NCBI RefSeq assembly: GCF_001194135.2 | Contig: NC_068997.1 | Span: forward strand, 49,876,639-49,940,638 | From: Octopus bimaculoides | Taxonomy: Eukaryota | Reading direction: 5' to 3' | Length of the DNA stretch: 64,000 bases | Shown: one piece after another, positions 1 to 64,000 of the stretch | Position numbering within the stretch: the stretch's first letter is position 1 | How the letters are laid out: each line of letters opens with the position of its first letter | Made by a program: the position numbers and the translations under genes | The notes under the pieces: generated by a model | Database searches by the model: none | What the model saw: only the letters and a program-made list of their open reading frames with translations | What the model was told of the DNA's origin: nothing

Positions 1-95
<95 letters not shown>

Positions 96-119
96 TATTA
101 TATATATACACATATATAC

Positions 120-540
120 ACGCATACACCCACGCACGCACATACATACAACCATGTATATACACGAGGAATATGCACATATGCATACACATTGACAGAT
201 TTATATTGTGTGTGTGTGCGCGCGCGCGAACACATGTCTGTGTATACGTATGTATGTATATGTTTATATTCTTTTCTTTCCTTTTCTGAGCGTCCAATAA
301 CACTACTTTTTCCACGTCCTCGCGTTGTTTTTTTTCATGCTTTTTCTTGTTTGTTCTTGTTTAAATTGACTATATATATATATATATATATACGTATATA
401 TATATACGTATATATATATACACCCACACACATATATGCATGCATACACCCATACACGCACATACATACAACCATGTGTATACACGATAAATATGCACAT
501 ATGCATACACATTGACAGATTCATATTATATATATATATA
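120..540 (+). repeat. Local duplication (~325-bp period) in (TA)/(CA) microsatellite DNA
   Basis: CACATACATACAACCATG...GCACATATGCATACACATTGACAGATT occurs at ~135-205 and ~455-525. Confidence 0.8.
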
Positions 541-542
541 TA

Positions 543-581
<39 letters not shown>

Positions 582-864
582 ATATGTATTGTATACATTA
601 CATAATTGATCATACATACACGCATAACGTAATATACATACGTATATATACCCTACTGTATCACAGAAAGAACGGACGAAGAAATTTGAATGAGAGATAG
701 AAAGAAGAGAAAAATGCCTTAATTCAAACCCCACCGCTTAGAAATCGAAGAACAAAAACAAGAATAACTATAATATAAATATAATTCAAACAAAAAAAAC
801 CCGAAAGAGAGGAGTTGAACAGCGCAGATAACAAACAGAAATAGTCTACGATACATATACATAC

Positions 865-936
865 CTTGTGGGTTGTCATTTCATCTGGTTCTGTCTCATC
901 CGCAGTCATTTTTTCCGAGTTCGTCATAACCACGAC
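865..936 (-). CDS. Candidate 72-nt exon of an unidentified minus-strand gene leaving the window (…MTNSEKMTADETEPDEMTTHK)
   Basis: attgtag acceptor and AAG|GTATGT donor bracket 24 open codons with an ATG; another minus-strand GTAAGT donor lies near 1207. No homology recognised. Confidence 0.4.
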
Positions 937-1310
937 CTACAATCACGAATGTGTTGATGTACGGATACTTCTATATTATAAAGGAACAGTAAATTTATGA
1001 ATTTCCGAGAAAAATTGCTTTTTAGTTTCATTTCTGAGAAATTCCAAGAAAATCTGTTAGTTTTAGTGAGTAGGAAGGAGGTAGGAGGGGGGAATAGGAG
1101 AAGTAGTAGACGAAAGCAGTTGGAGGAAGTGCTTAATGTATGTTGCATAAATTATTTGTCTCCGCCCCCTTTTTTCAGGGGTTTTTCGCGTTTCGGAAAG
1201 AACTTACTACATGAGAGAGATGGTGAAAAGTTGTTTTTATTTATTTTAATTTTTTTAATTTTATTCATTTATTGTAATGCTGGGACCAGGAGATAAATGA
1301 TTGCATGCTT

Positions 1311-1483
1311 AGGAGCGGCTGTGTGGTAAGTAGCTTGCTTAACAACCACATGGTTCTGGGTTCAGTCCCACTGTGTGGCACCTTGGGCAAGTGTCTTCTT
1401 CTATAGCCTCGGGCTGACCAAAGCCTTGTGAGTGGATTTGGTAGACGAAAACTGAGAGAAGCCCGTCGTATATATTTATATAT
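1311..1483 (+). mobile_element. tRNA-derived SINE family A (representative copy)
   Basis: A-box-like GGCTGTGTGGT, B-box-like GGTTCAGTCCC, conserved body ending GACGGAAACTGAAAGAAGCCCGTCG then (TA)n. Further copies near 3040-3187(-), 8553-8720(+), 9420-9550(-), 10345-10505(-), 10888-11028(+), 23995-24140(+), 28120-28285(-), 44900-45062(+), 49700-49850(-), 57020-57172(-), 57778-57920(-). Confidence 0.9.
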
Positions 1484-3006
1484 NNNNNNNNNNNNNNNNN
1501 NNNNNNNNNNNNNNNNNNNNNNNNNNNNNNNNNNNNNNNNNNNNNNNNNNNNNNNNNNNNNNNNNNNNNNNNNNNNNNNNNNNNNNNNNNNNNNNNNNNN
1601 NNNNNNNNNNNNNNNNNNNNNNNNNNNNNNNNNNNNNNNNNNNNNNNNNNNNNNNNNNNNNNNNNNNNNNNNNNNNNNNNNNNNNNNNNNNNNNNNNNNN
1701 NNNNNNNNNNNNNNNNNNNNNNNNNNNNNNNNNNNNNNNNNNNNNNNNNNNNNNNNNNNNNNNNNNNNNNNNNNNNNNNNNNNNNNNNNNNNNNNNNNNN
1801 NNNNNNNNNNNNNNNNNNNNNNNNNNNNNNNNNNNNNNNNNNNNNNNNNNNNNNNNNNNNNNNNNNNNNNNNNNNNNNNNNNNNNNNNNNNNNNNNNNNN
1901 NNNNNNNNNNNNNNNNNNNNNNNNNNNNNNNNNNNNNNNNNNNNNNNNNNNNNNNNNNNNNNNNNNNNNNNNNNNNNNNNNNNNNNNNNNNNNNNNNNNN
2001 NNNNNNNNNNNNNNNNNNNNNNNNNNNNNNNNNNNNNNNNNNNNNNNNNNNNNNNNNNNNNNNNNNNNNNNNNNNNNNNNNNNNNNNNNNNNNNNNNNNN
2101 NNNNNNNNNNNNNNNNNNNNNNNNNNNNNNNNNNNNNNNNNNNNNNNNNNNNNNNNNNNNNNNNNNNNNNNNNNNNNNNNNNNNNNNNNNNNNNNNNNNN
2201 NNNNNNNNNNNNNNNNNNNNNNNNNNNNNNNNNNNNNNNNNNNNNNNNNNNNNNNNNNNNNNNNNNNNNNNNNNNNNNNNNNNNNNNNNNNNNNNNNNNN
2301 NNNNNNNNNNNNNNNNNNNNNNNNNNNNNNNNNNNNNNNNNNNNNNNNNNNNNNNNNNNNNNNNNNNNNNNNNNNNNNNNNNNNNNNNNNNNGCTCGACT
2401 AAAGGCGGTGCTCCAGCATGGCCGCAATCAAATGACTGAAACAAATAAAAGAATAAAAGAAAATCCTAATCACTATTTGAAAGAGAATATCCACACAAAG
2501 TGAGGCTCACGTGGTTTCTAAAGGTGACTAGCTTGTTAGTTCAACCACCAGCTCTGAAGACAGGATATAGAAAGTGAAAAGAAAGAAAAAAAAAAAAGAG
2601 ATGGTCGGAGAAGAAGAAGAACATGGAAAGGGAGAGAGAAATGTTTATTTTTTCTGCTACTGTAAGTAGATAATACATTGTTACTTAACTTGCTGAAAAT
2701 AGCAGCCAACTCGCTTACATATTGAATAATATAGTTCCTCGTCTTACACTGAATAACGTTATCTTGAAACGTAATATTGAATATTATAGTTCTTAATGTA
2801 CAAGCAACGGGCTGGTCATTACTCGGATGCTTTTCATCACGATAACACCAAAGTTAGTTTCTAGCCAATGATGGAAGGCTGTATGGGGCTGGAGGTGTCT
2901 GTGGTGATGTTGGACTAATTTTGTTATTCCTCGATATCTGCAGATGTCAACGAGGGTAGTATATGTCTTTCTTCGATCTGCAATGGAGTCCGAAGCGAAA
3001 ACACAC

Positions 3007-3044
<38 letters not shown>

Positions 3045-3344
3045 GACGGGCTTCTTTCAGTTTCCGTCTACCAAATCCACTCACAAGGCTTTGATCGTCC
3101 CGAGGCTATAGTAGAAGACACTTGCAGTGGGACTGAACCCAGAATCACGTGTTTGGGAAACAATCTTCTTACCAAACAGCCACGCCTGCTGGAAAATTTA
3201 TCGTTTGTATAGTCTCATACAAACGAAATAGTGCCGTCCTAAGGGATGGGCACATTTACAGCTGCCCGTGGGCCTCACTGGCCCTGGGACCCTAATTCCA
3301 ATCTATGTATGCGGTGGCTTCCTGCCAATAAATACATATAATAG

Positions 3345-3680
3345 GATGTAGTGCGCATCGCTTAGTGGTTAGGGTATTCGGCTGACGATCGTAAGAAACT
3401 GAGTTCGATTCCTCACTGCGTATTCTATCCTTGACCAGCACACTTTGTTTCATGTTGTTCCAGTCCATTCGGCTAGTAAAAATGAATAGTACTTGTATAT
3501 CAAAGAGCCAGTCTTGTCACATTTGTTGTGTCACGCTGAATCTCCCACAGAACTACGTTGAGTGTACGTGTGTCTGTGGAGTGTTCAACCACTTGCTCGT
3601 TCATTTCACGAGCAGACTGGAACCCTGGGACCAACGGATCAATTAGAACTCTCATCGTCGTAATCGATGGTGTACCAGTT
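3345..3680 (+). mobile_element. tRNA-derived SINE family B with long body (representative copy)
   Basis: GCTTAGTGGTTAGG / GAGTTCGATTCC head; related copies at 28735-29125(-) and 53705-54030(+). Confidence 0.75.
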
Positions 3681-4454
3681 AAGGAGAAACCTATTATAAT
3701 GCTAAAACAGCCCTGACGAGTTAATGCGTGAGAGAGTGTTCGCGTGTGCATGTGTGTGCACGCGCGTGTGTGTGTGTGTACCATAAAATAGTAATTAAGA
3801 TAGTCTAATTAGTCCTAGTAATCAGTGGCTCCTTCATTGCCTAATAAAACATTGTTTTCACAAAACATCGCAACGATATCCCCGAATGTCAACAAAAATT
3901 CGGGAGCGTGGCTTTTAATTGTTTATAAAATATATCATAAAGCAGTAATTAAGTCATTTTAATTACTGTTATAAATCATAGTCTCCGTCATTGGCTCCTA
4001 AAATATTTTTTTGCAGCCAAAACTTCGTAACAGAATCCTCGAATGACTACAGAAATTTTAAAGTGTGTTATGTTACGTCTACAAAATACACCACAAAACT
4101 GTAATTAGTTTAATTGTAATTAAGCTCAGTAGTCACTTATATAAAATGATGATTAAATTGAGTGAATGTAGCCGAATTTCCTAGTGGTTCCTATGTGCTT
4201 TCAATGTCACCGATTTCCTGTTATACCGGAAACAGCACTTTACGTAATGATTCGACAGTTTTACTATAAATCCTCGCCTTCAAATTAATTTTCATTAACG
4301 GCTGTGTTGTTGAGAAGCTCACTTTGCAGCCACTTGGGGTTCGAGTCCAATCCCACAGCGCGGCACAACGGACAAGTGTCTGTTACTATACCCACTGCTT
4401 GAGCAGTGTCTTGTGAGTAAATTTGCTTGATGGAAATTGTGCAGAATCCCTTCG

Positions 4455-4950
4455 TATACGACGGGGTACCCAAAAGAAACCAGAATGTTGCAATACGCAT
4501 TTTCCACTGTTCGAAGTATTCCTGGAACTCTTGCGAAGTGTTGCCTTTTAACACCTCCATTGTCTTTTTCTTCAGCTCTTCTACATCTGCAAATTCCATA
4601 GCACCAGCTTTCATCACCAGTGATGACCTTCGAAAACAAGTTCGGATCAACTTCCAACTGTTTTTTCAGTTCACGACGCACATTCAGCCATGACTGTTTT
4701 TGATCTTCCGGGAGCAGGCGAGGCACAAAGTTTGCTCCAACTCTTTTCATTCGCAATTCCTCGCTCAAAATTCGTTGGTAGGGGTTCCAGGACACACCAG
4801 GCATATCAACAAGTTCGTCAATTGTTCGGAGAAGATCAGTTCATGAATATTCATGAATATTCATATAGGAGATCAACGGTTGCCCTGAATGAGGTTGGTC
4901 TTCAAGCAACAAGTGATCATTCCTATATTTACAGCCTTGTACGTCAATAA
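4455..4950 (-). mobile_element. Mariner transposase remnant with internal deletion
   Basis: Translates to LRMKRVGANFVPRLL...KVITGDESWCYG joined directly to the C-terminal FADVEELKKKT...FEQWK; TACGA.GGG mariner-type terminus at ~4455. Confidence 0.75.
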
Positions 4951-5061
4951 ACCACTACTGTTCCTAAATTTGTTTTTTTTTTATACCTTCTATGGATTGC
5001 TTGAAGCTAACTAACTTCCTACACCTTGATCCTTGGATCTTACCTTTACATATAATTGTGT

Positions 5062-5417
5062 GTGCGAGGGTAGGCTGAGAAGTTCATAGGATGACTATGA
5101 AGGAGTGATACTATGGCATTAATTTCAACTCTACTTATTAATAACTGCATTGTTTCTTTCCAGCTAAACTGACATCTGACTATTTAATGAAGGCCTTCAA
5201 AAGTAACTAGCAGCCACTTCTTTTCAAAACTGGCAAAATTTGGCATCACTGTGTCATCAAGTACTGTGTCATTCATGCTGTCATAGATGCTACATAAGGG
5301 AATGAGACTCCATATTTATCCACAGTGCATAAAGTGGGCAACTGAATTGATCGTGTTCACCACATGGTGATGGATGACAGGTGATTGACTATACAGCAAA
5401 TAGCTAATGCTATTAGC

Positions 5418-5420
<3 letters not shown>
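5062..5420 (+). mobile_element. Mariner 5' end and transposase HTH fragment
   Basis: CGAGGGTAGGCTGAAGAGTTCATAGG terminus; decayed STV.KWA.E...IDRVHHMVMDDR.LTIQQIANAISI. Confidence 0.7.
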
Positions 5421-5491
<71 letters not shown>

Positions 5492-5972
5492 NNNNNNNNN
5501 NNNNNNNNNNNNNNNNNNNNNNNNNNNNNNNNNNNNNNNNNNNNNNNNNNNNNNNNNNNNNNNNNNNNNNNNNNNNNNNNNNNNNNNNNNNNNNNNNNNN
5601 NNNNNNNNNNNNNNNNNNNNNNNNNNNNNNNNNNNNNNNNNNNNNNNNNNNNNNNNNNNNNNNNNNNNNNNNNNNNNNNNNNNNNNNNNNNNNNNNNNNN
5701 NNNNNNNNNNNNNNNNNNNNNNNNNNNNNNNNNNNNNNNNNNNNNNNNNNNNNNNNNNNNNNNNNNNNNNNNNNNNNNNNNNNNNNNNNNNNNNNNNNNN
5801 NNNNNNNNNNNNNNNNNNNNNNNNNNNNNNNNNNNNNNNNNNNNNNNNNNNNNNNNNNNNNNNNNNNNNNNNNNNNNNNNNNNNNNNNNNNNNNNNNNNN
5901 NNNNNNNNNNNNNNNNNNNNNNNNNNNNNNNNNNNNNNNNNNNNNNNNNNNNNNNNNNNNNNNNNNNNNNNN

Positions 5973-6180
5973 ACATAATAAACACAATATAACACAGGCC
6001 GATATATATATTTATTTTTTTTCTCCGTGTTTTTCTCCTTGTCTCCGTATTCTTTCTGTTGAAGAGCGTAGCTCGAAACGTCAAAGACTTTCCGTATTCC
6101 CGAGCGTCATACTAATATATACTTTTGTTATTTACACCACCTGTCCTCGTCTGTTGTTATTTTTTGTATATTCTCCCATA
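5973..6180 (+). mobile_element. Dispersed repeat with a Penelope-like GAAGAG...CGAAACGTC tail
   Basis: Near-identical inverted copy at 11500-11690 and a partial copy at 8726-8800. Family assignment is tentative. Confidence 0.55.
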
Positions 6181-6242
6181 TATATATATATATATATAGG
6201 AGAGTATTGTAGTTCGCTTGAAGCACTGTGTATTGTTTGTAA

Positions 6243-6421
6243 AGAATTAAAAGTTTGAATGGTACAATAATGCACTATAATAACAAACAATGGGTTATAT
6301 ACCTGTTGTAATTTAGTCAGCCATAGTCCTATATATCAGACTATGGATGACTAAATTACTACAGGTATATAACCCATTGTTTGTATTATAGTGCATTATT
6401 GTACCATTCAAAACTTTTAAT

Positions 6422-6424
<3 letters not shown>
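6243..6424. repeat. Near-perfect palindrome (two ~86-bp arms, ~10-nt loop)
   Basis: AGAATTAAAAGTTT...CCATAGTC / GACTATGG...AAACTTTTAATTCT; 2 mismatches and 2 single-base indels by eye. Confidence 0.9.
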
Positions 6425-6468
<44 letters not shown>

Positions 6469-6744
6469 CTTCTCCTAACTTGTGTTTCTTTCTCTCCGTT
6501 GTAGCTGGAACAAGGAAGACGTTTTCTTGTCTGTCTCCTGTCCAAGCTTGATTTACGTGTTCGCCACCACAATCTCGTTTAGACTTAGCAGCCCTTCCTG
6601 TTTCTTTTCACTGTCCTGTTTGTGTTACCAATTTTGACCCTCCGCAAAATCCCAAATTTTATTTAATCTGCTTTGCGGGAGCAACTGTTTTATCGAAAGC
6701 GTATCTTGTTAAATGCTTCCCCCAAACTTTAGATCATGTGTCCA

Positions 6745-6945
6745 TTCTTTTATTCTTTTACTTGTTTCAGTCATTTGACTGAGGCCATACTGGAGCACTG
6801 CCTTAAAGGGTTTTGGTCGAAGAAATTGACCCCAAGACCTATTCTTTGCAAGCCTAGTACTTATTCTATCGGTCTTTTTGCCGAAACGCTATGTTACAGA
6901 GACGTAAACGCATCAATATTGGTTGTCAAGCGTTGGTGGGGGAAC
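6745..6945 (-). mobile_element. SINE family C (GCGGCCATGCTGGAGCACCGCC core; representative copy)
   Basis: Dispersed ~200-bp repeat; also at 2394-2460, 8830-8935, 9868-10020, 15295-15350, 27905-28100, 54055-54270, 55660-55830, 57320-57490. Confidence 0.85.
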
Positions 6946-6985
6946 CAACACTCACACTCACGCAGAAATATATTGTATGTCTCTG

Positions 6986-7021
<36 letters not shown>

Positions 7022-7196
7022 CAGAGACATACAATTCGGGACCAGATTCCGAAAACCCAGTGTCGAACAGATCTAATGAAAGTACAAAAATAAATAAATA
7101 AATAAATAAATAAAAGATAAATAGGCGGTAGTTAATGGCACCAAACTATTAATGAATTAATTATACATCATTTCACTTATTAACATACACACGACA

Positions 7197-7244
<48 letters not shown>

Positions 7245-7285
7245 TGTGTATGTGTGTGTGGATATGTATATAGATATTTATGTGA

Positions 7286-7349
<64 letters not shown>

Positions 7350-7360
7350 GTGTGTGTACA

Positions 7361-7580
7361 CAGGGTCGGCCAAAGTCACCTGACCATTTAATTCCAAAAT
7401 TTATTTATGTTTAATTACTGAATGAATTTAATAAAAGCACCTAAATATGAAACATCATGAAAAATTGTTCAAAACTGAAGTCCTTCTCGAGCGACACATT
7501 CTTCCATTCGAGTCAATAAGAATTACAGATTTTATTCATGGAATTTTGATTTACTGTCGGGTGACTTTTGGCCAGCCCTG
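7361..7580. mobile_element. Tc1/mariner-type MITE, 220 bp
   Basis: TIRs CAGGGTCGGCCAAAGTCACCTGAC / GTCGGGTGACTTTTGGCCAGCCCTG in a TA-rich context. Confidence 0.8.
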
Positions 7581-8137
7581 CATATAAACATCAACAGAGG
7601 TATGAGACATCGTAGTAATAGTATTAGTAGCAGCAGCAGCAGCAGCAATAGTATCAGCACCTACTACCTGCAGGAAAAGTATTATGTTAGCGAGAGAGAG
7701 AGAGAGAGAGGGAAGAGAAGAGAGAAAGAGCGGGGAAGATGACGGCTGAAGGTAAAAACACTATACGCCTAGTTTATTCATTTTAACAGCAGCAGATAAT
7801 CGTGTTGGTGAACGAACGCTTGCATTAGCAGTCACAATACTCGCAGTTAGAGATACAGAAAACGGGGAGGCTGCTTCTGAGAAAATATATTGTTTACCAA
7901 TTCCAAGAAATGACATTTCTTGCCGATTCCTGGAATTTCTAGCAGCTGCTGCCGCTAATGAGTTCCAAGAAAATCGAAATGAGAACACGTGCTCACAGAC
8001 CGTCCCCACCACCCTCTTCATGTTCCTACGTCAGCATGTGACTAACAGGTTATATATATATGCATATACACACGTGTATATCTTTTATTTATATATTAAA
8101 CTGCAGCCATGCTGGGGCACGGCCTTGAAGAATTTTG

Positions 8138-8373
8138 GGATCTATTTTAAAACGGGGGCCACAGTATTTTCTTAACGAAACACTTTGAAACTTGGAACAC
8201 TGGTAGAATGTGTCATATAAAACATCTTACATGAAATAAATTCGAATACAAAAATATTTTTCTGTTCTATAACACAAAATAGATAAGTATACGAAGTTTG
8301 AAAGTCTTTCGGTACCAAAAACACTACGTAAAACATTAATGAAAACTGTGGCCCCCGTTTTAAAATAGATCCG
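8138..8373. mobile_element. MITE with perfect 28-bp TIRs (GGATCTATTTTAAAACGGGGGCCACAGT)
   Basis: TIRs at 8138-8165 and 8345-8372; internal sequence shared with the element at 24792-25552. Confidence 0.85.
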
Positions 8374-9368
8374 AATGAAGTGTCTTCACTGCTTTATTTT
8401 CCTTTTTAAGCTTGCTACTTGTTCTGTCGTTCTCGTTTTGTCGTGAGACATAAACGAAGCAACACCAGTCGCCAAGTGGCGATGGGGAGAAACACAAATA
8501 TCCATGCGCGTACACACACACATACATATGTACATATATATGTGTGTGTGTGTAGGCGTAGGAGTGGCTGTGGTAAGTAGCTTGCTTACCAACCACATGG
8601 TTCCGGGTTCAGTCCCACTGCGTGGCACCTTCGGCAAGTGTTTTCTATTATATCCTAGTGCCGACAAAAGCTTTGTGAGTGGATTTGGTAGACGGAAACT
8701 TAAAGAAGCCCATCATACGTATGTATACTAATATATACTTTTGTTATTTACACCACCTGTCCTCGTCTGTTGTTATTATTTGTATATTCTCCTATCTATA
8801 TATATATATGCGTGTGTGTGTATATATTCTTTTATTTGTTTCAGTCATTTCACTGCGGCCATGCTGGAGCACCGCCTTTAGTCGAGCAAATTGACCCCAG
8901 GACTTATTCTTTGTAAGCCTAGTACTTATATATATATATANNNNNNNNNNNNNNNNNNNNNNNNNNNNNNNNNNNNNNNNNNNNNNNNNNNNNNNNNNNN
9001 NNNNNNNNNNNNNNNNNNNNNNNNNNNNNNNNNNNNNNNNNNNNNNNNNNNNNNNNNNNNNNNNNNNNNNNNNNNNNNNNNNNNNNNNNNNNNNNNNNNN
9101 NNNNNNNNNNNNNNNNNNNNNNNNNNNNNNNNNNNNNNNNNNNNNNNNNNNNNNNNNNNNNNNNNNNNNNNNNNNNNNNNNNNNNNNNNNNNNNNNNNNN
9201 NNNNNNNNNNNNNNNNNNNNNNNNNNNNNNNNNNNNNNNNNNNNNNNNNNNNNNNNNNNNNNNNNNNNNNNNNNNNNNNNNNNNNNNNNNNNNNNNNNNN
9301 NNNNNNNNNNNNNNNNNNNNNNNNNNNNNNNNNNNNNNNNNNNNNNNNNNNNNNNNNNNNNNNNNNNN

Positions 9369-9421
<53 letters not shown>

Positions 9422-10056
9422 TATATATGTATACGACGGGCTTCTTTCAGTTTCCGTCAACCAAATCCACTCGCAAGATGCCACGCAGTAAGACTGAACC
9501 CGGAACCGTGTGGGAGGAAGCAAGTTTCTTACCACCCAGCCACGCCTGTATGCATGTATACACACACACACACACGAAGCAAGGCAGAACAAGATGGCTC
9601 TCCCTCCTTACAACCCGGAATATATACATGTATTTTTGTTTCTTCAAGCTTACCTCCATAGACTTTTTATCGAATTCAGAGGCAGCACTAAATACTATGA
9701 AAAATATCTGTAGAGATAAACTTCAAAATAGGAACATCACACTGTTAACACAAAAGTAAGACGCAATATTGACTAGTAAACCTATAATATACTCGGTAGT
9801 TTATTGTAGCTGCATAAAGAAATACAGCGACCTTGGTGGCAATTAATGAATGTGTGTGTGTGTCTACATTTACTCTTTTACTTGTTTCAGTCATTTGACT
9901 GCGGCCATGCTAGAGCACCGCCTTTAGTCGAGCAAATCGACCCCAGGACCTCTTTTGCCGAACCGCTAAGTTACGGGGACGTAAACACACCAGCATCGGT
10001 TGTCAAGCGATGTTGGCGGGATAAACACAGACACACAAACATATACACACACATAC

Positions 10057-10089
<33 letters not shown>

Positions 10090-10559
10090 NNNNNNNNNNN
10101 NNNNNNNNNNNNNNNNNNNNNNNNNNNNNNNNNNNNNNNNNNNNNNNNNNNNNNNNNNNNNNNNNNNNNNNNNNNNNNNNNNNNNNNNNNNNNNNNNNNN
10201 NNNNNNNNNNNNNNNNNNNNNNNNNNNNNNNNNNNNNNNNNNNNNNNNNNNNNNNNNNNNNNNNNNNNNNNNNNNNNNNNNNNNNNNNNNNNNNNNNNNN
10301 NNNNNNNNNNNNNNNNNNNNNNNNNNNNNNNNNNNNNNNATATACATATATACGACGGGCTTCTTTCAGTTTCCGTCTACCAAATCCACTCACAAGGATT
10401 TGGTCGGGCCGAGGCTATAGTAGAAGACACTTGCCCAAGGTGCTACGCAGTGGGAATGAACTCGGAACCATGTGGTTGGTAAGCAAGCTACTTACCACAC
10501 AGCCAGCTTCAGCTAGAGGTTGGGGCCATACTGGAGCACCACATTTCCATGCTTTAGGG

Positions 10560-10870
10560 TCTCCTTTCTGTACTGTTTTTTGGTGAAGAAGTGAGTTGGA
10601 CGAAGCTGCCCTTCTTTGTGCCTCCTGCTATGATGTGAGCTCATCTGGGATTTCAGACAGAAATATGTCCGAGGGCCTCCTGAACGTTTCCACATCTACA
10701 CCTTGCAGATCCCTTAAGTTCCTTGGCAGAATGTGAAACAGCTTTGGTCCCCTGAAACCCAAGTTGTTGCAATACTGGGTCCTTATCTGAGATGAAGATT
10801 CACTACAGTTTCACTTGGCTTGACGAGCCTTCTCAAGCACTGCACATCGCAAAAAGATCTCGGTCACTTA
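10560..10870 (-). mobile_element. CR1/L2-group LINE 3' fragment
   Basis: Reads TQYCNNLGFRGPKLFHILPRNLRDLQGVDVETFRR, typical of CR1-group ORF2 C-termini. Confidence 0.65.
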
Positions 10871-12209
10871 TCGCCTCAGTAAGGCTGTAGTGGCTGTGTG
10901 GTAAGTAGCTTGCTTACCAACCACATGGTTCCGGGTTCAGTCCCACTGCGTGGCACCTTGGGCAAGTGTCTTCTACTATAGCCTCGGGCCGACCAAAGCC
11001 TTGTGAGTGGATTTGGTAGACGGAAACTNNNNNNNNNNNNNNNNNNNNNNNNNNNNNNNNNNNNNNNNNNNNNNNNNNNNNNNNNNNNNNNNNNNNNNNN
11101 NNNNNNNNNNNNNNNNNNNNNNNNNNNNNNNNNNNNNNNNNNNNNNNNNNNNNNNNNNNNNNNNNNNNNNNNNNNNNNNNNNNNNNNNNNNNNNNNNNNN
11201 NNNNNNNNNNNNNNNNNNNNNNNNNNNNNNNNNNNNNNNNNNNNNNNNNNNNNNNNNNNNNNNNNNNNNNNNNNNNNNNNNNNNNNNNNNNNNNNNNNNN
11301 NNNNNNNNNNNNNNNNNNNNNNNNNNNNNNNNNNNNNNNNNNNNNNNNNNNNNNNNNNNNNNNNNNNNNNNNNNNNNNNNNNNNNNNNNNNNNNNNNNNN
11401 NNNNNNNNNNNNNNNNNNNNNNNNNNNNNNNNNNNNNNNNNNNNNNNNNNNNNNNNNNNNNNNNNNNNNNNNNNNNNNNNNNNNNNNNNNNNNNNNNNNN
11501 NATATATGGGAGAATGTACGAAAAAGCAACAACAGACGAGGACAGGTGGTGTAAATAACAAAAGGATGTATTAGTATGACGCTCGGGAATACGGAAAGTC
11601 TTTGACGTTTCGAGCTACGCTCTTCAACAGAAAGAATACGGAGACAAGGAGAAAAAACACGGAGAAAAAAAATTGAATAGTGTTCAGTCAGCGGTCAATC
11701 ATAATAATGGCTGATCATACATACATACACATGTATATATGTTTCTGTGTATATATCTATATATCTATGTGTTTAGTAGAATGCTATGCAAAGCTTGTCC
11801 GTAGTTATTGGCTACTGGATGTCATCAAACTGGAAATATTCTTGCTACTAGACATGCATCAGAAATTCTACAGTATCCGTAGAGCTTACATAAATAGATA
11901 AGTAATAGAAAATGAATTGAAGGACATTCTTTATTTAAATCGCTACAAGTGTTTCGACACATTTTTACACTTGTAGTACATTGGTAAGATGATATAATTA
12001 ACATATTGTGTAATCAAACATGCAAAATGCATTTCTTCAGGTGACTGTTTAAAACAATCTCATCATGGTTTTTGTAGAATATTAAGAATGAATGATGCTG
12101 GTTGTACAGCAAGACCAATCCTTTACAACTATCACACAATGTCAAGGCAAGGACACGCACATTCATCCACACACACGAATAGATATATACGGTATATATG
12201 TATTTGTGA

Positions 12210-12356
12210 GTGTGTCTTTGACTCGCTTACAGAAAACGACTCCCAGGCCAGATTCCAGAAGTGGCAGGAACGCTGAGACCGGTGTATTGCTGCGCAAGGT
12301 GGCTATTTCGAAGGAGATCCTGTTAAAACTCAGGTAAATAAGTTATTTTTTATTAA
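12210..12356 (+). mobile_element. Mariner 3' fragment
   Basis: FQKWQER.DRCIAAQGGYFEGD, the mariner C-terminal motif. Confidence 0.7.
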
Positions 12357-12358
12357 CT

Positions 12359-13857
12359 ACTAGCAGAGATACCCGGCGTTGCCCGTGTTACATGCAATTG
12401 AAGGATGAGACTTTTCTCTTATATTTCCTGTAAGGAACTGGAATAGATATGATTCGAATTTCATCAAAATTGCACATGAGGGTTCTTTCCCTCTTTACAC
12501 ACCCTAAAAAATTCTAATCATGAGACATGTATCCCATACTATTAATCTTTATGCACATATTCCAAAATTTCAGTCTTCTGGAACCTGTAAAAAGGATTTT
12601 GCTCCTGAAAAATGGAGCTCATGGAGCTCTAAAATGTGGGAATGAAGGCCCCTATTGGAGGTGGGTGTGATAATGTCAACCAGAGAAGTTGAATTGTGGG
12701 GAATGTTTTTAACTTTGGTCTTATAGTATACCTGTATATATGCNNNNNNNNNNNNNNNNNNNNNNNNNNNNNNNNNNNNNNNNNNNNNNNNNNNNNNNNN
12801 NNNNNNNNNNNNNNNNNNNNNNNNNNNNNNNNNNNNNNNNNNNNNNNNNNNNNNNNNNNNNNNNNNNNNNNNNNNNNNNNNNNNNNNNNNNNNNNNNNNN
12901 NNNNNNNNNNNNNNNNNNNNNNNNNNNNNNNNNNNNNNNNNNNNNNNNNNNNNNNNNNNNNNNNNNNNNNNNNNNNNNNNNNNNNNNNNNNNNNNNNNNN
13001 NNNNNNNNNNNNNNNNNNNNNNNNNNNNNNNNNNNNNNNNNNNNNNNNNNNNNNNNNNNNNNNNNNNNNNNNNNNNNNNNNNNNNNNNNNNNNNNNNNNN
13101 NNNNNNNNNNNNNNNNNNNNNNNNNNNNNNNNNNNNNNNNNNNNNNNNNNNNNNNNNNNNNNNNNNNNNNNNNNNNNNNNNNNNNNNNNNNNNNNNNNNN
13201 NNNNNNNNNNNNNNNNNNNNNNNNNNNNNNNNNNNNNNNNNNNNNNNNNNNNNNNNNNNNNNNNNNNNNNNNNNNNNNNNNNNNNNNNNNNNNNNNNNNN
13301 NNNNNNNNNNNNTGTGAGTGTATATATGTATAGATATCTGTATGCATGTATATATGTGTACATATTACATGTACATCTATATATACATCTACACATATGT
13401 ATACATATACATGTATGCATATAGATCTATATCTCTATATATATCTATACATATACGTGTACATATACATGTATATGCATACATATACATCTCTCTCTCT
13501 GAAACCATTAAAGTGAAAGTATCTGTCATTATAGTATCGAAATGTGATTGTTTCAGTTAGTGGAATAGTTTCATTTTTAAAGTGAAAGTATTTGACATGA
13601 GTGTTTTTGTGTCACTTTTGACACGTAATACTTAAATAGTGGAGGAGATATTATGTTGCTGTGGGCTCGAACTATGCAAGAAGTTAAACATTTGTTTTAC
13701 TAAAACACAACCGGGACCCTAAGTAAGGGTAAAATTTGAATGAAATTGGTAAAATTTGAATGAAATTGGTTGTGTAGTTCTCGAGTTTTAGGGAAACACA
13801 CACACACACACACAGACAGACAGACAGACAGACATTTTCATTTTTATATATATAGAT
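12359..13857 (+). mobile_element. Non-autonomous Helitron/Helentron-like element (Lep1/DINE-like), gap inside
   Basis: ACTAGC...TACCCGGCGTTGCCCG start; 3' end with AAATTGGT..GTAGTT, (ACAG)n microsatellite and TATATATAGAT. Continuity across the gap 12744-13312 is assumed. Confidence 0.5.
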
Positions 13858-15720
13858 AACTAGTCCGGATACTTTTTGATACCACTCCGCATTTCATCAA
13901 CCTTGAAATGATGGAAGTCAAAGATGGAAGTCAAAGATGGAAGTCAAATGATGGAAGTTAAATTCAGAATGTAGAGATGTATGAAATCTACTCGGCATTT
14001 TGTCCAGCATACTAAGAATTTTTCCAGGTCACTTATGATGGATATAATAGTAAAAACGTACCAAAAGTATAAATTTGCATTTTATTGAATGTTAATTCAA
14101 CATTATTAATTTCTCAGATAAATAAATTTATGTCATAGTGGAACAGTTCATACAATTCTGTTATCAGTTTCAACTTCGATAAGGGAAGCTTTTATTTATA
14201 TAACAACAATAAAATTAATAACGCGAGGTGAACGTTATTCAAATGAAAAATCTACTGAATTATCAGAAAAATATGACAGCCTAATCTAATCTCAATATTT
14301 ATACATGTTTAAGATAAATGTGGAGGCCATGTTCAATAAAATTCTCATGACCTATTTTAGCAGTGAAATATCATCACCACCATCATCATCATCGTCGTCG
14401 TCGTTGTCCTCGACGTCGTCGTCATCATCATCATTTGAATGTTCATTTTTCCATGCTTACACGAGTTTGACAGAATTTGGTGAAGCAGATTTTCTGCAGC
14501 CCTCCCTGTTTCCAAATAACGTACTATGTTTCCCATGGCCAGACATGTTTGTCGCAAACTACTGAAAACGAAAGACAGCTTGCTTGAGAATGGCACTTGT
14601 TTAGAACGGTCACACAATGTCAAGGCAAGAAGACAGTAACACGCACGCACACACAACAGATTTCTTTTAATTTCTGCCTACCAGTCTCAAGTCTTTGATC
14701 AACCCAGGGCTATAGTAAAAGACATTTGCCGAAAACTATATGGATGAGAAATGAACTTCTTACAGCACAGCCTCACTAAATCCTACTTGAAAGAATATAT
14801 ATATATATATATATATATATANNNNNNNNNNNNNNNNNNNNNNNNNNNNNNNNNNNNNNNNNNNNNNNNNNNNNNNNNNNNNNNNNNNNNNNNNNNNNNN
14901 NNNNNNNNNNNNNNNNNNNNNNNNNNNNNNNNNNNNNNNNNNNNNNNNNNNNNNNNNNNNNNNNNNNNNNNNNNNNNNNNNNNNNNNNNNNNNNNNNNNN
15001 NNNNNNNNNNNNNNNNNNNNNNNNNNNNNNNNNNNNNNNNNNNNNNNNNNNNNNNNNNNNNNNNNNNNNNNNNNNNNNNNNNNNNNNNNNNNNNNNNNNN
15101 NNNNNNNNNNNNNNNNNNNNNNNNNNNNNNNNNNNNNNNNNNNNNNNNNNNNNNNNNNNNNNNNNNNNNNNNNNNNNNNNNNNNNNNNNNNNNNNNNNNN
15201 NNNNNNNNNNNNNNNNNNNNNNNNNNNNNNNNNNNNNNNNNNNNNNNNNNNNNNNNNNNATAAAAAATAAAAACAAAAACTTAAATAACTATATTTTTTA
15301 TTCTTTTACTTGTTTCAGTCATTTTGACTGCGGCCATGCTGGAGCACTAAATACTATATCTGATAGTTAACATCATCAGATATCAATTACATAACAACAT
15401 TTTTCAGGTGCGAGGGGCCGCTAGTGGTTGAGTTAAGAGGATAAACTCCCAGAAACGTTGGTAAAAGAGATAAAAAAAATAAACAGCTACCATAGTAAAC
15501 CAGTTTTATTCCCGCGGGTTTGCCACCGTCTTCCCCACTCGACAGACCACGTTTTCTCCCACCTCCTTCGTCACAATACTTTTTTTTTTTATCTTTGATA
15601 TATAAAAAGAACAAAGAAAAAAAAAAGAGTGTGTTTATCTAAGGGAAATCACTCTCATAGTCATCCAGTGGAAACGAGATAATTCCCGAGAAACTGACGG
15701 TGGAAAAGCAATTTCCAAAC

Positions 15721-18465
15721 ATGAATCGAAAAGATGGAAGCGAACTGGTTATTGGTGATCGTATCGAATGTGAAAATTATTTTGGGACGATAAAATTTAT
15801 AGGACAAGTTGAAGCAATGGAAGGTATTTGGTTTGGTATTGATTGGGATGAAATTCATCGGGGAAAACATGACGGTAGCTATAAAGGTAAGCGTTATTTT
15901 CAAGCAGGCCATCCTAAATCTGGTTCGTTTATTAAACCAATAAAGGCTAAATTGGGACAATCTTTCTCTGATGCTTATGTCTGTAAACTTGGCGATATCA
16001 TAGATGTGCGTTCAACAATTCTGATTCTCGATAATTATGCAATTTATGGTCTTGGTTCCCAGGAAGTGACCAGTCAGTTTTCGGCGATTGCCTCAAAAAT
16101 AACAGAACTAGATCTTTCAGGTAATTTGTTGAAGAACTGGACTCAAGTTGCGGAAATTAGTAGCTTAATTCCTAATCTGTTAAAGTTAAATGTAAGTAAT
16201 AACCGTTTAATAATTTCTGAACACGCAGAAATTTTGTCAAAATCTTTTGCCAATGTAGAGGATCTGGTTTTAAATCGAATGACCTACGACTGGGACGACA
16301 TTTTATCTGCTACGTCGATGTTTCCGTCCCTTCGAGGTTTGTACGTGTGTTTTAATAATTTGGAAAAATTGAATGATCCCACGGGGAAATTGACGAAACT
16401 GAAATTTCTCTCATTAACAGACAATCGCTTAAGTGACTGGAATGAACTTTTAAAACTTGGTCAGCTTCCACAATTGAGCACACTTTATGTGAATAACAAT
16501 CAACTGACAGCTGTCTCTTTTAATGACGTATCTTTGGAAGACGGCGAGAAAACCACATATTTTCGTTCTCTTAAGCGTTTAGATTTAAGCAGCAACCTCA
16601 TCGATAACCTGTCATCAATCGATGAGCTTAGTAAATTAATCAACCTTACCGAGTTTTCTTTCCTTCATAATCCAGCAGCAGATATAGATGAGGACAAACT
16701 ATTTAATCTAATAATTGCCAAAATTGGCAGTTTAAAAAAATATGCCAAAACTATTATCCATGATGAAGTACAGAAAGATGCTGAAATATTTTATCTTCGC
16801 ATGATTGAGAAACAGGCATTAGAGAAAAATATCGGTGAAGAAGACAGAGCTAAAACATGTTCAAGGTACAAAGAGCTAGGACAGAAATATGGTTATGAAT
16901 ATCCTGAGAAGCATTCCCTCCAAGGTAATTTAAAAGACGGCGATATTCCAGAAGAAATGATCAGAAACAAGAAATTATTTCCAGATATGAACCGAAATGA
17001 TGGAAGCAAACTGGTTATCGGTGATCGTATTGAAAGTGAGAATTATTTTGGGACGATAAAATTTATAGGAGAAGTCGACACAATGGAAGGTATTTGGTTT
17101 GGCATTGATTGGGATGAAATTCATCGGGGAAAACATGACGGTAGCTATAAAGGTAGGCGTTATTTTCAAGCAGGCCATCCTAAATCTGGTTCCTTTATTA
17201 ACCCACTTAACATTAACCTCGGACAATCTTTTCCTGATGCTTACATCTGTAAAGCTAAAGATGTTTTAAATGTGCCTTCAAGAGTTCTGATTCTCAATAA
17301 TTTTGCAGTTTATGGTCTTGGTTCCCAGAAAGTAACCAGTCATTTTTTGGTGACTGCCTCAAAATTAACTGAGCTAGATCTTTCTAAAAATCTGTTGAAG
17401 AGTTGGACTCAAGTTGTGGAAATTGCTAACATTATTCCTAATCTAATTACATTAAATTTAAGTAGTAACCGTTTAATAATTCCTGAAAATGTAGAAATGT
17501 TTGCAAAATCTTTTGCAAATGTTGAAGAACTTATTCTGAACAGAATGAACTATGACTGGGCTAACATTTTATCTGTTACATCGATGTTTCCATCCCTTCA
17601 ACGTTTGTACGTGAGTTTCAATAATTTGGAAACATTTATTAATTCCACAGGAAAATTGACAAAGCTAAAATTTCTCTCATTGTCAAACAATTGTATTAGT
17701 GACGCGAATGAACTTTTAAAACTTGGGCAACTTCCTCAGTTGAGTACACTTTATGTAACTAACAATCAATTGACATCTGTCTCTTTTAATGACGTATCTT
17801 TGGAAGATGGCAAGAAAACATCACATTTTTGTTCTCTTGAATGTCTAAGTTTAAACAAGAATAACATCAATGACCTGTCATCAATCGATGAGCTTAGCAA
17901 ACTGGCCAAGCTGACTGATCTTATTTTAGTAAATAACCCATTGGGAGCTGTATATAAGGATAAACTATTTTATATTACCGTTGGTAAAATTGGCAGTTTA
18001 AAAAAATATGATAAAACCTTTATTCGTGATGAAGAAAGGAAAAACGCTGAAGTATATTATCTAGATATGGTTGAGAGGGAGGCATTAGAAAAAAATATCG
18101 GTGAAGAAGACACAGCTAAAACATGTTCAAGGTACAAAGAACTGGTGAAGAAATATGGACATGCGAGTCCCGAATCATTAATATCTAAAACAGTTCTGCT
18201 AAAAGATAAATTAATTGTTGTTGATATCCAAACTGAAAATATTCCTGATAAAGTATTGAAGAACAAGAGATTGTCTCCAGACATAACCATTCTAAAACTG
18301 AAGTCACTTGTACAAAAACTCTTTGGAACTGAAGAAATAACAAACCTTAAACTATCTTATATCAGTAGAGAAAATCCTGAAGTAAAAGTTGAATTAGATG
18401 ATGATTTGAAGCCACTGTCTCATTACAGTATAGAAAATGGTGACAGTTTAATTGCAAAGTGGTAA
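15721..18465 (+). CDS. TBCE: Intronless tandem-fused tubulin-specific chaperone E-like protein, 914 aa: (CAP-Gly + LRR + partial UBL, 422 aa) + (CAP-Gly + LRR + complete UBL, 492 aa)
   Basis: Uninterrupted ORF; first ATG at 15721 (the track start at 15700 is a GTG). Two CAP-Gly domains (GDRIE...GIDWDEIHRGKHDGSYKG.RYF), two LRR arrays (LDLS.NLL..W..V; L..LNVS.NRL; L..LYV.NNQL; NP), LRR cap (AE..YL...RYKEL..KYG) and the TBCE C-terminal UBL ending ELDDDLKPLSHYSIENGDSLIAKW. Unit 2 begins at ATG 16987. Confidence 0.93.
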   Translation: MNRKDGSELVIGDRIECENYFGTIKFIGQVEAMEGIWFGIDWDEIHRGKHDGSYKGKRYFQAGHPKSGSFIKPIKAKLGQSFSDAYVCKLGDIIDVRSTILILDNYAIYGLGSQEVTSQFSAIASKITELDLSGNLLKNWTQVAEISSLIPNLLKLNVSNNRLIISEHAEILSKSFANVEDLVLNRMTYDWDDILSATSMFPSLRGLYVCFNNLEKLNDPTGKLTKLKFLSLTDNRLSDWNELLKLGQLPQLSTLYVNNNQLTAVSFNDVSLEDGEKTTYFRSLKRLDLSSNLIDNLSSIDELSKLINLTEFSFLHNPAADIDEDKLFNLIIAKIGSLKKYAKTIIHDEVQKDAEIFYLRMIEKQALEKNIGEEDRAKTCSRYKELGQKYGYEYPEKHSLQGNLKDGDIPEEMIRNKKLFPDMNRNDGSKLVIGDRIESENYFGTIKFIGEVDTMEGIWFGIDWDEIHRGKHDGSYKGRRYFQAGHPKSGSFINPLNINLGQSFPDAYICKAKDVLNVPSRVLILNNFAVYGLGSQKVTSHFLVTASKLTELDLSKNLLKSWTQVVEIANIIPNLITLNLSSNRLIIPENVEMFAKSFANVEELILNRMNYDWANILSVTSMFPSLQRLYVSFNNLETFINSTGKLTKLKFLSLSNNCISDANELLKLGQLPQLSTLYVTNNQLTSVSFNDVSLEDGKKTSHFCSLECLSLNKNNINDLSSIDELSKLAKLTDLILVNNPLGAVYKDKLFYITVGKIGSLKKYDKTFIRDEERKNAEVYYLDMVEREALEKNIGEEDTAKTCSRYKELVKKYGHASPESLISKTVLLKDKLIVVDIQTENIPDKVLKNKRLSPDITILKLKSLVQKLFGTEEITNLKLSYISRENPEVKVELDDDLKPLSHYSIENGDSLIAKW

Positions 18466-18582
18466 TTTTGGCTTTAATACATTCCTGTCTATGATAACTT
18501 TAAACAGGCAGTTATTCTGCTTTCGTAAAATTGAGGAAATAATAATATTAATTATAATAATAATAATTGTAAAAATAATAAT

Positions 18583-19142
18583 AACAAGAGCACTCAGAGA
18601 GCGCAAACCTCCACCAAGATAACACCAACATCTTGTCAACAATTAGTCAGAGATGATTTTTGAAATGAGAATATCTGAAATAAACTCGTCTGCTCTCACA
18701 AGCGAGAATACTAAAAACGAACTCGACCGCTCTCAAAAATTAAGTAAAACAAACCTGAAAAATAAACCAGAATCCTTCTCTGGTACCTGATAGATCCCAA
18801 TGATAGTCATGAAATGTGAAAGTGACTGTAGAAAATTTAGTAACAGTAATAAGTAGTTTATCCTTATTTAATACAAGCAAAGTTCAATTCATTATTCAAA
18901 ATAGTTACGGCCTAAAGGGAGATAATTGAGAAGGACTTGAAAATTAACATAATATAACAAATAATCCAGACTCCTTGTCCGGTACCCAAAATCTAATTAG
19001 TTCATGCCAGTGACAAGGCCAAACATTCCTGAAAGTTTCATCCAAATCCATCCAGCGGTTCTTGAGATATCTTGAACACGGACAAACAAACAAATATGAC
19101 TGAGAACAATACCTCTGCCTTCGTTAAGGCAGAGGTGATAAT
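18583..19142 (+). mobile_element. Non-autonomous Helentron-type (HINE-like) element just after the TBCE fusion gene
   Basis: AACAAGAGCACTC start, 3' hairpin ACCTCTGCCTT-cgtt-AAGGCAGAGGT; a homologous inverted copy lies at 39455-39819. Confidence 0.65.
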
Positions 19143-19849
19143 TTTTTTTTCAAAATTTTGGTACAAGGTCAGCAATAATGTAAAGAGTTGCAAGAAATGC
19201 CGCTAAGCAATTTGTCCGATGCTTTAACAATTTTGCTAGCATGGTGTCACACAAATGGCACATAGAAGCATCCATTACACTCTGAGAGTAGTTGGCATTA
19301 GGAAGAGCATCCAGCTGTAGAAACCATGCCAAATCAGTCTGGAGTCTGGTGCAGCCTTCCAGCTTCCCAGCCCTGGTTAAACCGTTGAACCCATGCTAGT
19401 ATGGACATTCGACGTTAATGATAATAATAATCAAAATAATAATAATAATTAAGGCATTGAGCTGGCAGAATTATTAACATGCTGGACAGAAATGCTCAGC
19501 AGCATTTCATCTGTCTGTATGTCCTGACTTCAAATTCCACTGAGATCAAATTTACTATCCGTCCTTGCTGGCCTTGTGACAAAATTTGAAACTACCTCCA
19601 ATAATAATAACAATAACACTAATAATTAATACTGTTTTATTCACTGAACTTATATCAAAATTTTGTGTGAAATTTCATAATATATTTTCTTTCTTGCTTT
19701 CTTATTATTTAATTGGTTTGGGACAAACATAATTTAGCTATTTAATATTAAAAAAATCTTGATATATGTTTCATATAAACTTCATATCATTTGCTCATAT
19801 ATTTTGATAATAAAGAAATATTTTTTTACATGCTCCAAATTCATTTTTG

Positions 19850-20200
19850 AATAGAAACTTTGTTCTGCCCACCTGTTTAGTATTGCATTTGAATTTAACC
19901 ATGACACCTGAAAACCAGTCAAAGAAAGAAACAGGACACTTTTGATAGCAGATGTCTCCAGAAAATACTGGACATCAAATGGAACAACTTTATCGGCAGT
20001 AAGGAGGTCAAAAGAAGAACAGACCAATGCCCAGCAGACATCATCATCCGCAAATGCTGAATGAATTGGCTGCAACACGTTGGACTCTTGATGAACAAAT
20101 TCATCAATCAAGTCCTTAAGTGGAAGCCTCAAGGCAACAGCACAGAGGACATCTCAAGATGGACTGGCACCAGATGGTTGGTAGGGACCTGGTAAATCTA
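19850..20200 (+). mobile_element. RTE-type LINE 3' remnant
   Basis: DTFDSRCLQKILDIKWNNFI...IIIRK...VLKWKPQG, the RTE ORF C-terminal pattern with stops. Confidence 0.65.
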
Positions 20201-20648
20201 GGACGAAATGATGTACTGAGAGCATGCTGCTGACTGGATCTTGTTGGAGTGTTTTCACTGCCTCATGTATTACCCATTGTGGAAGCATTTAAATAAAGTC
20301 ATCTAACTACACATCTAGAAAACAACTAATTAAATTTTATAATTTTTTTGAATTCTTTATAATAGGGTTGTTATAAGATTACAAACTGAAAAATTAATTA
20401 GATATGCTATCAGCATGAAAAAAATAGTAGTTAACTTTGGTGTTAACATACTTAATGCTGGAAGATTAAAAAAACCTAACCAGAAATAAGTTAAGTGGTA
20501 ATGAAACAAAGATTAATAGGAACTGAATATTAAAACTTGAAGTACTTTTATCAATATGGAAGACAACTCCTGATACGTTTTGGTATCATTATGACCTCCT
20601 CAGCAAAGTGCAGGATACGCTCTGTGTTATTATATCTACATGTGTACA

Positions 20649-20729
<81 letters not shown>

Positions 20730-20931
20730 GTAAAATACAGGTGCTTATACTTATCAAGTATTACCTCTAAAATTTACAATACCTATATATATATATATAT
20801 AAAATGAAGAACAAACACGAAAAAACAACGTGAGGACATGGTACATGCAAAGTATTAGCAGATGCTCATATATAGAAAATATATATATATGTGTGTGTAT
20901 ATATATATATATATATAAGTAATGTTTATTG

Positions 20932-21286
20932 CCACTTAAACATAGCTGTTCCATAGGAACTGATGTTACTGCTATTTTTAACCCCAGGAGGACGCCACCT
21001 CCAGCTAATTATTCAATGCAATCTGCACTCAATATGTTGCAAGCAGGGAAGTGAACCCCTACCTACGTCCGGCCACAAGACCACCAGACTATGTTTTTGA
21101 TCTCTTATTGGTCATCCTCAGAGGTAGCAGTAGTCCACTGCAGCCTGCAATATATGGAAATCAAGTGACACACAGTCACTGATCTTGCAACAAGCAAATT
21201 AGTTTCGAACTAGCTGGAGGAGGTGACTGCCTGGGGTTAAAAATAGCAGTAACACCAGGTCCTACAGAACAGCCATGTTTAAGTGG
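20932..21286. mobile_element. MITE with ~75-bp imperfect TIRs
   Basis: CCACTTAAACATAGCTG...TTACTGCTATTTTTAACCCCAGG / CCTGGGGTTAAAAATAGCAGTAA...CATGTTTAAGTGG; a related end lies near 61075-61185. Confidence 0.75.
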
Positions 21287-21429
21287 TGATAGGCATTACT
21301 ACTCAGTGTAGTTACTTTCATCTCTTACAGAGATTTTCTAACAAGCTAATTTGCTTATATACAGAGAGAGAGAGAGATGTTTGTGTGCATGTGTATATCA
21401 CTCTTTACTTTGATATCATTAATATCACA

Positions 21430-22540
21430 CGCTAGTATCACTTGACATACAAGGAGTGTCCTTTGTTTCCAATCTTCCAAGAAAAACATGACCAACCATG
21501 GAGAAATATTCTCTGGCTTAGATCTGATACAATGTTTAATATGGAATGTCTCTATTGTTTGTGTAGATTGCTGATCAGATGGAACGTTATGTGTTGAGAA
21601 ACACAATGGTTATCTATATGAAAGCTAAAAGATTTTATGACAATCTGCAGAATAGCCATGAAGCAACTTGTGATGCAAAACCTTTTCTGGTTATTGACTG
21701 CTGGTTTGAAAGGTTTAAAGAAGTGCCTTATTTTGTACAATATTAAAATAGTCAGTGAAGCTGCCACTGCTGATGTAGAGTCTGCTATTAATTATCCTGC
21801 AAAACCAAAGAAACTGATTGCTGAAAAAAGCTACATACCAGAACAAGTGTACAATTTTGATGAAGTTTGGCTTTTCTGGAAGTGTATGTCTGCCAGGACA
21901 TTTAAAAAAAAATTCTGGTGAAGAAAACTGATACCAAACTTTAACCATTTAGCATTTAGATTTTTTTTTTTTCTGTCTTGCGAGTACTTGGTGATTCTGT
22001 CAGTGCAGGTGCCACTTAACCCACCCAAGAGACATAAATGGTGGCACGTAAAAAGTGCCATGCAAATGTGGCCGTTGCCAGTGCCGCCTGACTGGTTCCC
22101 TTGCCAGTGATACATAAAAACCACCCACTATACTCTCGGAGTGGTTGACATTAGGAAGGGCATCCAGCTGTAGAAACCTTGCCAGATCAGATTGGAGCCT
22201 GGTGCAGCCTTCTGGTTCACCAGTCCTCAGTCAAACCGTCCAATCCATGCCAGCATGGAAAACAGACCTTAAATGATGATGATGATGTTCTTTCTGATAA
22301 CATCAGAATGGAATACAACCTTGAGAACACAGCTTCTTTGCTCCAGATCAAGGTGACTTGATTAACTTCAAGGTTTATTATCTGAAAAGAACTTTTGGAC
22401 AATGTAGAAAAGCAGTTGATAGGATAGATAATGCTAGCGTGAAAGATGTCTGGGAAAAGTTCCACATTATGGAATTATGATGGATGCTGTGGATGATGTC
22501 AGGTGAAGGAATCAAGTCATGGCTATGAATGGTATTGAAG
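21430..22540 (+). mobile_element. pogo/Tigger (TIGD1-like) transposase remnant, interrupted by a SINE
   Basis: LYNIKIVSEAATADVESAINYP...SYIPEQVYNFDE..LFWKCM..RTF. Confidence 0.7.
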
Positions 22541-22792
22541 GTTGTATATATAAATGCTTCATCTAGGTGTATTTTTTTTATTGTGTAACAAAAATTTTCT
22601 CTTTATCTGATGAATTTCTCATGAGAAATTCTTTACATGTGTATATAACATGTAAATCTCTGTAACAGCTATTAGCAAATGAAACATGTATAATGCAGAA
22701 TAAATAATACCAAAACATTTCCACTTTCCTGTTTTGTTATATATGTATACTCTTTGTATGTATGTATAATATATGTATATATATGTAATATA

Positions 22793-22823
<31 letters not shown>

Positions 22824-24791
22824 CAAATAATAAATGAGTATATGCATATATACGTACATGTATGTACATACCTACATTTACCTGTATATATAGATGCATA
22901 TCTGGGTACAGGACGTTAAATATATACGTATATGTATGTACTTACATATATATGTATATATATTATGTATGTATATAATGAGAAGAGAAGAAGAATAAGA
23001 AGAGACATGAATAATGTAAGTTTTTAAATGAGTAGTAAATTAGATAGAAATAGTGTAAGGCAATGAACAAAAAACAACTACACACACAAACAAACAAACA
23101 TATATATATATATAATGTACTGATCCATGATAGAAAATTCAACAAAAAATGTACTCCATCTGGTGAGAGATAAATATTATTTATTTAAAGGACACAATGC
23201 ATGCATTAAAGTGCTACTAATAGTTTCATATGTTGAGAAAACTCAAACATATTCTTCAGATGCAAACCACATATCATAACAAAAAAAAAATTCTTTAGTT
23301 CATTATGATATATGATTTGCACCTGGAGAATATGTTTCAGTTTTATTTATGCCCCAAAAACCTGCTTAACAATGGTTTCAAATTTTGACGCAAGGCCAGC
23401 ATGTTCCAGGGAAGGGAGAAGTCGATTACCTCAACTCTAGTGCTTGACTTGTACTTATTTTATCGATCCTGAAAGAATAAAAGGCAAAGTCGACCTCGGC
23501 AGAAATTGAACTCAGAACCTAAAGACAGGTGAAATGCCGCTAAGCACTTTGCCCAGCATGCTAATGATTAAGCCAGCTTGCTGCCTTACACCAGCTTAAA
23601 AATCCTTTCTGCTGCAGACAGAAGGCTGGAAATTTTAGGGGAGGGTGCTGATCAATTACGTTGAACCCAGGGCTCAGCTGGGGCTTATTTTTACATCAAT
23701 CCTGAAAGGATGAAAGACGAAGTTAAGCTTCACAGAATTTGAACTCTGAGCATAAAGATGGATGAAATGCTACTAAGCATTTTGTCCAGCATGCTAACAA
23801 TTATTTTACTAAATGTTTAATTGCAAAATAAATTGAAACAAAGGTGGTATATGGTAACAAAAGGGTTAAATAGTATCTGTTACATGATTGGTGCATATTT
23901 TATTAACTGCGTGGATTAAAGATTTAACTTCAGTTTGGTGGGTTTTGAAATCAGATGTAAAGTATTTAGATACCATTGTTCTCTACTGACACAGACGTGG
24001 GTATGGAGTTAAGAAGTTTGCTTCAGCAATCACATGGGTTGAGGTTCAATCTCACTGAATAGCATTTTGGGTAAATGCCTTCTACAATAGCCCTGCACTA
24101 ATCAAAGCCTTGTGAGCAAATTTGGTTGACGGAAACTTAAATACAAGACATTTTGTCTAACTCTCCACTGATTCCGTAAACCACTTCTCTCTCAAATAAT
24201 CCGTACTTCTACAAGCATAAGTCCCAAAATTTTTTGTAGAAGGAGCTAGTCGATTACATCAACACCAATGCTCAACTGGTATTTATTTCATGCCTCTTCA
24301 TCTCCAAAAGGATGAAAGATAAAATCAACCTTGAATTGAGAACCTAAAGACAGATGGAATGCTTCTGAGCATGTTGTCTGACATGTTAATGAATCTGCCA
24401 GCTTGTTCTCTTTCAAATAATAATAATTTCTCATCATGAGGAGATGGGTTCATTTTACTCGTTTCAGTCATTATCTGTAGTCATACAGGGGTACTATTAT
24501 AAAGGGTTCAGTCAATCAACAGTGTATGAATTTTGAAGTCTAGTACTTATTCCATCAGGCATTTTTGCTGAACCACTAAGTTACAAGTATGGAAACAGAC
24601 CAACACTAGTTGTCAAGTAGAGAGAGAGACAAACATAAACACGATTACAGTTCTGAAAGAAGGACTCCAGCATGAGCTTAGCTTTCATGGTGAAAACAAA
24701 ACTAAAACACTAAAAAAAAAAACTCTGAAGTGTATCAAACTTTTAATAAAAGTTCATGCAGGAAATATTTTACAAAGCAGAAGAGTTGCCT

Positions 24792-25552
24792 CGGATCTTT
24801 GGGGTTTGACGGGCAACATTTGTTTTCTTAACGAAACACTTTCAAACTTGGGACACTGGTAGAATGTGTCATATAAAACTTCTTCTCTTAACCTTCTTAA
24901 CAAAAAATTGTACATCGCAAGTTATTTCATGTTAAATTTGTCGTATTTCTGTAATTTCAACCAATCACTGACGTCTATTCAGCTGAATACAGTTACTGCT
25001 GTTCGGTGTCAAGTGTGTTATTCCCTGTTTAATTATATCATTATTCCCTAGTAAGGGTTTAGGGTTTTAGGGTTCGGGTTTTAGGGTGTTAGGGTTAGGG
25101 TTATGAGTTATAGGGTTAGAGTTAAGGTTATGGCAAAAATAATCATAAAACTAACCCTAACTCTAAAACCNNNNNNNNNNNNNNNNNNNNNNNNNNNNNN
25201 NNNNNNNNNNNNNNNNNNNNNNNNNNNNNNNTAAAGCTAAAACCAATACAAACGCACGAACGATGTCATAAATAAGAGTAACACGGGTAGTTGTTGACAA
25301 ACAACGGGACTAATTTTATTCAAGGGAAAAGATCCCATGACACCGTTACTCAATTAATTGTTTTCACCTCAATAGACGTCAGTGGTGGGTTGAAATTACC
25401 GAAATACGACAATTTTTTACATAAAATAACTTCGAATACAAAATTTTTTATCTGTTCTATACCACAAAATATACAAATATTCGAAGTTTGAAAGGTTTTC
25501 GGTACCAAAAACACTACAAAAAAAATGTTGCCCGTCAAACCCCAAAGATCCG
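24792..25552. mobile_element. Non-autonomous DNA transposon with perfect 30-bp TIRs, 6-bp TSD (TTGCCT) and internal telomere-like repeats, inserted in the 3' UTR of the minus-strand TBCE
   Basis: CGGATCTTTGGGGTTTGACGGGCAACATTT at both ends; TTGCCT directly outside each end; the flanks rejoin to match the paralog's 3' UTR. Confidence 0.88.
25052..25170. repeat. Degenerate interstitial (TTAGGG)n followed by (CCCTAA)n
   Basis: ttagggttttagggttcgggttttagggtgttagggttaggg... then ctaaccctaactctaaaacc up to a gap. Confidence 0.8.
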
Positions 25553-25598
25553 TTGCCTCTTTAAAGTTATCAAAGACAGGAATGAACTAAAGCGAAAA

Positions 25599-27077
25599 TT
25601 ACCATTTTGCAACGAGGTTATCACCATTTTCTATACTGTAATACGACAGTTGATGCAAATCATTCTCTAATTGAACTTCCACTTTAGAATTTTTTTTACT
25701 GATATAAGATAATTCTAGGTTAGTTATTTCTTCAATTTTAAAGAGTTTTTGTACAAATAACTTCAGTTTTAGAATGGTCATGGTTGGAGATAATTTCTTG
25801 TTCTTGAACACTTTATCAGGAATATTAACGGTTTGAATATCAACTGCAACTAATTTATCTCGTAGAACACTAGTTTTGGTTATCAATGATTCAGGACTTG
25901 CATGTCCATAAAACCTTACCAGTTCTTTGTATCTCGAACATGTTTTAGCTCTGTCTTCTTCACTGATATTTTTCTCTAATGCGTGTTTCTCAACCATGCG
26001 TAGATAAAATATTTCAGCATTTTTCCGTTCTTCGTCACGGAAGTCGGCTTTTGCATATTTTTTTAAACTGCCAATTTTGGCAATTATCAAATTAAATAGT
26101 TTGTCCTCATCTATATCTGCTGCTGGATTATGAAGGAAAGAAAACTCGGTAAGGTTGGTTAATTTACTAAGCTCATCGATTGATGACAGGTTATCGATGA
26201 GGTTGCTGCTTAAATCTAAACACTTAAGAGAACGAAAATATGTGGTTTTCTCGCCGTCTTCCAAAGATACGTCATTAAAAGAGACAGCTGTCAGTTGATT
26301 GTTATTCACATAAAGTGTGCTCAATTGTGGAAGCTGACCAAGTTTTAAAAGTTCATTCCAGTCACTTAAGCGATTGTCTGTTAATGAGAGAAATTTCAGT
26401 TTCGTCAATTTCCCCTTGGGAGCATTCAATTTATCCAAATTATTAAAACACACGTACAAACCTCGAAGGGACGGAAACATCGACGTAGCAGATAAAATGT
26501 CAACCCAGTCGTAGTTCATTCGGTTTAAAACCAGATCTTGTACACTAGCAAAATATTTTGACAAGTTTTCCGCGTGTTCAGGAATTGTTAAACGGTTATC
26601 ACTTATATTCAATTTTAACAAATTAGGAATTAAGCTAGTAATTTCCGCAACTTGAGTCCAGTTCTTCAACAAATTATCAGAAAGATCTAGTTCTGTTATT
26701 TTTGAGGCAATCGCCGAAAACTGACTGGTCACTTCCTGGGAACCAAGACCATAAATTGCATGATTATTGAGAATCAGAATTCTTGAAGGCACATCAATAA
26801 CATCTTTAACTTTACAGAGATAAGCGTCAGGGAAAGATTGTCCTAATTTGGCCTTTACCGGTTTAATAAACGAACCTGATTTAGGATGGTCTGCTTGAAA
26901 ATAACGCCTACCTTTATAGCTACCGTCATGTTTTCCCCGATGAATTTCATCCCAATCAATACCAAGCCAAACTCCTTCCATTGCGTCAACTTCTCCTATA
27001 AATTTTATCGTCCCAAAATAATCATCACATTCAATACGATCACCAATAACCAGTTCGCTTCCATCTTCTCGATTCAT
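25599..27077 (-). CDS. TBCE: Intronless single-unit tubulin-specific chaperone E-like protein, 492 aa (CAP-Gly, LRR, UBL)
   Basis: Open ORF from ATG 27077 (track start 27098 is TTG) to TAA 25599. GKHDG CAP-Gly motif, LRRs and UBL ending QLENDLHQLSYYSIENGDNLVAKW. Same length as unit 2 of the fused gene and collinear with it. Confidence 0.93.
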   Translation of the reverse strand: MNREDGSELVIGDRIECDDYFGTIKFIGEVDAMEGVWLGIDWDEIHRGKHDGSYKGRRYFQADHPKSGSFIKPVKAKLGQSFPDAYLCKVKDVIDVPSRILILNNHAIYGLGSQEVTSQFSAIASKITELDLSDNLLKNWTQVAEITSLIPNLLKLNISDNRLTIPEHAENLSKYFASVQDLVLNRMNYDWVDILSATSMFPSLRGLYVCFNNLDKLNAPKGKLTKLKFLSLTDNRLSDWNELLKLGQLPQLSTLYVNNNQLTAVSFNDVSLEDGEKTTYFRSLKCLDLSSNLIDNLSSIDELSKLTNLTEFSFLHNPAADIDEDKLFNLIIAKIGSLKKYAKADFRDEERKNAEIFYLRMVEKHALEKNISEEDRAKTCSRYKELVRFYGHASPESLITKTSVLRDKLVAVDIQTVNIPDKVFKNKKLSPTMTILKLKLFVQKLFKIEEITNLELSYISKKNSKVEVQLENDLHQLSYYSIENGDNLVAKW

Positions 27078-29387
27078 GTTTGGAGATTTCAGTTTCAAGG
27101 AATTATCTCGCTTTCACCGGGCATCACTCCACTTATTTCCCTTAGATAGATAATCTTTTTTTTTTTTTTTAATTACATCAACCCATTTAAACGATTTCGG
27201 GACGGAATTTTAAGAATATTCATACTTAATATTTAATTATATATTTGATGTAATTTTTTTAATAGTATCTTCTTTGGTTTCAGTTTGTTAACGGTCAATT
27301 TCCTAGTTCAATGCATTTCTGCAAGGGAACATCTTATACTCGGAGAACTTTATTCTATCAACACCGGTTTTAAGGAATGTTCTGTCCATCTTCACCAACA
27401 TCAGTCACACACACATCNNNNNNNNNNGAAATTACTGGCCTTGTGCCAAAATTTGAAACTATTGTTTTTTTTTGGGTTTTAAAATGTGGCATATCTACAG
27501 TTTGGTGCCCCGATCCGATTTTTTACCTTCGTAACATCCTGTTTCGCTGCATATTTCTTAATGAAATTTTGCAGAGCTGCATTTTTAAATGTGTTGCTTT
27601 CGATTATGTTCATGCATCCCGACTTTACGAATAGCTTACTCCTATATAAATCGACGATATCCAATAACTTGAATATTTTCGATTGTAACGTAAACACTGG
27701 TTAGTTTTATTTGGGAGCAGCACATTTATTTCTTTATTGCCCACAGGGGGCTAAGCATAGAGGGGACAAACAAGGACAGACAAAGGGTTTAAGCATTTCG
27801 CCCGGGCATGCTAACGATTCTGCCAGCTGACATTCCCAGACCAAATACTCCCAACTCCAGAACTGAGCAATTCTACAACTCTATAATAAGCACTGTGTTG
27901 TATTTTGCGTTTATTCTTTTACTTGTTTCAGGCATTTGACTGCGATCATGCTGGAGCACCGCCTTTTAGTCGAGCAAATCGACCCCCAAGACTTATTCTT
28001 TGTAAGCTTGATACTTATTCTATCGGTGTCTTTTGCCGAACCTCTAAGTTACAGGGACATAAACATACCAACATCGGTTGTCAAGGGAGGTGGGGGAACA
28101 AAGACAAATAAATATATATATGTATGTATGACGGGCTTCTTTTAGTTTCCGTCTCCCAAATCCATTCACAAAGTTCTGGTCAGTCAGAGGCTTTAGTAGA
28201 AGACATTTGCCCAAGGTGCCACGCAGTGGGACTGAACCCAGATCCATGTGGCTAGGAAGCAAGCTTCTTACCACACATCTATGCCTGTGTCTATACACTA
28301 TTTTATACAGTGTTAAACTACATTTTAACCTCAAACTAATTGGTATCATGTTAAGGTATTCACCTGAAGATAATCAGTTGATGAAGTTAAAATTATTCAA
28401 ATAAAAACAAATGAAATTACCCAACTTAAAACAAACAAAAAATCCCAGTTCCTTTGAGTCAGACAACAAAATAATAAGCGTATATTAGAAAAAAATCTCC
28501 ATTGGTCATGAATGACCATGGGATTGCACATACACGGTTACCCTCTGAGGCACAAGTCTCAGCTGTAGCAAGGGGAAAACATTTTTAAAAGAAAATTTCT
28601 CTTGTTGGTTGAGAAGTGCTCAGTTTTGTTTAAGAGCATATTGAGTAGTGTACCTTGGACAACACTACTCATTGCGCTGTTTTAAGACAATAAGGGAGTA
28701 ATTTGAGAGAGATTTAGCAGTTAGTATATATCATTGTTGGCACTCCGTCGCTTACGACGTCGAGGGTTCCAGTTGATCCGATCAACGGAACAGCCTGCTC
28801 GTGAAATTAACGTGCAAGTGGCTAAGCACTCCACAGACACGTGTACTCTTAATGTAGTTCTCGGGGATATTCGGCGTGACACAGTGTGACAAGGCTGACC
28901 CTTTGAATTACAGGCACAACAGAAACAGGAAGTAAGAGTGAGAGAAAGTTGTGGTGAAAGAGTACAGCAGGCGAACCCTGCTGTACTCTTTCGCCTGCTG
29001 TACTCCCTGCCGGAGCCACGTGGAGCTTTAGGTGTTTTCGCTCAATAAACACTCACAACGCCCAGTCTGGGAATCGAAACCGTGAGTCCGCTGCCCTAAC
29101 CCCTGGGCCATTGCGCCTCCACTAGAAGCTCTCTAGTGAGAATGAAATGTACATCGTCGTTGAGAGTTATCTCCCTTGAAATTACACCTCGCATGTCCTG
29201 TTAAGACCATGTGTTGGTGAATTCCTATCTTATTCGTCCCATCATGGAATAATTAACATCAAGGAATCAAATATCGAAGAAGAAATCAAAAAAGGGCTTA
29301 CTAAACTTTGTATTAGTTAAGTTCTATTCTTTCCTGTGTCTCAGTTTCCCTGACTGTTATTTGTGTTTATTAATTTTCATCTTAAAA

Positions 29388-29564
29388 ATGTTTACGTCTT
29401 CACACGAATCATCCCAACATTTAAAAAACTTAAAAAGGAAATATTCCGCGATCGATGAAAACAACCTTTCTACCAGAAAGAGAGCACGACAAGACAACAA
29501 AATTAAAAAGGCAATTTCTCTCTTTACACTTTGGTCAACAAATCCCCGGAAGAAACAAAAAACG
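29388..29564 (+). CDS. REXO5: REXO5-like putative coding exon 1 (MFTSS...RKRARQDNKIKKAISLF...RKKQKT)
   Basis: ATG 29388, 59 open codons, GTAAGA donor at 29565 in phase 0, matching exon 38818; basic N-terminus. Separated from the next exon by a 9.25 kb intron, so the link is inferred. Confidence 0.6.
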
Positions 29565-29822
29565 GTAAGAAATATTCTACACACATATATAGTAATAAAT
29601 ACATACATTAGATATATATACATCAAGGCGGTGTTGAGCACATATTTTCATCGTTCGATATATACGTATGTATATGTATAAAGTAACGATTTTTTGCCAA
29701 CCTAGTGTGGCAGTCCCATTTTGGGGCGAATGCTACTGTTGTAGCACCAAGAGACATCGTCTCCATTTGGTTATACGACACACGATCTGTATCCTTATAT
29801 TTTCGAACCGAGGAGGTTAGTG

Positions 29823-29858
<36 letters not shown>

Positions 29859-31600
29859 CACGCAAATGTTGAACAATGAGAATGAGTGCTCAACATCGCA
29901 TTGGTGGCTAAAAAGTCTTTATCTGTGTATTTATCTGCGCTTAATAACGACTGTTTTGTTTATGTCCCCCTAATACAGCGTTTCGGTAAAAGAGACCGAT
30001 AGAATAAGCACCAGATTTTTTTTTTTAATAAAGTATTGGGGTCGATTTGTTCACCTAAACCTGTCAAAGTGATTCCCTCTAGCATGACTGGGTACTACTA
30101 AAGCAGCGCGGACGCGCGACTGCGTGTTCGGATCCGCGAGTGCCCATGACTGTAGTCCAATGGCTGAAACAAGTAAAAGCTATATATATATATATATTGA
30201 AAGTTTGTTTACGGGAAATGTTTTGAAAATGCAAATAAAGCCGCTATTCCATGGTGCTGTTATAGCATGCCACTTATTCCATCGGTCTCTTTTGCCTAAC
30301 TGCTAAATTAGGGGTTGATTCATTCAACTAAAAATTCTTAAAAGCTGTGCCCCAGCACGGCCGCAATTGATGACTGAAGCAAGTAAAAGACAAGAAAATT
30401 GCTACAGCTATAGCAACCATGCGTAAACGGACAGTGGAACCCAGTGTGGCTTGAGGCCTTGTTAGCTCCTGTCAAATTATCCAACTTATGTCAGCATGGA
30501 GAACAGGTATTAAATGATGATGGAACTGTGTGGAAGCCTGTCATATAGGGCTTTCCTATAAGTAGGTTATCTCCCTTGGCTAGGCGGCGCTCCATGTAGA
30601 TAATTAAACTTCCGGAGGCTACCCACGCCATTGTTATTGTTTTACGTCTTATCATGGATATAAAGCAGCTTGATGATTCAGCTATCGAAGTACTTACTGT
30701 GCCTGAGTTAAAGAAATATTTAAGATTATATGGACAATATGTTACTGAAAGAAAGGCGGACTTGATTGAAAGGTATAAAAATTCTGTCGATATGGCAACA
30801 AAGTAAATTCATNNNNNNNNNNNNNNNNNNNNNNNNNNNNNNNNNNNNNNNNNNNNNNNNNNNNNNNNNNNNNNNNNNNNNNNNNNNNNNNNNNNNNNNN
30901 NNNNNNNNNNNNNNNNNNNNNNNNNNNNNNNNNNNNNNNNNNNNNNNNNNNNNNNNNNNNNNNNNNNNNNNNNNNNNNNNNNNNNNNNNNNNNNNNNNNN
31001 NNNNNNNNNNNNNNNNNNNNNNNNNNNNNNNNNNNNNNNNNNNNNNNNNNNNNNNNNNNNNNNNNNNNNNNNNNNNNNNNNNNNNNNNNNNNNNNNNNNN
31101 NNNNNNNNNNNNNNNNNNNNNNNNNNNNNNNNNNNNNNNNNNNNNNNNNNNNNNNNNNNNNNNNNNNNNNNNNNNNNNNNNNNNNNNNNNNNNNNNNNNN
31201 NNNNNNNNNNNNNNNNNNNNNNNNNNNNNNNNNNNNNNNNNNNNNNNNNNNNNNNNNNNNNNNNNNNNNNNNNNNNNNNNNNNNNNNNNNNNNNNNNNNN
31301 NNNNNNNNNNNNNNNNNNNNNNNNNNNNNNNNNNNNNNNNNNNNNNNNNNNNNNNNNNNNNNNNNNNNNNNNNNNNNNNNNNNNNNNNNNNNNNNNNNNN
31401 NNNNNNNNNNNNNNNNNNNNNNNNNNNNNNNNNNNNNNNNNNNNNNNNNNNNNNNNNNNNNNNNNNNNNNNNNNNNNNNNNNNNNNNNNNNNNNNNNNNN
31501 NNTGGTCAGTTTGACAGGATCTGATGGACCAAAGGACTGCTTCATGTTCCAGTGTTTGATTAGCATGGTTCTTCAGCTGGATACCTTTCCTAATGCCATA

Positions 31601-31637
<37 letters not shown>

Positions 31638-34600
31638 ATTATTTTAGTCTCTAAGCACTGATGAAAAGTTTGGTAAAAAAATCATAATGGAGTATCCTGT
31701 ATGTTGTAAATCTATTTGGTCTTATGCATCTGAGGAGATGCATAAAAAACATATAATAACAGATAATAACTTTATCACAAAATGCTATGATGATAAAAAT
31801 AAACCTTCTTTTCTATAATGTTATTCAATAAAACCACCTTCAGCTTCAATAGCTACTTCTATATGAGATCTAAATCATCTGCATGCTCGAATCAAGTGGT
31901 TTTGCTTCATTTTGGACATTACTCTGACTCTTAGAATCTTTGGTGTTATGGGCTTGTTCATTGACCTCTCTCTCAACAATACTCGACATGTAAAAGTCCA
32001 ATGGATTGAGATTTGGGGAATTAGGAAGGCCAAATGTTAGGGGTTGTGTGACCATGAAAATTTTCAGCCATCCATTCCTGTGTTACTAGAGCCATGTGTG
32101 ATAGTGCAGTCTTACTGAAACACACATGGCCTTCCTTTGCAGACAGTCTATCCAGGGCTTAATTATTTCCAGGACCTCAATGTAGGCGGCAGAGTTAAAT
32201 CTAAGGCCTTGTGGAAAGAAGTAAGGAGGCATCACATGTCCTTCATTGCTGACAACCCCTAAAACCATGACAGTTATAGGAAATTTTGTATGCATAACAC
32301 TTGGATCTTCAGAAGGGTCTGCACATAACCATCTGCCATTTCTTCTGTCAACTTTTTGATCTTGGTCGAAGTTTTTCTCGTTTGAGGAAAAACCAAATCA
32401 AATCTTCTTCTGCTGGATTTTTCAGTTTGTTTAGGAGTCTTTTAGATCTGATGTAGTGATTTTCTTTTGCTTTTTCTGACAAATTGACCTTTCTTCATCA
32501 TATAATGTCTTTGTGGACAACATTTCTGACTGTTCCTTCTGACACATGGAGATCTTTTGCAACTGACCTCATTGACTTTCTGGTGTTGTAATCAATGGTC
32601 TGTTGAACTTGCAGGATTAATTCAGGTGTTCTGATGAGTTCAGAACATTTAGAATGTTTTTTATGCTTTGATACTGGTGATACGTTTCCATATTCATCTT
32701 CTAACTCCTTACAAACTTTATAGACAAAAGATCTGACAACTTTTAAAAATCAAGATATTTCTAAATCACTATGCTCAGCATTTGTAATCACAATAACAAC
32801 ATAAGTCTTCATTGCCCCGCTGTGTGATATGGTGGGCTCTGAGGGGGCTAGGGATTGACGAGTGGCTGGTGAAATCTGTACAGACCATGGGCAAAGTCAC
32901 TGTCAGTAAGGCGGGAGTTAACCACGAGTACAGCGAAGAATTTGGTATACAGGGTAGGAGTTCATCAAGACTCAGTCCTTAGTCCCCTCCACTGTCCGCC
33001 AGGCCACAACAGAAGAATTCAAGACCGGTCGCACCTGGGGAGCTACTATATGCTCATGATCTTGCCTTCATAGCGGATTCTGTATGAGAGCCAGACGAGA
33101 AATTCCAGGTGTGGAAATAAAACTTGGAATTTAAGGGCCTAATGGTTAACTTAGCAAAAACTAAGGGCCTCGTAAGCAAGAAAACTGACAGGACCCTACC
33201 CCACTCAGATAGGTGGTCCTGTTTGATTTGTAGGAAAGGTGTAGGCAGGGACTTTATACGGTGTACCCAGTGTAAGCTATGAACACACAAGCGGTGCAGT
33301 CAATTAATAAGAAGGTTATCGGAGAAGATAGCTTTCGTATGTGGAAATGCACAGGATCCAGGAAAAACTTTCGAGACTCGGGAAATTGATTCTCTCAAAT
33401 ACCCTGGTGGCTCAGTAGAGGTAGTCGATAATTTCTGCTGCCCAGGGCACCAAATTAGTAGCGGGGGAGGATGCACAGAGAGTGTGATAGCTAGAATAAG
33501 AATAGGATGAAGGAAATTCAGAGAGCTGTTACCTCTGTTAGCCACGAAAAGTTTCTCTTTCCGAGTGAAAGGAAGATTGTATGATGCCTGTATACAGACA
33601 GCACTTCTACATGGTAGTGAGACGTGGGCCCTAAATGCAGAGGACATGCAAAGGTTAGAAAGGAATGTGGCTGGTATGCTCCGCTGGAGGTGTAATGTAA
33701 GTTTAATTAGTGTACAAGAGAGAAGACTGCGCTGGTTTGGTCATGTGATGCGGATGGATGCCGACAACTCCATAAAGAAGCGCCGATCTCTCAAAGTAGA
33801 TGGAACACGTGGAAGTTGCAGACATCGGATGTAGTACTGAAGAATGACCTCAGGAAGCTGAACCTTTCAGGGGATCAAGGTACCTGGCGCCTTGCTGTAC
33901 TCAAGAAGACCTGCACTCCGCTGCAGAAGTGTTAAGACCGCTCCCGCTAGTGGTGAAAAGCACTCGTGGCGGTACCACGTAAAAGCACCCAGCACACTCT
34001 GAAAAGTGGTTGGCGTTAGGAAGGGCATCCAGCCTTAGAAACCATGCCAAACCAGACTGGGGTCTGAAGCAGCTTACTAGCTCTGATCAAACCGTCCAAC
34101 CCATGCCAGCATGGTCAGCGGACGTTAAACAATGATGATGATTCTTCGGAGATGGTATCACCAATCTGAAACATTTTGTTTGGCAATTTCCGTAAAAGAA
34201 TTTTATTTCTTTAATATTTTTTTTTTCAACTTACTCACCGACCTATATAGACATACATTTATAAACTTACATAAATATTCATATATACACATACATACAC
34301 TAAAAATACACACATTAACGATTTGTGAAAACATAAAAGATGTATGTATGTGTATGTGAGTGTGTTCAAGTTTGTGTTTCTCTGTTTAACACGCTCTCCC
34401 GTGAACGTCAAAGACAATGGTGTGTGTGTGTATGTATGTGTGTGTGCGCGCGCACGCGACCGTATATTTCATTGTTCTTCTGGAAAAAAAAAAGACGAGA
34501 TGGTCTTTGTTGGAATGTCTCTGATCCAGTGGTGTAGCGTGTCTCTTGACTGTGCCTCTTCCTTGAACATAACATACCCTCAACTCTCCATGTTTTGATG

Positions 34601-35522
34601 ATCAGTCGGTTCGGTCAGAGGTGACTTGGGGCTTAATCTACAGCAGTGACTCTAAACGGGGGTCCAAACGACGACCCTTGTGTGTGGGGGGGTCCATATT
34701 AGACTTTGTTGTTAAAATTCATCTGCAAAAGATTGATTATGCTTCTTACTGTACACAAAATATTTTAACGATTTTTTTATACAATTCCCGATAATATTTA
34801 ATTATGAAAAATGTAATTAGATTTTTAAAACATTGAATAGTTTATGAAAGTCCACCAGAGTAAAATTGTCTGCCTGCAAATAAAGACGAGTTGGTCATGA
34901 CTTAAGGAGCGCCGAGCGAACGTTCCGTTTATTCAACTCATCCGCGCGTGCTGCCTTTAGTCTACCGAAGCCGTGACGACCGCGTTCCTTCTCCTCCTTC
35001 CTCTCCTTCACCTCTTCCCTTTCCTCTTCCTTAACAACAATAACAACAGCAACCACACTTCAACTGTAATACAAACTCTTTCACCACCATCGCCATCACC
35101 ATCGCAGTAGTCATGACACGGCAGACAACAGCAACAACAATACTAACGTGATGTGCAACAAAACTAACACTTCCTCTATATCGGCCGCCGCTGCTGCCTC
35201 CACCACCGTCACCACCGCCACCACCAACACCACTACCACCACCTCCACCGCCACCGTCATCAAGACCACCACTACAAACAACAACACCAACATCAGTGAA
35301 CTACGAATGGCCGAGTCAGTCGGATACCGAAGGATCGGTGGTTCGTTCCCAGTTACATTTAGTTTAATGTATCCATGGCCGACACACTCACTCCCTCTGG
35401 TTGTAAGTAAATTTTGTATTTCACTTCGTTGTCTCATTGTTTTCAAACATGCTCAGGTTGCCGGATCGAATCGAGTCTTGTCTGAAATCTTGTACCTCAC
35501 TCAATCGTACCTTTCCCCTCAC

Positions 35523-35573
<51 letters not shown>

Positions 35574-35844
35574 TGCTTCCACTTCTGTTATCAAAGAAAA
35601 AAAATAATATATATATAAAACAATGAAGGAACTGTTGTGTACCTTATGGCTGTGTCTTTTATTATAGCCCCAGGTCGGCCATTTACCTTGTGAGTGGATT
35701 TGGTAGACGGAAACTGTGGAAGCCCATCATGTATGTATGTATATACGTCCGTATGTGTATGTATACACACACATACATACATACATGTATGTATGTAATA
35801 TACCTACACAAGTCTGACCACCTCGACTTTGTTTCCTCATCACT

Positions 35845-35893
<49 letters not shown>

Positions 35894-37998
35894 NNNNNNN
35901 NNNNNNNNNNNNNNNNNNNNNNNNNNNNNNNNNNNNNNNNNNNNNNNNNNNNNNNNNNNNNNNNNNNNNNNNNNNNNNNNNNNNNNNNNNNNNNNNNNNN
36001 NNNNNNNNNNNNNNNNNNNNNNNNNNNNNNNNNNNNNNNNNNNNNNNNNNNNNNNNNNNNNNNNNNNNNNNNNNNNNNNNNNNNNNNNNNNNNNNNNNNN
36101 NNNNNNNNNNNNNNNNNNNNNNNNNNNNNNNNNNNNNNNNNNNNNNNNNNNNNNNNNNNNNNNNNNNNNCAGAAAATAAAAGAACTTGATGCTCTCATTG
36201 TCGGCAGCCAACGTCAATAAATTCTTCGATGATGATCGAAATGATGAAGGCTTCCCATATTTGTCACAGGGGAACATCATAAGGACTTTTACAAGTTGTG
36301 CGTGGGGTTTACATAAAAGATGAGGGGAAGAACGGGACAGGAGGGCAGGGAGATGAGATTAAAGGTATGATACAAAGTGTACAAAATATATGAACATATG
36401 GATGATACAGGAGAACCTCCAACTAGAGCCCAATCAAAGAACCTCACAAATCTAGGATTATCCTGGCCACCAAGGGCTCTAGCTCTCACCCCAATTGGTG
36501 TTCTAGGTCTAGAATCTTTTTCGTTTTCTCCCAGCCATAAATTTTAATCTGGAAATTTTCAGACAATGTTCTTTCGATAGAGTTTTGCACGCTGATGACG
36601 CATATCGCATTTATTATTTTGGAAAATTTATAATAAAGTTAAAAGCATTTTTTTTTTAAAGGAAAGTGAGGGTAGAGGGTAGCTTTGACAAAAACATTGA
36701 CGCGCAAGGTTTGAAATTTTGCCGAGGAAGAGGGGGGGGGTCAGTCGATGCCCTTCGACTCCAGTACTTGACCGGTTACTTTTTATTATATTGTCCCCGA
36801 AAGAAAAGAAAAAAAGCTAAGTTGACCTCGGTGGGATTTGAACTCGGGTCGTAAAGAGCCGGAGCAAATAAGGCGGTACAACCGCAATCATCATCATCAT
36901 CATCAACACCACCACCATCGTTATCATTATCACTGTTGTCGTCGCGGCTATCATCGTCATCATCATCATCATCATCGCTGTTGTCGTCATGATCGTGGTT
37001 TTGATCATCATCATCATCATCATCATCAACAACAACCACAGTCACCACCATCACAACAACAGCCACACGTTAACGAATCTTGAAGGAAATTTGACTGTTT
37101 CGATTTGACGCTACTTTTTCTAAAAACAAAAACACACAAAAACAACCAACCCAAAAGTATAAAGAAAAAAAAACACAAACAAACAAAAGCGTTCCTTTCT
37201 TTGCTATTCAGTCACACACACACATGTGTGTATGTGTGGATATGAAAACCCGATCCCTCGTCCTCGTTAAACCCACGGCCGACCTCGACTGATTAGGATT
37301 GCGCCCCCTTTTTTTTACCGTTCTTTTCTCTTTTCTTTTATATTTTTTGTTGTTTTTGCACCTTTTCGTTTTCATTTTGAAAACTCCCTAGGCCTTCCTC
37401 CTCCCCTTTCCGGTTTTTTTTTACCTGTACTTCGGCGATCGACCTCGTAGCCCATACCTGTACGATTTTACTAACAATAACAAAAACAACAATAATAATA
37501 ATAATCGTTTATTTATTTGCCTCAAGAGTGACGGATTTAATAACAATAACAATATTTTACCANNNNNNNNNNTTACGCGCGGGGGTGGGGTCGGTCGGTG
37601 GGTGGGAGTTGTTGAAATCCAGTGTGACTCTGATCTAGTACACTTATTTTATGATCAGAGACATTCCAATCATGACCATCCCATCTTGCCCCCACCCCAC
37701 CCCAACCTTGTTATAATATATGAAAAACGTACCTTAATGTTTCTTTAATTTTTTTTTTTTTCTTTAAAATAACAGCAGTATAAAATGAGGGTGATCTGGC
37801 TGCTATTTTTATCAGGCCTAACACCCTTATATAAGGCTGGCAACAAACATTATTTACATTTGACAGATATTTGTCCTCATCTTGTTTGTTGTTAACACAA
37901 CATTTCAGCTGATGTATTCTCCAGCCTTCATCAGGTGTCTTGGGGAAATTTCGAACCTGGGTTTTCATCCCTAAGGTATTTTTCCGATATTATTATTA

Positions 37999-38032
<34 letters not shown>

Positions 38033-41000
38033 AGCAGCAAGCTGGCAGAGTGGTTAGCATGCCAGGCAAAATGCTTAGCGGCATTTCATCCATCTTTACA
38101 TTCCGAGTTCAAATTCTGCCTTTCATCCATTCGTGGTCGATGAAGTAAACATCAGTGAAACTCTGGGGTCGATGTAATCAACTTTATATTATATAATAAT
38201 AATAATAATCCGAACGTAAAGACTGATGAAATGCCGCTAAGCATTTCACCCAACGTGCTAACGTTTCTTATTTCTTTATTGCCCACAAGGAGCTAAACAT
38301 TGAGGGGACAAACAAGGACAGACAAAGGGGTTAAGTCGATTACATCGACCTCAGTGCGTAACTGGTACTTATTTAATCGACCCTGAAAGGATGAAAGGCA
38401 AAGTCGACCTTGGCAGAATTTGAACTCAGAACGTAACAGCAGACGTTTCTGCCAGCTCGCAGCTTTTGAAACCATAAAATAATGCATGATTAATTCGAAA
38501 CATTGTGAATAAATAAGCATTGCATTCGACAATAGTTTGAATGCTAAAGGGTTAAATCTACACTGTCACCGTTTTATGATTTTAAACACAGCTCATAGAC
38601 CCTGACCCCAGAGCTATATTAACGTTGAAGGCCTCCAAGGGTTTGCAGGTCCCCATGTTAGGAACTGCTGATATTGAGGTTTCCATGACAGGAACATTAT
38701 CAAATTGTTAATGTTTTTTCTTTTTTGTTATGTGCTACTGTTTTGACAGTTGCCAGTGTTTGTATTGTTATTTTTCTTGTTATTTTCTTTTGCATGTAAC
38801 CACATGTTGCTGTGCAGAATTACCCCCAAATTAACCTCAAGTTCCCCAGTTTGGATGTGGGAGATGCTAAAGCCGACACACCATCTCAGGCACCGTCTTT
38901 GTTCATTACCGATATTCAGCAGCTGATACTTAATGCCGTCCTTAAAGGAGACGCTTGCATGAAGCCAAGGTAAATATAAACACTTCCCTTTGGTAAACAT
39001 AACATTTTATTTTGCTTCTGGTTGGACAGATAGTTGTTCGCTGAGCACATCTTCACCCTTTTCTCACCATATTTCTGTTGATTCTAAATGGCCATCCTTA
39101 GAGATATTTGCATGAAACTTAGGCAAATATAACCTTTGGTTAGATATTTGGTTCTGCAAGCATGGCTGGTACCTGTAATTCATTCTTGGGTTACTATACT
39201 GCTATTGAAATTCGCTGTCTTCGCTTCAGTGAGTTTACAGTTAATTTTCAAAATAAACTTTTCTACTCTAGGCACAAGGCCCAAAATTTTGGGTTCAGAT
39301 TCTGCCAAGGCTGACTTTGCTTTTCATCCTTTCGGAGGTCAATGAAATAAGTACCAGTTACACACTGGGGTTGATGTAATCAACTTATCCCCCTCCCCAA
39401 AACATCTCAGGCCTTGTGCATATAGTAGAAAGGATTATTATTGTTGTTGTTATTACCTCCACCTTCACTAAGGTGGAGGTATTGTTTTTAGTCACATTTG
39501 TTTGTCTGCCCGTGGACAAGATATCTCAAGAACTGCTGAATGGATTCAGATGAAACTTTCAGGGATGTTTGGCCCCATGACTGGCGCGAACTGATTAGAT
39601 TTTGGGATTGATCCAGTACCGGACAAGGATTCTGGATTATATTTCCTGTGTTTTTACTCAATTTTTGTGACCGGCCAGGTTCATTTTTAGTATTGTCATT
39701 TGTGAGAGCAGTGGAGTTTATTTCAGATTTTCTCATTTAAAAAAATCTTCTCTGGCTAATTGTTGAGAGGACGTTGGTGTTGTCTTGGCAGAGGTTTGCA
39801 CTCTATGAGTGTTCTTGTTATTAATAGATTCCTCTGTTATATTTCCAGGTGGTGTGAACTGAAATACAGCCAATTGATCTCTTCCACTTTTGTCATAGTT
39901 TTGAAATCTGTCAGCATCAAAGACTTCAAGAAATATCACAGCTGTTTCCCAAATGTGTGCAGAGATTTCAATAAGGTTTGTTGTTTATTGTTGTTTAGCC
40001 CTGACCAAATTGGCCCTGACTTTTGCAGACCATTAAATGAAGAGCATTCTCCCCGTGACCATTCTGCCTTTGTTTTAAGCTGTTCTTTCTAGGAGGTCAA
40101 ACAACCACAGAGAGGGCCATCCTTCATTGTTTGCTGTTAGTAACTACAATACCTTAATTTCTTTTGCCTTTAGTACCTTCAATCTGGTAGTAATACCACC
40201 ACCACCATTTGACTTGTGGGTGACTTTCATGGAGCCTACTTCCCTGCAGGCATTTAAGCCAGGTTTCCAGGCTGAGAATAACTTACTTTCTTTCAGTCTC
40301 AGAGACTCAGAAAACATTACGAGCAATGCCCTTCTAAAAAAAGCCCTATACAATCCTACCCATTACCAAAATGTGATCTTCTTCTTCTTACTACTACTAC
40401 TACTACTACTACAACAACAAACATTTATGTGAATCTGTATATGTTGGAAAATTTTTTAAATTTTTTAACAAGTGAGTGATGTATAGAGGGATTAGACCAA
40501 ATCCTTCATGTGACCCACACTGCCAACACCACACTTCTTCTTCTTCTTCTTCTAAATAAAATGACAAAGGATTAAGGGATTATGTTGTGAACACCATTAG
40601 CTTGCATCTGTTTCTGCTATAAGATGCAATGCACTCATAATTGAACTCTTGTGTATTACCCTGTAGCTTTGTCAGAGCTTCAAACAGGAAGAGCAATTCT
40701 CTGCAGCTATAGGGTGCTGCATATATTGAGTTCTAACCCCAGGTTATTAGTATCACTAAGCCTTGTTTGTCCCCTCTATGTTTAGCCCCCTGTGGGTGAT
40801 AAAGAAATAAATATATCGGTTTCTAACATTAGCATGCAAGGCGAAATGCTTAGCAGTATTTCGTCAGTCTTTACGTTCTGAGTTCAAATTCCGCCGAGGT
40901 CAACTTTGCCTTTCATTCTTTCGGGGATCGAGTAAATAAGTACCAGTTATGCACTGGGGTCGATGTAATCGACTTAATCCATTTGTCAGTCCTTGTTTGT

Positions 41001-44000
41001 CCTCTCTATGTTTAGCCCTCCACCTGTGGGCTATAAAGAAATAAATATTTTTAAAGTGTCTGGTTCAGATGTCTTCTTTGTGGATTTCTTTCAGGCTACA
41101 GAAGTGATAAGTTCAGCTCAGTTTGGAATTAGCACAGAGTGTGAATTCTTCAAGGTCCAAATAAACAGCATTCAACTCTTCAAGTATGGCAGTACGTGTC
41201 AACCATGTTTCTCATTTTTTTTTTTTTTTTTGCTGTCTTTTCCATGTAATTAATGTTTCAATTGTTTTTTTTGTTTTTTTAAATGGCTGTGAGGTTAAGG
41301 TTGTGGACTACTGGTACCAGTATTGTAAGTTCAAACCTTACTGTTGCTACATTTATTGTTCAGAGTGGGCCAAAAGCCATGCACCAAATAATAGTTTCAA
41401 TACACTCTGGAATTGTCAAAGACATGCTTCGGTTTTTGTATAATTGGTTAAAATAAATAAGATAAAGATGAATACACACATACTTGTCAAACTGTCCAAC
41501 CCATGCCAGCATGGAAAGCAGGCGTTAGTGGTGATCCATATTAGTCTGGCCTCTGTCCTTTGATCTGTCCAGTCACAACAAGGACTGGACCTTGTGGTGG
41601 ATACGGTGGCCCTTAACATAAGATATATTGTTTGCTTAGGATGCAGAATGACTGAATGGCCAAGAAGATCACCTCACTTCACAATCACGAGATCTTGAGT
41701 TTGATCACACACACACACACAGACTCACGCACACATTGCATCATCATCATCATTGTTTTAACATCCACTTTTCCATGCTTTCATGGGTCGAATGGAATTT
41801 AATGAACTTGTCGAGGCAGATTTTTCTACAGCGCTTCTGTGCCCCTACCTGTCGCCAACTCTCACCTGTTTCCAAGTAAGGTAATATTTCCCCAAGGATG
41901 GACATGTTATTTCATAGAAGACTGGAAACAAACAGGATTGCTTGTACGATGACGATGACGACGACTTGTAAAAGTCAAAAAATATGTACTTTACTAAAAA
42001 TTAATGAATGATCTTTCAGTTTTATGTTAAATTATTCTTATAAATAAATTAACATAAAAACGAGCATCAACCCTTTAGCATTCAAATCAGCCATATCTGG
42101 CCCAAATATTGTACCTGTTTTATGGTCAAACTGACCAGATCTGGCCTCTCACACCTACCCTACAATGTCATTCTAAAAATAAACAATGACATCATTGAAA
42201 TCTCAAAGCTGCAAGATAATACATGATTAATTTTTAAAAATGTGAATAGATAAGCATTAAACTTGACATTAATGTGAATGCTAAAAGGTTAATATGTGTG
42301 TATGTATATATATCCTTTTATTTTCTCTTGAACAACATGTTGGTTTTGGCTATCCAGGAGTACTGCCATATATATATATCTCTCTCTCTCTCATTGCTAT
42401 TATGTTAAACTGTAGTATGTCCAAATTTGGCCAAATGTGTTTGTTTTAATATTTATTTTTCTTTGCAATAGCCGGTTCTTTTGGTCAAACTATCATATCT
42501 CCAGCTGGTTTCAGATGCCAAGATATCAAAAGTTGTCAAAGTGTAGTAGAACAACGGTTTTGCTATGGAATGGTGAAACTATTTTTTTCGTTTTCTGAAA
42601 AAGCAACGTTTTGGACTTAGGACACTTTTGCATAATAGCAACGATATACATATTCGAAATAATTTAATCATTTATTATGAAATATGTTTTAACTGAAAGT
42701 AAAAACGAAATTTTTTTTTTTTTTTCACATTTACAGCAAAAAAACACCAAAAGAATCTGTTTGAGAAAGNNNNNNNNNNNNNNNNNNNNNNNNNNNNNNN
42801 NNNNNNNNNNNNNNNNNNNNNNNNNNNNNNNNNNNNNNNNNNNNNNNNNNNNNNNNNNNNNNNNNNNNNNNNNNNNNNNNNNNNNNNNNNNNNNNNNNNN
42901 NNNNNNNNNNNNTTCTACAAATGGCAAGAGAAAACTACCCCTTGCCAATCAAAAGCAAATGGGGTATGTATTAATTTTATTATTTCTAGTCGTTGTTAAG
43001 CCGGTAGGCTCGTTAGCACATCAGACGAAATGCCTAATGACTTTTCTTTCAGTTCTTTATGCTTTGCGTTCAAATTCTGCTGGGGTTGACCTTTTCTTTT
43101 ATTCTTTCGGGGTTGATAAAGTATCAGTCAAGTACCAGGGTCCATGTAAGTGACTTGCCCGCTTCTCCTAATGCTGTTGGCCTTTTGCCAAAATTTGAAA
43201 CCATTATTATAATTATTTAGACAGTGAGCTTGCAGAAACATTAGCGCATCAGATACAGTGCTTAACAGAACTGTATGGTTGAGAAGTTTGTTTTGCAATT
43301 CAGAATCTTGTTATTTTAAGTTCTCTCTCTGCTTCAGTAGAATTTTGTTGAGATAGTCTAGAGCAGGGGTTGGTGAACCGGGGTAAATTACCCCAAGTGG
43401 GTATAAATGAAATTCCTGGTGCTAATGAGAATTCATTAGACATAAGTAAAATTATATAAGAAATATGTTCCTTGTCATGACAGAATTTTTTCTTCTGGCA
43501 ACACTGCATCTGTCCAATGTAATGGACATGTTTAGGAGACTATTTTTTGCAATACATTTTGAATTCAAAGAATCTATGACTTTCTTCCTTTCAAATCAAG
43601 AGAGTAACGCTGGCATAAATAAATACATTCTGGGGTAACTGGTTAGAAAAGTTTGCCAACCCCTGGTCTAGTGTTTGTAATCATCATCATCCATTCATGC
43701 TGCTTGTATGGATTCCAGTAACTCTGTCACCACCACCACTACCATCATCAACACCATTTGATGTCCATTTTCCATGCTGGCATGAGTTGGACTAATGGTA
43801 TGAGTTCTATTATTCATAGTTGAAGTGGAAGCTTATGGATGCATTTCAGTTACTCTCTTGATAAGAGTTTGGTGATCCAAGCTGTTGATCTGGAATTTCT
43901 CTGCTCAGCATCAGTGTAAGATGTGTTCTTCTGCTGCCTCTTCACAGTCTGCCATACTGCAGTCCCACAACTTTGCCATACCTCTGGCAGGGTGGCTGAA

Positions 44001-45637
44001 TGAGTACTTTGCCTTACCAAAGGGCAGCTTGTAATTATGCAGGGCTCAATCGTCACTCCATGTTTCCAGTACCCCCTCCATACCCATAATAGTCTGTAAT
44101 GTATAACATATTTTCTATCTTTAGTTAACCTGTTCGTTACTGTATTTATTTTGAGATGCTCTGTGTTTCTCTCAATTACTTTAATTATAACAAAGAATTT
44201 AGTAAAATAACTTAGTTATCATTAAGCTAGTGTTAGGAACATAAATTGTGACTAAGGTTTGATGGAAGATTTTAATTCAAAACTTATGAAAGCAAGACAT
44301 TTGTACTCAGAGCCAGAGGTGGTTTCAGCCGGATTGGTAACGAAAGAGTTAAGAATGAATGTTATAGAATTTCAATCTATTCTTTTTTTGCTTTAAATGT
44401 TTGTTTATTTGATTCTGAGGAATGGTATTTCCTTCTAATTCTTTAGGCTTTTACGATGATTATATTTTTTCCAAAGAAAGCTATGAAAAAGTTACAGATA
44501 AAAGCCCCATATTTGGTCTGGACTGTGAAATGGTGAGTATTTACAGCAACAACATTATTATTTGGATTTGGTTACTAAATGAAAGCTGCCGACATAAATG
44601 TCATTTCATTCTCTTCTGGAACAGCTTGTTTTTGTATTTGTATCATATTGTGTATGTGCATCGTGCTGTGTGTGTGTGTGTGAGTTTGTGTTCATTTCAT
44701 GCTGTGTGTGTGTGTGTGTGTGTTTGTATCATGTTGTGTGTATGTGTGTATCGTGTTGTGTGTGTGTTTGTGTTCATATTATGCTGTGTGTGTGGCTGTT
44801 TGTATTGTGTTGTGTGTTTGTATCATGCTGTGTGTGTGTTTGTATCATGTGTATGTTTGTGTTTGTATCATGCTGTGTGTGTGAGTGTGTTTTCTTTGTA
44901 GGGTCAGGTATGGCTGTGTGGTAAGAAAGTTGCTTCCCAGCCACATGGTTTTAGGTTCAGTTCTACTGCATGACACCTTGGTGAAGTGTCTTCTGTTATA
45001 GCCCCAGACCGACCAAAGCCTTGTGAGTGGATTTAGTAGATGGAAACTGAAAGAAGCCCGTGCATGTATGTGTGGGTCATTGTGTCTGTGAATTGACTGG
45101 ATATAATTCTTTCTCCTTTCAAGAAGTTTGTATGTGTTATTTTTTTATTTCTAAAAACAAATCTTAATTTCAATAGATTTTTATCTGCAAATGTAGTTCC
45201 CTCTATAGGTTAATTTGATCTTGCTGATAAAAGGCTGGATATTGCCTGATGAAATGGTGTGGTTATGCAATAATATAAAATTATATCATAATATTTTGCA
45301 TTGTTGAATAAACAACCAGACTATTGAAATGCATGTAACTTTGCTTTGAGCTGCCCATTATATATATCTTTGTAATTATGTACATGTAAATAATTAAATG
45401 TCTTGTTCAATTTTCAGTGTAAAACCTCTGATGGTGTCTACTCTTTAACGCGTGTCTCCTTAGTTAATGAGAAACTAGAAACTGTCTATGACACTCTCGT
45501 AAAACCAAAACATAAAATCATTGATTATCTCTTTCGGTAAGGCAAACGAAATGAAACCAACAAGGTTTTTCTTGATTTTATACTTTGTTGAAGATTGCTG
45601 TTTCCAGCTTTGTGTTTTTCTCATGTTTTTTTAATTT

Positions 45638-45668
<31 letters not shown>

Positions 45669-47922
45669 CCACATATATGTATGTGCATATCATCATCATC
45701 ATCATTTAACATCCGTTGTCCATGCTGGCATGGGTTGGACAGTTTGACCAGGGCTGGTAAGCTGAGGTGCTGCACCAGACCCCCGTCTGATTTGGCATGG
45801 TTTCTAAAGCTGGATGTCCCTTCCTAATGCCAACCATTCTGAGAGTGTAGTGGGTGCTCTTATGGATATATATGTATGTGTATATATATGTGTGTGAATA
45901 TGTATATGTGTGTGTGTGTGTGAATATGTATATATATATATAATCATGTAGAGAATGGAGAAACAAACACAGAAAAAAGCAGGTCAATTGCACTAGTTAA
46001 CCATTAATTTAATCAATTAATTGATTAATTTAATGGCTAACTAGCGCAATCGACTTCCTTCTTCCTGTGTTTGTTTCTCCATTCTCCACTTGATTATGAT
46101 TATAAACTGCGGTTTAACCGATAAATTACCTGCCTCTGGATACCTTCTAACAAAGACGGTACCCACACAGGTAATCTCCAGGAGCGCCTTCGGACTTAAT
46201 TATCCCCTGGTTGCTTGAACACTTCTAGCCTATCACTTGAATGTTTAAACAATCCTAACTTATACCTATATATATCATCATCATCATCATCATCGTTTAA
46301 CGTCCGCTTTCCATGCTAGCATGGGTTGGACGATTTGACTGAGGACTGGTGAAACCGGATGGCAACACCAGGCTCCAATCTAATTTGGCAGAGTTTCTAC
46401 AGCTGGATGCCNNNNNNNNNNNNNNNNNNNNNNNNNNNNNNNNNNNNNNNNNNNNNNNNNNNNNNNNNNNNNNNNNNNNNNNNNNNNNNNNNNNNNNNNN
46501 NNNNNNNNNNNNNNNNNNNNNNNNNNNNNNNNNNNNNNNNNNNNNNNNNNNNNNNNNNNNNNNNNNNNNNNNNNNNNNNNNNNNNNNNNNNNNNNNNNNN
46601 NNNNNNNNNNNNNNNNNNNNNNNNNNNNNNNNNNNNNNNNNNNNNNNNNNNNNNNNNNNNNNNNNNNNNNNNNNNNNNNNNNNNNNNNNNNNNNNNNNNN
46701 NNNNNNNNNNNNNNNNNNNNNNNNNNNNNNNNNNNNNNNNNNNNNNNNNNNNNNNNNNNNNNNNNNNNNNNNNNNNNNNNNNNNNNNNNNNNNNNNNNNN
46801 NNNNNNNNNNNNNNNNNNNNNNNNNNNNNNNNNNNNNNNNNNNNNNNNNNNNNNNNNNNNNNNNNNNNNNNNNNNNNNNNNNNNNNNNNNNNNNNNNNNN
46901 NNNNNNNNNNNNNNNNNNNNNNNNNNNNNNNNNNNNNNNNNNNNNNNNNNNNNNNNNGAATCAATGAAGAGATGATGAGACCGGTATGTACTACATTGAA
47001 AGATGTTCAGAACAAGTTCCGGGCTCTTCTTCCTAAAGATGCCATCTTGTGTGGTCACTCTCTTAACTTCGACTTGGACAGCTTAAAGGTGACACTTCTT
47101 TCTTAATATTTTTTTTTGTTTTCTCTTTTTTAATACAGTTCTATATTTATGAGATGAGGAATTATGTACATTATTTACATTATTTACATTTGATGGATAT
47201 TTGTTCTCACTGTTATACACTGTTATACAAGCAGTGTCATCCATCATCATCATCATCGTTTAACGTCTGCTTTCCATGCTAGCATGGGTCGGACGATTTG
47301 ACTGATGACTGGTGAACCAGATGGCTACACCAGGCTCCAATCTGATGTGGCAGAGTTTCTACAGCTAGATGCCCTTACTAACGCCAACCACTCCGAGAGT
47401 GTAGTGGGTGCTTTTACGTGCCACCCGCACGAAGGCCAGTCAGGCGGTACTGGCAACGGCCACGCTTAAAATGGTGTATTTTATGTGCCACCCACACAAG
47501 AGCCAGTCCGGCATTCCAGTATTCAGTGAGAATATTGTCTGGCCATGGGGAAATATTACCTTACTCGAAAACAGGTGAGGGTTTGTGACAGGAAGGGCAT
47601 CTAACTGTAGAAAATCTGCCTCAGTAAATTCTATCTAACCCAGCCATGCAAGCATGGAAATGTAGACTTTAGATGACGATGATGATTATTGGACAGCTTG
47701 ATAAACCTTTCCTTGCACCATTTTGGCTGATTGTGAAACCCCAATCTTGAAAGTCCGTTTCCATTTGTTTTCAACCACAGATGTTTCACCCTTACGTCAT
47801 TGACACCAGCACAATTTACAATCTCTCTGGATTCAAATATCAAAAGAGCAAACTGAAGAAGCTGACCGAATATTTCCTTGGGTAAGGTCCTTCTCCACCA
47901 TTTCAAGAACCAACATAATTAT

Positions 47923-47961
<39 letters not shown>

Positions 47962-50900
47962 CATCATCTCTGTCATCATCAACAGCAACAACATTAGTCA
48001 TCATTATCGTTACTGTCATCATCATCATCATCATCATCATTGCTATCATAATCATCTTCATATTTTCTTTCTCTCCTCTTGCTATAAATTCTAAATAAAT
48101 TACCATCTTCTGTCATGTATCTATTTCACATGACCCACACTGCCAACACCACACTTCTGCTTCTTCTTTTTCTTCTTGTCATCCTCCTCCTCCTTCTTCT
48201 TCTCATCGTCTTTCTTCTTCTTCTTCTTCTTCTTACTACTACTACTTCATTTTCTTACTACTTCTTCTTTTCTTCTTCTTCTTCTTCTTCTTCTTACGAC
48301 TACTACTACTTCTTCTTCTTACTACTGCTACTACTACTACTTCTTCTTCTTACTACCACTACTACTACTACTACTACTACTTCTTCTTACTACTACTACT
48401 TACTACTACTACTTCTTACTACTACTACTACTTCTTACTACTACTACTACTACCACTACTTCTTACTACTACTATTACAAACAGGAGTCATTTACGTGAA
48501 TGTGTATGTGTTGGAATTTTTTTTTTCTTTGTTTAACGAGTGAGTGATGTTAAGAGGGATTAGACCAAATCCTTCATAGAGTTATTTGTTTGTTTGTTTG
48601 TTTATTTGTTTGTTTGTTTCTTTCTTCCTTAGTAAACAGATTCAGACTGGAGACAGTGGCCACAATTCAGTGGAAGATGCAACTGCCAGCCTGCAATTGG
48701 TGCAGTTAAAACTGAAAAACAGTAAGTCCTTTCAGTATTGTTGATGTCCTCCAGAAGTTGTTCTCCTGAACAATGAGCTACAACTGCATGCAAGAATGTC
48801 TGCTTCCTTGCCTGTTTATCCATTTACCTGTATGTCCGTTTACTTGTATATCTGATTATCTGTTTATCTGTTTTCCTATATCCATTTACCTGTATATCTA
48901 ATTACTTGTATATCTGATTACTTGTTTATCTGTTTACCTATATCTATTTACCTGTATGGCTGTATATTTGTTTCCCAACAAGTGTCTCCAGCATTGTCTT
49001 ATCTCTTACCTTGCTTCATTTTCCAGGTATTGAGTTTGGTGATGTGATTCTTGACACAAATTTGACAATACACAAAACGGAAGCATGTAATAACTCCACT
49101 CCAGTTCACAAAGAATCTTCCAGTCCAAACACAAAACAAACAAAAGAGGAAGGTGTGGCCGTTGATGACAATCGGAAGTTCTTTGTTAACATGAGTGACT
49201 CAGCGACACATCGCAGTTTCTTTGATCTACTCAATGAACATCAGAAGAAATGTAAGTAAAAACTCCTCAGTTTGTCTTGGAGGAGGAAAAATCCTCTCAA
49301 ACCTATTGAGTCAAGTACATCAACATCGAAATAAAAATCAAATGGAAATTGTAGTTGTGATATCTGTGCCGGTGGCACGTAAAAAGCACCATCCTAACGT
49401 GGCCTATGCCAGTGCTGCCTTGACTGGCTTCTGTGCCGGTGGCACGTAAAAAGTGCCAACCGATCGTGGCCGTTGCCAGCCTCCTCTGGCCCCTGTGCTG
49501 GTGGCATGTAAAAAGCACCCACTACACTCTCGGAGTGGTTGGTGTTTGGAAGGGCATCCAGCTGTAGAAACACTGCCAGATCAGACTGGAGCCTGGTGCA
49601 GCCTCCAGGCTTCCCAGACCCCGGTCGAACCGTCCAACCCATGCCAGCATGGAAAACGGACGTTAAACGATGATGATGATATACATATATGTATATATAT
49701 ATGACAAGCTTCTTTCAGTTTCTGTCTACTCAGAAGGCTTTGGTCGGCCCAAAGCTATAGTAGAAGACACTTGCCCAAGCTGCCACGCAGTGGGACTGAA
49801 CTCGGAACCATGTGGTTGGTAAGCAAGCTACTTACCACACAGCCATTCCTGTACCTGTTTGTTTTCTTTCATATCACAGTAAAGTTAGAAAACGTCCGAC
49901 TGCCTTGCTGTAATTCTGAACTTGTTTCTCTCTTTCAGCTCTGGTGATTGATGCGAGATCTGTGATTGACATGTATTCAGGAGAACCTGGTCAAAGGATA
50001 AGCCATGGTTCTGATGAAGAAATTGTCAGCACTGCCCAACAGAAACTCTATGACAACGACTTCATGTGGCTCCAGTTGAATTCCTTCCACAATCTTCTCC
50101 AAACCAACACAGACAGCAAAGAGGCAGACATTCAGGTAAGCAAAACACAACTCCTACCGCTCTGCCATTATTCTTCCTCCTCCTCCTCCTCCCTTTCCTT
50201 TTCCATTCAATCCTCTGACCCTCTTATCTTTATCCTCTCTCTCCTCCTCCTTCTCATCCCTCTTCCCTCTCATCCTCCTCAACCCCCCCATTCCCTCCAC
50301 ATCCTGCTCCTGGTTCACTGGTTCCACTTCACTGAAGTAAATCATCCAGCTGTAACACACCCCACCCCACCCAAAAACAAACAAACAAACACCTGTTCTA
50401 TATTTAAGAGATGAATTATTTACATTATTTACATTAATGGATATTTGTCCTCATCTTATTTGTTGTTAACACAACGTTTCGGCTGATATAACCTTCAGCC
50501 TTCATCAGGTGTCTTGGGGAAATTTCGAACCTGGGTTCTCATTCCTAAGGTATTTTTCGATATTATTATTATTATTATTATTGTTATTGTTCAGGTCACT
50601 GCTTGGAATCGAACTCAGTTGGGGTTAGTAGCCTGCGCTCTTAACCACTACGCCATATGCCCGTGGGCAATTATAGAGTGAATTTTAGGGCTTAAAATAA
50701 TGTAAATAATGTAAACAAACACCTCTAACAAAATAAAATTTAAGATCTACTTACTTTCTACTCACCATTAGTTTGACTGAGTCCAGGTCAGGTGGCTTGA
50801 TGATGATGATGATAACAAACTTTTATTCAGAGGCCTTTCCTGATCTCTTGGATACCACTTGGCAGTTGCAAGGGTCCACTTGTTGTCTGTGAACCTTGCG

Positions 50901-53526
50901 ACATGTCTGGTCCAGCGGGACTTGCGCTTTTGATATTTTACTATCACATCATTCACTCTGCTCCATTCTTAAATTATTTCATTTCAAATTTGCTTTTGTG
51001 ATGTTATTCCTAGCTTGGAATGTCATCATCATCATCATCATCATAATCATCGTCGTCGTCGTTTAATGTCTGCTTTCCATGCTGGCATGGGTTGGATGGT
51101 TTCACTGAGGGCTGGCAAGCCAGGAGGCTGCACCAGGCTCCAATCTGATCTGGCAAGGTTTCTACAGTTGGATGCCCTTCCTAATGCCAACCACTCTGAG
51201 AGTGTAGTGGGTGCTTTTTACATGCCCCCGGCACAAGGGCCAGTCAGGTGGTACTGGCATCGACCACACTTGAATGGTGCTTTTTATGTGCCACCAACGC
51301 AAGAGTCAGTCAGGTGGCACTATCATCATCATCATCATCAACATTTAGCATTTGCTTTCTATGCTGGCATGTGTTAGATGGTTTGACTAAAACTGGAAAG
51401 CCACACAGCTGCACTGAGCTCCAGTCTGATTTGACAGGGTTTCTACAGCAGGATGCACTTCTTAACATTAGTATTTTAAAAGTCAAAACAATGCAAGTTA
51501 TAAATGATTAATACTGCAGGTTGATGGTTTGTGCTATTTCCTGGCATTTCAGTATCTCAGAGTTAGGACTCCTCCTTCAGGAAATTTCCAGGGAAAAGGT
51601 GTTGATAGCTGATAGAGTCATCACCTATTGACACCTTTTCTAAATTTCCTGAAGAAGGTGTCCCAACCCCGAAATATTGGAATACCAGGTCTAGTAATTA
51701 GTGTGTGTGAGAGAGAAAGACAGACAGACAGACAGAGAAGACACATGGTTTAGTGGATAGGGTGCTGCATTTATGGTCTAAAGATTAAAGTTTCAACAAA
51801 GAGTGACATCATCAGTCACCCTCTGAAATGTTTATGTAGTGTTATGGAGGCTAAATGACATGCACATGAACTCGGGGGGGTCTAAAGGGTGTTTCTGATT
51901 GCCATCTGGGTTGACTGGAATCTGATGGTACATGGGGTTAAGATCTGTCTTGGGAAGGAAAAAAGAAAAATGCTGTAAACATGGTTGGTATTGTGGGAAA
52001 CATGTGGGGAGGTGTTGATATTGAGTAAATCATCTGATGTCTTCTTGGGAACCACATGTAAGGGAGACAACTCCGATGCATCATGTAGGAATTATGTTGA
52101 TCTCGTGTATGTAGTTGAACACTGATTTAGCCTACATGTAAACGATCTGGGACAAAGTGTCATGGTCTGATTGGTTCTTGGGCTTATTGTGCCTTAACGT
52201 GATGGTGTAAACCTGTGTGTTACTTCTCTGTTGCTGTAATCTGCTACAATGTTTAAGGACTCCGATGTCATACTTAAAGCTGACTTCGATAATACTGGGT
52301 GTTATTATGTGTCATTTTGATGAATAAATCTGCATGTTACTCCATTTGTGCAATACCTGAGTACTCCAGTATTATACCGAATTTGTGCAATGCTTGGGTA
52401 CTCCAGTATTATACCAAAATGGTGCAATACCTGAGTACTCCAGTATTATACCAAATTTGTGCAATGCCTGAGTACTCCAGTATTATACCGAAATGGTGCA
52501 ATACCTGAGTACTCCAGTATTATACCGAAATAGTGCAATACCTGAGTACTCCAGTATTATACCAAATTTGTGCAATACCTGAGTACTCCAGTATTATACC
52601 GAAATGGTGCAATGCTTGGGTACTCCAGTATTATACTAAAATGGTACAATGCTTGGGTACTCTTGTATTATACCAAAATGGTGCAATGCCTGAGTACTCC
52701 TGTATCATACCGAAATGGTACAATGCTTGGGTACTCCTGTATTGTACTTAGATAACACAGTGAGATATGGTGTTTTCGCTGTGAGAAGTAAATCTCCACT
52801 TTTGCTGTACACTGGTGCAGTAGTGAGATGGTAATTGTTTGTTGTGGCATTTGTTTCTGCTGCTGCTGAATAAATTAACCATTTCTATCAGTAACCATCC
52901 AACTATTGGTGTGATGGCATGGTATGTTGTGCTGTTTCTACTGAAACTAGTTAACCCTTCTTCTCAGCAACCACTCAGCCATTGGTGAAACGGTATCTTT
53001 TATCTTTTGTTGTTTCAGGCATCAGATTGTGACCATGCTGGAGCACCCAACTTGAATTTTTATTTGAATGAATCAACCTCTTTTTTTTCTTTTTTTTTTT
53101 AACCCTTTAGTGTTTAAACCGGCCATATCTGGCCCAGATATTCTACATGTTTTATATTCAAACTGTCCATATCTAGCCTCTCACACCTAACCTACATTGA
53201 CGTTCTAAAAATAAACAATCACATCATTGAAACCTCAAAGCTATAAGATAATGCATGATTAATTCAAAACAATTTGAGTGAAAAAGTATTACATTTAACA
53301 GAGTAATCTGAACAGTAAAGGGTTAAACCCGAAATCGTTTTATTTATCTATTTATTTATGCATTTGTTTTCTCTTTCCCCAGAAATGCCTGCAGACGTTA
53401 GATTCCCATGTTGGTACACTGATGAAAACTATCTTCTCAAAAGCTCTGGTGACGCTAATATTGACAGGTCGTGATAACGAGGACGAAGACTATCAGAATG
53501 GTATGACTTTAGTGAAGATTTCTTAA
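29388..53526 (+). CDS. REXO5: Spliced RNA exonuclease 5-like gene (Rex1/REXO5, DEDDh 3'-5' exonuclease); whole-gene span, 13 coding exons
   Basis: Hand-built GT-AG exon chain with consistent phases: 29388-29564, 38818-38969, 39849-39975, 41095-41191, 42737-42963 (gap inside), 44447-44532, 45418-45536, <46958-47088, 47781-47881, 48633-48721, 49027-49251, 49939-50135, 53383-53526. ExoI GLDCEM, ExoII GHSLNFDL, ExoIII GHNSVEDA intact; N-terminal DIQQLIL...PRWC block as recalled for REXO5 homologues. Confidence 0.88.
30654..30806 (+). other. 50-codon ORF encoding a SAP-like domain (LTVPELKKYLRLYGQYVTERKADLIER), probably a transposon-derived fragment
   Basis: ATG 30654 to TAA 30806; matches the SAP consensus LxVxELKxxLxxxGxxxxGxKxDLIxR, with E at the second G; followed by a gap. 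Confidence 0.6.
31860..32800 (-). mobile_element. Tc1/mariner maT (DD37D-like) transposase remnant
   Basis: HTKFP..VMVLGVVSNEGHVMPP.FFPQGLR.N.AAYIEVL and PNSP.LNPLDFY..SIVERE.N. Confidence 0.75.
32800..33900 (+). mobile_element. RTE-type LINE reverse transcriptase remnant
   Basis: GVHQ.SVLSP, LLYAHDL (degenerate YADD), GLMVNLAKTK, Cys-rich CLICRKGVG...CTQCK..THKRC, KGRLYDACIQTALLHGSETW; stops and frameshifts. Confidence 0.85.
37845..38030 (-). mobile_element. SINE family F fragment with Penelope-like tail
   Basis: GGATATTTGTCCTCATC...CCTTCATCAGGTGTCTTGGGGAAATTTCGAACC; fuller copy at 50415-50670 with a tRNA-like head; fragment at 47150-47210. Confidence 0.65.
38818..38969 (+). CDS. REXO5: REXO5-like exon (NYPQINLK...LFITDIQQLILNAVLKGDACMKP-R)
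   Basis: tgcag acceptor, GTAAAT donor, phase 0 to 2; joins the next exon to give KPRWC. Confidence 0.85.
39455..39819 (-). mobile_element. Second copy of the HINE-like element, in a REXO5 intron
   Basis: Hairpin ACCTCCACCTT-cact-AAGGTGGAGGT and body homologous to 18583-19142; ends 30 bp before the 39849 exon. Confidence 0.65.
39849..39975 (+). CDS. REXO5: REXO5-like exon (WCELKYSQLISSTFVIVLK...DFNK)
   Basis: tttccag acceptor, GTTTGT donor, phase 2 to 0. Confidence 0.85.
40830..41045 (+). mobile_element. SINE family E (GAGTTCAAATTCCGCCGAGGTC...AGTACCAG core; representative copy)
   Basis: B-box-like GAGTTCAAAT plus a conserved core; also at 23380-23590, 24240-24410, 36680-36880, 38030-38180, 38220-38460, 39290-39420, 42990-43200. 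Confidence 0.8.
41095..41191 (+). CDS. REXO5: REXO5-like exon (ATEVISSAQFG...QLFKYG)
   Basis: tttcag acceptor, GTACGT donor, phase 0 to 1. Confidence 0.75.
42068..42292. mobile_element. piggyBac-like MITE (CCCTTTAGCATTC termini, TTAA context)
   Basis: Homologous copy at 53100-53326 flanked by TTAA on both sides; end fragment at 38470-38555; a related TTAA element at 44125-44352. Confidence 0.7.
42737..42963 (+). CDS. REXO5: REXO5-like exon interrupted by an assembly gap (KKHQKNLFEK...LQMARENYPLPIKSKW-G)
   Basis: ttacag acceptor before the gap; the QMxxENYPLP motif and GTATGT donor (phase 1) after it. N-run 42770-42912. Confidence 0.75.
43364..43665. mobile_element. hAT (Charlie-type) MITE, 302 bp
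   Basis: CAGGGGTTGG / CCAACCCCTG TIRs; 8-bp TSD GTCTAGAG / GTCTAGTG. Confidence 0.85.
44447..44532 (+). CDS. REXO5: REXO5-like exon carrying ExoI (YEKVTDKSPIFGLDCEM)
   Basis: ctttag acceptor, GTGAGT donor; DxE catalytic motif. Confidence 0.93.
45418..45536 (+). CDS. REXO5: REXO5-like exon (CKTSDG...LTRVSLVNEKLETVYDTLVKP...IIDYLF-R)
   Basis: ttttcag acceptor, GTAAGG donor; typical Rex1-family exonuclease segment. Confidence 0.93.
45951..46086. repeat. Intronic palindrome centred on TTAATCAATT|AATTGATTAA
   Basis: GAGAATGGAGAAACAAACACAG...CTGTGTTTGTTTCTCCATTCTC arms. Confidence 0.85.
46958..47088 (+). CDS. REXO5: REXO5-like exon carrying ExoII, 5' end hidden in a gap (INEEMMRPVCTTLKDVQ...AILCGHSLNFDLDSLK)
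   Basis: Open frame from the gap edge to the GT donor at 47089. Confidence 0.92.
47781..47881 (+). CDS. REXO5: REXO5-like exon (MFHPYVIDTS...KSKLKKLTEYFL-G)
   Basis: cacag acceptor, GTAAGG donor; HPYVIDTS motif. Confidence 0.93.
47920..48480. repeat. Compound trinucleotide microsatellite (TAA, CAT, CTT, CTA)
   Basis: Direct reading; intronic. Confidence 0.95.
48633..48721 (+). CDS. REXO5: REXO5-like exon carrying ExoIII (KQIQTGDSGHNSVEDATASLQLVQLKLKN)
   Basis: ccttag acceptor, GTAAGT donor; H...ED catalytic motif. Confidence 0.93.
49027..49251 (+). CDS. REXO5: REXO5-like exon (IEFGDVIL...SFFDLLNEHQKK)
   Basis: ttccag acceptor, GTAAGT donor, phase 1 to 1, 225 nt open. Confidence 0.85.
49360..49680 (+). 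mobile_element. SINE family D with (ATG)n tail (representative copy)
   Basis: GTGGTTGGCATTAGGAAGGGCATCCAGCTGTAGAAAC...CCCATGCCAGCATGGAAAACGGACGTTAAACGATGATGATG; also near 19250-19430, 22040-22290, 33960-34140, 45690-45860, 46275-46410, 47240-47500, 51030-51330, 55150-55410, 57590-57770. Confidence 0.85.
49939..50135 (+). CDS. REXO5: REXO5-like exon (LVIDARS...SDEEIVSTAQQKLYDNDFMWLQL...DIQ)
   Basis: tttcag acceptor, GTAAGC donor, phase 1 to 0. Confidence 0.85.
50766..50950 (-). mobile_element. RTE LINE C-terminal fragment
   Basis: RKSRWTRHVARFTDNKWT...WYPRD, matching the W.GHV.R...RW...W.PR pattern. Confidence 0.7.
51541..51688. repeat. Aged palindrome / foldback
   Basis: ~70-bp arms sharing CTTCAGGAAATTT and GAAAAGGTGT; mostly transition mismatches. 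Confidence 0.75.
52348..52750 (+). repeat. 37-bp minisatellite, about 11 units
   Basis: Unit GTGCAATACCTGAGTACTCCAGTATTATACCGAAATG with variants; in the last REXO5 intron. Confidence 0.92.
53383..53526 (+). CDS. REXO5: REXO5-like terminal exon (KCLQTLDSHVGTLMK...QNGMTLVKIS-stop)
   Basis: Polypyrimidine tract plus ccag acceptor, phase 0, 47 codons then TAA; resembles the Rex1-family C-terminal segment (recalled, not aligned). Confidence 0.8.
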   Translation, partial: KCLQTLDSHVGTLMKTIFSKALVTLILTGRDNEDEDYQNGMTLVKIS

Positions 53527-54429
53527 AGGTTTCTACAGAAAAGAACTGAGAAGGTGTGATCGACTGATCAACTCTTTCAGCTGATCTCCCTCACACTGCT
53601 GCTACTGCTGCTGCTGCTGCTGCTCTCTATATATTTATATAAAAAAAAAATCTACGAGGAACAACCATACACGCCTTGTTTTTATTTATTTGTTTATTCA
53701 AGTATGAGACGGCATGTGGCTTAGTGGCTTGGGTGTTTGACTCACGATTGTAATGTCGTGAGTTCGATCCCGGTGGTATGTTGTGCCCTTGAGCAAGACA
53801 TTTTATCTTGCGTTGCTCCAGTGTACTCAGCTGGCAAAAAAATTAGTAGTACCAGTATTTCAAGGGGCCAGCCTTGTCACATTCTATGCCACCCTGAATT
53901 CTCTTGAGCAGTATGATAAGGGAACACATATCTGTGGAGTACTCAGCCACTTGTGCATGTTAACTTCACGAGCAGGCTGATCCATTGCTCAGATCATCTG
54001 AAACCCTCACCATCGTAACCGACGGAGAGCAAGGCCATTCGTGAATCCATCTTTTATCTTGTACTTGTTTCAGTCATTGGACAGCAGCCATGCTGAGGTA
54101 CCACCTTGAAGAATTTTGTCAAACAAATTGCCAGTCCCCCCACACCTCCCTTTATTCTTATTTTTAAACCTGACACTTATTCTATTGGTTTCTTTTGCCG
54201 AACTGGTAAGTTATAGGAATGTAAACGAACCAACACTGGATGTGCGGTGGTGGTAAGGGACAAACACAAGGATACACACACGTACATACATCAACCTAGT
54301 ACACGCTGTGAAGTGGTTAGCATTAGGAAGGGCATCGTCCAGCTCCGGAAGCCTGGCTCAGTCCTGCTGGTCCTTGGGTCCCGTCAAACTGTCCAACCCA
54401 TGCAAGCATGGGAAACAGACATTGAATAA

Positions 54430-54699
54430 TGATGATGATGGTGACGACAACAATGGTGGTGGTGGTGGTGGTGGTGGTAGTGATTGTAGTTGTAATAGCC
54501 ACAATAGTGGTAACTGGTGGCAGTGGTAGTAATAATGGTAGTGGCTGTGGTAATAATTGTGGTGGTGATGGTAGTTGTAGTAGTTGTAATTGTGGTTGTA
54601 GTGATAGTTATTGCAGTAGTGATGGTAATTGTAATGGTGGTAGTAGTAATGTTGGTGGTCGTAGTGGAAGAAGTAGTAGTAATGGTAGTAGTAATGGTG

Positions 54700-54731
<32 letters not shown>

Positions 54732-54960
54732 GGTAGTAGCGGTGGTGGTGGTAGTAGTAGTAGTAATGGTGGTAGTAGTAGTAGTAATGATGGTGGTGGT
54801 AGTAGGGGTAGTAGCGGTGGTGGTGGTAGTAGGGGTAGTAGTAATGGTGGTGGTGTTTGTAATAATGTCATGGTGGTGGTAGTTGTGGTTGTAGTAGGAA
54901 TTGTTATGACATTAGTATTAGTACTACCTGTAGTGGTGGTAGTGGTGGTAGTTAAGTCTG
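54430..54960. repeat. (GGT/AGT)n low-complexity tract
   Basis: Direct reading; explains several spurious ORFs. Confidence 0.95.
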
Positions 54961-56064
54961 GTTTAGGGAAACACCTTACAAGTGACAAAACCCAGATGTT
55001 TCAGGTGTGCCAGGTAAGATGTGGTATGTTAATAAATAGTTTAGAAGAGCAGAGGATATCATAGTAGCAGTGGACTAAGTAAAATGAGTGGACAGTCCTT
55101 TTTTACAGGTGCCAGTACCATGTAAAATGCACTTGTGCTGGTGCTGCATAAAAATGCACTCATGCTGGTGCAGCATGAAAAACACTGGTGACGGTGCTGT
55201 ATAAATGCAGTCATACAAGTGGTGTGTAAATGCACCAATGCCAGTGGTATGTAAGAAGCACCCAGCTGGTATTAGAAAGGGCATCAAACTGTAGAAACTC
55301 TGCCAGATCAGATTGGAGCGTGGTGCAGCCATCTGGTTCACCAGTCCTCAGTCAAATCGTTCAACCCATGCTAGCATGGAAAGCAGACATTAAATGATGA
55401 TGATGATGATGTTCTTATCAAACCATCCAGCCCATGCCACCATGGAATAATGGACGTTAAAGGATCGTGATGATATGGGAGTGGGAGACTTCCATCGGTC
55501 ATCAATGACCATGGGATTGCACCTAGAAAGCTACCCTCCGAGGCACAAGTCCGGGCAAGGAAATTTATGGAAGACCAGCAGTCGCCTATGCATACCGGCC
55601 TCCCCTCTTCCTGCCATCAGTGTTATCCAAGGGAAAGGCAAAGGCCGATACAGTTATTAGACTGTGGCCATGCTGGGGTACCACCTTGAAGAATTTTTGT
55701 CAAATGTATCGACCCCAGTATTATTTTTTTAAAGCCTGTTACTTATTCTATGAGACCCTTTTTGCAGAACCACTAAGTTTTAGGAATGTAAAAACACCCA
55801 TGCTGGCTGTCAGGCTGTGGTGGGACACAAATACACACACACACACACAACTACAAGTGTCTTTTATAAGATTTGAAAATAAATTCTGATCAGATTATAA
55901 TCATATTTAATGCAAGAATGGAATTAACAGAAAGGAAATTTATCACTTTTTCGGTGGGTGGATGACGCTTACCTAGCATATCTTTGATAAATGACATTGA
56001 TATACATTGTCATACCTATACACATGTGTGTGTGTGTGTGTAAATAGATAGATAGATGTGTGTA

Positions 56065-56133
<69 letters not shown>

Positions 56134-56136
56134 ATA

Positions 56137-56178
<42 letters not shown>

Positions 56179-56267
56179 CATTATATATGTATATGGATAT
56201 ATGTGTGTGTATATCTATGTATTTGTATATATATATATAAATATTTGTCTCCATCTGTGTGTGTGTG

Positions 56268-56300
<33 letters not shown>

Positions 56301-59300
56301 TTATGTATATGTGCAGATATATAAATATACACACATACATACATATGCAAATATATATACTTACATATAAATACATGGATATCAATGCACATCAGCACAT
56401 GTTGATGGAGTCTTACAGGAAGGGAACAGCAGCAAACACAAAGACATTGAAGCGTGAAACTGAGAGCTTCGTTCTCATTGGTGGACACACACGCAATGGT
56501 TAAGATAGATGTGTGTGTGTGTATGTGTTTAAATACTTGCATGATGTTGCTTTGATATCATGCACATTCTAAAGTCCCAATGCACGAAATGGGGGATTAA
56601 GGTGGATTAGCTTAGGGTCTGTGTATAGAAATGAAGGAAAATATCTGTGCTGAGTCTGAGAGGGAGGGAAAATAAAATGGGTAGAGATTCTACAAAAGAA
56701 AAGGAAAAATATAAGGAATATTAAGGTCTTGTCTGGAATAGAAACATATCTGGGGAGAAGAAAGAAACTGCTGTTTAATTCTTGCATTTTTTGTTACTAT
56801 ATTTCTGTTGAAATGCACTGATTATGTCTCAATTAATTTTGAAAAAATGAAGAATTTAGTAAAATAGTTTTGTTGTTGTTAATCTTAACCATTTTGTTAC
56901 TTTATTTCTGTTGAAACACTGTTTTTTTTTATTTCAAGTCATTTTGAAAAAATATTGAAGAATTTAATAAAAATGTCATTAATAAGATGGTGTTTGGAAG
57001 ATAAATTCACAAGAAAGGCTTCTTTCAGTTTCCATCATCCATCAAATCCACTCACAAGGCATTGGTTGACCCAGGACCATAACAGAATACTCTCGCCTGA
57101 GATGGCACACTGTGGGACTGAACTCAAAAGCCATCTGTTTGCAAAGCGAGCTTCTTAACTACACAGCCAAGGAACAGGCTGTCCATAAGTTTCCTTTACA
57201 ATTTCAAACGCTCGGAAAGAGAATAAAAAAGGGTCACTCACCAGGTTGCCTGCAACCAATGGGGCCCATGTGGAAGTGTTCTGATGTTTCTAATAAAAAC
57301 TATTTTTATTTGCTTTAATAATTAGACTGCGGCCATGCTGGGGCATCGCCTTGAAGAATTTTAGTTGAACAAATCAACTGCAGTACTTTTTCTTATAAGC
57401 TTGGTACTTATTTTATCGGGCTCTTTTTGCTGAACTGCTAAGTTACGGGGGCATAAACATATCAGCATCGATTGTCAAGCAGTGGTGGGAAACAAAGACA
57501 CGCAGGCACACACACACATACACACGCACACCTGCTCACCACAAAAAAACTGATATCCTGAAACCAAAATCACTGGTGATGGTGCCACAGAAAAAGCACC
57601 CAGCACACTCTTGGAGTGATTGGCATTAGGAAGAGTACCCAGCTGTCGAAACCAAGCCAAAACAAGACAGTGAAACCTGGTGCGGCCCCTTAGCCTTACC
57701 AGCTCTTCCCAAGCCGTCTAACTCATGCCAGCTTTAAAAACAGACGGCAAATGATGATGATGATGATGATATATATAATGGTCTTCTTTCAGTTTTTGTC
57801 TATCAGATCCACTCACAAGGTTTTGGTAAACCTAAGGCTATAGTAAAAGACACCCAAGGCGGCACGCAGTGGGACTGAACCCGGAACCATGCAGTTGGGA
57901 AGCAAGCTTCTTACCACACGGTTTTCCAATAAACTCTGCTGAATTACCCTTATTTTCAATTTTTTCTGCATTTTATTTTTCAGATTGTAAAGGGAATTTA
58001 TAGACACCGTGTGTATTGGTGTTTCATGGGAAACCGATCTCATATTTGTTGAAAACAGCATATTTTGTTGAAAAAAATATTTAGTCAAAGGCAGTTGTGT
58101 GGCCCTTCAAGTTTTGTTGTTGTTGATGGGTAACACCTTGGAAGGAAGTGTGAAATCTAATTGTCTTTGGGAGAAGTAACTGGAAATTCTTGGAGAGGGA
58201 ACTTAACTGTGAAGAATTACTCAGCGTTATCAATGTTTTTCGTGTTGTTGAATTGAAAAACGATGTGTGTGTGTTGAGAGAAATGAAGGATTAGATGTGT
58301 GTGCTTGTGTGTGTGTGTGTAGAGAGAGAGAGAAAAATGAGATGTGTGCTTCTGTGTGTATATGTGTGTAGAGAGAGAAATGAGATGTATGTGCAAATTG
58401 AAGTAAATCATTGTGTTTGTGTGTGTGTGTGTGTGGAGAGAGAGAGAGAGAGAGAGAAATGAGATGTGTGTGTATGTGCAAATTGAAGTAAATGACTGCG
58501 TGTGTATGTGTGTGCTTTTATGTAGATGTGCATGTTTAGAGATATACGTGTTTGCGTGTCGATGGAAATGATTTGAGCGTGTATATGTGCGTGGATTGAA
58601 GGAAAAGATTTGCTGTGTGTGTGTCTGTGTAGACATGCATGTCTGTTTATAGGTGTACCTGTTTGTATGCGTATGAGTGTAAGTGTGTGACAGACAGAAA
58701 GAGAGAGGAGGGGAGAGAGGGCACGTGAACGCGTTCGTGCAATGAATCTATGAAGCCAGTTAGTCGTACATCTAATTATGAAGCTTCAACCAGCTACAAC
58801 GTCACTGTGGTCTGTATGTCGTATCCAGCTTCGTTTGCACTCTATCAACCTTCTTATATAAGTTATAATTGTCACTTACCTTTTAGCCATCGTCATCTTC
58901 GTCAACACAGCGAAGCAGAAAAAGCCAAGACAATCCCCCAGACGTTAATTAATCAGCAAAACCATTCCAAGTTTTGTTTCCAAAGTATTTTTTTTTTGTT
59001 CTTTTCTTTACCATTCTCTTCGAGATTTGCTGAAAATATTTCTTGGTGACACATATAACAGCTTTAATAAAGAATCCACACATTCTAGCTAATCAGAAAG
59101 TACCTTTTGCTTTCGCTGCTGTCTTTTATTTTCCCTTATAAATAATGTATGAATGTATGTGTGTGTGTTTCTATATTTTTCTTTTTCTTCTTTTTCATTC
59201 TTTCTTGTATGTTTATTCTTATGTCTCTCGAGTTCGCTTTTATTTTTTGTTTTGTTTTTAACTCAAAATGAATGTAATATACGTGAAACGCAAAAAAAAA

Positions 59301-59879
59301 ACAAAGCAAAACAGGTAGCAATAAATTTTGAAGCAGATATGTCGTGGGTTGGATAGTCATTAAAGGAACAACACACGTTGGATCTCCCTTGTGCCGTGCT
59401 AACTTACTGGATCGTAATTGAAGCAACGAATGTTAGATTCTCTAAAAAAAACAGATGTGTTCACAATATATTTGTGTCGTACAGCGCAAGATTAAACGAG
59501 AGCTACATTCATCATATACAACCCAATTGAGAACCGTCCATAGAATAAATGAGATTCTACATCCATGGTATATATATATATATATATATATATATTGGCA
59601 TACCTCCGCAAGTGTACCCCTCCGATTGTGTTTCCTCATAACTATCAGAAAAATTGATATTTTTTTGTGAAATTTTCTACATTTACGCTTCAGATAGTGT
59701 AGATACCAATTATATCGAAATTTTATGTGAAAAACTTGTCTGAAGGGTGGGGAAAGGAATTATAGGAAATTCACCCAAGTTGACTTCGTTTCCTCGTAAC
59801 TTTCAGAATATTTGGTATTTTTTGATGAAGTTTTCTCCAAATACCTTCTCAATCTCTACAGTATGTACTGGCTTTAGAG

Positions 59880-61130
59880 CCACTGCTGCGAAAATTGGAG
59901 ACTTTGAGAGGCACCCTCGCGAACTACGACGTGGGAGAACCGTGTCGGTATACACTGACGATGTCACCATCATAGTGTCGAACACTAGGGGCAGAGACCT
60001 GGTTGGCACTACTCTAAAAGGTGACGAAGCGGTGATAGGAACAAAAATTAACCTAGAAAAGTCAGTAGGCCTGCAGCTCGGCACCTGATGAGGCAGGTCC
60101 ACGCCGTCCAATAACGTCGTGGGACGCTGGATGAAGGGACTGGTTAAATTGCTCGAGGTCTAGGTGGAAAAACTGAGACGAGGTAACAAGCAGGGTGACC
60201 AATCTCACCCAGAAATTGGCCGAGAGAAAGCTGAAAGGTCGAACAGAGGTGGCGAACGCTTACATCGCCTCCGTTATATATTATCGTTCGACCGTCGTGC
60301 NNNNNNNNNNCGTTCCACTTGTCAGGCGCTTCATTTGCTCCCAACACCCGCTGAGTAATTCTTCACAGTTAAGTTCCCTCTCCAAGAATTTCCAGTTACT
60401 TCTCCCAAAGACAATTAGATTTCACACTTCCTTCCAAGGTGTTACCCATCAACAACAACAAAACTTGAAGGGCCACACAACTGCCTTTGACTAAATATTT
60501 TTTTCAACAAAATGGATGCTTAGGCGACATCTCCAGCTCTTCCTTGGGGGTGAGCAGGTGTGGACACCGTTTGTCGGACACGATTTTCCACAGTTTGCCT
60601 TTTTGACTGAGTTGCAGACTTGGATCAAGCGTAGACCGAGGAAGGACGCGTGGCACCTAGAGTGTCATCAGGTGCACACAATCCTCTGTCAGTCGGGCAA
60701 TGCGATTGGTGGAAGTTCCGCTCTAGTGTTCTATAGAACGTTAGTGGAGGATAAGTGCGATGACGTTCTCGGGGAGATTTGGGTGTCGACGAGAATCAAG
60801 TGGTTTGTCTGTTCCGGAGGACTTTCGTGCCGGGGCCTATGGATAATTTCCAGAAATTATTATTATTATAATTTCACTGGAAAAAGATATAAGTATCTGC
60901 AAAGGGAAATCTTTCGCATCGAAGGTCGGCGATTGTCGTACGCTGAGGTCAGGTAAATACCTAGAAACTCGAGTCCGTGCGTATCGCAGATCAAGATGGC
61001 AAGGATGACTTCCCTTTGCAAATACAGACAGGACGCAGATGTGTGTCGATGGCCAGCTGGAGGAGATGTCCTCCTGGGGCTAAAAGCAACAGTAACATCC
61101 ACCCTTAGGGGTCNNNNNNNNNNCTGGGGC
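59880..61130 (+). mobile_element. L1/Tx1-clade LINE reverse transcriptase remnant
   Basis: VSVYTDDVTIIVS...GTKINLEKSVGLQLGT and LKGRTEVANAYIASVIYYR; frameshifted, with a SINE-tail duplicate inside. Confidence 0.72.
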
Positions 61131-61242
61131 TAAAAGCAACAGTAACATCCACCCTTAGGGGTCAGCCACATTTAAGTGGCAAATATACTTCACCTTGTCG
61201 TGCAGTTAACTGTTAATACCTCGTTCAGAGATTTAACGTTGT

Positions 61243-61273
<31 letters not shown>

Positions 61274-61654
61274 ATAGTCCATTTTTATAACGTGCTTTCA
61301 CTTCACTACCGAGCGCAGCTCTGTGCGCCTTGGGTATGTGATGTGGTTTGCTGTGGTGCTCTTATGGTTACTGTATTGAAAGTGTTTTGCGTAGGATGTG
61401 TGCAGTGCCCAGTAGTGCTATTTTCTGTATGTTATATATATTTGTTAATCCTGGTGTTTTTTGTTATGTATTTGTCTAAATATTCTTTTATCATATAGGA
61501 ATTGTTTGTTTTTAGACTCCACTTTCGAGTTACCTCTATTTCCAGGTCTTTGTATTTTGAAAGTTTCTCCATTTCTTTTAGAGAAACGTTGTCATCTGTT
61601 GGTATTGATACATCAATTAGAAAGTATTTTTTTCTTCATGATCTCTAACAACTA

Positions 61655-61711
<57 letters not shown>

Positions 61712-61929
61712 GTTCTTTCTATAGAATTTCATATATGTATTTTAGGTGGTTGAATATGCGGTAGGTCAAAAGTATAGCTGGCCGGAGAGGTATAGTAGGA
61801 GGGATTTGTTAATCATTAAAGTGCATATAATTGGTCATATTTGTTGAACCGGATGGGAGTGGATTTGAGTCAATAAGCATAGGATTTTTAGTTGTTCTTA
61901 CCACTGGGTTCTCACCCTCGAGGAATTTG

Positions 61930-63030
61930 GAGGAAGCAATGTGGTTGCGCCCAAAATCATCAAAGCTTTTGATCGTATCTGGTACGTACGTGAATCTCAA
62001 AGTTACTCGCCTATGGGTTATATCCATTTATTGTCTTTTGGATTGGTGCCTTCTGGTAACACTGAATTATCAAGGCCTGCGTTGACGGAGCTCTATCTGA
62101 CTCAGACTTTGGTGGGCCCCCAAGATTCAGTTTTGTCTCTCCCAATTTTTTTCAGACATCCATCAACGTCTTACTTGTCATCTTTAACAGCACCTCCTCT
62201 TACGTAGATTATATCACACTTCATTCCTCTCTACCCTTCCATACACAAATATTATATAGATGGCACCTAGACACCTCACATCAAATTTATATTGACTCCA
62301 TGAGCATAGACCTCGAAAACATCTCTACCAGTTGATTCATGTCAACATTGTCTAATTCAATAGCTAAAAACCCTTCAGAATTTCTGCCCCTGTCGTGAAT
62401 ATCCTTCTTTAAACACTATAAGTACTCAACTAGAGTCTTCGCAAATGCTTCAAATGTTATGTCTTACTAACGCCGAGGGTTTCGCTTGAGGAGCTCTTCT
62501 GAAGACCTCTACTTGCTGAACGTATCGAAAATTAGATCTCTTCGGAGCCAGAGAATAATATCTCACCCCAACAACAACTGACTCTCAACAAAACTTAGAG
62601 GGGACCAACATTTGTAGTACTGATCTTACATCCGGGACGATGCAGCAGGTGCACACACAGATACCACTTAAGTGATTGCCACGATGTACTTTTCATCTTT
62701 GGCCCATAGGTATACTTTTTTTCTTCTTTTTCTCGCTGCCTTTTCTTCCACTACTTCCACTACAATGGCATTTGCTCTTCGGAGCTTACTGGTCTCGAAA
62801 CTTCTCACTCGTCTCGCTTTCTTTCATCACCCATTTTTTATGTCCACCAGGTTCTGCGCTAACTACAACGATAAGGCTCTCTGAAATTTCTGTCCTGTAC
62901 AGTTTTCGCTTCAGCTGTCTTTTAAGCGGAACGTTAGCGACATCAATTTCTCATGCCCTGGAGTTCTACGGCAAGTTAAAAAAACGTAAATCTGATGTCT
63001 CTAACTTCTCGAACTCTTCCAACTATTAAG
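61930..63030 (+). mobile_element. CR1/Jockey-group LINE remnant
   Basis: VA..IIKAFDRIW (cf. xxDISKAFDRVW) and GPQDSVLS (cf. GVPQGSVL); heavily decayed. Confidence 0.55.
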
Positions 63031-63826
63031 TTATTATTATTCCACTTCTGTGAAACTGTTACAGTTATTTATTGTTGTTGTTGCTGTTGTGACTGTTGTT
63101 GTTATTGTTGCTGCTGCTGTCGTTACCTCACCTCCAACTCAATTCTGATCGAGTAAAGATCCTATGATCAAAAGAATTCTAGCCTTTTACACTTAATATA
63201 TCTTATGTGTCCTTTATTTTGTTAAAGAGAGTAGTGAGTGATATAGGGGCTATTTAGCTGCTACATCTAATATTTCAAGCACAGTATATTAAAAAAAAAT
63301 GTGTTCTTCATAGGATTCTTAGCAACTATTTTTAGCAGGTCGAGTAACCATTTAAGTGTTCTTAGCCGAATTATTCTTGATTGGAGAAGACCTACGATGA
63401 AAGACATTAAAATTTTCCAGCCGTGACGATCCCAATTTCTTAACTGACAGTGAACTGACTACAACATCGAATGTAGCTTTCCATTTTAAAATTGACTGGA
63501 TGAGATTTGAGGGATATTGTCCTGCTATTTCTTATAGTTCGAGCGACCACAGGGAGACTCCATCATTGGCTCATCTCTGACGTCATTATCCTTACTCCTT
63601 ACAAAACTCATAACCTCTTGTGTCACACATTCCTCTCCTATGAGCACCGTTAACATGCAAAATATGAAACATTTACCATCCTGAACTGCTTGGACCATCA
63701 GTATAATCACTTACGACACACCAATTCTTCAAACACTTTTGAGTTCGTTAAATTCAAATTAGGATGAAAGTAAACAAAGTTTGCTTTGGAAGCGTTGAGA
63801 TGTATTGAACGATATGGAAATAATTT

Positions 63827-64000
63827 TATTCTCAAGCGCAGGATAATGGTAATAATACAGCACGAACAGGATAAACTACCCGTATTTTGCGGAAAAATGT
63901 GGCTAGTTTATCCTGTTCATGCCGACACATGTTTCTGTAAAACATGGGTAGTTTATCCTGTTCATGCTATATTATTAGCATTATCCTGCGTTTGAGAATA
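63827..64000. repeat. Inverted-repeat element (~55-bp arms) with an internal extra copy of the arm motif
   Basis: TATTCTCAAGCGCAGGATAATG...GAACAGGATAAACTACCC / GGGTAGTTTATCCTGTTC...CATTATCCTGCGTTTGAGAATA. Confidence 0.8.

What the first reader, a model, noticed from the sequence alone, without database searches (positions are those of the whole stretch)
15661..16989. Both the fusion junction and the 5' leader look like the start of the UBL domain: concatemer or circular-template origin
Seen: the junction DIPEEMIRNKKLFPD-M (16942-16989) aligns with the UBL start of the minus copy, NIPDKVFKNKKLSPT-M (25779-25826), at 8/16 aa and 36/48 nt. It sits where unit 1's UBL should continue, so the Met of the UBL 'P-x-M-T' motif doubles as the start Met of the next unit. 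The in-frame sequence upstream of the first ATG (IIPEKLTVEKQ-FPN-M, 15679-15723) resembles the same segment (28/45 nt to the junction), and the minus copy has a shortened version of this leader. Inference: an ordinary 5' UTR should not resemble an internal domain, so the founder probably had at least one more upstream unit. That fits rolling reverse transcription of a back-spliced circular TBCE RNA (circRNA-derived retrocopies are known, usually as pseudogenes), an eccDNA concatemer, or serial tandem duplication with loss of the first unit. A coding, retained product of that route would be unusual.
Basis: partly seen in the sequence, partly recalled or inferred. Interest (0 to 1): 0.78.

Follow-up and report, generated by a model that had tools for sequence, protein, structure and literature searches.

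The report
Octopus double TBCE gene with relic junction
Octopuses carry a conserved gene made of two head-to-tail copies of the tubulin-folding factor TBCE, and a short leftover of the same copy-to-copy joint sits in front of both TBCE genes, which points to repeated DNA-level duplication and loss rather than a circular-RNA origin.

Summary
The fusion junction (16942-16986) is the UBL start: a blind local alignment against the minus copy lands exactly there (z=10). The 45 nt in front of the first ATG also resemble the UBL start (anchored shuffle tests z=4-6). The resemblance is clearer in O. vulgaris: AAATTATCTCCAAaCATGA against AAATTATCTCCAAcCATGA.

The window is Octopus bimaculoides. The 914-aa fused gene and the 492-aa single gene are both intact in O. 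vulgaris and O. sinensis, with dN/dS of 0.24-0.34.

TBCE was already intronless before these copies arose. Argonauta and two further relatives each have one intronless copy without the UBL-like leader. The minus copy M sits at the Argonauta-syntenic locus. The units diverged at dS about 0.45, against more than 1.8 to Argonauta.

So the [quoted passage not shown] reading is reasonable. The circRNA route is not supported. One caveat: the old mollusc intron positions lie only 2-8 nt from both Met codons.

U1 and M exchange sequence by gene conversion. This is a good example of a known kind of event and is of moderate interest.

The parts
15630..15675 (+). Distal leader of U1. Homologous to the M leader from about -91/-107. 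It is not TBCE-like. It carries two near-copies of the motif AAGGGAGATAA, which also lies upstream of the Argonauta and L003/L004 genes.
15676..15720 (+). UBL-start-like patch ('solo junction') directly 5' of the U1 start codon. Non-coding and evolving at least as fast as its flanks.
15721..16867 (+). Unit 1 body: CAP-Gly domain, LRR domain and the start of the linker.
16868..16941 (+). U1 linker, shortened by two 15-nt deletions relative to U2, M and the outgroups. High U1-M identity ends at 16907.
16942..16986 (+). Junction: remnant of the U1 UBL start (DIPEEMIRNKKLFPD). Identical in amino-acid sequence in three Octopus species.
16987..18465 (+). Unit 2: complete TBCE (CAP-Gly, LRR, UBL). 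Its ATG sits where the U1 UBL Met codon would be. Its own UBL start is at 18238-18285.
18466..18531 (+). 3' flank shared with the M locus. Alignable for about 45 nt in O. bimaculoides and 66 nt in O. vulgaris.
18526..18590 (+). A- and AAT-rich tract that starts where the homology with M ends. It could be a decayed poly(A) tail or just a microsatellite.
25599..27077 (-). M: single complete TBCE gene (492 aa). It is the positional orthologue of the single Argonauta gene. Its UBL start is at 25779-25826.
27078..27109 (-). UBL-start-like patch in the M leader. Shortened here by a 12-nt deletion specific to O. bimaculoides.
27110..27170 (-). Distal M leader. Homologous to the U1 leader and carries the two motif copies (27103-27113 and 27133-27143).

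Best explanation
Shown:
- In an ancestor of the genus Octopus, an already intronless TBCE gene was copied head to tail at the DNA level. The segment from the start ATG to the Met codon at the beginning of the UBL domain became a repeat unit.
- The two breakpoints share ATGA in every lineage examined. One Met codon therefore ends one unit and starts the next, in frame. The result is U1-U2: two CAP-Gly and two LRR modules with one UBL.
- The same 40-50 nt of UBL start also lies, non-coding and decaying, directly in front of the start codons of U1 and of M. M is the single-copy gene at the ancestral locus.
- U1 and M repeatedly overwrite each other by gene conversion between inverted repeats.
- All three units are kept under purifying selection.

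Inferred:
- The patch in front of U1 and M is a relic unit boundary, which means these units once had a unit in front of them.
- A gene with this patch has a direct repeat flanking its body. Unequal recombination between the patch and the true UBL start can then add or remove whole units with a seamless Met-to-Met joint.
- I cannot tell whether the second locus was seeded by a DNA copy or by an mRNA copy of M.
For: - Junction equals UBL start: z=10; collinear tail with two 15-nt deletions.
- Leader patch resembles the UBL start: z=4-6, 0-2/3000 shuffles; best blind hit is in register for O. vulgaris; 18/19 match AAATTATCTCCAAaCATGA.
- The patch is absent from the Argonauta, L003 and L004 leaders. 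Those keep an upstream in-frame ATG plus 7 codons.
- ATGA is present at both Met codons in all lineages.
- The fused 914-aa gene and the 492-aa gene are both present and intact in O. vulgaris and O. sinensis.
- dN/dS between orthologues is 0.24, 0.34 and 0.31 for U1, U2 and M.
- dS is 0.41-0.47 between units, 0.14-0.18 between species and above 1.8 to Argonauta.
- M-U2 identity exceeds M-Argonauta identity in every 150-nt window.
- M is collinear with the Argonauta gene and its RNase_T neighbour.
- Gene conversion: U1-M tracts of 98-100% identity that differ between species, and within-species identity above cross-species identity.
- The patch evolves at 82-84% between species, against 89-93% for its flanks, so it looks like a relic rather than a functional element.
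- The junction shares the derived Asp codon GAY with the U2 UBL start. M, Argonauta and L003/L004 keep ACC, TCC or ACA.
- By the gap-free O. vulgaris sequence, no TBCE unit is hidden in the assembly gap upstream of U1.
Against: - No upstream unit is actually seen, only the 40-50 nt patch. Positions -110..-49 are not TBCE-like.
- Getting the same patch in front of both U1 and M needs either a transient two- or three-unit stage plus a deletion, or a transfer by conversion. The order of events is not resolved.
- U1 is nowhere clearly closer to U2 than M is. Any original U1-U2 sisterhood must therefore have been overwritten by conversion from M.
- Homology between the two loci is limited to -91..+66, and an A-rich tract follows U2. 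That pattern also fits an RNA-mediated copy.
- Both breakpoints lie within 2-8 nt of ancestral intron positions. The DNA model has to treat this as coincidence or as selection for domain-boundary joints.
Confidence: 0.6

Rival explanations
1. RNA-level joint. Exons 2-12 of an intron-containing TBCE were joined tail to head, either by back-splicing into a circRNA copied by rolling reverse transcription, or by exon repetition in a linear mRNA. The product was then retroposed with 5' truncation inside the upstream unit.
For: - In Haliotis and Sinanodonta the introns flanking this segment are both phase 1, so the joint would be in frame.
- The acceptor lies 2 nt before the codon aligned with the Octopus start Met.
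- The donor lies 8 nt before the UBL Met, or 5 nt (same length as observed) if Pro is aligned with Pro.
- CircRNA-derived retrocopies exist (PMC4897178).
- 5' truncation would explain a patch of arbitrary length.
Against: - The gene was already intronless. Argonauta, L003 and L004 each have one intronless copy with an exon-1-like N-terminus and no patch.
- M is syntenic with the Argonauta gene.
- The units are far younger than that split.
- No intron-containing cephalopod TBCE appeared in three protein searches.
- U2 and M continue into the rest of the UBL and the 3' flank, which a circle of exons 2-12 cannot supply.
- Under the ungapped alignment the observed joint is one codon longer than predicted, and the codon before the ATG looks UBL-derived.
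Confidence: 0.08
2. Retro-duplication of the intronless M mRNA with reverse-transcriptase template switching. The enzyme copied to the start codon, then jumped by ATGA microhomology to the UBL Met of another TBCE mRNA. It did this once or more, producing the patch and/or the second unit in one insertion. The patch later passed to M by gene conversion. No unit was ever lost.
For: - Homology between the U and M loci is confined to a transcript-sized span, -91..+66.
- An A/AAT-rich tract begins where that homology ends.
- ATGA microhomology is present at both sites.
- U1-M conversion is frequent and reaches into the leader.
Against: - No convincing target-site duplication. The candidate in O. vulgaris lies inside a lineage-specific insertion.
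- No canonical poly(A) signal was seen.
- Repeated internal template jumps at the same site are not the usual pattern (my own knowledge).
- M, at the ancestral locus with its own upstream region, also has the patch.
Confidence: 0.14
3. No lost unit. The patch was written into the leaders by ectopic gene conversion or templated break repair. The donor was the junction or a UBL start, and the tract ran from the homologous 5' coding region upstream past the ATG.
For: - Conversion is demonstrably active among these copies.
- The first 225 nt of all three units are unusually similar: 90-93% identity and dS of 0.22-0.27, against 0.45 elsewhere.
Against: - A conversion tract normally ends within homology, and there was none upstream of the ATG before the patch existed.
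- The leaders resemble intact UBL starts more than the junction (z=5-6 against 3-4.7) and lack the junction's own changes.
Confidence: 0.13
4. The leader resemblance is chance, or convergence on a good start-codon context. Only the junction is truly UBL-derived.
For: - In O. bimaculoides alone the blind local search is not significant.
- The middle of the patch aligns poorly and needs a 3-nt gap.
Against: - Anchored tests give 0-2 of 3000 shuffles for four leaders.
- O. vulgaris has an 18/19 identical run ending at the ATG.
- The best blind hit lands in register in O. vulgaris.
- The feature is absent in three outgroup genes.
Confidence: 0.04

Closest known systems
Internal (partial) tandem gene duplication that gives an in-frame repeated-module gene, followed by unequal crossing-over and concerted evolution
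   Same: Head-to-tail units on one strand. Seamless in-frame joint with microhomology (ATGA). Units are closer to each other than to the outgroup orthologue. Gene-conversion tracts are present. The product is retained under purifying selection.
   Different: A short copy of the unit boundary also sits in the non-coding leader of the first unit and of a separate inverted paralogue. That copy provides a direct repeat around the gene body. I do not know of this being described for TBCE.
CircRNA-derived retrocopies (Dong et al. 2016, PMC4897178)
   Same: Non-colinear order, with a late part of the gene joined to an early part. The joint lies close to where ancestral exon borders were. There is little evidence of a poly(A) tail.
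   Different: The source gene had no introns at the time. The copies include sequence from outside any possible circle. The product is coding and conserved rather than a pseudogene. The joint is not demonstrably at exon borders.
Orphan or relocated retrogene replacing its parent
   Same: Coleoid TBCE is a single-exon gene. Gastropod and bivalve TBCE have about 14 exons spread over 12-29 kb. It also lies next to different neighbours.
   Different: This describes the older event that made TBCE intronless in coleoids. It does not describe the Octopus-specific fusion or the leader patch. Poly(A) and target-site duplication for that old event were not looked for.
Chimeric retrocopies formed by reverse-transcriptase template switching
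   Same: They would give microhomology joints and a transcript-sized copy followed by an A-rich tail.
   Different: No target-site duplication was found. Repeated jumps to the same internal site of the same mRNA would be required.

Membership tests
Tubulin-specific chaperone E (TBCE) | CAP-Gly domain, then LRR domain, then a C-terminal ubiquitin-like domain | tested here: met
   Pfam finds CAP_GLY twice, LRR_4/8/9 twice and Ubiquitin_2 once in the 914-aa product, and one of each in M. The best named relatives are TBCE proteins of molluscs and vertebrates.
CircRNA-derived retrocopy | Non-colinear joint exactly at the back-splice exon borders of an intron-containing parent | tested here: inconclusive
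   Using Haliotis and Sinanodonta as proxy parents, the acceptor is 2 nt before the start-Met position. The donor is 8 nt before the UBL Met, or 5 nt with a gapped alignment. This is close, but there is a one-codon ambiguity.
CircRNA-derived retrocopy | An intron-containing parent gene existed in the lineage when the copy was made | tested here: not met
   Intronless single-copy genes occur in Argonauta, L003 and L004. M is syntenic with the Argonauta gene. Unit dS is 0.41-0.47 against more than 1.8 to Argonauta. No other cephalopod TBCE was found.
CircRNA-derived retrocopy | Sequence restricted to the exons inside the circle | tested here: not met
   U2 and M run on through the rest of the UBL domain and a shared 45-66 nt 3' flank.
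LINE-type processed retrocopy (for the U locus as a copy of M) | Homology limited to the transcript, a 3' poly(A) tail, and flanking target-site duplication | tested here: inconclusive
   Homology is limited to -91..+66, and an A/AAT-rich tract follows. No significant flanking direct repeat was found in O. bimaculoides. The O. vulgaris candidate lies in a later insertion. Transcript ends are unknown.
Processed retrogene (coleoid TBCE as a whole) | Intronless copy of a multi-exon gene, at a new genomic location | tested here: met
   The Haliotis gene spans 12 kb and the Sinanodonta gene 29 kb, each with about 14 coding pieces. Both lie next to an AREL1/HECT gene. The coleoid genes are single ORFs, and in Argonauta and Octopus they lie next to an RNase_T-domain gene. 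Synteny was checked only for immediate neighbours.
Partial tandem duplication / NAHR array | Same-strand head-to-tail units, an in-frame joint with shared bases at the breakpoints, and paralogues younger than the outgroup split | tested here: met
Concerted evolution by gene conversion | Paralogues more alike within a species than between species, in discrete tracts | tested here: met
   U1-M identity is 99-100% at positions 1-150 and 376-800 in O. vulgaris, and 98-100% at 600-900 in O. bimaculoides. Cross-species U1-M identity is 88.5-89.4%.

The most novel reading that the evidence does not exclude
The joint was made at the RNA level. Exons 2-12 of an ancestral TBCE are bounded by two phase-1 introns. 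They were joined tail to head by back-splicing or exon repetition, reverse transcribed as a concatemer and inserted. Later gene conversion made the units look young. That would make this a circular- or repeated-exon RNA product that stayed protein-coding across at least three Octopus species.
Probability: 0.08. Interest if true: 0.85.

Novelty: new member of a known kind. Interest (0 to 1): 0.42.

Why it matters
This is a clean, datable example of how a repeated-module gene forms and keeps changing. One Met codon serves as both the end and the start of a unit. A short relic of that boundary sits in the 5' leader and acts as a direct repeat that can drive further gain or loss of units. Inverted paralogues homogenise each other.

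It also shows that Octopus species carry three TBCE units in two genes. One gene encodes an unusual two-headed cofactor E that selection has kept. This may bear on tubulin handling in cephalopods.

For the scan, it is a caution. A non-colinear joint in an intronless gene looks like a circRNA signature, and here it even falls near old intron positions, yet phylogeny and dating argue for DNA-level events.

Tried and rejected
- Distal leader (-110..-49) against the linker that precedes the UBL start or the junction: not significant and inconsistent (z from -1.6 to 2.7). The patch is therefore only 40-50 nt, and its left edge is uncertain.
- Homology between the U and M loci beyond -92 or +70: none. 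The apparent shared TATA-like element is not statistically supported.
- Target-site duplication around the U locus. TATCTTTTATATATAAAA / TATCTATATATATAAAA in O. vulgaris and O. sinensis has p of about 0.02-0.05. The downstream copy lies in a roughly 510-nt insertion that is absent from O. bimaculoides and from the older upstream duplicate. Rejected.
- A TBCE unit hidden in the assembly gap 14822-15259: the gap-free O. vulgaris sequence shows none.
- Transcript evidence: exact-protein look-ups returned only the genome assemblies, so the 5' and 3' ends of the mRNAs are unknown.
- More octopod species: three protein searches gave only O. bimaculoides, O. vulgaris, O. sinensis, Argonauta hians and two unidentified assemblies.
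- Literature: nothing on TBCE in octopus. The run and assembly accessions of L003 and L004 were not found in papers, so their organisms are not known to me. I treat them only as deeper outgroups.
- Alignment of the Argonauta leader to the Octopus leaders: weak. Only the AAGGGAGATAA-type motif and a possible CCGGTGA are shared.


Full report
**What is in the window**

- A 914-aa ORF on the plus strand (ATG 15721, stop 18465) consists of two TBCE units. U1 (15721-16986) has CAP-Gly and LRR domains. U2 (16987-18465) has CAP-Gly, LRR and a ubiquitin-like (UBL) domain.
- A single complete TBCE gene, M, lies on the minus strand (27077-25599, 492 aa).
- The exact proteins are encoded on chromosome CM046617.1 of assembly GCA_001194135.2. 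From my own knowledge of the accession, this is Octopus bimaculoides. That fits the 90-94% identity to named O. vulgaris and O. sinensis genes.

**Check of the observation**

- Junction. The 45 nt before the second ATG, aligned blind against the whole M coding sequence, hit aa 418-431, the UBL start, in register. The score was 25 against 10.7+-1.4 for 500 dinucleotide shuffles.
- A multiple alignment shows that the U1 tail follows the linker and UBL start up to the Met codon, with two 15-nt deletions.
- Leader. In O. bimaculoides alone a blind search is not significant.
- Anchored at the ATG, the 48-nt leader gives z=4.2-4.4 against the UBL starts of M and U2, and z=3.5 against the junction.

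**Related genomes make the leader signal stronger**

- O. vulgaris and O. sinensis have the same 914-aa fused gene and the same 492-aa gene.
- Their leaders end in AAATTATCTCCAAACATGA. The UBL start reads AAATTATCTCCAACCATGA.
- Anchored z-scores rise to 4.4-6.0, with 0-2 of 3000 shuffles reaching them.
- The best blind local hit of the O. vulgaris leaders now falls on the UBL start, in register.
- The short M leader in the window is a 12-nt deletion specific to O. bimaculoides.
- Only the proximal 40-50 nt are UBL-like. Positions -110..-49 are not.
- The leader is non-coding. It has in-frame stops in three copies and a 1-nt indel in another.
- Between species the patch is 82-84% identical, against 89-93% for its flanks. 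It behaves like a relic.

**History of the gene**

- Argonauta hians has one intronless TBCE (L002). Two further assemblies of unknown organism (L003, L004) also have one intronless copy each and branch deeper.
- None of these leaders resembles its own UBL start.
- They keep an upstream in-frame ATG plus seven codons (MSDNWQK-M, MASGFVT-M). Octopus lacks this.
- Haliotis and Sinanodonta TBCE are multi-exon genes of 12 and 29 kb, each next to an AREL1/HECT gene.
- TBCE therefore became intronless, and apparently moved, before the coleoids diverged.
- The exons of the RNase_T-domain gene upstream of the Argonauta gene map in order to window 39981-35082 and about 29500, followed by M. M is therefore the positional orthologue, and U1-U2 is the derived, inverted locus about 7 kb away.

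**Dating and selection**

- dS is 0.14-0.18 between O. bimaculoides and O. vulgaris orthologues.
- dS is 0.41-0.47 between U2 and U1 or M, and above 1.8 between Octopus and Argonauta.
- In every 150-nt window M is closer to U2 than to Argonauta.
- Orthologue dN/dS is 0.24 for U1, 0.34 for U2 and 0.31 for M. It is 0.31 for the U1 tail.
- The junction peptide is identical in the three species.
- The fused gene is therefore a retained coding gene that predates the split of these species.

**Gene conversion**

- U1 and M are 99-100% identical at positions 1-150 and 376-800 in O. vulgaris, and 98-100% identical at 600-900 in O. bimaculoides.
- Cross-species U1-M identity is only 88.5-89.4%.
- The apparent closeness of U1 to M is therefore partly secondary. 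It stops at 16907, where the first U1 deletion begins.
- The junction shares the derived codon GAY (Asp) before the Met with the U2 UBL start. M, Argonauta and L003/L004 have ACC, TCC or ACA. This is a small hint that the junction and the U2 UBL start are sister sequences.

**Mechanism**

- ATGA is present at both the start Met and the UBL Met in all lineages. This gives a microhomology for a head-to-tail joint in which one Met codon serves both units.
- The same boundary sequence, without a unit in front of it, lies before U1 and before M. The simplest reading is that the boundary is older than, or was spread among, the present copies. That means an array that gained and lost units.
- Once a gene carries the patch, its body is flanked by a 45-nt direct repeat. 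Unequal recombination can then recreate or remove the fusion seamlessly.
- I give this composite explanation 0.6. The existence, age, coding status and DNA-level context are well supported. The lost upstream unit itself is inferred.

**The circRNA idea**

- Its defining features are in PMC4897178.
In both Haliotis and Sinanodonta, a phase-1 intron lies in the codon just before the residue aligned with the Octopus start Met.
- Another phase-1 intron lies two codons before the UBL Met, or one codon before it if Pro is aligned with Pro. Joining these exons would be in frame.
- Against the idea:
  - the gene had no introns when the units arose;
  - U2 and M include sequence from outside any circle;
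  - the ungapped alignment predicts a joint one codon shorter than observed.
- I rate the RNA-level joint at about 0.08.

**An open point**

- Homology between the U and M loci is confined to -91..+66, and an A/AAT-rich tract follows U2.
- The U locus could therefore have been seeded by an mRNA copy of M, possibly with template switching.
- No valid target-site duplication was found. The O. vulgaris candidate lies inside a later insertion.

**Verdict**

- This is a new, well-preserved example of a known kind of event: partial tandem duplication with concerted evolution in an old retrogene.
- Two unusual details stand out: the relic junction in the leaders of two paralogues, and the closeness of both breakpoints to ancient intron positions.

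Noticed in passing
L006 7399-8080; L008 1372-1488 (no counterpart found in window 12275-13951, which holds gap 12744-13312): O. vulgaris and O. sinensis carry an extra fragment about 2.5 kb upstream of U1, in the same orientation. It holds the last 39 codons of U2 plus its 3' flank. It is 96.6% identical to the species' own U2 end, so it is a younger partial duplication. The locus is still being rearranged.
   Followed up: partly
L002, L003, L004 versus L009, L010: TBCE is a single-exon gene in Octopus, Argonauta and two deeper relatives. In Haliotis and Sinanodonta it is a gene of about 14 exons next to an AREL1/HECT gene. No intron-bearing cephalopod TBCE turned up. Coleoid TBCE looks like a retrogene that replaced its parent.
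   Followed up: partly
window 15721-16907 versus 27077-25891; L006 versus L007: There are lineage-specific gene-conversion tracts between U1 and the inverted copy M. In each species they reach 98-100% identity over 150-425 nt.
   Followed up: yes
alignment A3, columns 106-137 and 418-425: All coleoid TBCE proteins lack a segment of about 32 residues between CAP-Gly and LRR, and an 8-residue segment before the linker. Gastropod and bivalve TBCE have both segments.
   Followed up: no
window 15641-15651, 15672-15682, 27133-27143, 27103-27113; exact copies at 18915, 29167, 30567: The motif AAGGGAGATAA lies upstream of the Argonauta and L003 genes, with a looser form upstream of L004. It occurs twice, about 30 nt apart, in each Octopus leader. 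The second copy abuts the UBL-like patch. It may be a promoter-proximal element.
   Followed up: partly
L006 12825-13335: O. vulgaris has an insertion of about 510 nt in the 3' flank of U2 relative to O. bimaculoides. It begins with a TATATA-rich sequence that mimics a target-site duplication.
   Followed up: partly
window 21637-21921: A short ORF between the two TBCE loci contains a stretch (…YNFDEVWLFWK…) that reminds me of pogo/Tigger-type transposases. This was not tested.
   Followed up: no
window, 16 runs of N (for example 14822-15259, 25171-25231, 27418-27427): The assembly is heavily gapped around both TBCE loci. The gap 460 nt upstream of U1 corresponds to about 560 nt of non-TBCE sequence in O. 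vulgaris.
   Followed up: yes

Follow-up and report, generated by a model that had tools for sequence, protein, structure and literature searches.

An intron-free Octopus gene formed by in-frame fusion of two tandem TBCE copies and predicted to carry two tubulin-binding arms

TBCE (Pac2 in yeast) is the subunit that binds alpha-tubulin in TBC-DEG, the TBCD-TBCE-Arl2 chaperone, a machine that builds and dismantles alpha/beta-tubulin dimers; it is strongly conserved, single-copy and single-module. In Octopus, we found a real, intron-free gene that arose by the in-frame fusion of two tandem intronless TBCE paralogue copies. The gene lies in a 64,000-nucleotide stretch of the Octopus bimaculoides genome (contig NC_068997.1, hereafter the window), 7 kb from a third, single-module copy that we refer to as gene B. 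The best overall explanation, to which we give a probability of roughly 60%, is that tandem retrogene-like TBCE copies fused in frame to give a protein with two alpha-tubulin arms on one TBCD anchor. The features of both genes are as follows (LRR, leucine-rich repeat; 3HB, three-helix bundle; UBL, ubiquitin-like domain; AF2, AlphaFold2).

15614-15720, plus strand: 5′ flank and presumed 5′UTR of the double gene, common to gene B (the match begins 107 bp upstream of the ATG) and also conserved with O. vulgaris
15721-18465, plus strand: fused double TBCE gene, single-exon frame of 914 codons plus TAA
15751-15942, plus strand: CAP-Gly domain 1, residues 11-74 (best Pfam stretch 11-74), GKHDG kept, AF2 pLDDT 86-95
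16096-16755, plus strand: LRR block 1, approximately residues 126-345, from alignment to canonical LRR; alternating strand and helix in AF2, pLDDT 75-91
16762-16890, plus strand: three-helix bundle 1, residues 348-390 (AF2 helices 348-369, 373-379 and 383-390)
16891-16986, plus strand: linker, a degenerate UBL 1 stub, residues 391-422, with a 10-codon in-frame deletion; pLDDT below 50 over 391-423
16969-16992, plus strand: fusion junction, a short sequence common to the UBL start and the units' 5′UTR/ATG; Met423 is the unit 2 start codon
17017-17208, plus strand: CAP-Gly domain 2, residues 433-496 (second Pfam CAP_GLY stretch), GKHDG kept
17362-18021, plus strand: LRR block 2, approximately residues 548-767 (best Pfam LRR_4/LRR_8/LRR_9 stretches 624-780), AF2 pLDDT 86-96
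18028-18156, plus strand: three-helix bundle 2, residues 770-812 (AF2 helices 770-790, 795-801 and 805-812)
18217-18462, plus strand: the sole complete UBL, residues 833-914 (Pfam Ubiquitin_2 at 833-907), ending on the conserved C-terminal Trp
18466-18510, plus strand: 3′ flank common to gene B and presumed start of the 3′UTR; the match between unit 2 and gene B extends 45 bp beyond the stop
25599-27077, minus strand: gene B, third TBCE copy, single-module, intronless, 492 aa (CAP-Gly, LRR, 3HB, UBL), convergent with the double gene
27078-27170, minus strand: 5′ flank of gene B, homologous to the unit 1 5′ flank by nucleotide match

The frame of the double gene runs from an ATG at 15721 to a TAA at 18463-18465, and an in-frame GTG upstream, at 15700, would lengthen it to 921 codons. 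When the same 2742 nt were shuffled 500 times, the longest stop-free run was 170 codons (mean 72), against 914 in the real sequence. The coordinates and the shuffle test bear out the single 914-codon frame described in an earlier, sequence-only reading of this DNA. That reading had also divided the frame into two diverged TBCE units of 422 and 492 aa, and an end-to-end alignment of unit 1 (residues 1-422) with unit 2 (residues 423-914) agreed, giving 66-68% amino-acid identity and 82% nucleotide identity.

The window is gap-rich draft sequence with 16 N-runs, and the copies are similar enough to confuse a short-read assembly, which could favor an artefact in which assembly collapse joined two adjacent genes. 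However, the double-gene frame, junction included, lies inside ungapped sequence (15260-25170), and the closest N-gap, at 14822-15259, stops 461 bp short of the ATG. Moreover, the independent assemblies of O. vulgaris (L001; GCA_951406725.2) and O. sinensis (L003; GCA_006345805.1) both contain this 914-aa single-exon frame, its units joined in the same way. The orthologues are 90-91% identical to the window protein, and not one indel separates the 914 codons from those of O. vulgaris. Misassembly, or disruption of the orthologues, had been named beforehand as what would overturn the fusion; with the junction shared by three assemblies and the orthologues intact, we rejected misassembly. The fusion is older than the divergence of O. 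bimaculoides from the other two species.

Both units have been kept open and are under purifying selection. Against O. vulgaris, dN/dS (bootstrap limits) was 0.24 (0.15-0.38) for unit 1, the lowest of the three units, 0.34 (0.24-0.55) for unit 2 and 0.31 (0.19-0.53) for gene B; between units 1 and 2 it was 0.39. The selection on the frame proposed in the earlier reading is thus supported for both halves, with all bootstrap limits below 1. Stop-creating changes make up 5% of possible point changes, and the probability of no stop arising at the synonymous rate is about 1e-9. These values speak against a decaying pseudogene, and we consider pseudogene and artefact together to be very improbable.

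All best database matches of the protein were TBCE, the best match in the Protein Data Bank (PDB) being human TBCE (9m1k_E, E 3.7e-69). In a tree, units 1 and 2 and gene B form a divergent, intronless, octopus-specific clade that nests among mollusc TBCEs on a long stem branch and groups with TBCE proper, not with TBCEL; no unnamed transcript-derived protein grouped with it. Of 108 positions at least 85% conserved in canonical TBCEs, each octopus unit has changed 23-28, with the changes concentrated in the three-helix bundle, and the units keep 66-81, against at least 88 in canonical TBCEs. With the protein's own cluster set aside, the first representative to appear in the exhaustive search was a gastropod (42%), and the nearest representatives came from an annelid, starfish, insects, a mite and a coral.

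The exact 914-aa protein is already present in NCBI, UniRef and EukProt, in a cluster consisting of genome-derived models only, and NCBI/UniProt label it 'tubulin-specific chaperone E-like' in three Octopus species. The sequence-only reading knew of no described example. A literature search found no paper on TBCE in octopus and nothing relevant for TBCE with cephalopod, retrogene or tandem duplication, so that part stands; the protein itself nevertheless already carried a TBCE-like annotation in databases. It represents a hitherto undescribed variant of a familiar protein. Among the long matches from the exhaustive search, none had CAP-Gly-LRR twice. The candidates for other double TBCEs were rejected as multi-CAP-Gly proteins (P0222, P0290), fusions with unrelated domains (P0306, P0234; bromodomain, Arf/G-alpha) or long single-module TBCE-like proteins (P0025, P0304, P0275, P0323).

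Pfam analysis of the 914-aa protein returned two stretches of CAP_GLY (E 7e-42), matches to LRR families in each half and one Ubiquitin_2, in keeping with the two CAP-Gly-LRR modules and one UBL originally proposed; the GKHDG motif was present in both units, as claimed. Units 1 and 2 and gene B have preserved the near-invariant residues of CAP-Gly, with all such positions retained in CAP-Gly domain 1; CAP-Gly domain 2 lacks two conserved basic residues (R to N, K to N/H). LRR consensus positions are retained in both units and AF2 predicted a repeat fold, the first repeat region being shorter than canonical. Three helices were predicted in both units, though many conserved 3HB positions are altered and 8 residues are missing; the region of bundle 1 is homologous to the 3HB described previously (PMC12881605). 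The UBL of unit 2 matched TBCE UBL structures in the PDB (1wjn, 4icu) and was modeled as a beta-grasp fold. A UBL is present in unit 2 and gene B, and unit 1 has only the degenerate stub, which alignment to unit 2 and gene B showed to carry the deletion and to have diverged strongly; between species it is conserved (4 differences in 32 aa). The statement that only the last unit has a full UBL holds, with one amendment: unit 1 is cut approximately 23 residues into its UBL, not before it. The AF2 model of the whole protein had a mean pLDDT of 79 with both modules folded, and its pTM was only 0.50, such that the model does not inform the relative arrangement of the modules. In the predicted product, presumably translated as one chain, a first set of CAP-Gly, LRR and three-helix bundle is joined by a flexible linker of some 33 residues to a second such set, which ends in the UBL.

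The domain order of CAP-Gly (GKHDG), LRR, three-helix bundle and UBL is the same as in TBCE. Unlike TBCE, however, the octopus chain has CAP-Gly-LRR-3HB twice and the UBL once, which breaks the one-module-per-chain rule (914 aa and two modules, against about 520-545 aa in canonical proteins). The octopus gene is intronless, whereas in Haliotis the TBCE gene is split into at least 13 coding blocks that span about 10.5 kb; the Haliotis gene and the canonical protein lengths support the earlier description of normal TBCE as single-module and many-exon. In each octopus unit, some 35 residues are also missing from the stretch that separates CAP-Gly and LRR, as are some 8 from the 3HB, and the octopus locus holds three units per genome where TBCE is one gene. 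Two CAP-Gly domains in one polypeptide recall CLIP-170 and CLIP-115, and the octopus CAP-Gly matched restin/CLIP structures (E about 1e-9). In CLIPs, which are microtubule plus-end proteins, the two CAP-Gly domains sit side by side ahead of a long coiled coil and C-terminal zinc knuckles, whereas the octopus CAP-Gly domains stand 422 residues apart, each heading an LRR-3HB module, and Pfam found no CLIP-specific domain, coiled coil or zinc knuckles in the protein. What was duplicated in octopus is the whole TBCE module, and the arrangement is not homologous to that of CLIPs. TBCEL (E-like; weak match P0066) is likewise a TBCE relative with an altered domain set, but it has LRR and UBL without CAP-Gly, whereas octopus unit 1 keeps the CAP-Gly and lacks the UBL.

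Gene B, its conversion with unit 1, the octopus-specific clade and the repeat at the fusion point had all escaped the sequence-only reading. Gene B has orthologues in O. vulgaris (P0068) and O. sinensis (P0069) with about 90% identity and the same convergent arrangement; these 492-aa entries were considered as isoforms of the double gene and rejected, being orthologues of the separate gene B. Pfam returned zero matches for five other open reading frames in the window. Unit 1 matches gene B at 91% of nucleotides (15614-16877 against 27170-25921), and unit 2 matches it at 82% (16977-18510 against 27087-25554). Over nt 1-920 of unit 1, covering CAP-Gly and LRR, 30 informative sites were concerted between unit 1 and gene B and 0 followed the third pattern. 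This site pattern indicates ongoing gene conversion between the two, homogenizing that part of unit 1. We rejected relaxed selection as a reading of the dN/dS of 0.5-0.67 between unit 1 and gene B, a comparison confounded by the conversion. Owing to this conversion, the constraint on unit 1 and its open frame could be partly borrowed from gene B, a caveat that makes the case for selection on unit 1 less strong. Unit 2 diverges by about 18% of nucleotides from both unit 1 and gene B, and its constraint is its own, since no other copy converts it.

These results bear on whether function is confined to unit 2 (and gene B). In that case, an internal promoter or start site, in unit 1 or beyond it, would drive unit 2, and unit 1 would be a leader, either untranslated or dispensable, that conversion from gene B passively keeps open. 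The span of the conversion fits such a leader, as does the absence of a UBL anchor from unit 1; in the unconverted tail (codons 346-422) dN/dS was 0.30 with an interval of 0.08-1.42, which includes 1 and is not significantly below it. However, in three species the reading frame of unit 1, its roughly 80 unconverted codons included, continues into unit 2 with no stop codon; the stub has changed in length only by the in-frame loss of 30 nt, and the dN/dS of unit 1 is the lowest of the three units. Furthermore, the fusion deleted the upstream region of unit 2; beyond about 20 nt, no unit-2-specific upstream sequence is left, making a fused transcript the simplest route of expression for unit 2, and a 1.27-kb leader with many AUGs would be expected to hamper translation from Met423. 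We regard expression of unit 2 alone as unlikely.

The fusion point lies inside the UBL, at a sequence of about 18-24 nt that is repeated at the start codon of each unit. The junction peptide DIPEEMIRNKKLFPDMNR was found as the sequence-only reading had given it, and the stretch spanning units 1 and 2 reads ...EEMIRNKKLFPDMNRNDGSK... The repeat, AAATTATCTCCAA[A/C]CATG, matched at 17 of 18 positions between the 5′UTR/ATG of O. vulgaris gene B and the pre-UBL sequence of gene B in the window. Recombination or deletion between the short UBL-internal sequence of the upstream copy and the near-identical 5′UTR/ATG sequence of the downstream copy would have removed the bulk of UBL 1 together with its stop codon and the spacer between the two copies. 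Past the repeat of about 20-27 nt, the 5′ flanks showed no significant similarity to the pre-UBL coding sequence (p 0.04-0.8 against shuffles); on this account the repeat may have served as the recombination substrate or may equally be a later conversion footprint.

The octopus genes resemble fused retrogenes in their intronless coding sequences, set against multi-exon orthologues, in being local duplicates with gene conversion, and in a fusion probably produced by deletion between short repeats. In contrast to such genes, the octopus family showed neither a poly(A) tail nor target-site duplications, and the profile and exhaustive searches and the tree revealed no surviving multi-exon parent. 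These hallmarks of retroposition were searched for around both the double gene and gene B and rejected: only an A/T-rich microsatellite at 18538-18587 lies near the 3′ end of the double gene, and nothing was found 3′ of gene B. Such marks may have eroded with age. The coding sequence is a single exon in three species, and this absence of introns is the one observation that suggests retroposition as the cause of intron loss.

In a cryo-EM study, the UBL of TBCE, together with the 3HB, anchors on the TBCD spiral while the LRR-CAP-Gly arm swings onto alpha-tubulin (PMC12881605). Following this division into anchor and arm, we propose that the fused protein would dock on TBCD-Arl2 via its single C-terminal 3HB/UBL. 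Unit 1 would serve as a second, tethered alpha-tubulin-binding arm, unable by itself to dock on TBCD. The second arm would raise avidity for, or the local concentration of, alpha-tubulin, or might hold a second alpha-tubulin or a tubulin tail, and the ordinary one-armed TBCE would come from gene B. To our knowledge, one anchor with two arms would be a stoichiometry unseen in any TBC-DEG machine studied. We infer bivalent function and single-chain translation from the analysis above, and the bivalent tubulin chaperone or depolymeriser suggested in the sequence-only reading likewise stays a prediction; docking of the octopus protein on TBCD is an assumption, and the 3HB, which contacts TBCD, is where the changes concentrate.

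The 914-aa protein may also be translated without a bivalent chaperone role for its second arm, unit 1 being autoinhibitory or a decoy, or the protein having a role away from TBCD, for example as a microtubule-associated binder of tubulin tails. Consistent with this are the strong divergence at canonical TBCE positions, in the 3HB especially, the long stem branch and a dN/dS of 0.2-0.4, which is high for a core chaperone against typical housekeeping values. On the other hand, the CAP-Gly signature, the LRR scaffold, the UBL and the C-terminal Trp have all been retained, and no canonical multi-exon cephalopod TBCE that could take the housekeeping role was found, whether by profile, by exhaustive search of representatives or in the tree; none was among the best 120 matches listed for the mollusc profile. 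We judge a non-bivalent role quite unlikely and retain the two-armed chaperone as the preferred explanation. A bolder extension, which we hold to be rather doubtful, is that octopuses, and perhaps cephalopods widely, have lost the ancestral multi-exon TBCE, and that a fast-evolving intronless family runs tubulin biogenesis, with the 914-aa member as a functional two-armed chaperone.

If the intronless family is not the sole octopus TBCE, the double gene would be a lineage-specific paralogue of modest interest. If it is the only one, it would clearly exemplify the replacement of a core housekeeping chaperone by a retrocopy that was later remodeled, and would draw interest given the very large nervous systems of these animals, rich in microtubules. 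A natural one-anchor, two-arm protein, kept by selection in at least two octopus lineages, would offer a ready-made test of the arm-and-anchor model and of whether the number of arms limits tubulin handling.

The double gene consists of a single open reading frame (ORF) carrying two TBCE units, with an in-frame GTG at 15700 as a possible start that would add seven codons.

15721–18465, + strand: double TBCE ORF, 914 codons, ending in TAA

Across 500 shuffled versions of the 2742 nt of this ORF, stop-free runs reached at most 170 codons, compared with 914 in the real sequence. Unit 1 (residues 1–422) and unit 2 (residues 423–914) aligned end to end, with 66% amino acid and 82% nucleotide identity. 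Pfam analysis of the 914-aa protein detected two CAP-Gly stretches (E 7e-42), leucine-rich repeat (LRR) families in each half and a single ubiquitin-like domain (UBL, residues 833–907), and the motif GKHDG was found in both units. The sequence-only reading was thus correct in describing one 914-codon frame with units of 422 and 492 aa, GKHDG in both and a full UBL in the last only. The ORF lies inside an N-free stretch (15260–25170); the closest N-run (14822–15259) stops 461 bp short of the ATG on its upstream side, so part of the promoter region is unassembled. The window belongs to chromosome CM046617.1 of the Octopus bimaculoides assembly GCA_001194135.2; as draft sequence it is rich in gaps, with 16 N-runs and 5.3 kb of N (for example, 1484–2392, 12744–13312, 14822–15259, 30813–31502, and 46412–46957), and TA/CA microsatellites flank many of its gaps.

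The exact 914-aa protein was already present in NCBI, UniRef, and EukProt, where it clusters with the 914-aa proteins CAI9735554.1 (Octopus vulgaris) and XP_029647177.1 (O. sinensis), all three being named ‘tubulin-specific chaperone E-like’. The CDS is a single exon in O. vulgaris and O. sinensis, as its length (2745 bp) is also that of the gene range. The earlier reading had pointed to other cephalopod genomes as the place to look for the same fusion, and it was intact in both species. The structure of the junction between the units was the same there as in the window; these three independent assemblies rule out a misjoin as the source of the double ORF, including the misassembly of two genes that the earlier reading had considered. 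We found no paper on TBCE in octopus or cephalopods, nor on TBCE retrogenes or tandem duplicates; the double TBCE has been annotated automatically in three species, with no description found in the literature.

A tblastn search of the window with the units revealed a third TBCE copy, absent from the earlier reading.

CDS 27077–25602, stop 25601–25599, − strand: gene B, a separate single-module TBCE copy

Gene B encodes 492 aa without introns, has the complete set of CAP-Gly, LRR, three-helix bundle (3HB), and UBL, and runs convergently to the double gene at a distance of 7.1 kb. Unit 1 shared 91% nucleotide identity with gene B over 15614–16877, including 107 bp upstream of the ATG, and unit 2 shared 82% over 16977–18510, including 45 bp beyond the stop. 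Two 492-aa database entries from O. vulgaris and O. sinensis proved to be orthologs of gene B, and we rejected them as isoforms of the double gene. The convergent arrangement is syntenic in both species; a single O. vulgaris chromosome carries both genes, 11 kb apart. Elsewhere in the window, a short ORF piece at 44422–44560 (+) reads ...SPIFGLDCEMV..., which we take to resemble the first motif of a DEDD exonuclease. Pfam found no match in this 73-aa piece. As the O. vulgaris gene adjoining gene B encodes an RNase_T-domain protein (locus L002, 1–3312), the piece may be an exon of this syntenic neighbour. A dispersed repeat of ~150–170 bp, probably a SINE-like element, was also observed in at least eight copies on both strands, with 74–82% identity between copies; it is present in the O. 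vulgaris loci as well.

Copies of the dispersed repeat:
19259–19431
22119–22286
33976–34128
45692–45864
47260–47423
49513–49666
51063–51216
55264–55407

Selection was evaluated by comparison with O. vulgaris using the NG86 method with bootstrap 95% limits, and YN00 and maximum-likelihood estimates agreed.

dN/dS against O. vulgaris (95% limits)
Unit 1: 0.24 (0.15–0.38)
Unit 2: 0.34 (0.24–0.55)
Gene B: 0.31 (0.19–0.53)

The 914 codons of the double gene contained no indels between the species. Stop-creating changes make up 5% of its possible point changes; at the synonymous rate ~20 would be expected, and the probability of no stop is ~1e-9. Together with dN/dS below 1 and the lack of indels, this rules out pseudogene status. 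The proposal that selection keeps the frame open was therefore borne out, with the 95% limits for both units below 1. The decay that the sequence-only reading had weighed against it, with dN/dS near 1 and disrupted orthologs, was not seen: dN/dS between the units was 0.39 (dS 0.47), and the orthologs were intact.

Gene conversion was assessed from four-sequence site patterns, using unit 1 and gene B from the window and O. vulgaris. The patterns comprised 57 sites of orthology, 30 of within-species similarity, and 0 of the third kind. Of the concerted sites, 29/30 fell within nt 1–920, covering CAP-Gly and LRR, and orthology sites lay in nt 267–315 and past nt 1029; some 150-nt windows were 98–100% identical between unit 1 and gene B within species.

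15721–16640 (unit 1) and 27077–26158 (gene B): conversion region, inverted copies

The 30 concerted sites against none of the third kind, with the near-identical windows, indicate that unit 1 and the inverted gene B are still exchanging sequence. The constraint on unit 1 may thus be partly borrowed from gene B; its unconverted tail gave a dN/dS of 0.30, with an interval of up to 1.42. Unit 2 is not converted, and its constraint is therefore its own. As the fusion removed the upstream region of unit 2, we infer that a fused transcript is the simplest route for its expression.

Every database relative of the octopus units was a TBCE, and the best solved-structure match was human TBCE (9m1k_E, E 3.7e-69). 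Gene B was also the query of an exhaustive HMMER scan covering 1.84 billion representatives. After its own cluster, the next match was a gastropod TBCE (42% identity), followed by annelid, starfish, insect, mite, and coral representatives; none of the long matches had CAP-Gly-LRR twice. Neighbour joining of 62 proteins (100 bootstraps) placed all six octopus units (two species with three each) in one clade (100/100) with a long stem among molluscs, within which unit 1 and gene B together were sister to unit 2 (100/100). The earlier reading had held that TBCE is normally a many-exon gene, which is true of canonical mollusc TBCE; the Haliotis gene has at least 13 coding blocks spread over 12 kb. 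As the octopus copies are intronless, they are retrogene-like; neither target-site duplications nor traces of a poly(A) tail were visible around them. A canonical or intermediate cephalopod TBCE was found neither in the mollusc-profile search, nor in the exhaustive representative search, nor in the 62-protein tree, which points to the intronless family, without proving it, as the sole TBCE of Octopus.

Of the 108 alignment columns in which 56 canonical TBCEs show 85% conservation or more, gene B keeps 80–81, unit 2 keeps 76–78, and unit 1 keeps 66–67, with 17 more columns absent, mostly from the missing UBL; canonical TBCEs keep 101.5 on average and never fewer than 88. In the octopus units, the CAP-Gly domain is intact, and the changes are concentrated in the 3HB. 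All three copies have in common many substitutions at otherwise conserved positions, a ~35-residue deletion between CAP-Gly and LRR (residues ~100–125, where the first canonical repeat lies), and a ~8-residue deletion in the 3HB (residues ~365–370). The loss of two basic residues adjoining the CAP-Gly core (R to N, K to N/H) is specific to unit 2; these positions are R and K in canonical TBCEs and K and K in unit 1 and gene B.

17200–17211: unit 2 CAP-Gly basic-residue changes (unit 2 residues 72 and 75), N72 and N75; H75 in O. vulgaris

The double gene agrees with TBCE in every sequence criterion except that of a single module, apart from the UBL missing from unit 1 and a 3HB altered at many conserved positions. 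It is not a CLIP, since it has no coiled coil and no zinc knuckles, and its CAP-Gly domains are 422 residues apart (Pfam).

Unit 1 is colinear with unit 2 and gene B as far as into the UBL, where colinearity breaks at ...AAGAAATTATTTCCAGAT/ATG AAC CGA.... The unit 2 start codon coincides with the Met of the gene B UBL segment KKLSPTM/TILKLK, which places the cut in unit 1 ~23 residues into the UBL. The stub left in unit 1 is strongly diverged, with a 10-codon in-frame deletion. The 18–24 nt up to and including the ATG of each unit are nearly identical to that UBL sequence, and AAATTATCTCCAA[A/C]CATG matches at 17/18 positions between the O. vulgaris gene B 5′UTR and the pre-UBL sequence of gene B in the window; past this repeat, no similarity exceeded shuffle expectation (p 0.04–0.8). 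The simplest origin would be that two tandem copies were joined at the short repeat, by deletion or by unequal recombination, with loss of the first UBL, its stop, and the spacer but not of the frame. A later footprint of gene conversion would be the alternative explanation for the repeat that precedes the ATGs. O. vulgaris and O. sinensis also have a relic at a distance of 2.4 kb upstream of the double gene, 96–97% identical to the unit 2 tail of its own species; it may represent the remains of a former third, upstream tandem copy. The window counterpart of its position is N-gap 12744–13312.

L001 (O. vulgaris locus) 7404–7642 and 7880–8083; L003 (O. sinensis locus) 7375–7625: relic, unit-2-type UBL tail (39 codons) with 3′ flank

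AF2 prediction of the 914-aa chain gave a mean pLDDT of 79 and a pTM of 0.50, from an uneven 50-row alignment with canonical sequences on the unit 1 CAP-Gly and the unit 2 LRR-UBL. Each module was predicted as CAP-Gly, LRR, and three helices (348–390; 770–812), with a beta-grasp UBL at residues 832–913; residues 391–423 had pLDDT below 50 and are read as a flexible linker. According to cryo-EM of the TBCD-TBCE-Arl2 chaperone (TBC-DEG), TBCE is built of a CAP-Gly domain, eight LRRs, a three-helix bundle, and a Ubq domain; this last is anchored on the TBCD spiral while the LRR-CAP-Gly arm swings along alpha-tubulin (PMC12881605). By analogy, the double TBCE would most likely work with two arms on one anchor, the 3HB/UBL of unit 2, whereas gene B would be an ordinary one-armed TBCE. 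The first arm, tethered by ~33 flexible residues, would be unable to dock on TBCD alone; a second arm could raise avidity for alpha-tubulin or capture a second alpha-tubulin or a tubulin tail. Beyond the architecture, its conservation, the selection on it, and the anatomy of the junction, which we observed, this reading involves translation as one chain, which is presumed, docking on TBCD, and bivalent tubulin binding, both proposed by analogy. The heavily changed 3HB and the loss of two conserved basic residues from the unit 2 CAP-Gly count against two arms on one anchor. The double TBCE offers a natural test of the arm-and-anchor model, and in the octopus family, retrocopies may have taken the place of a core chaperone.
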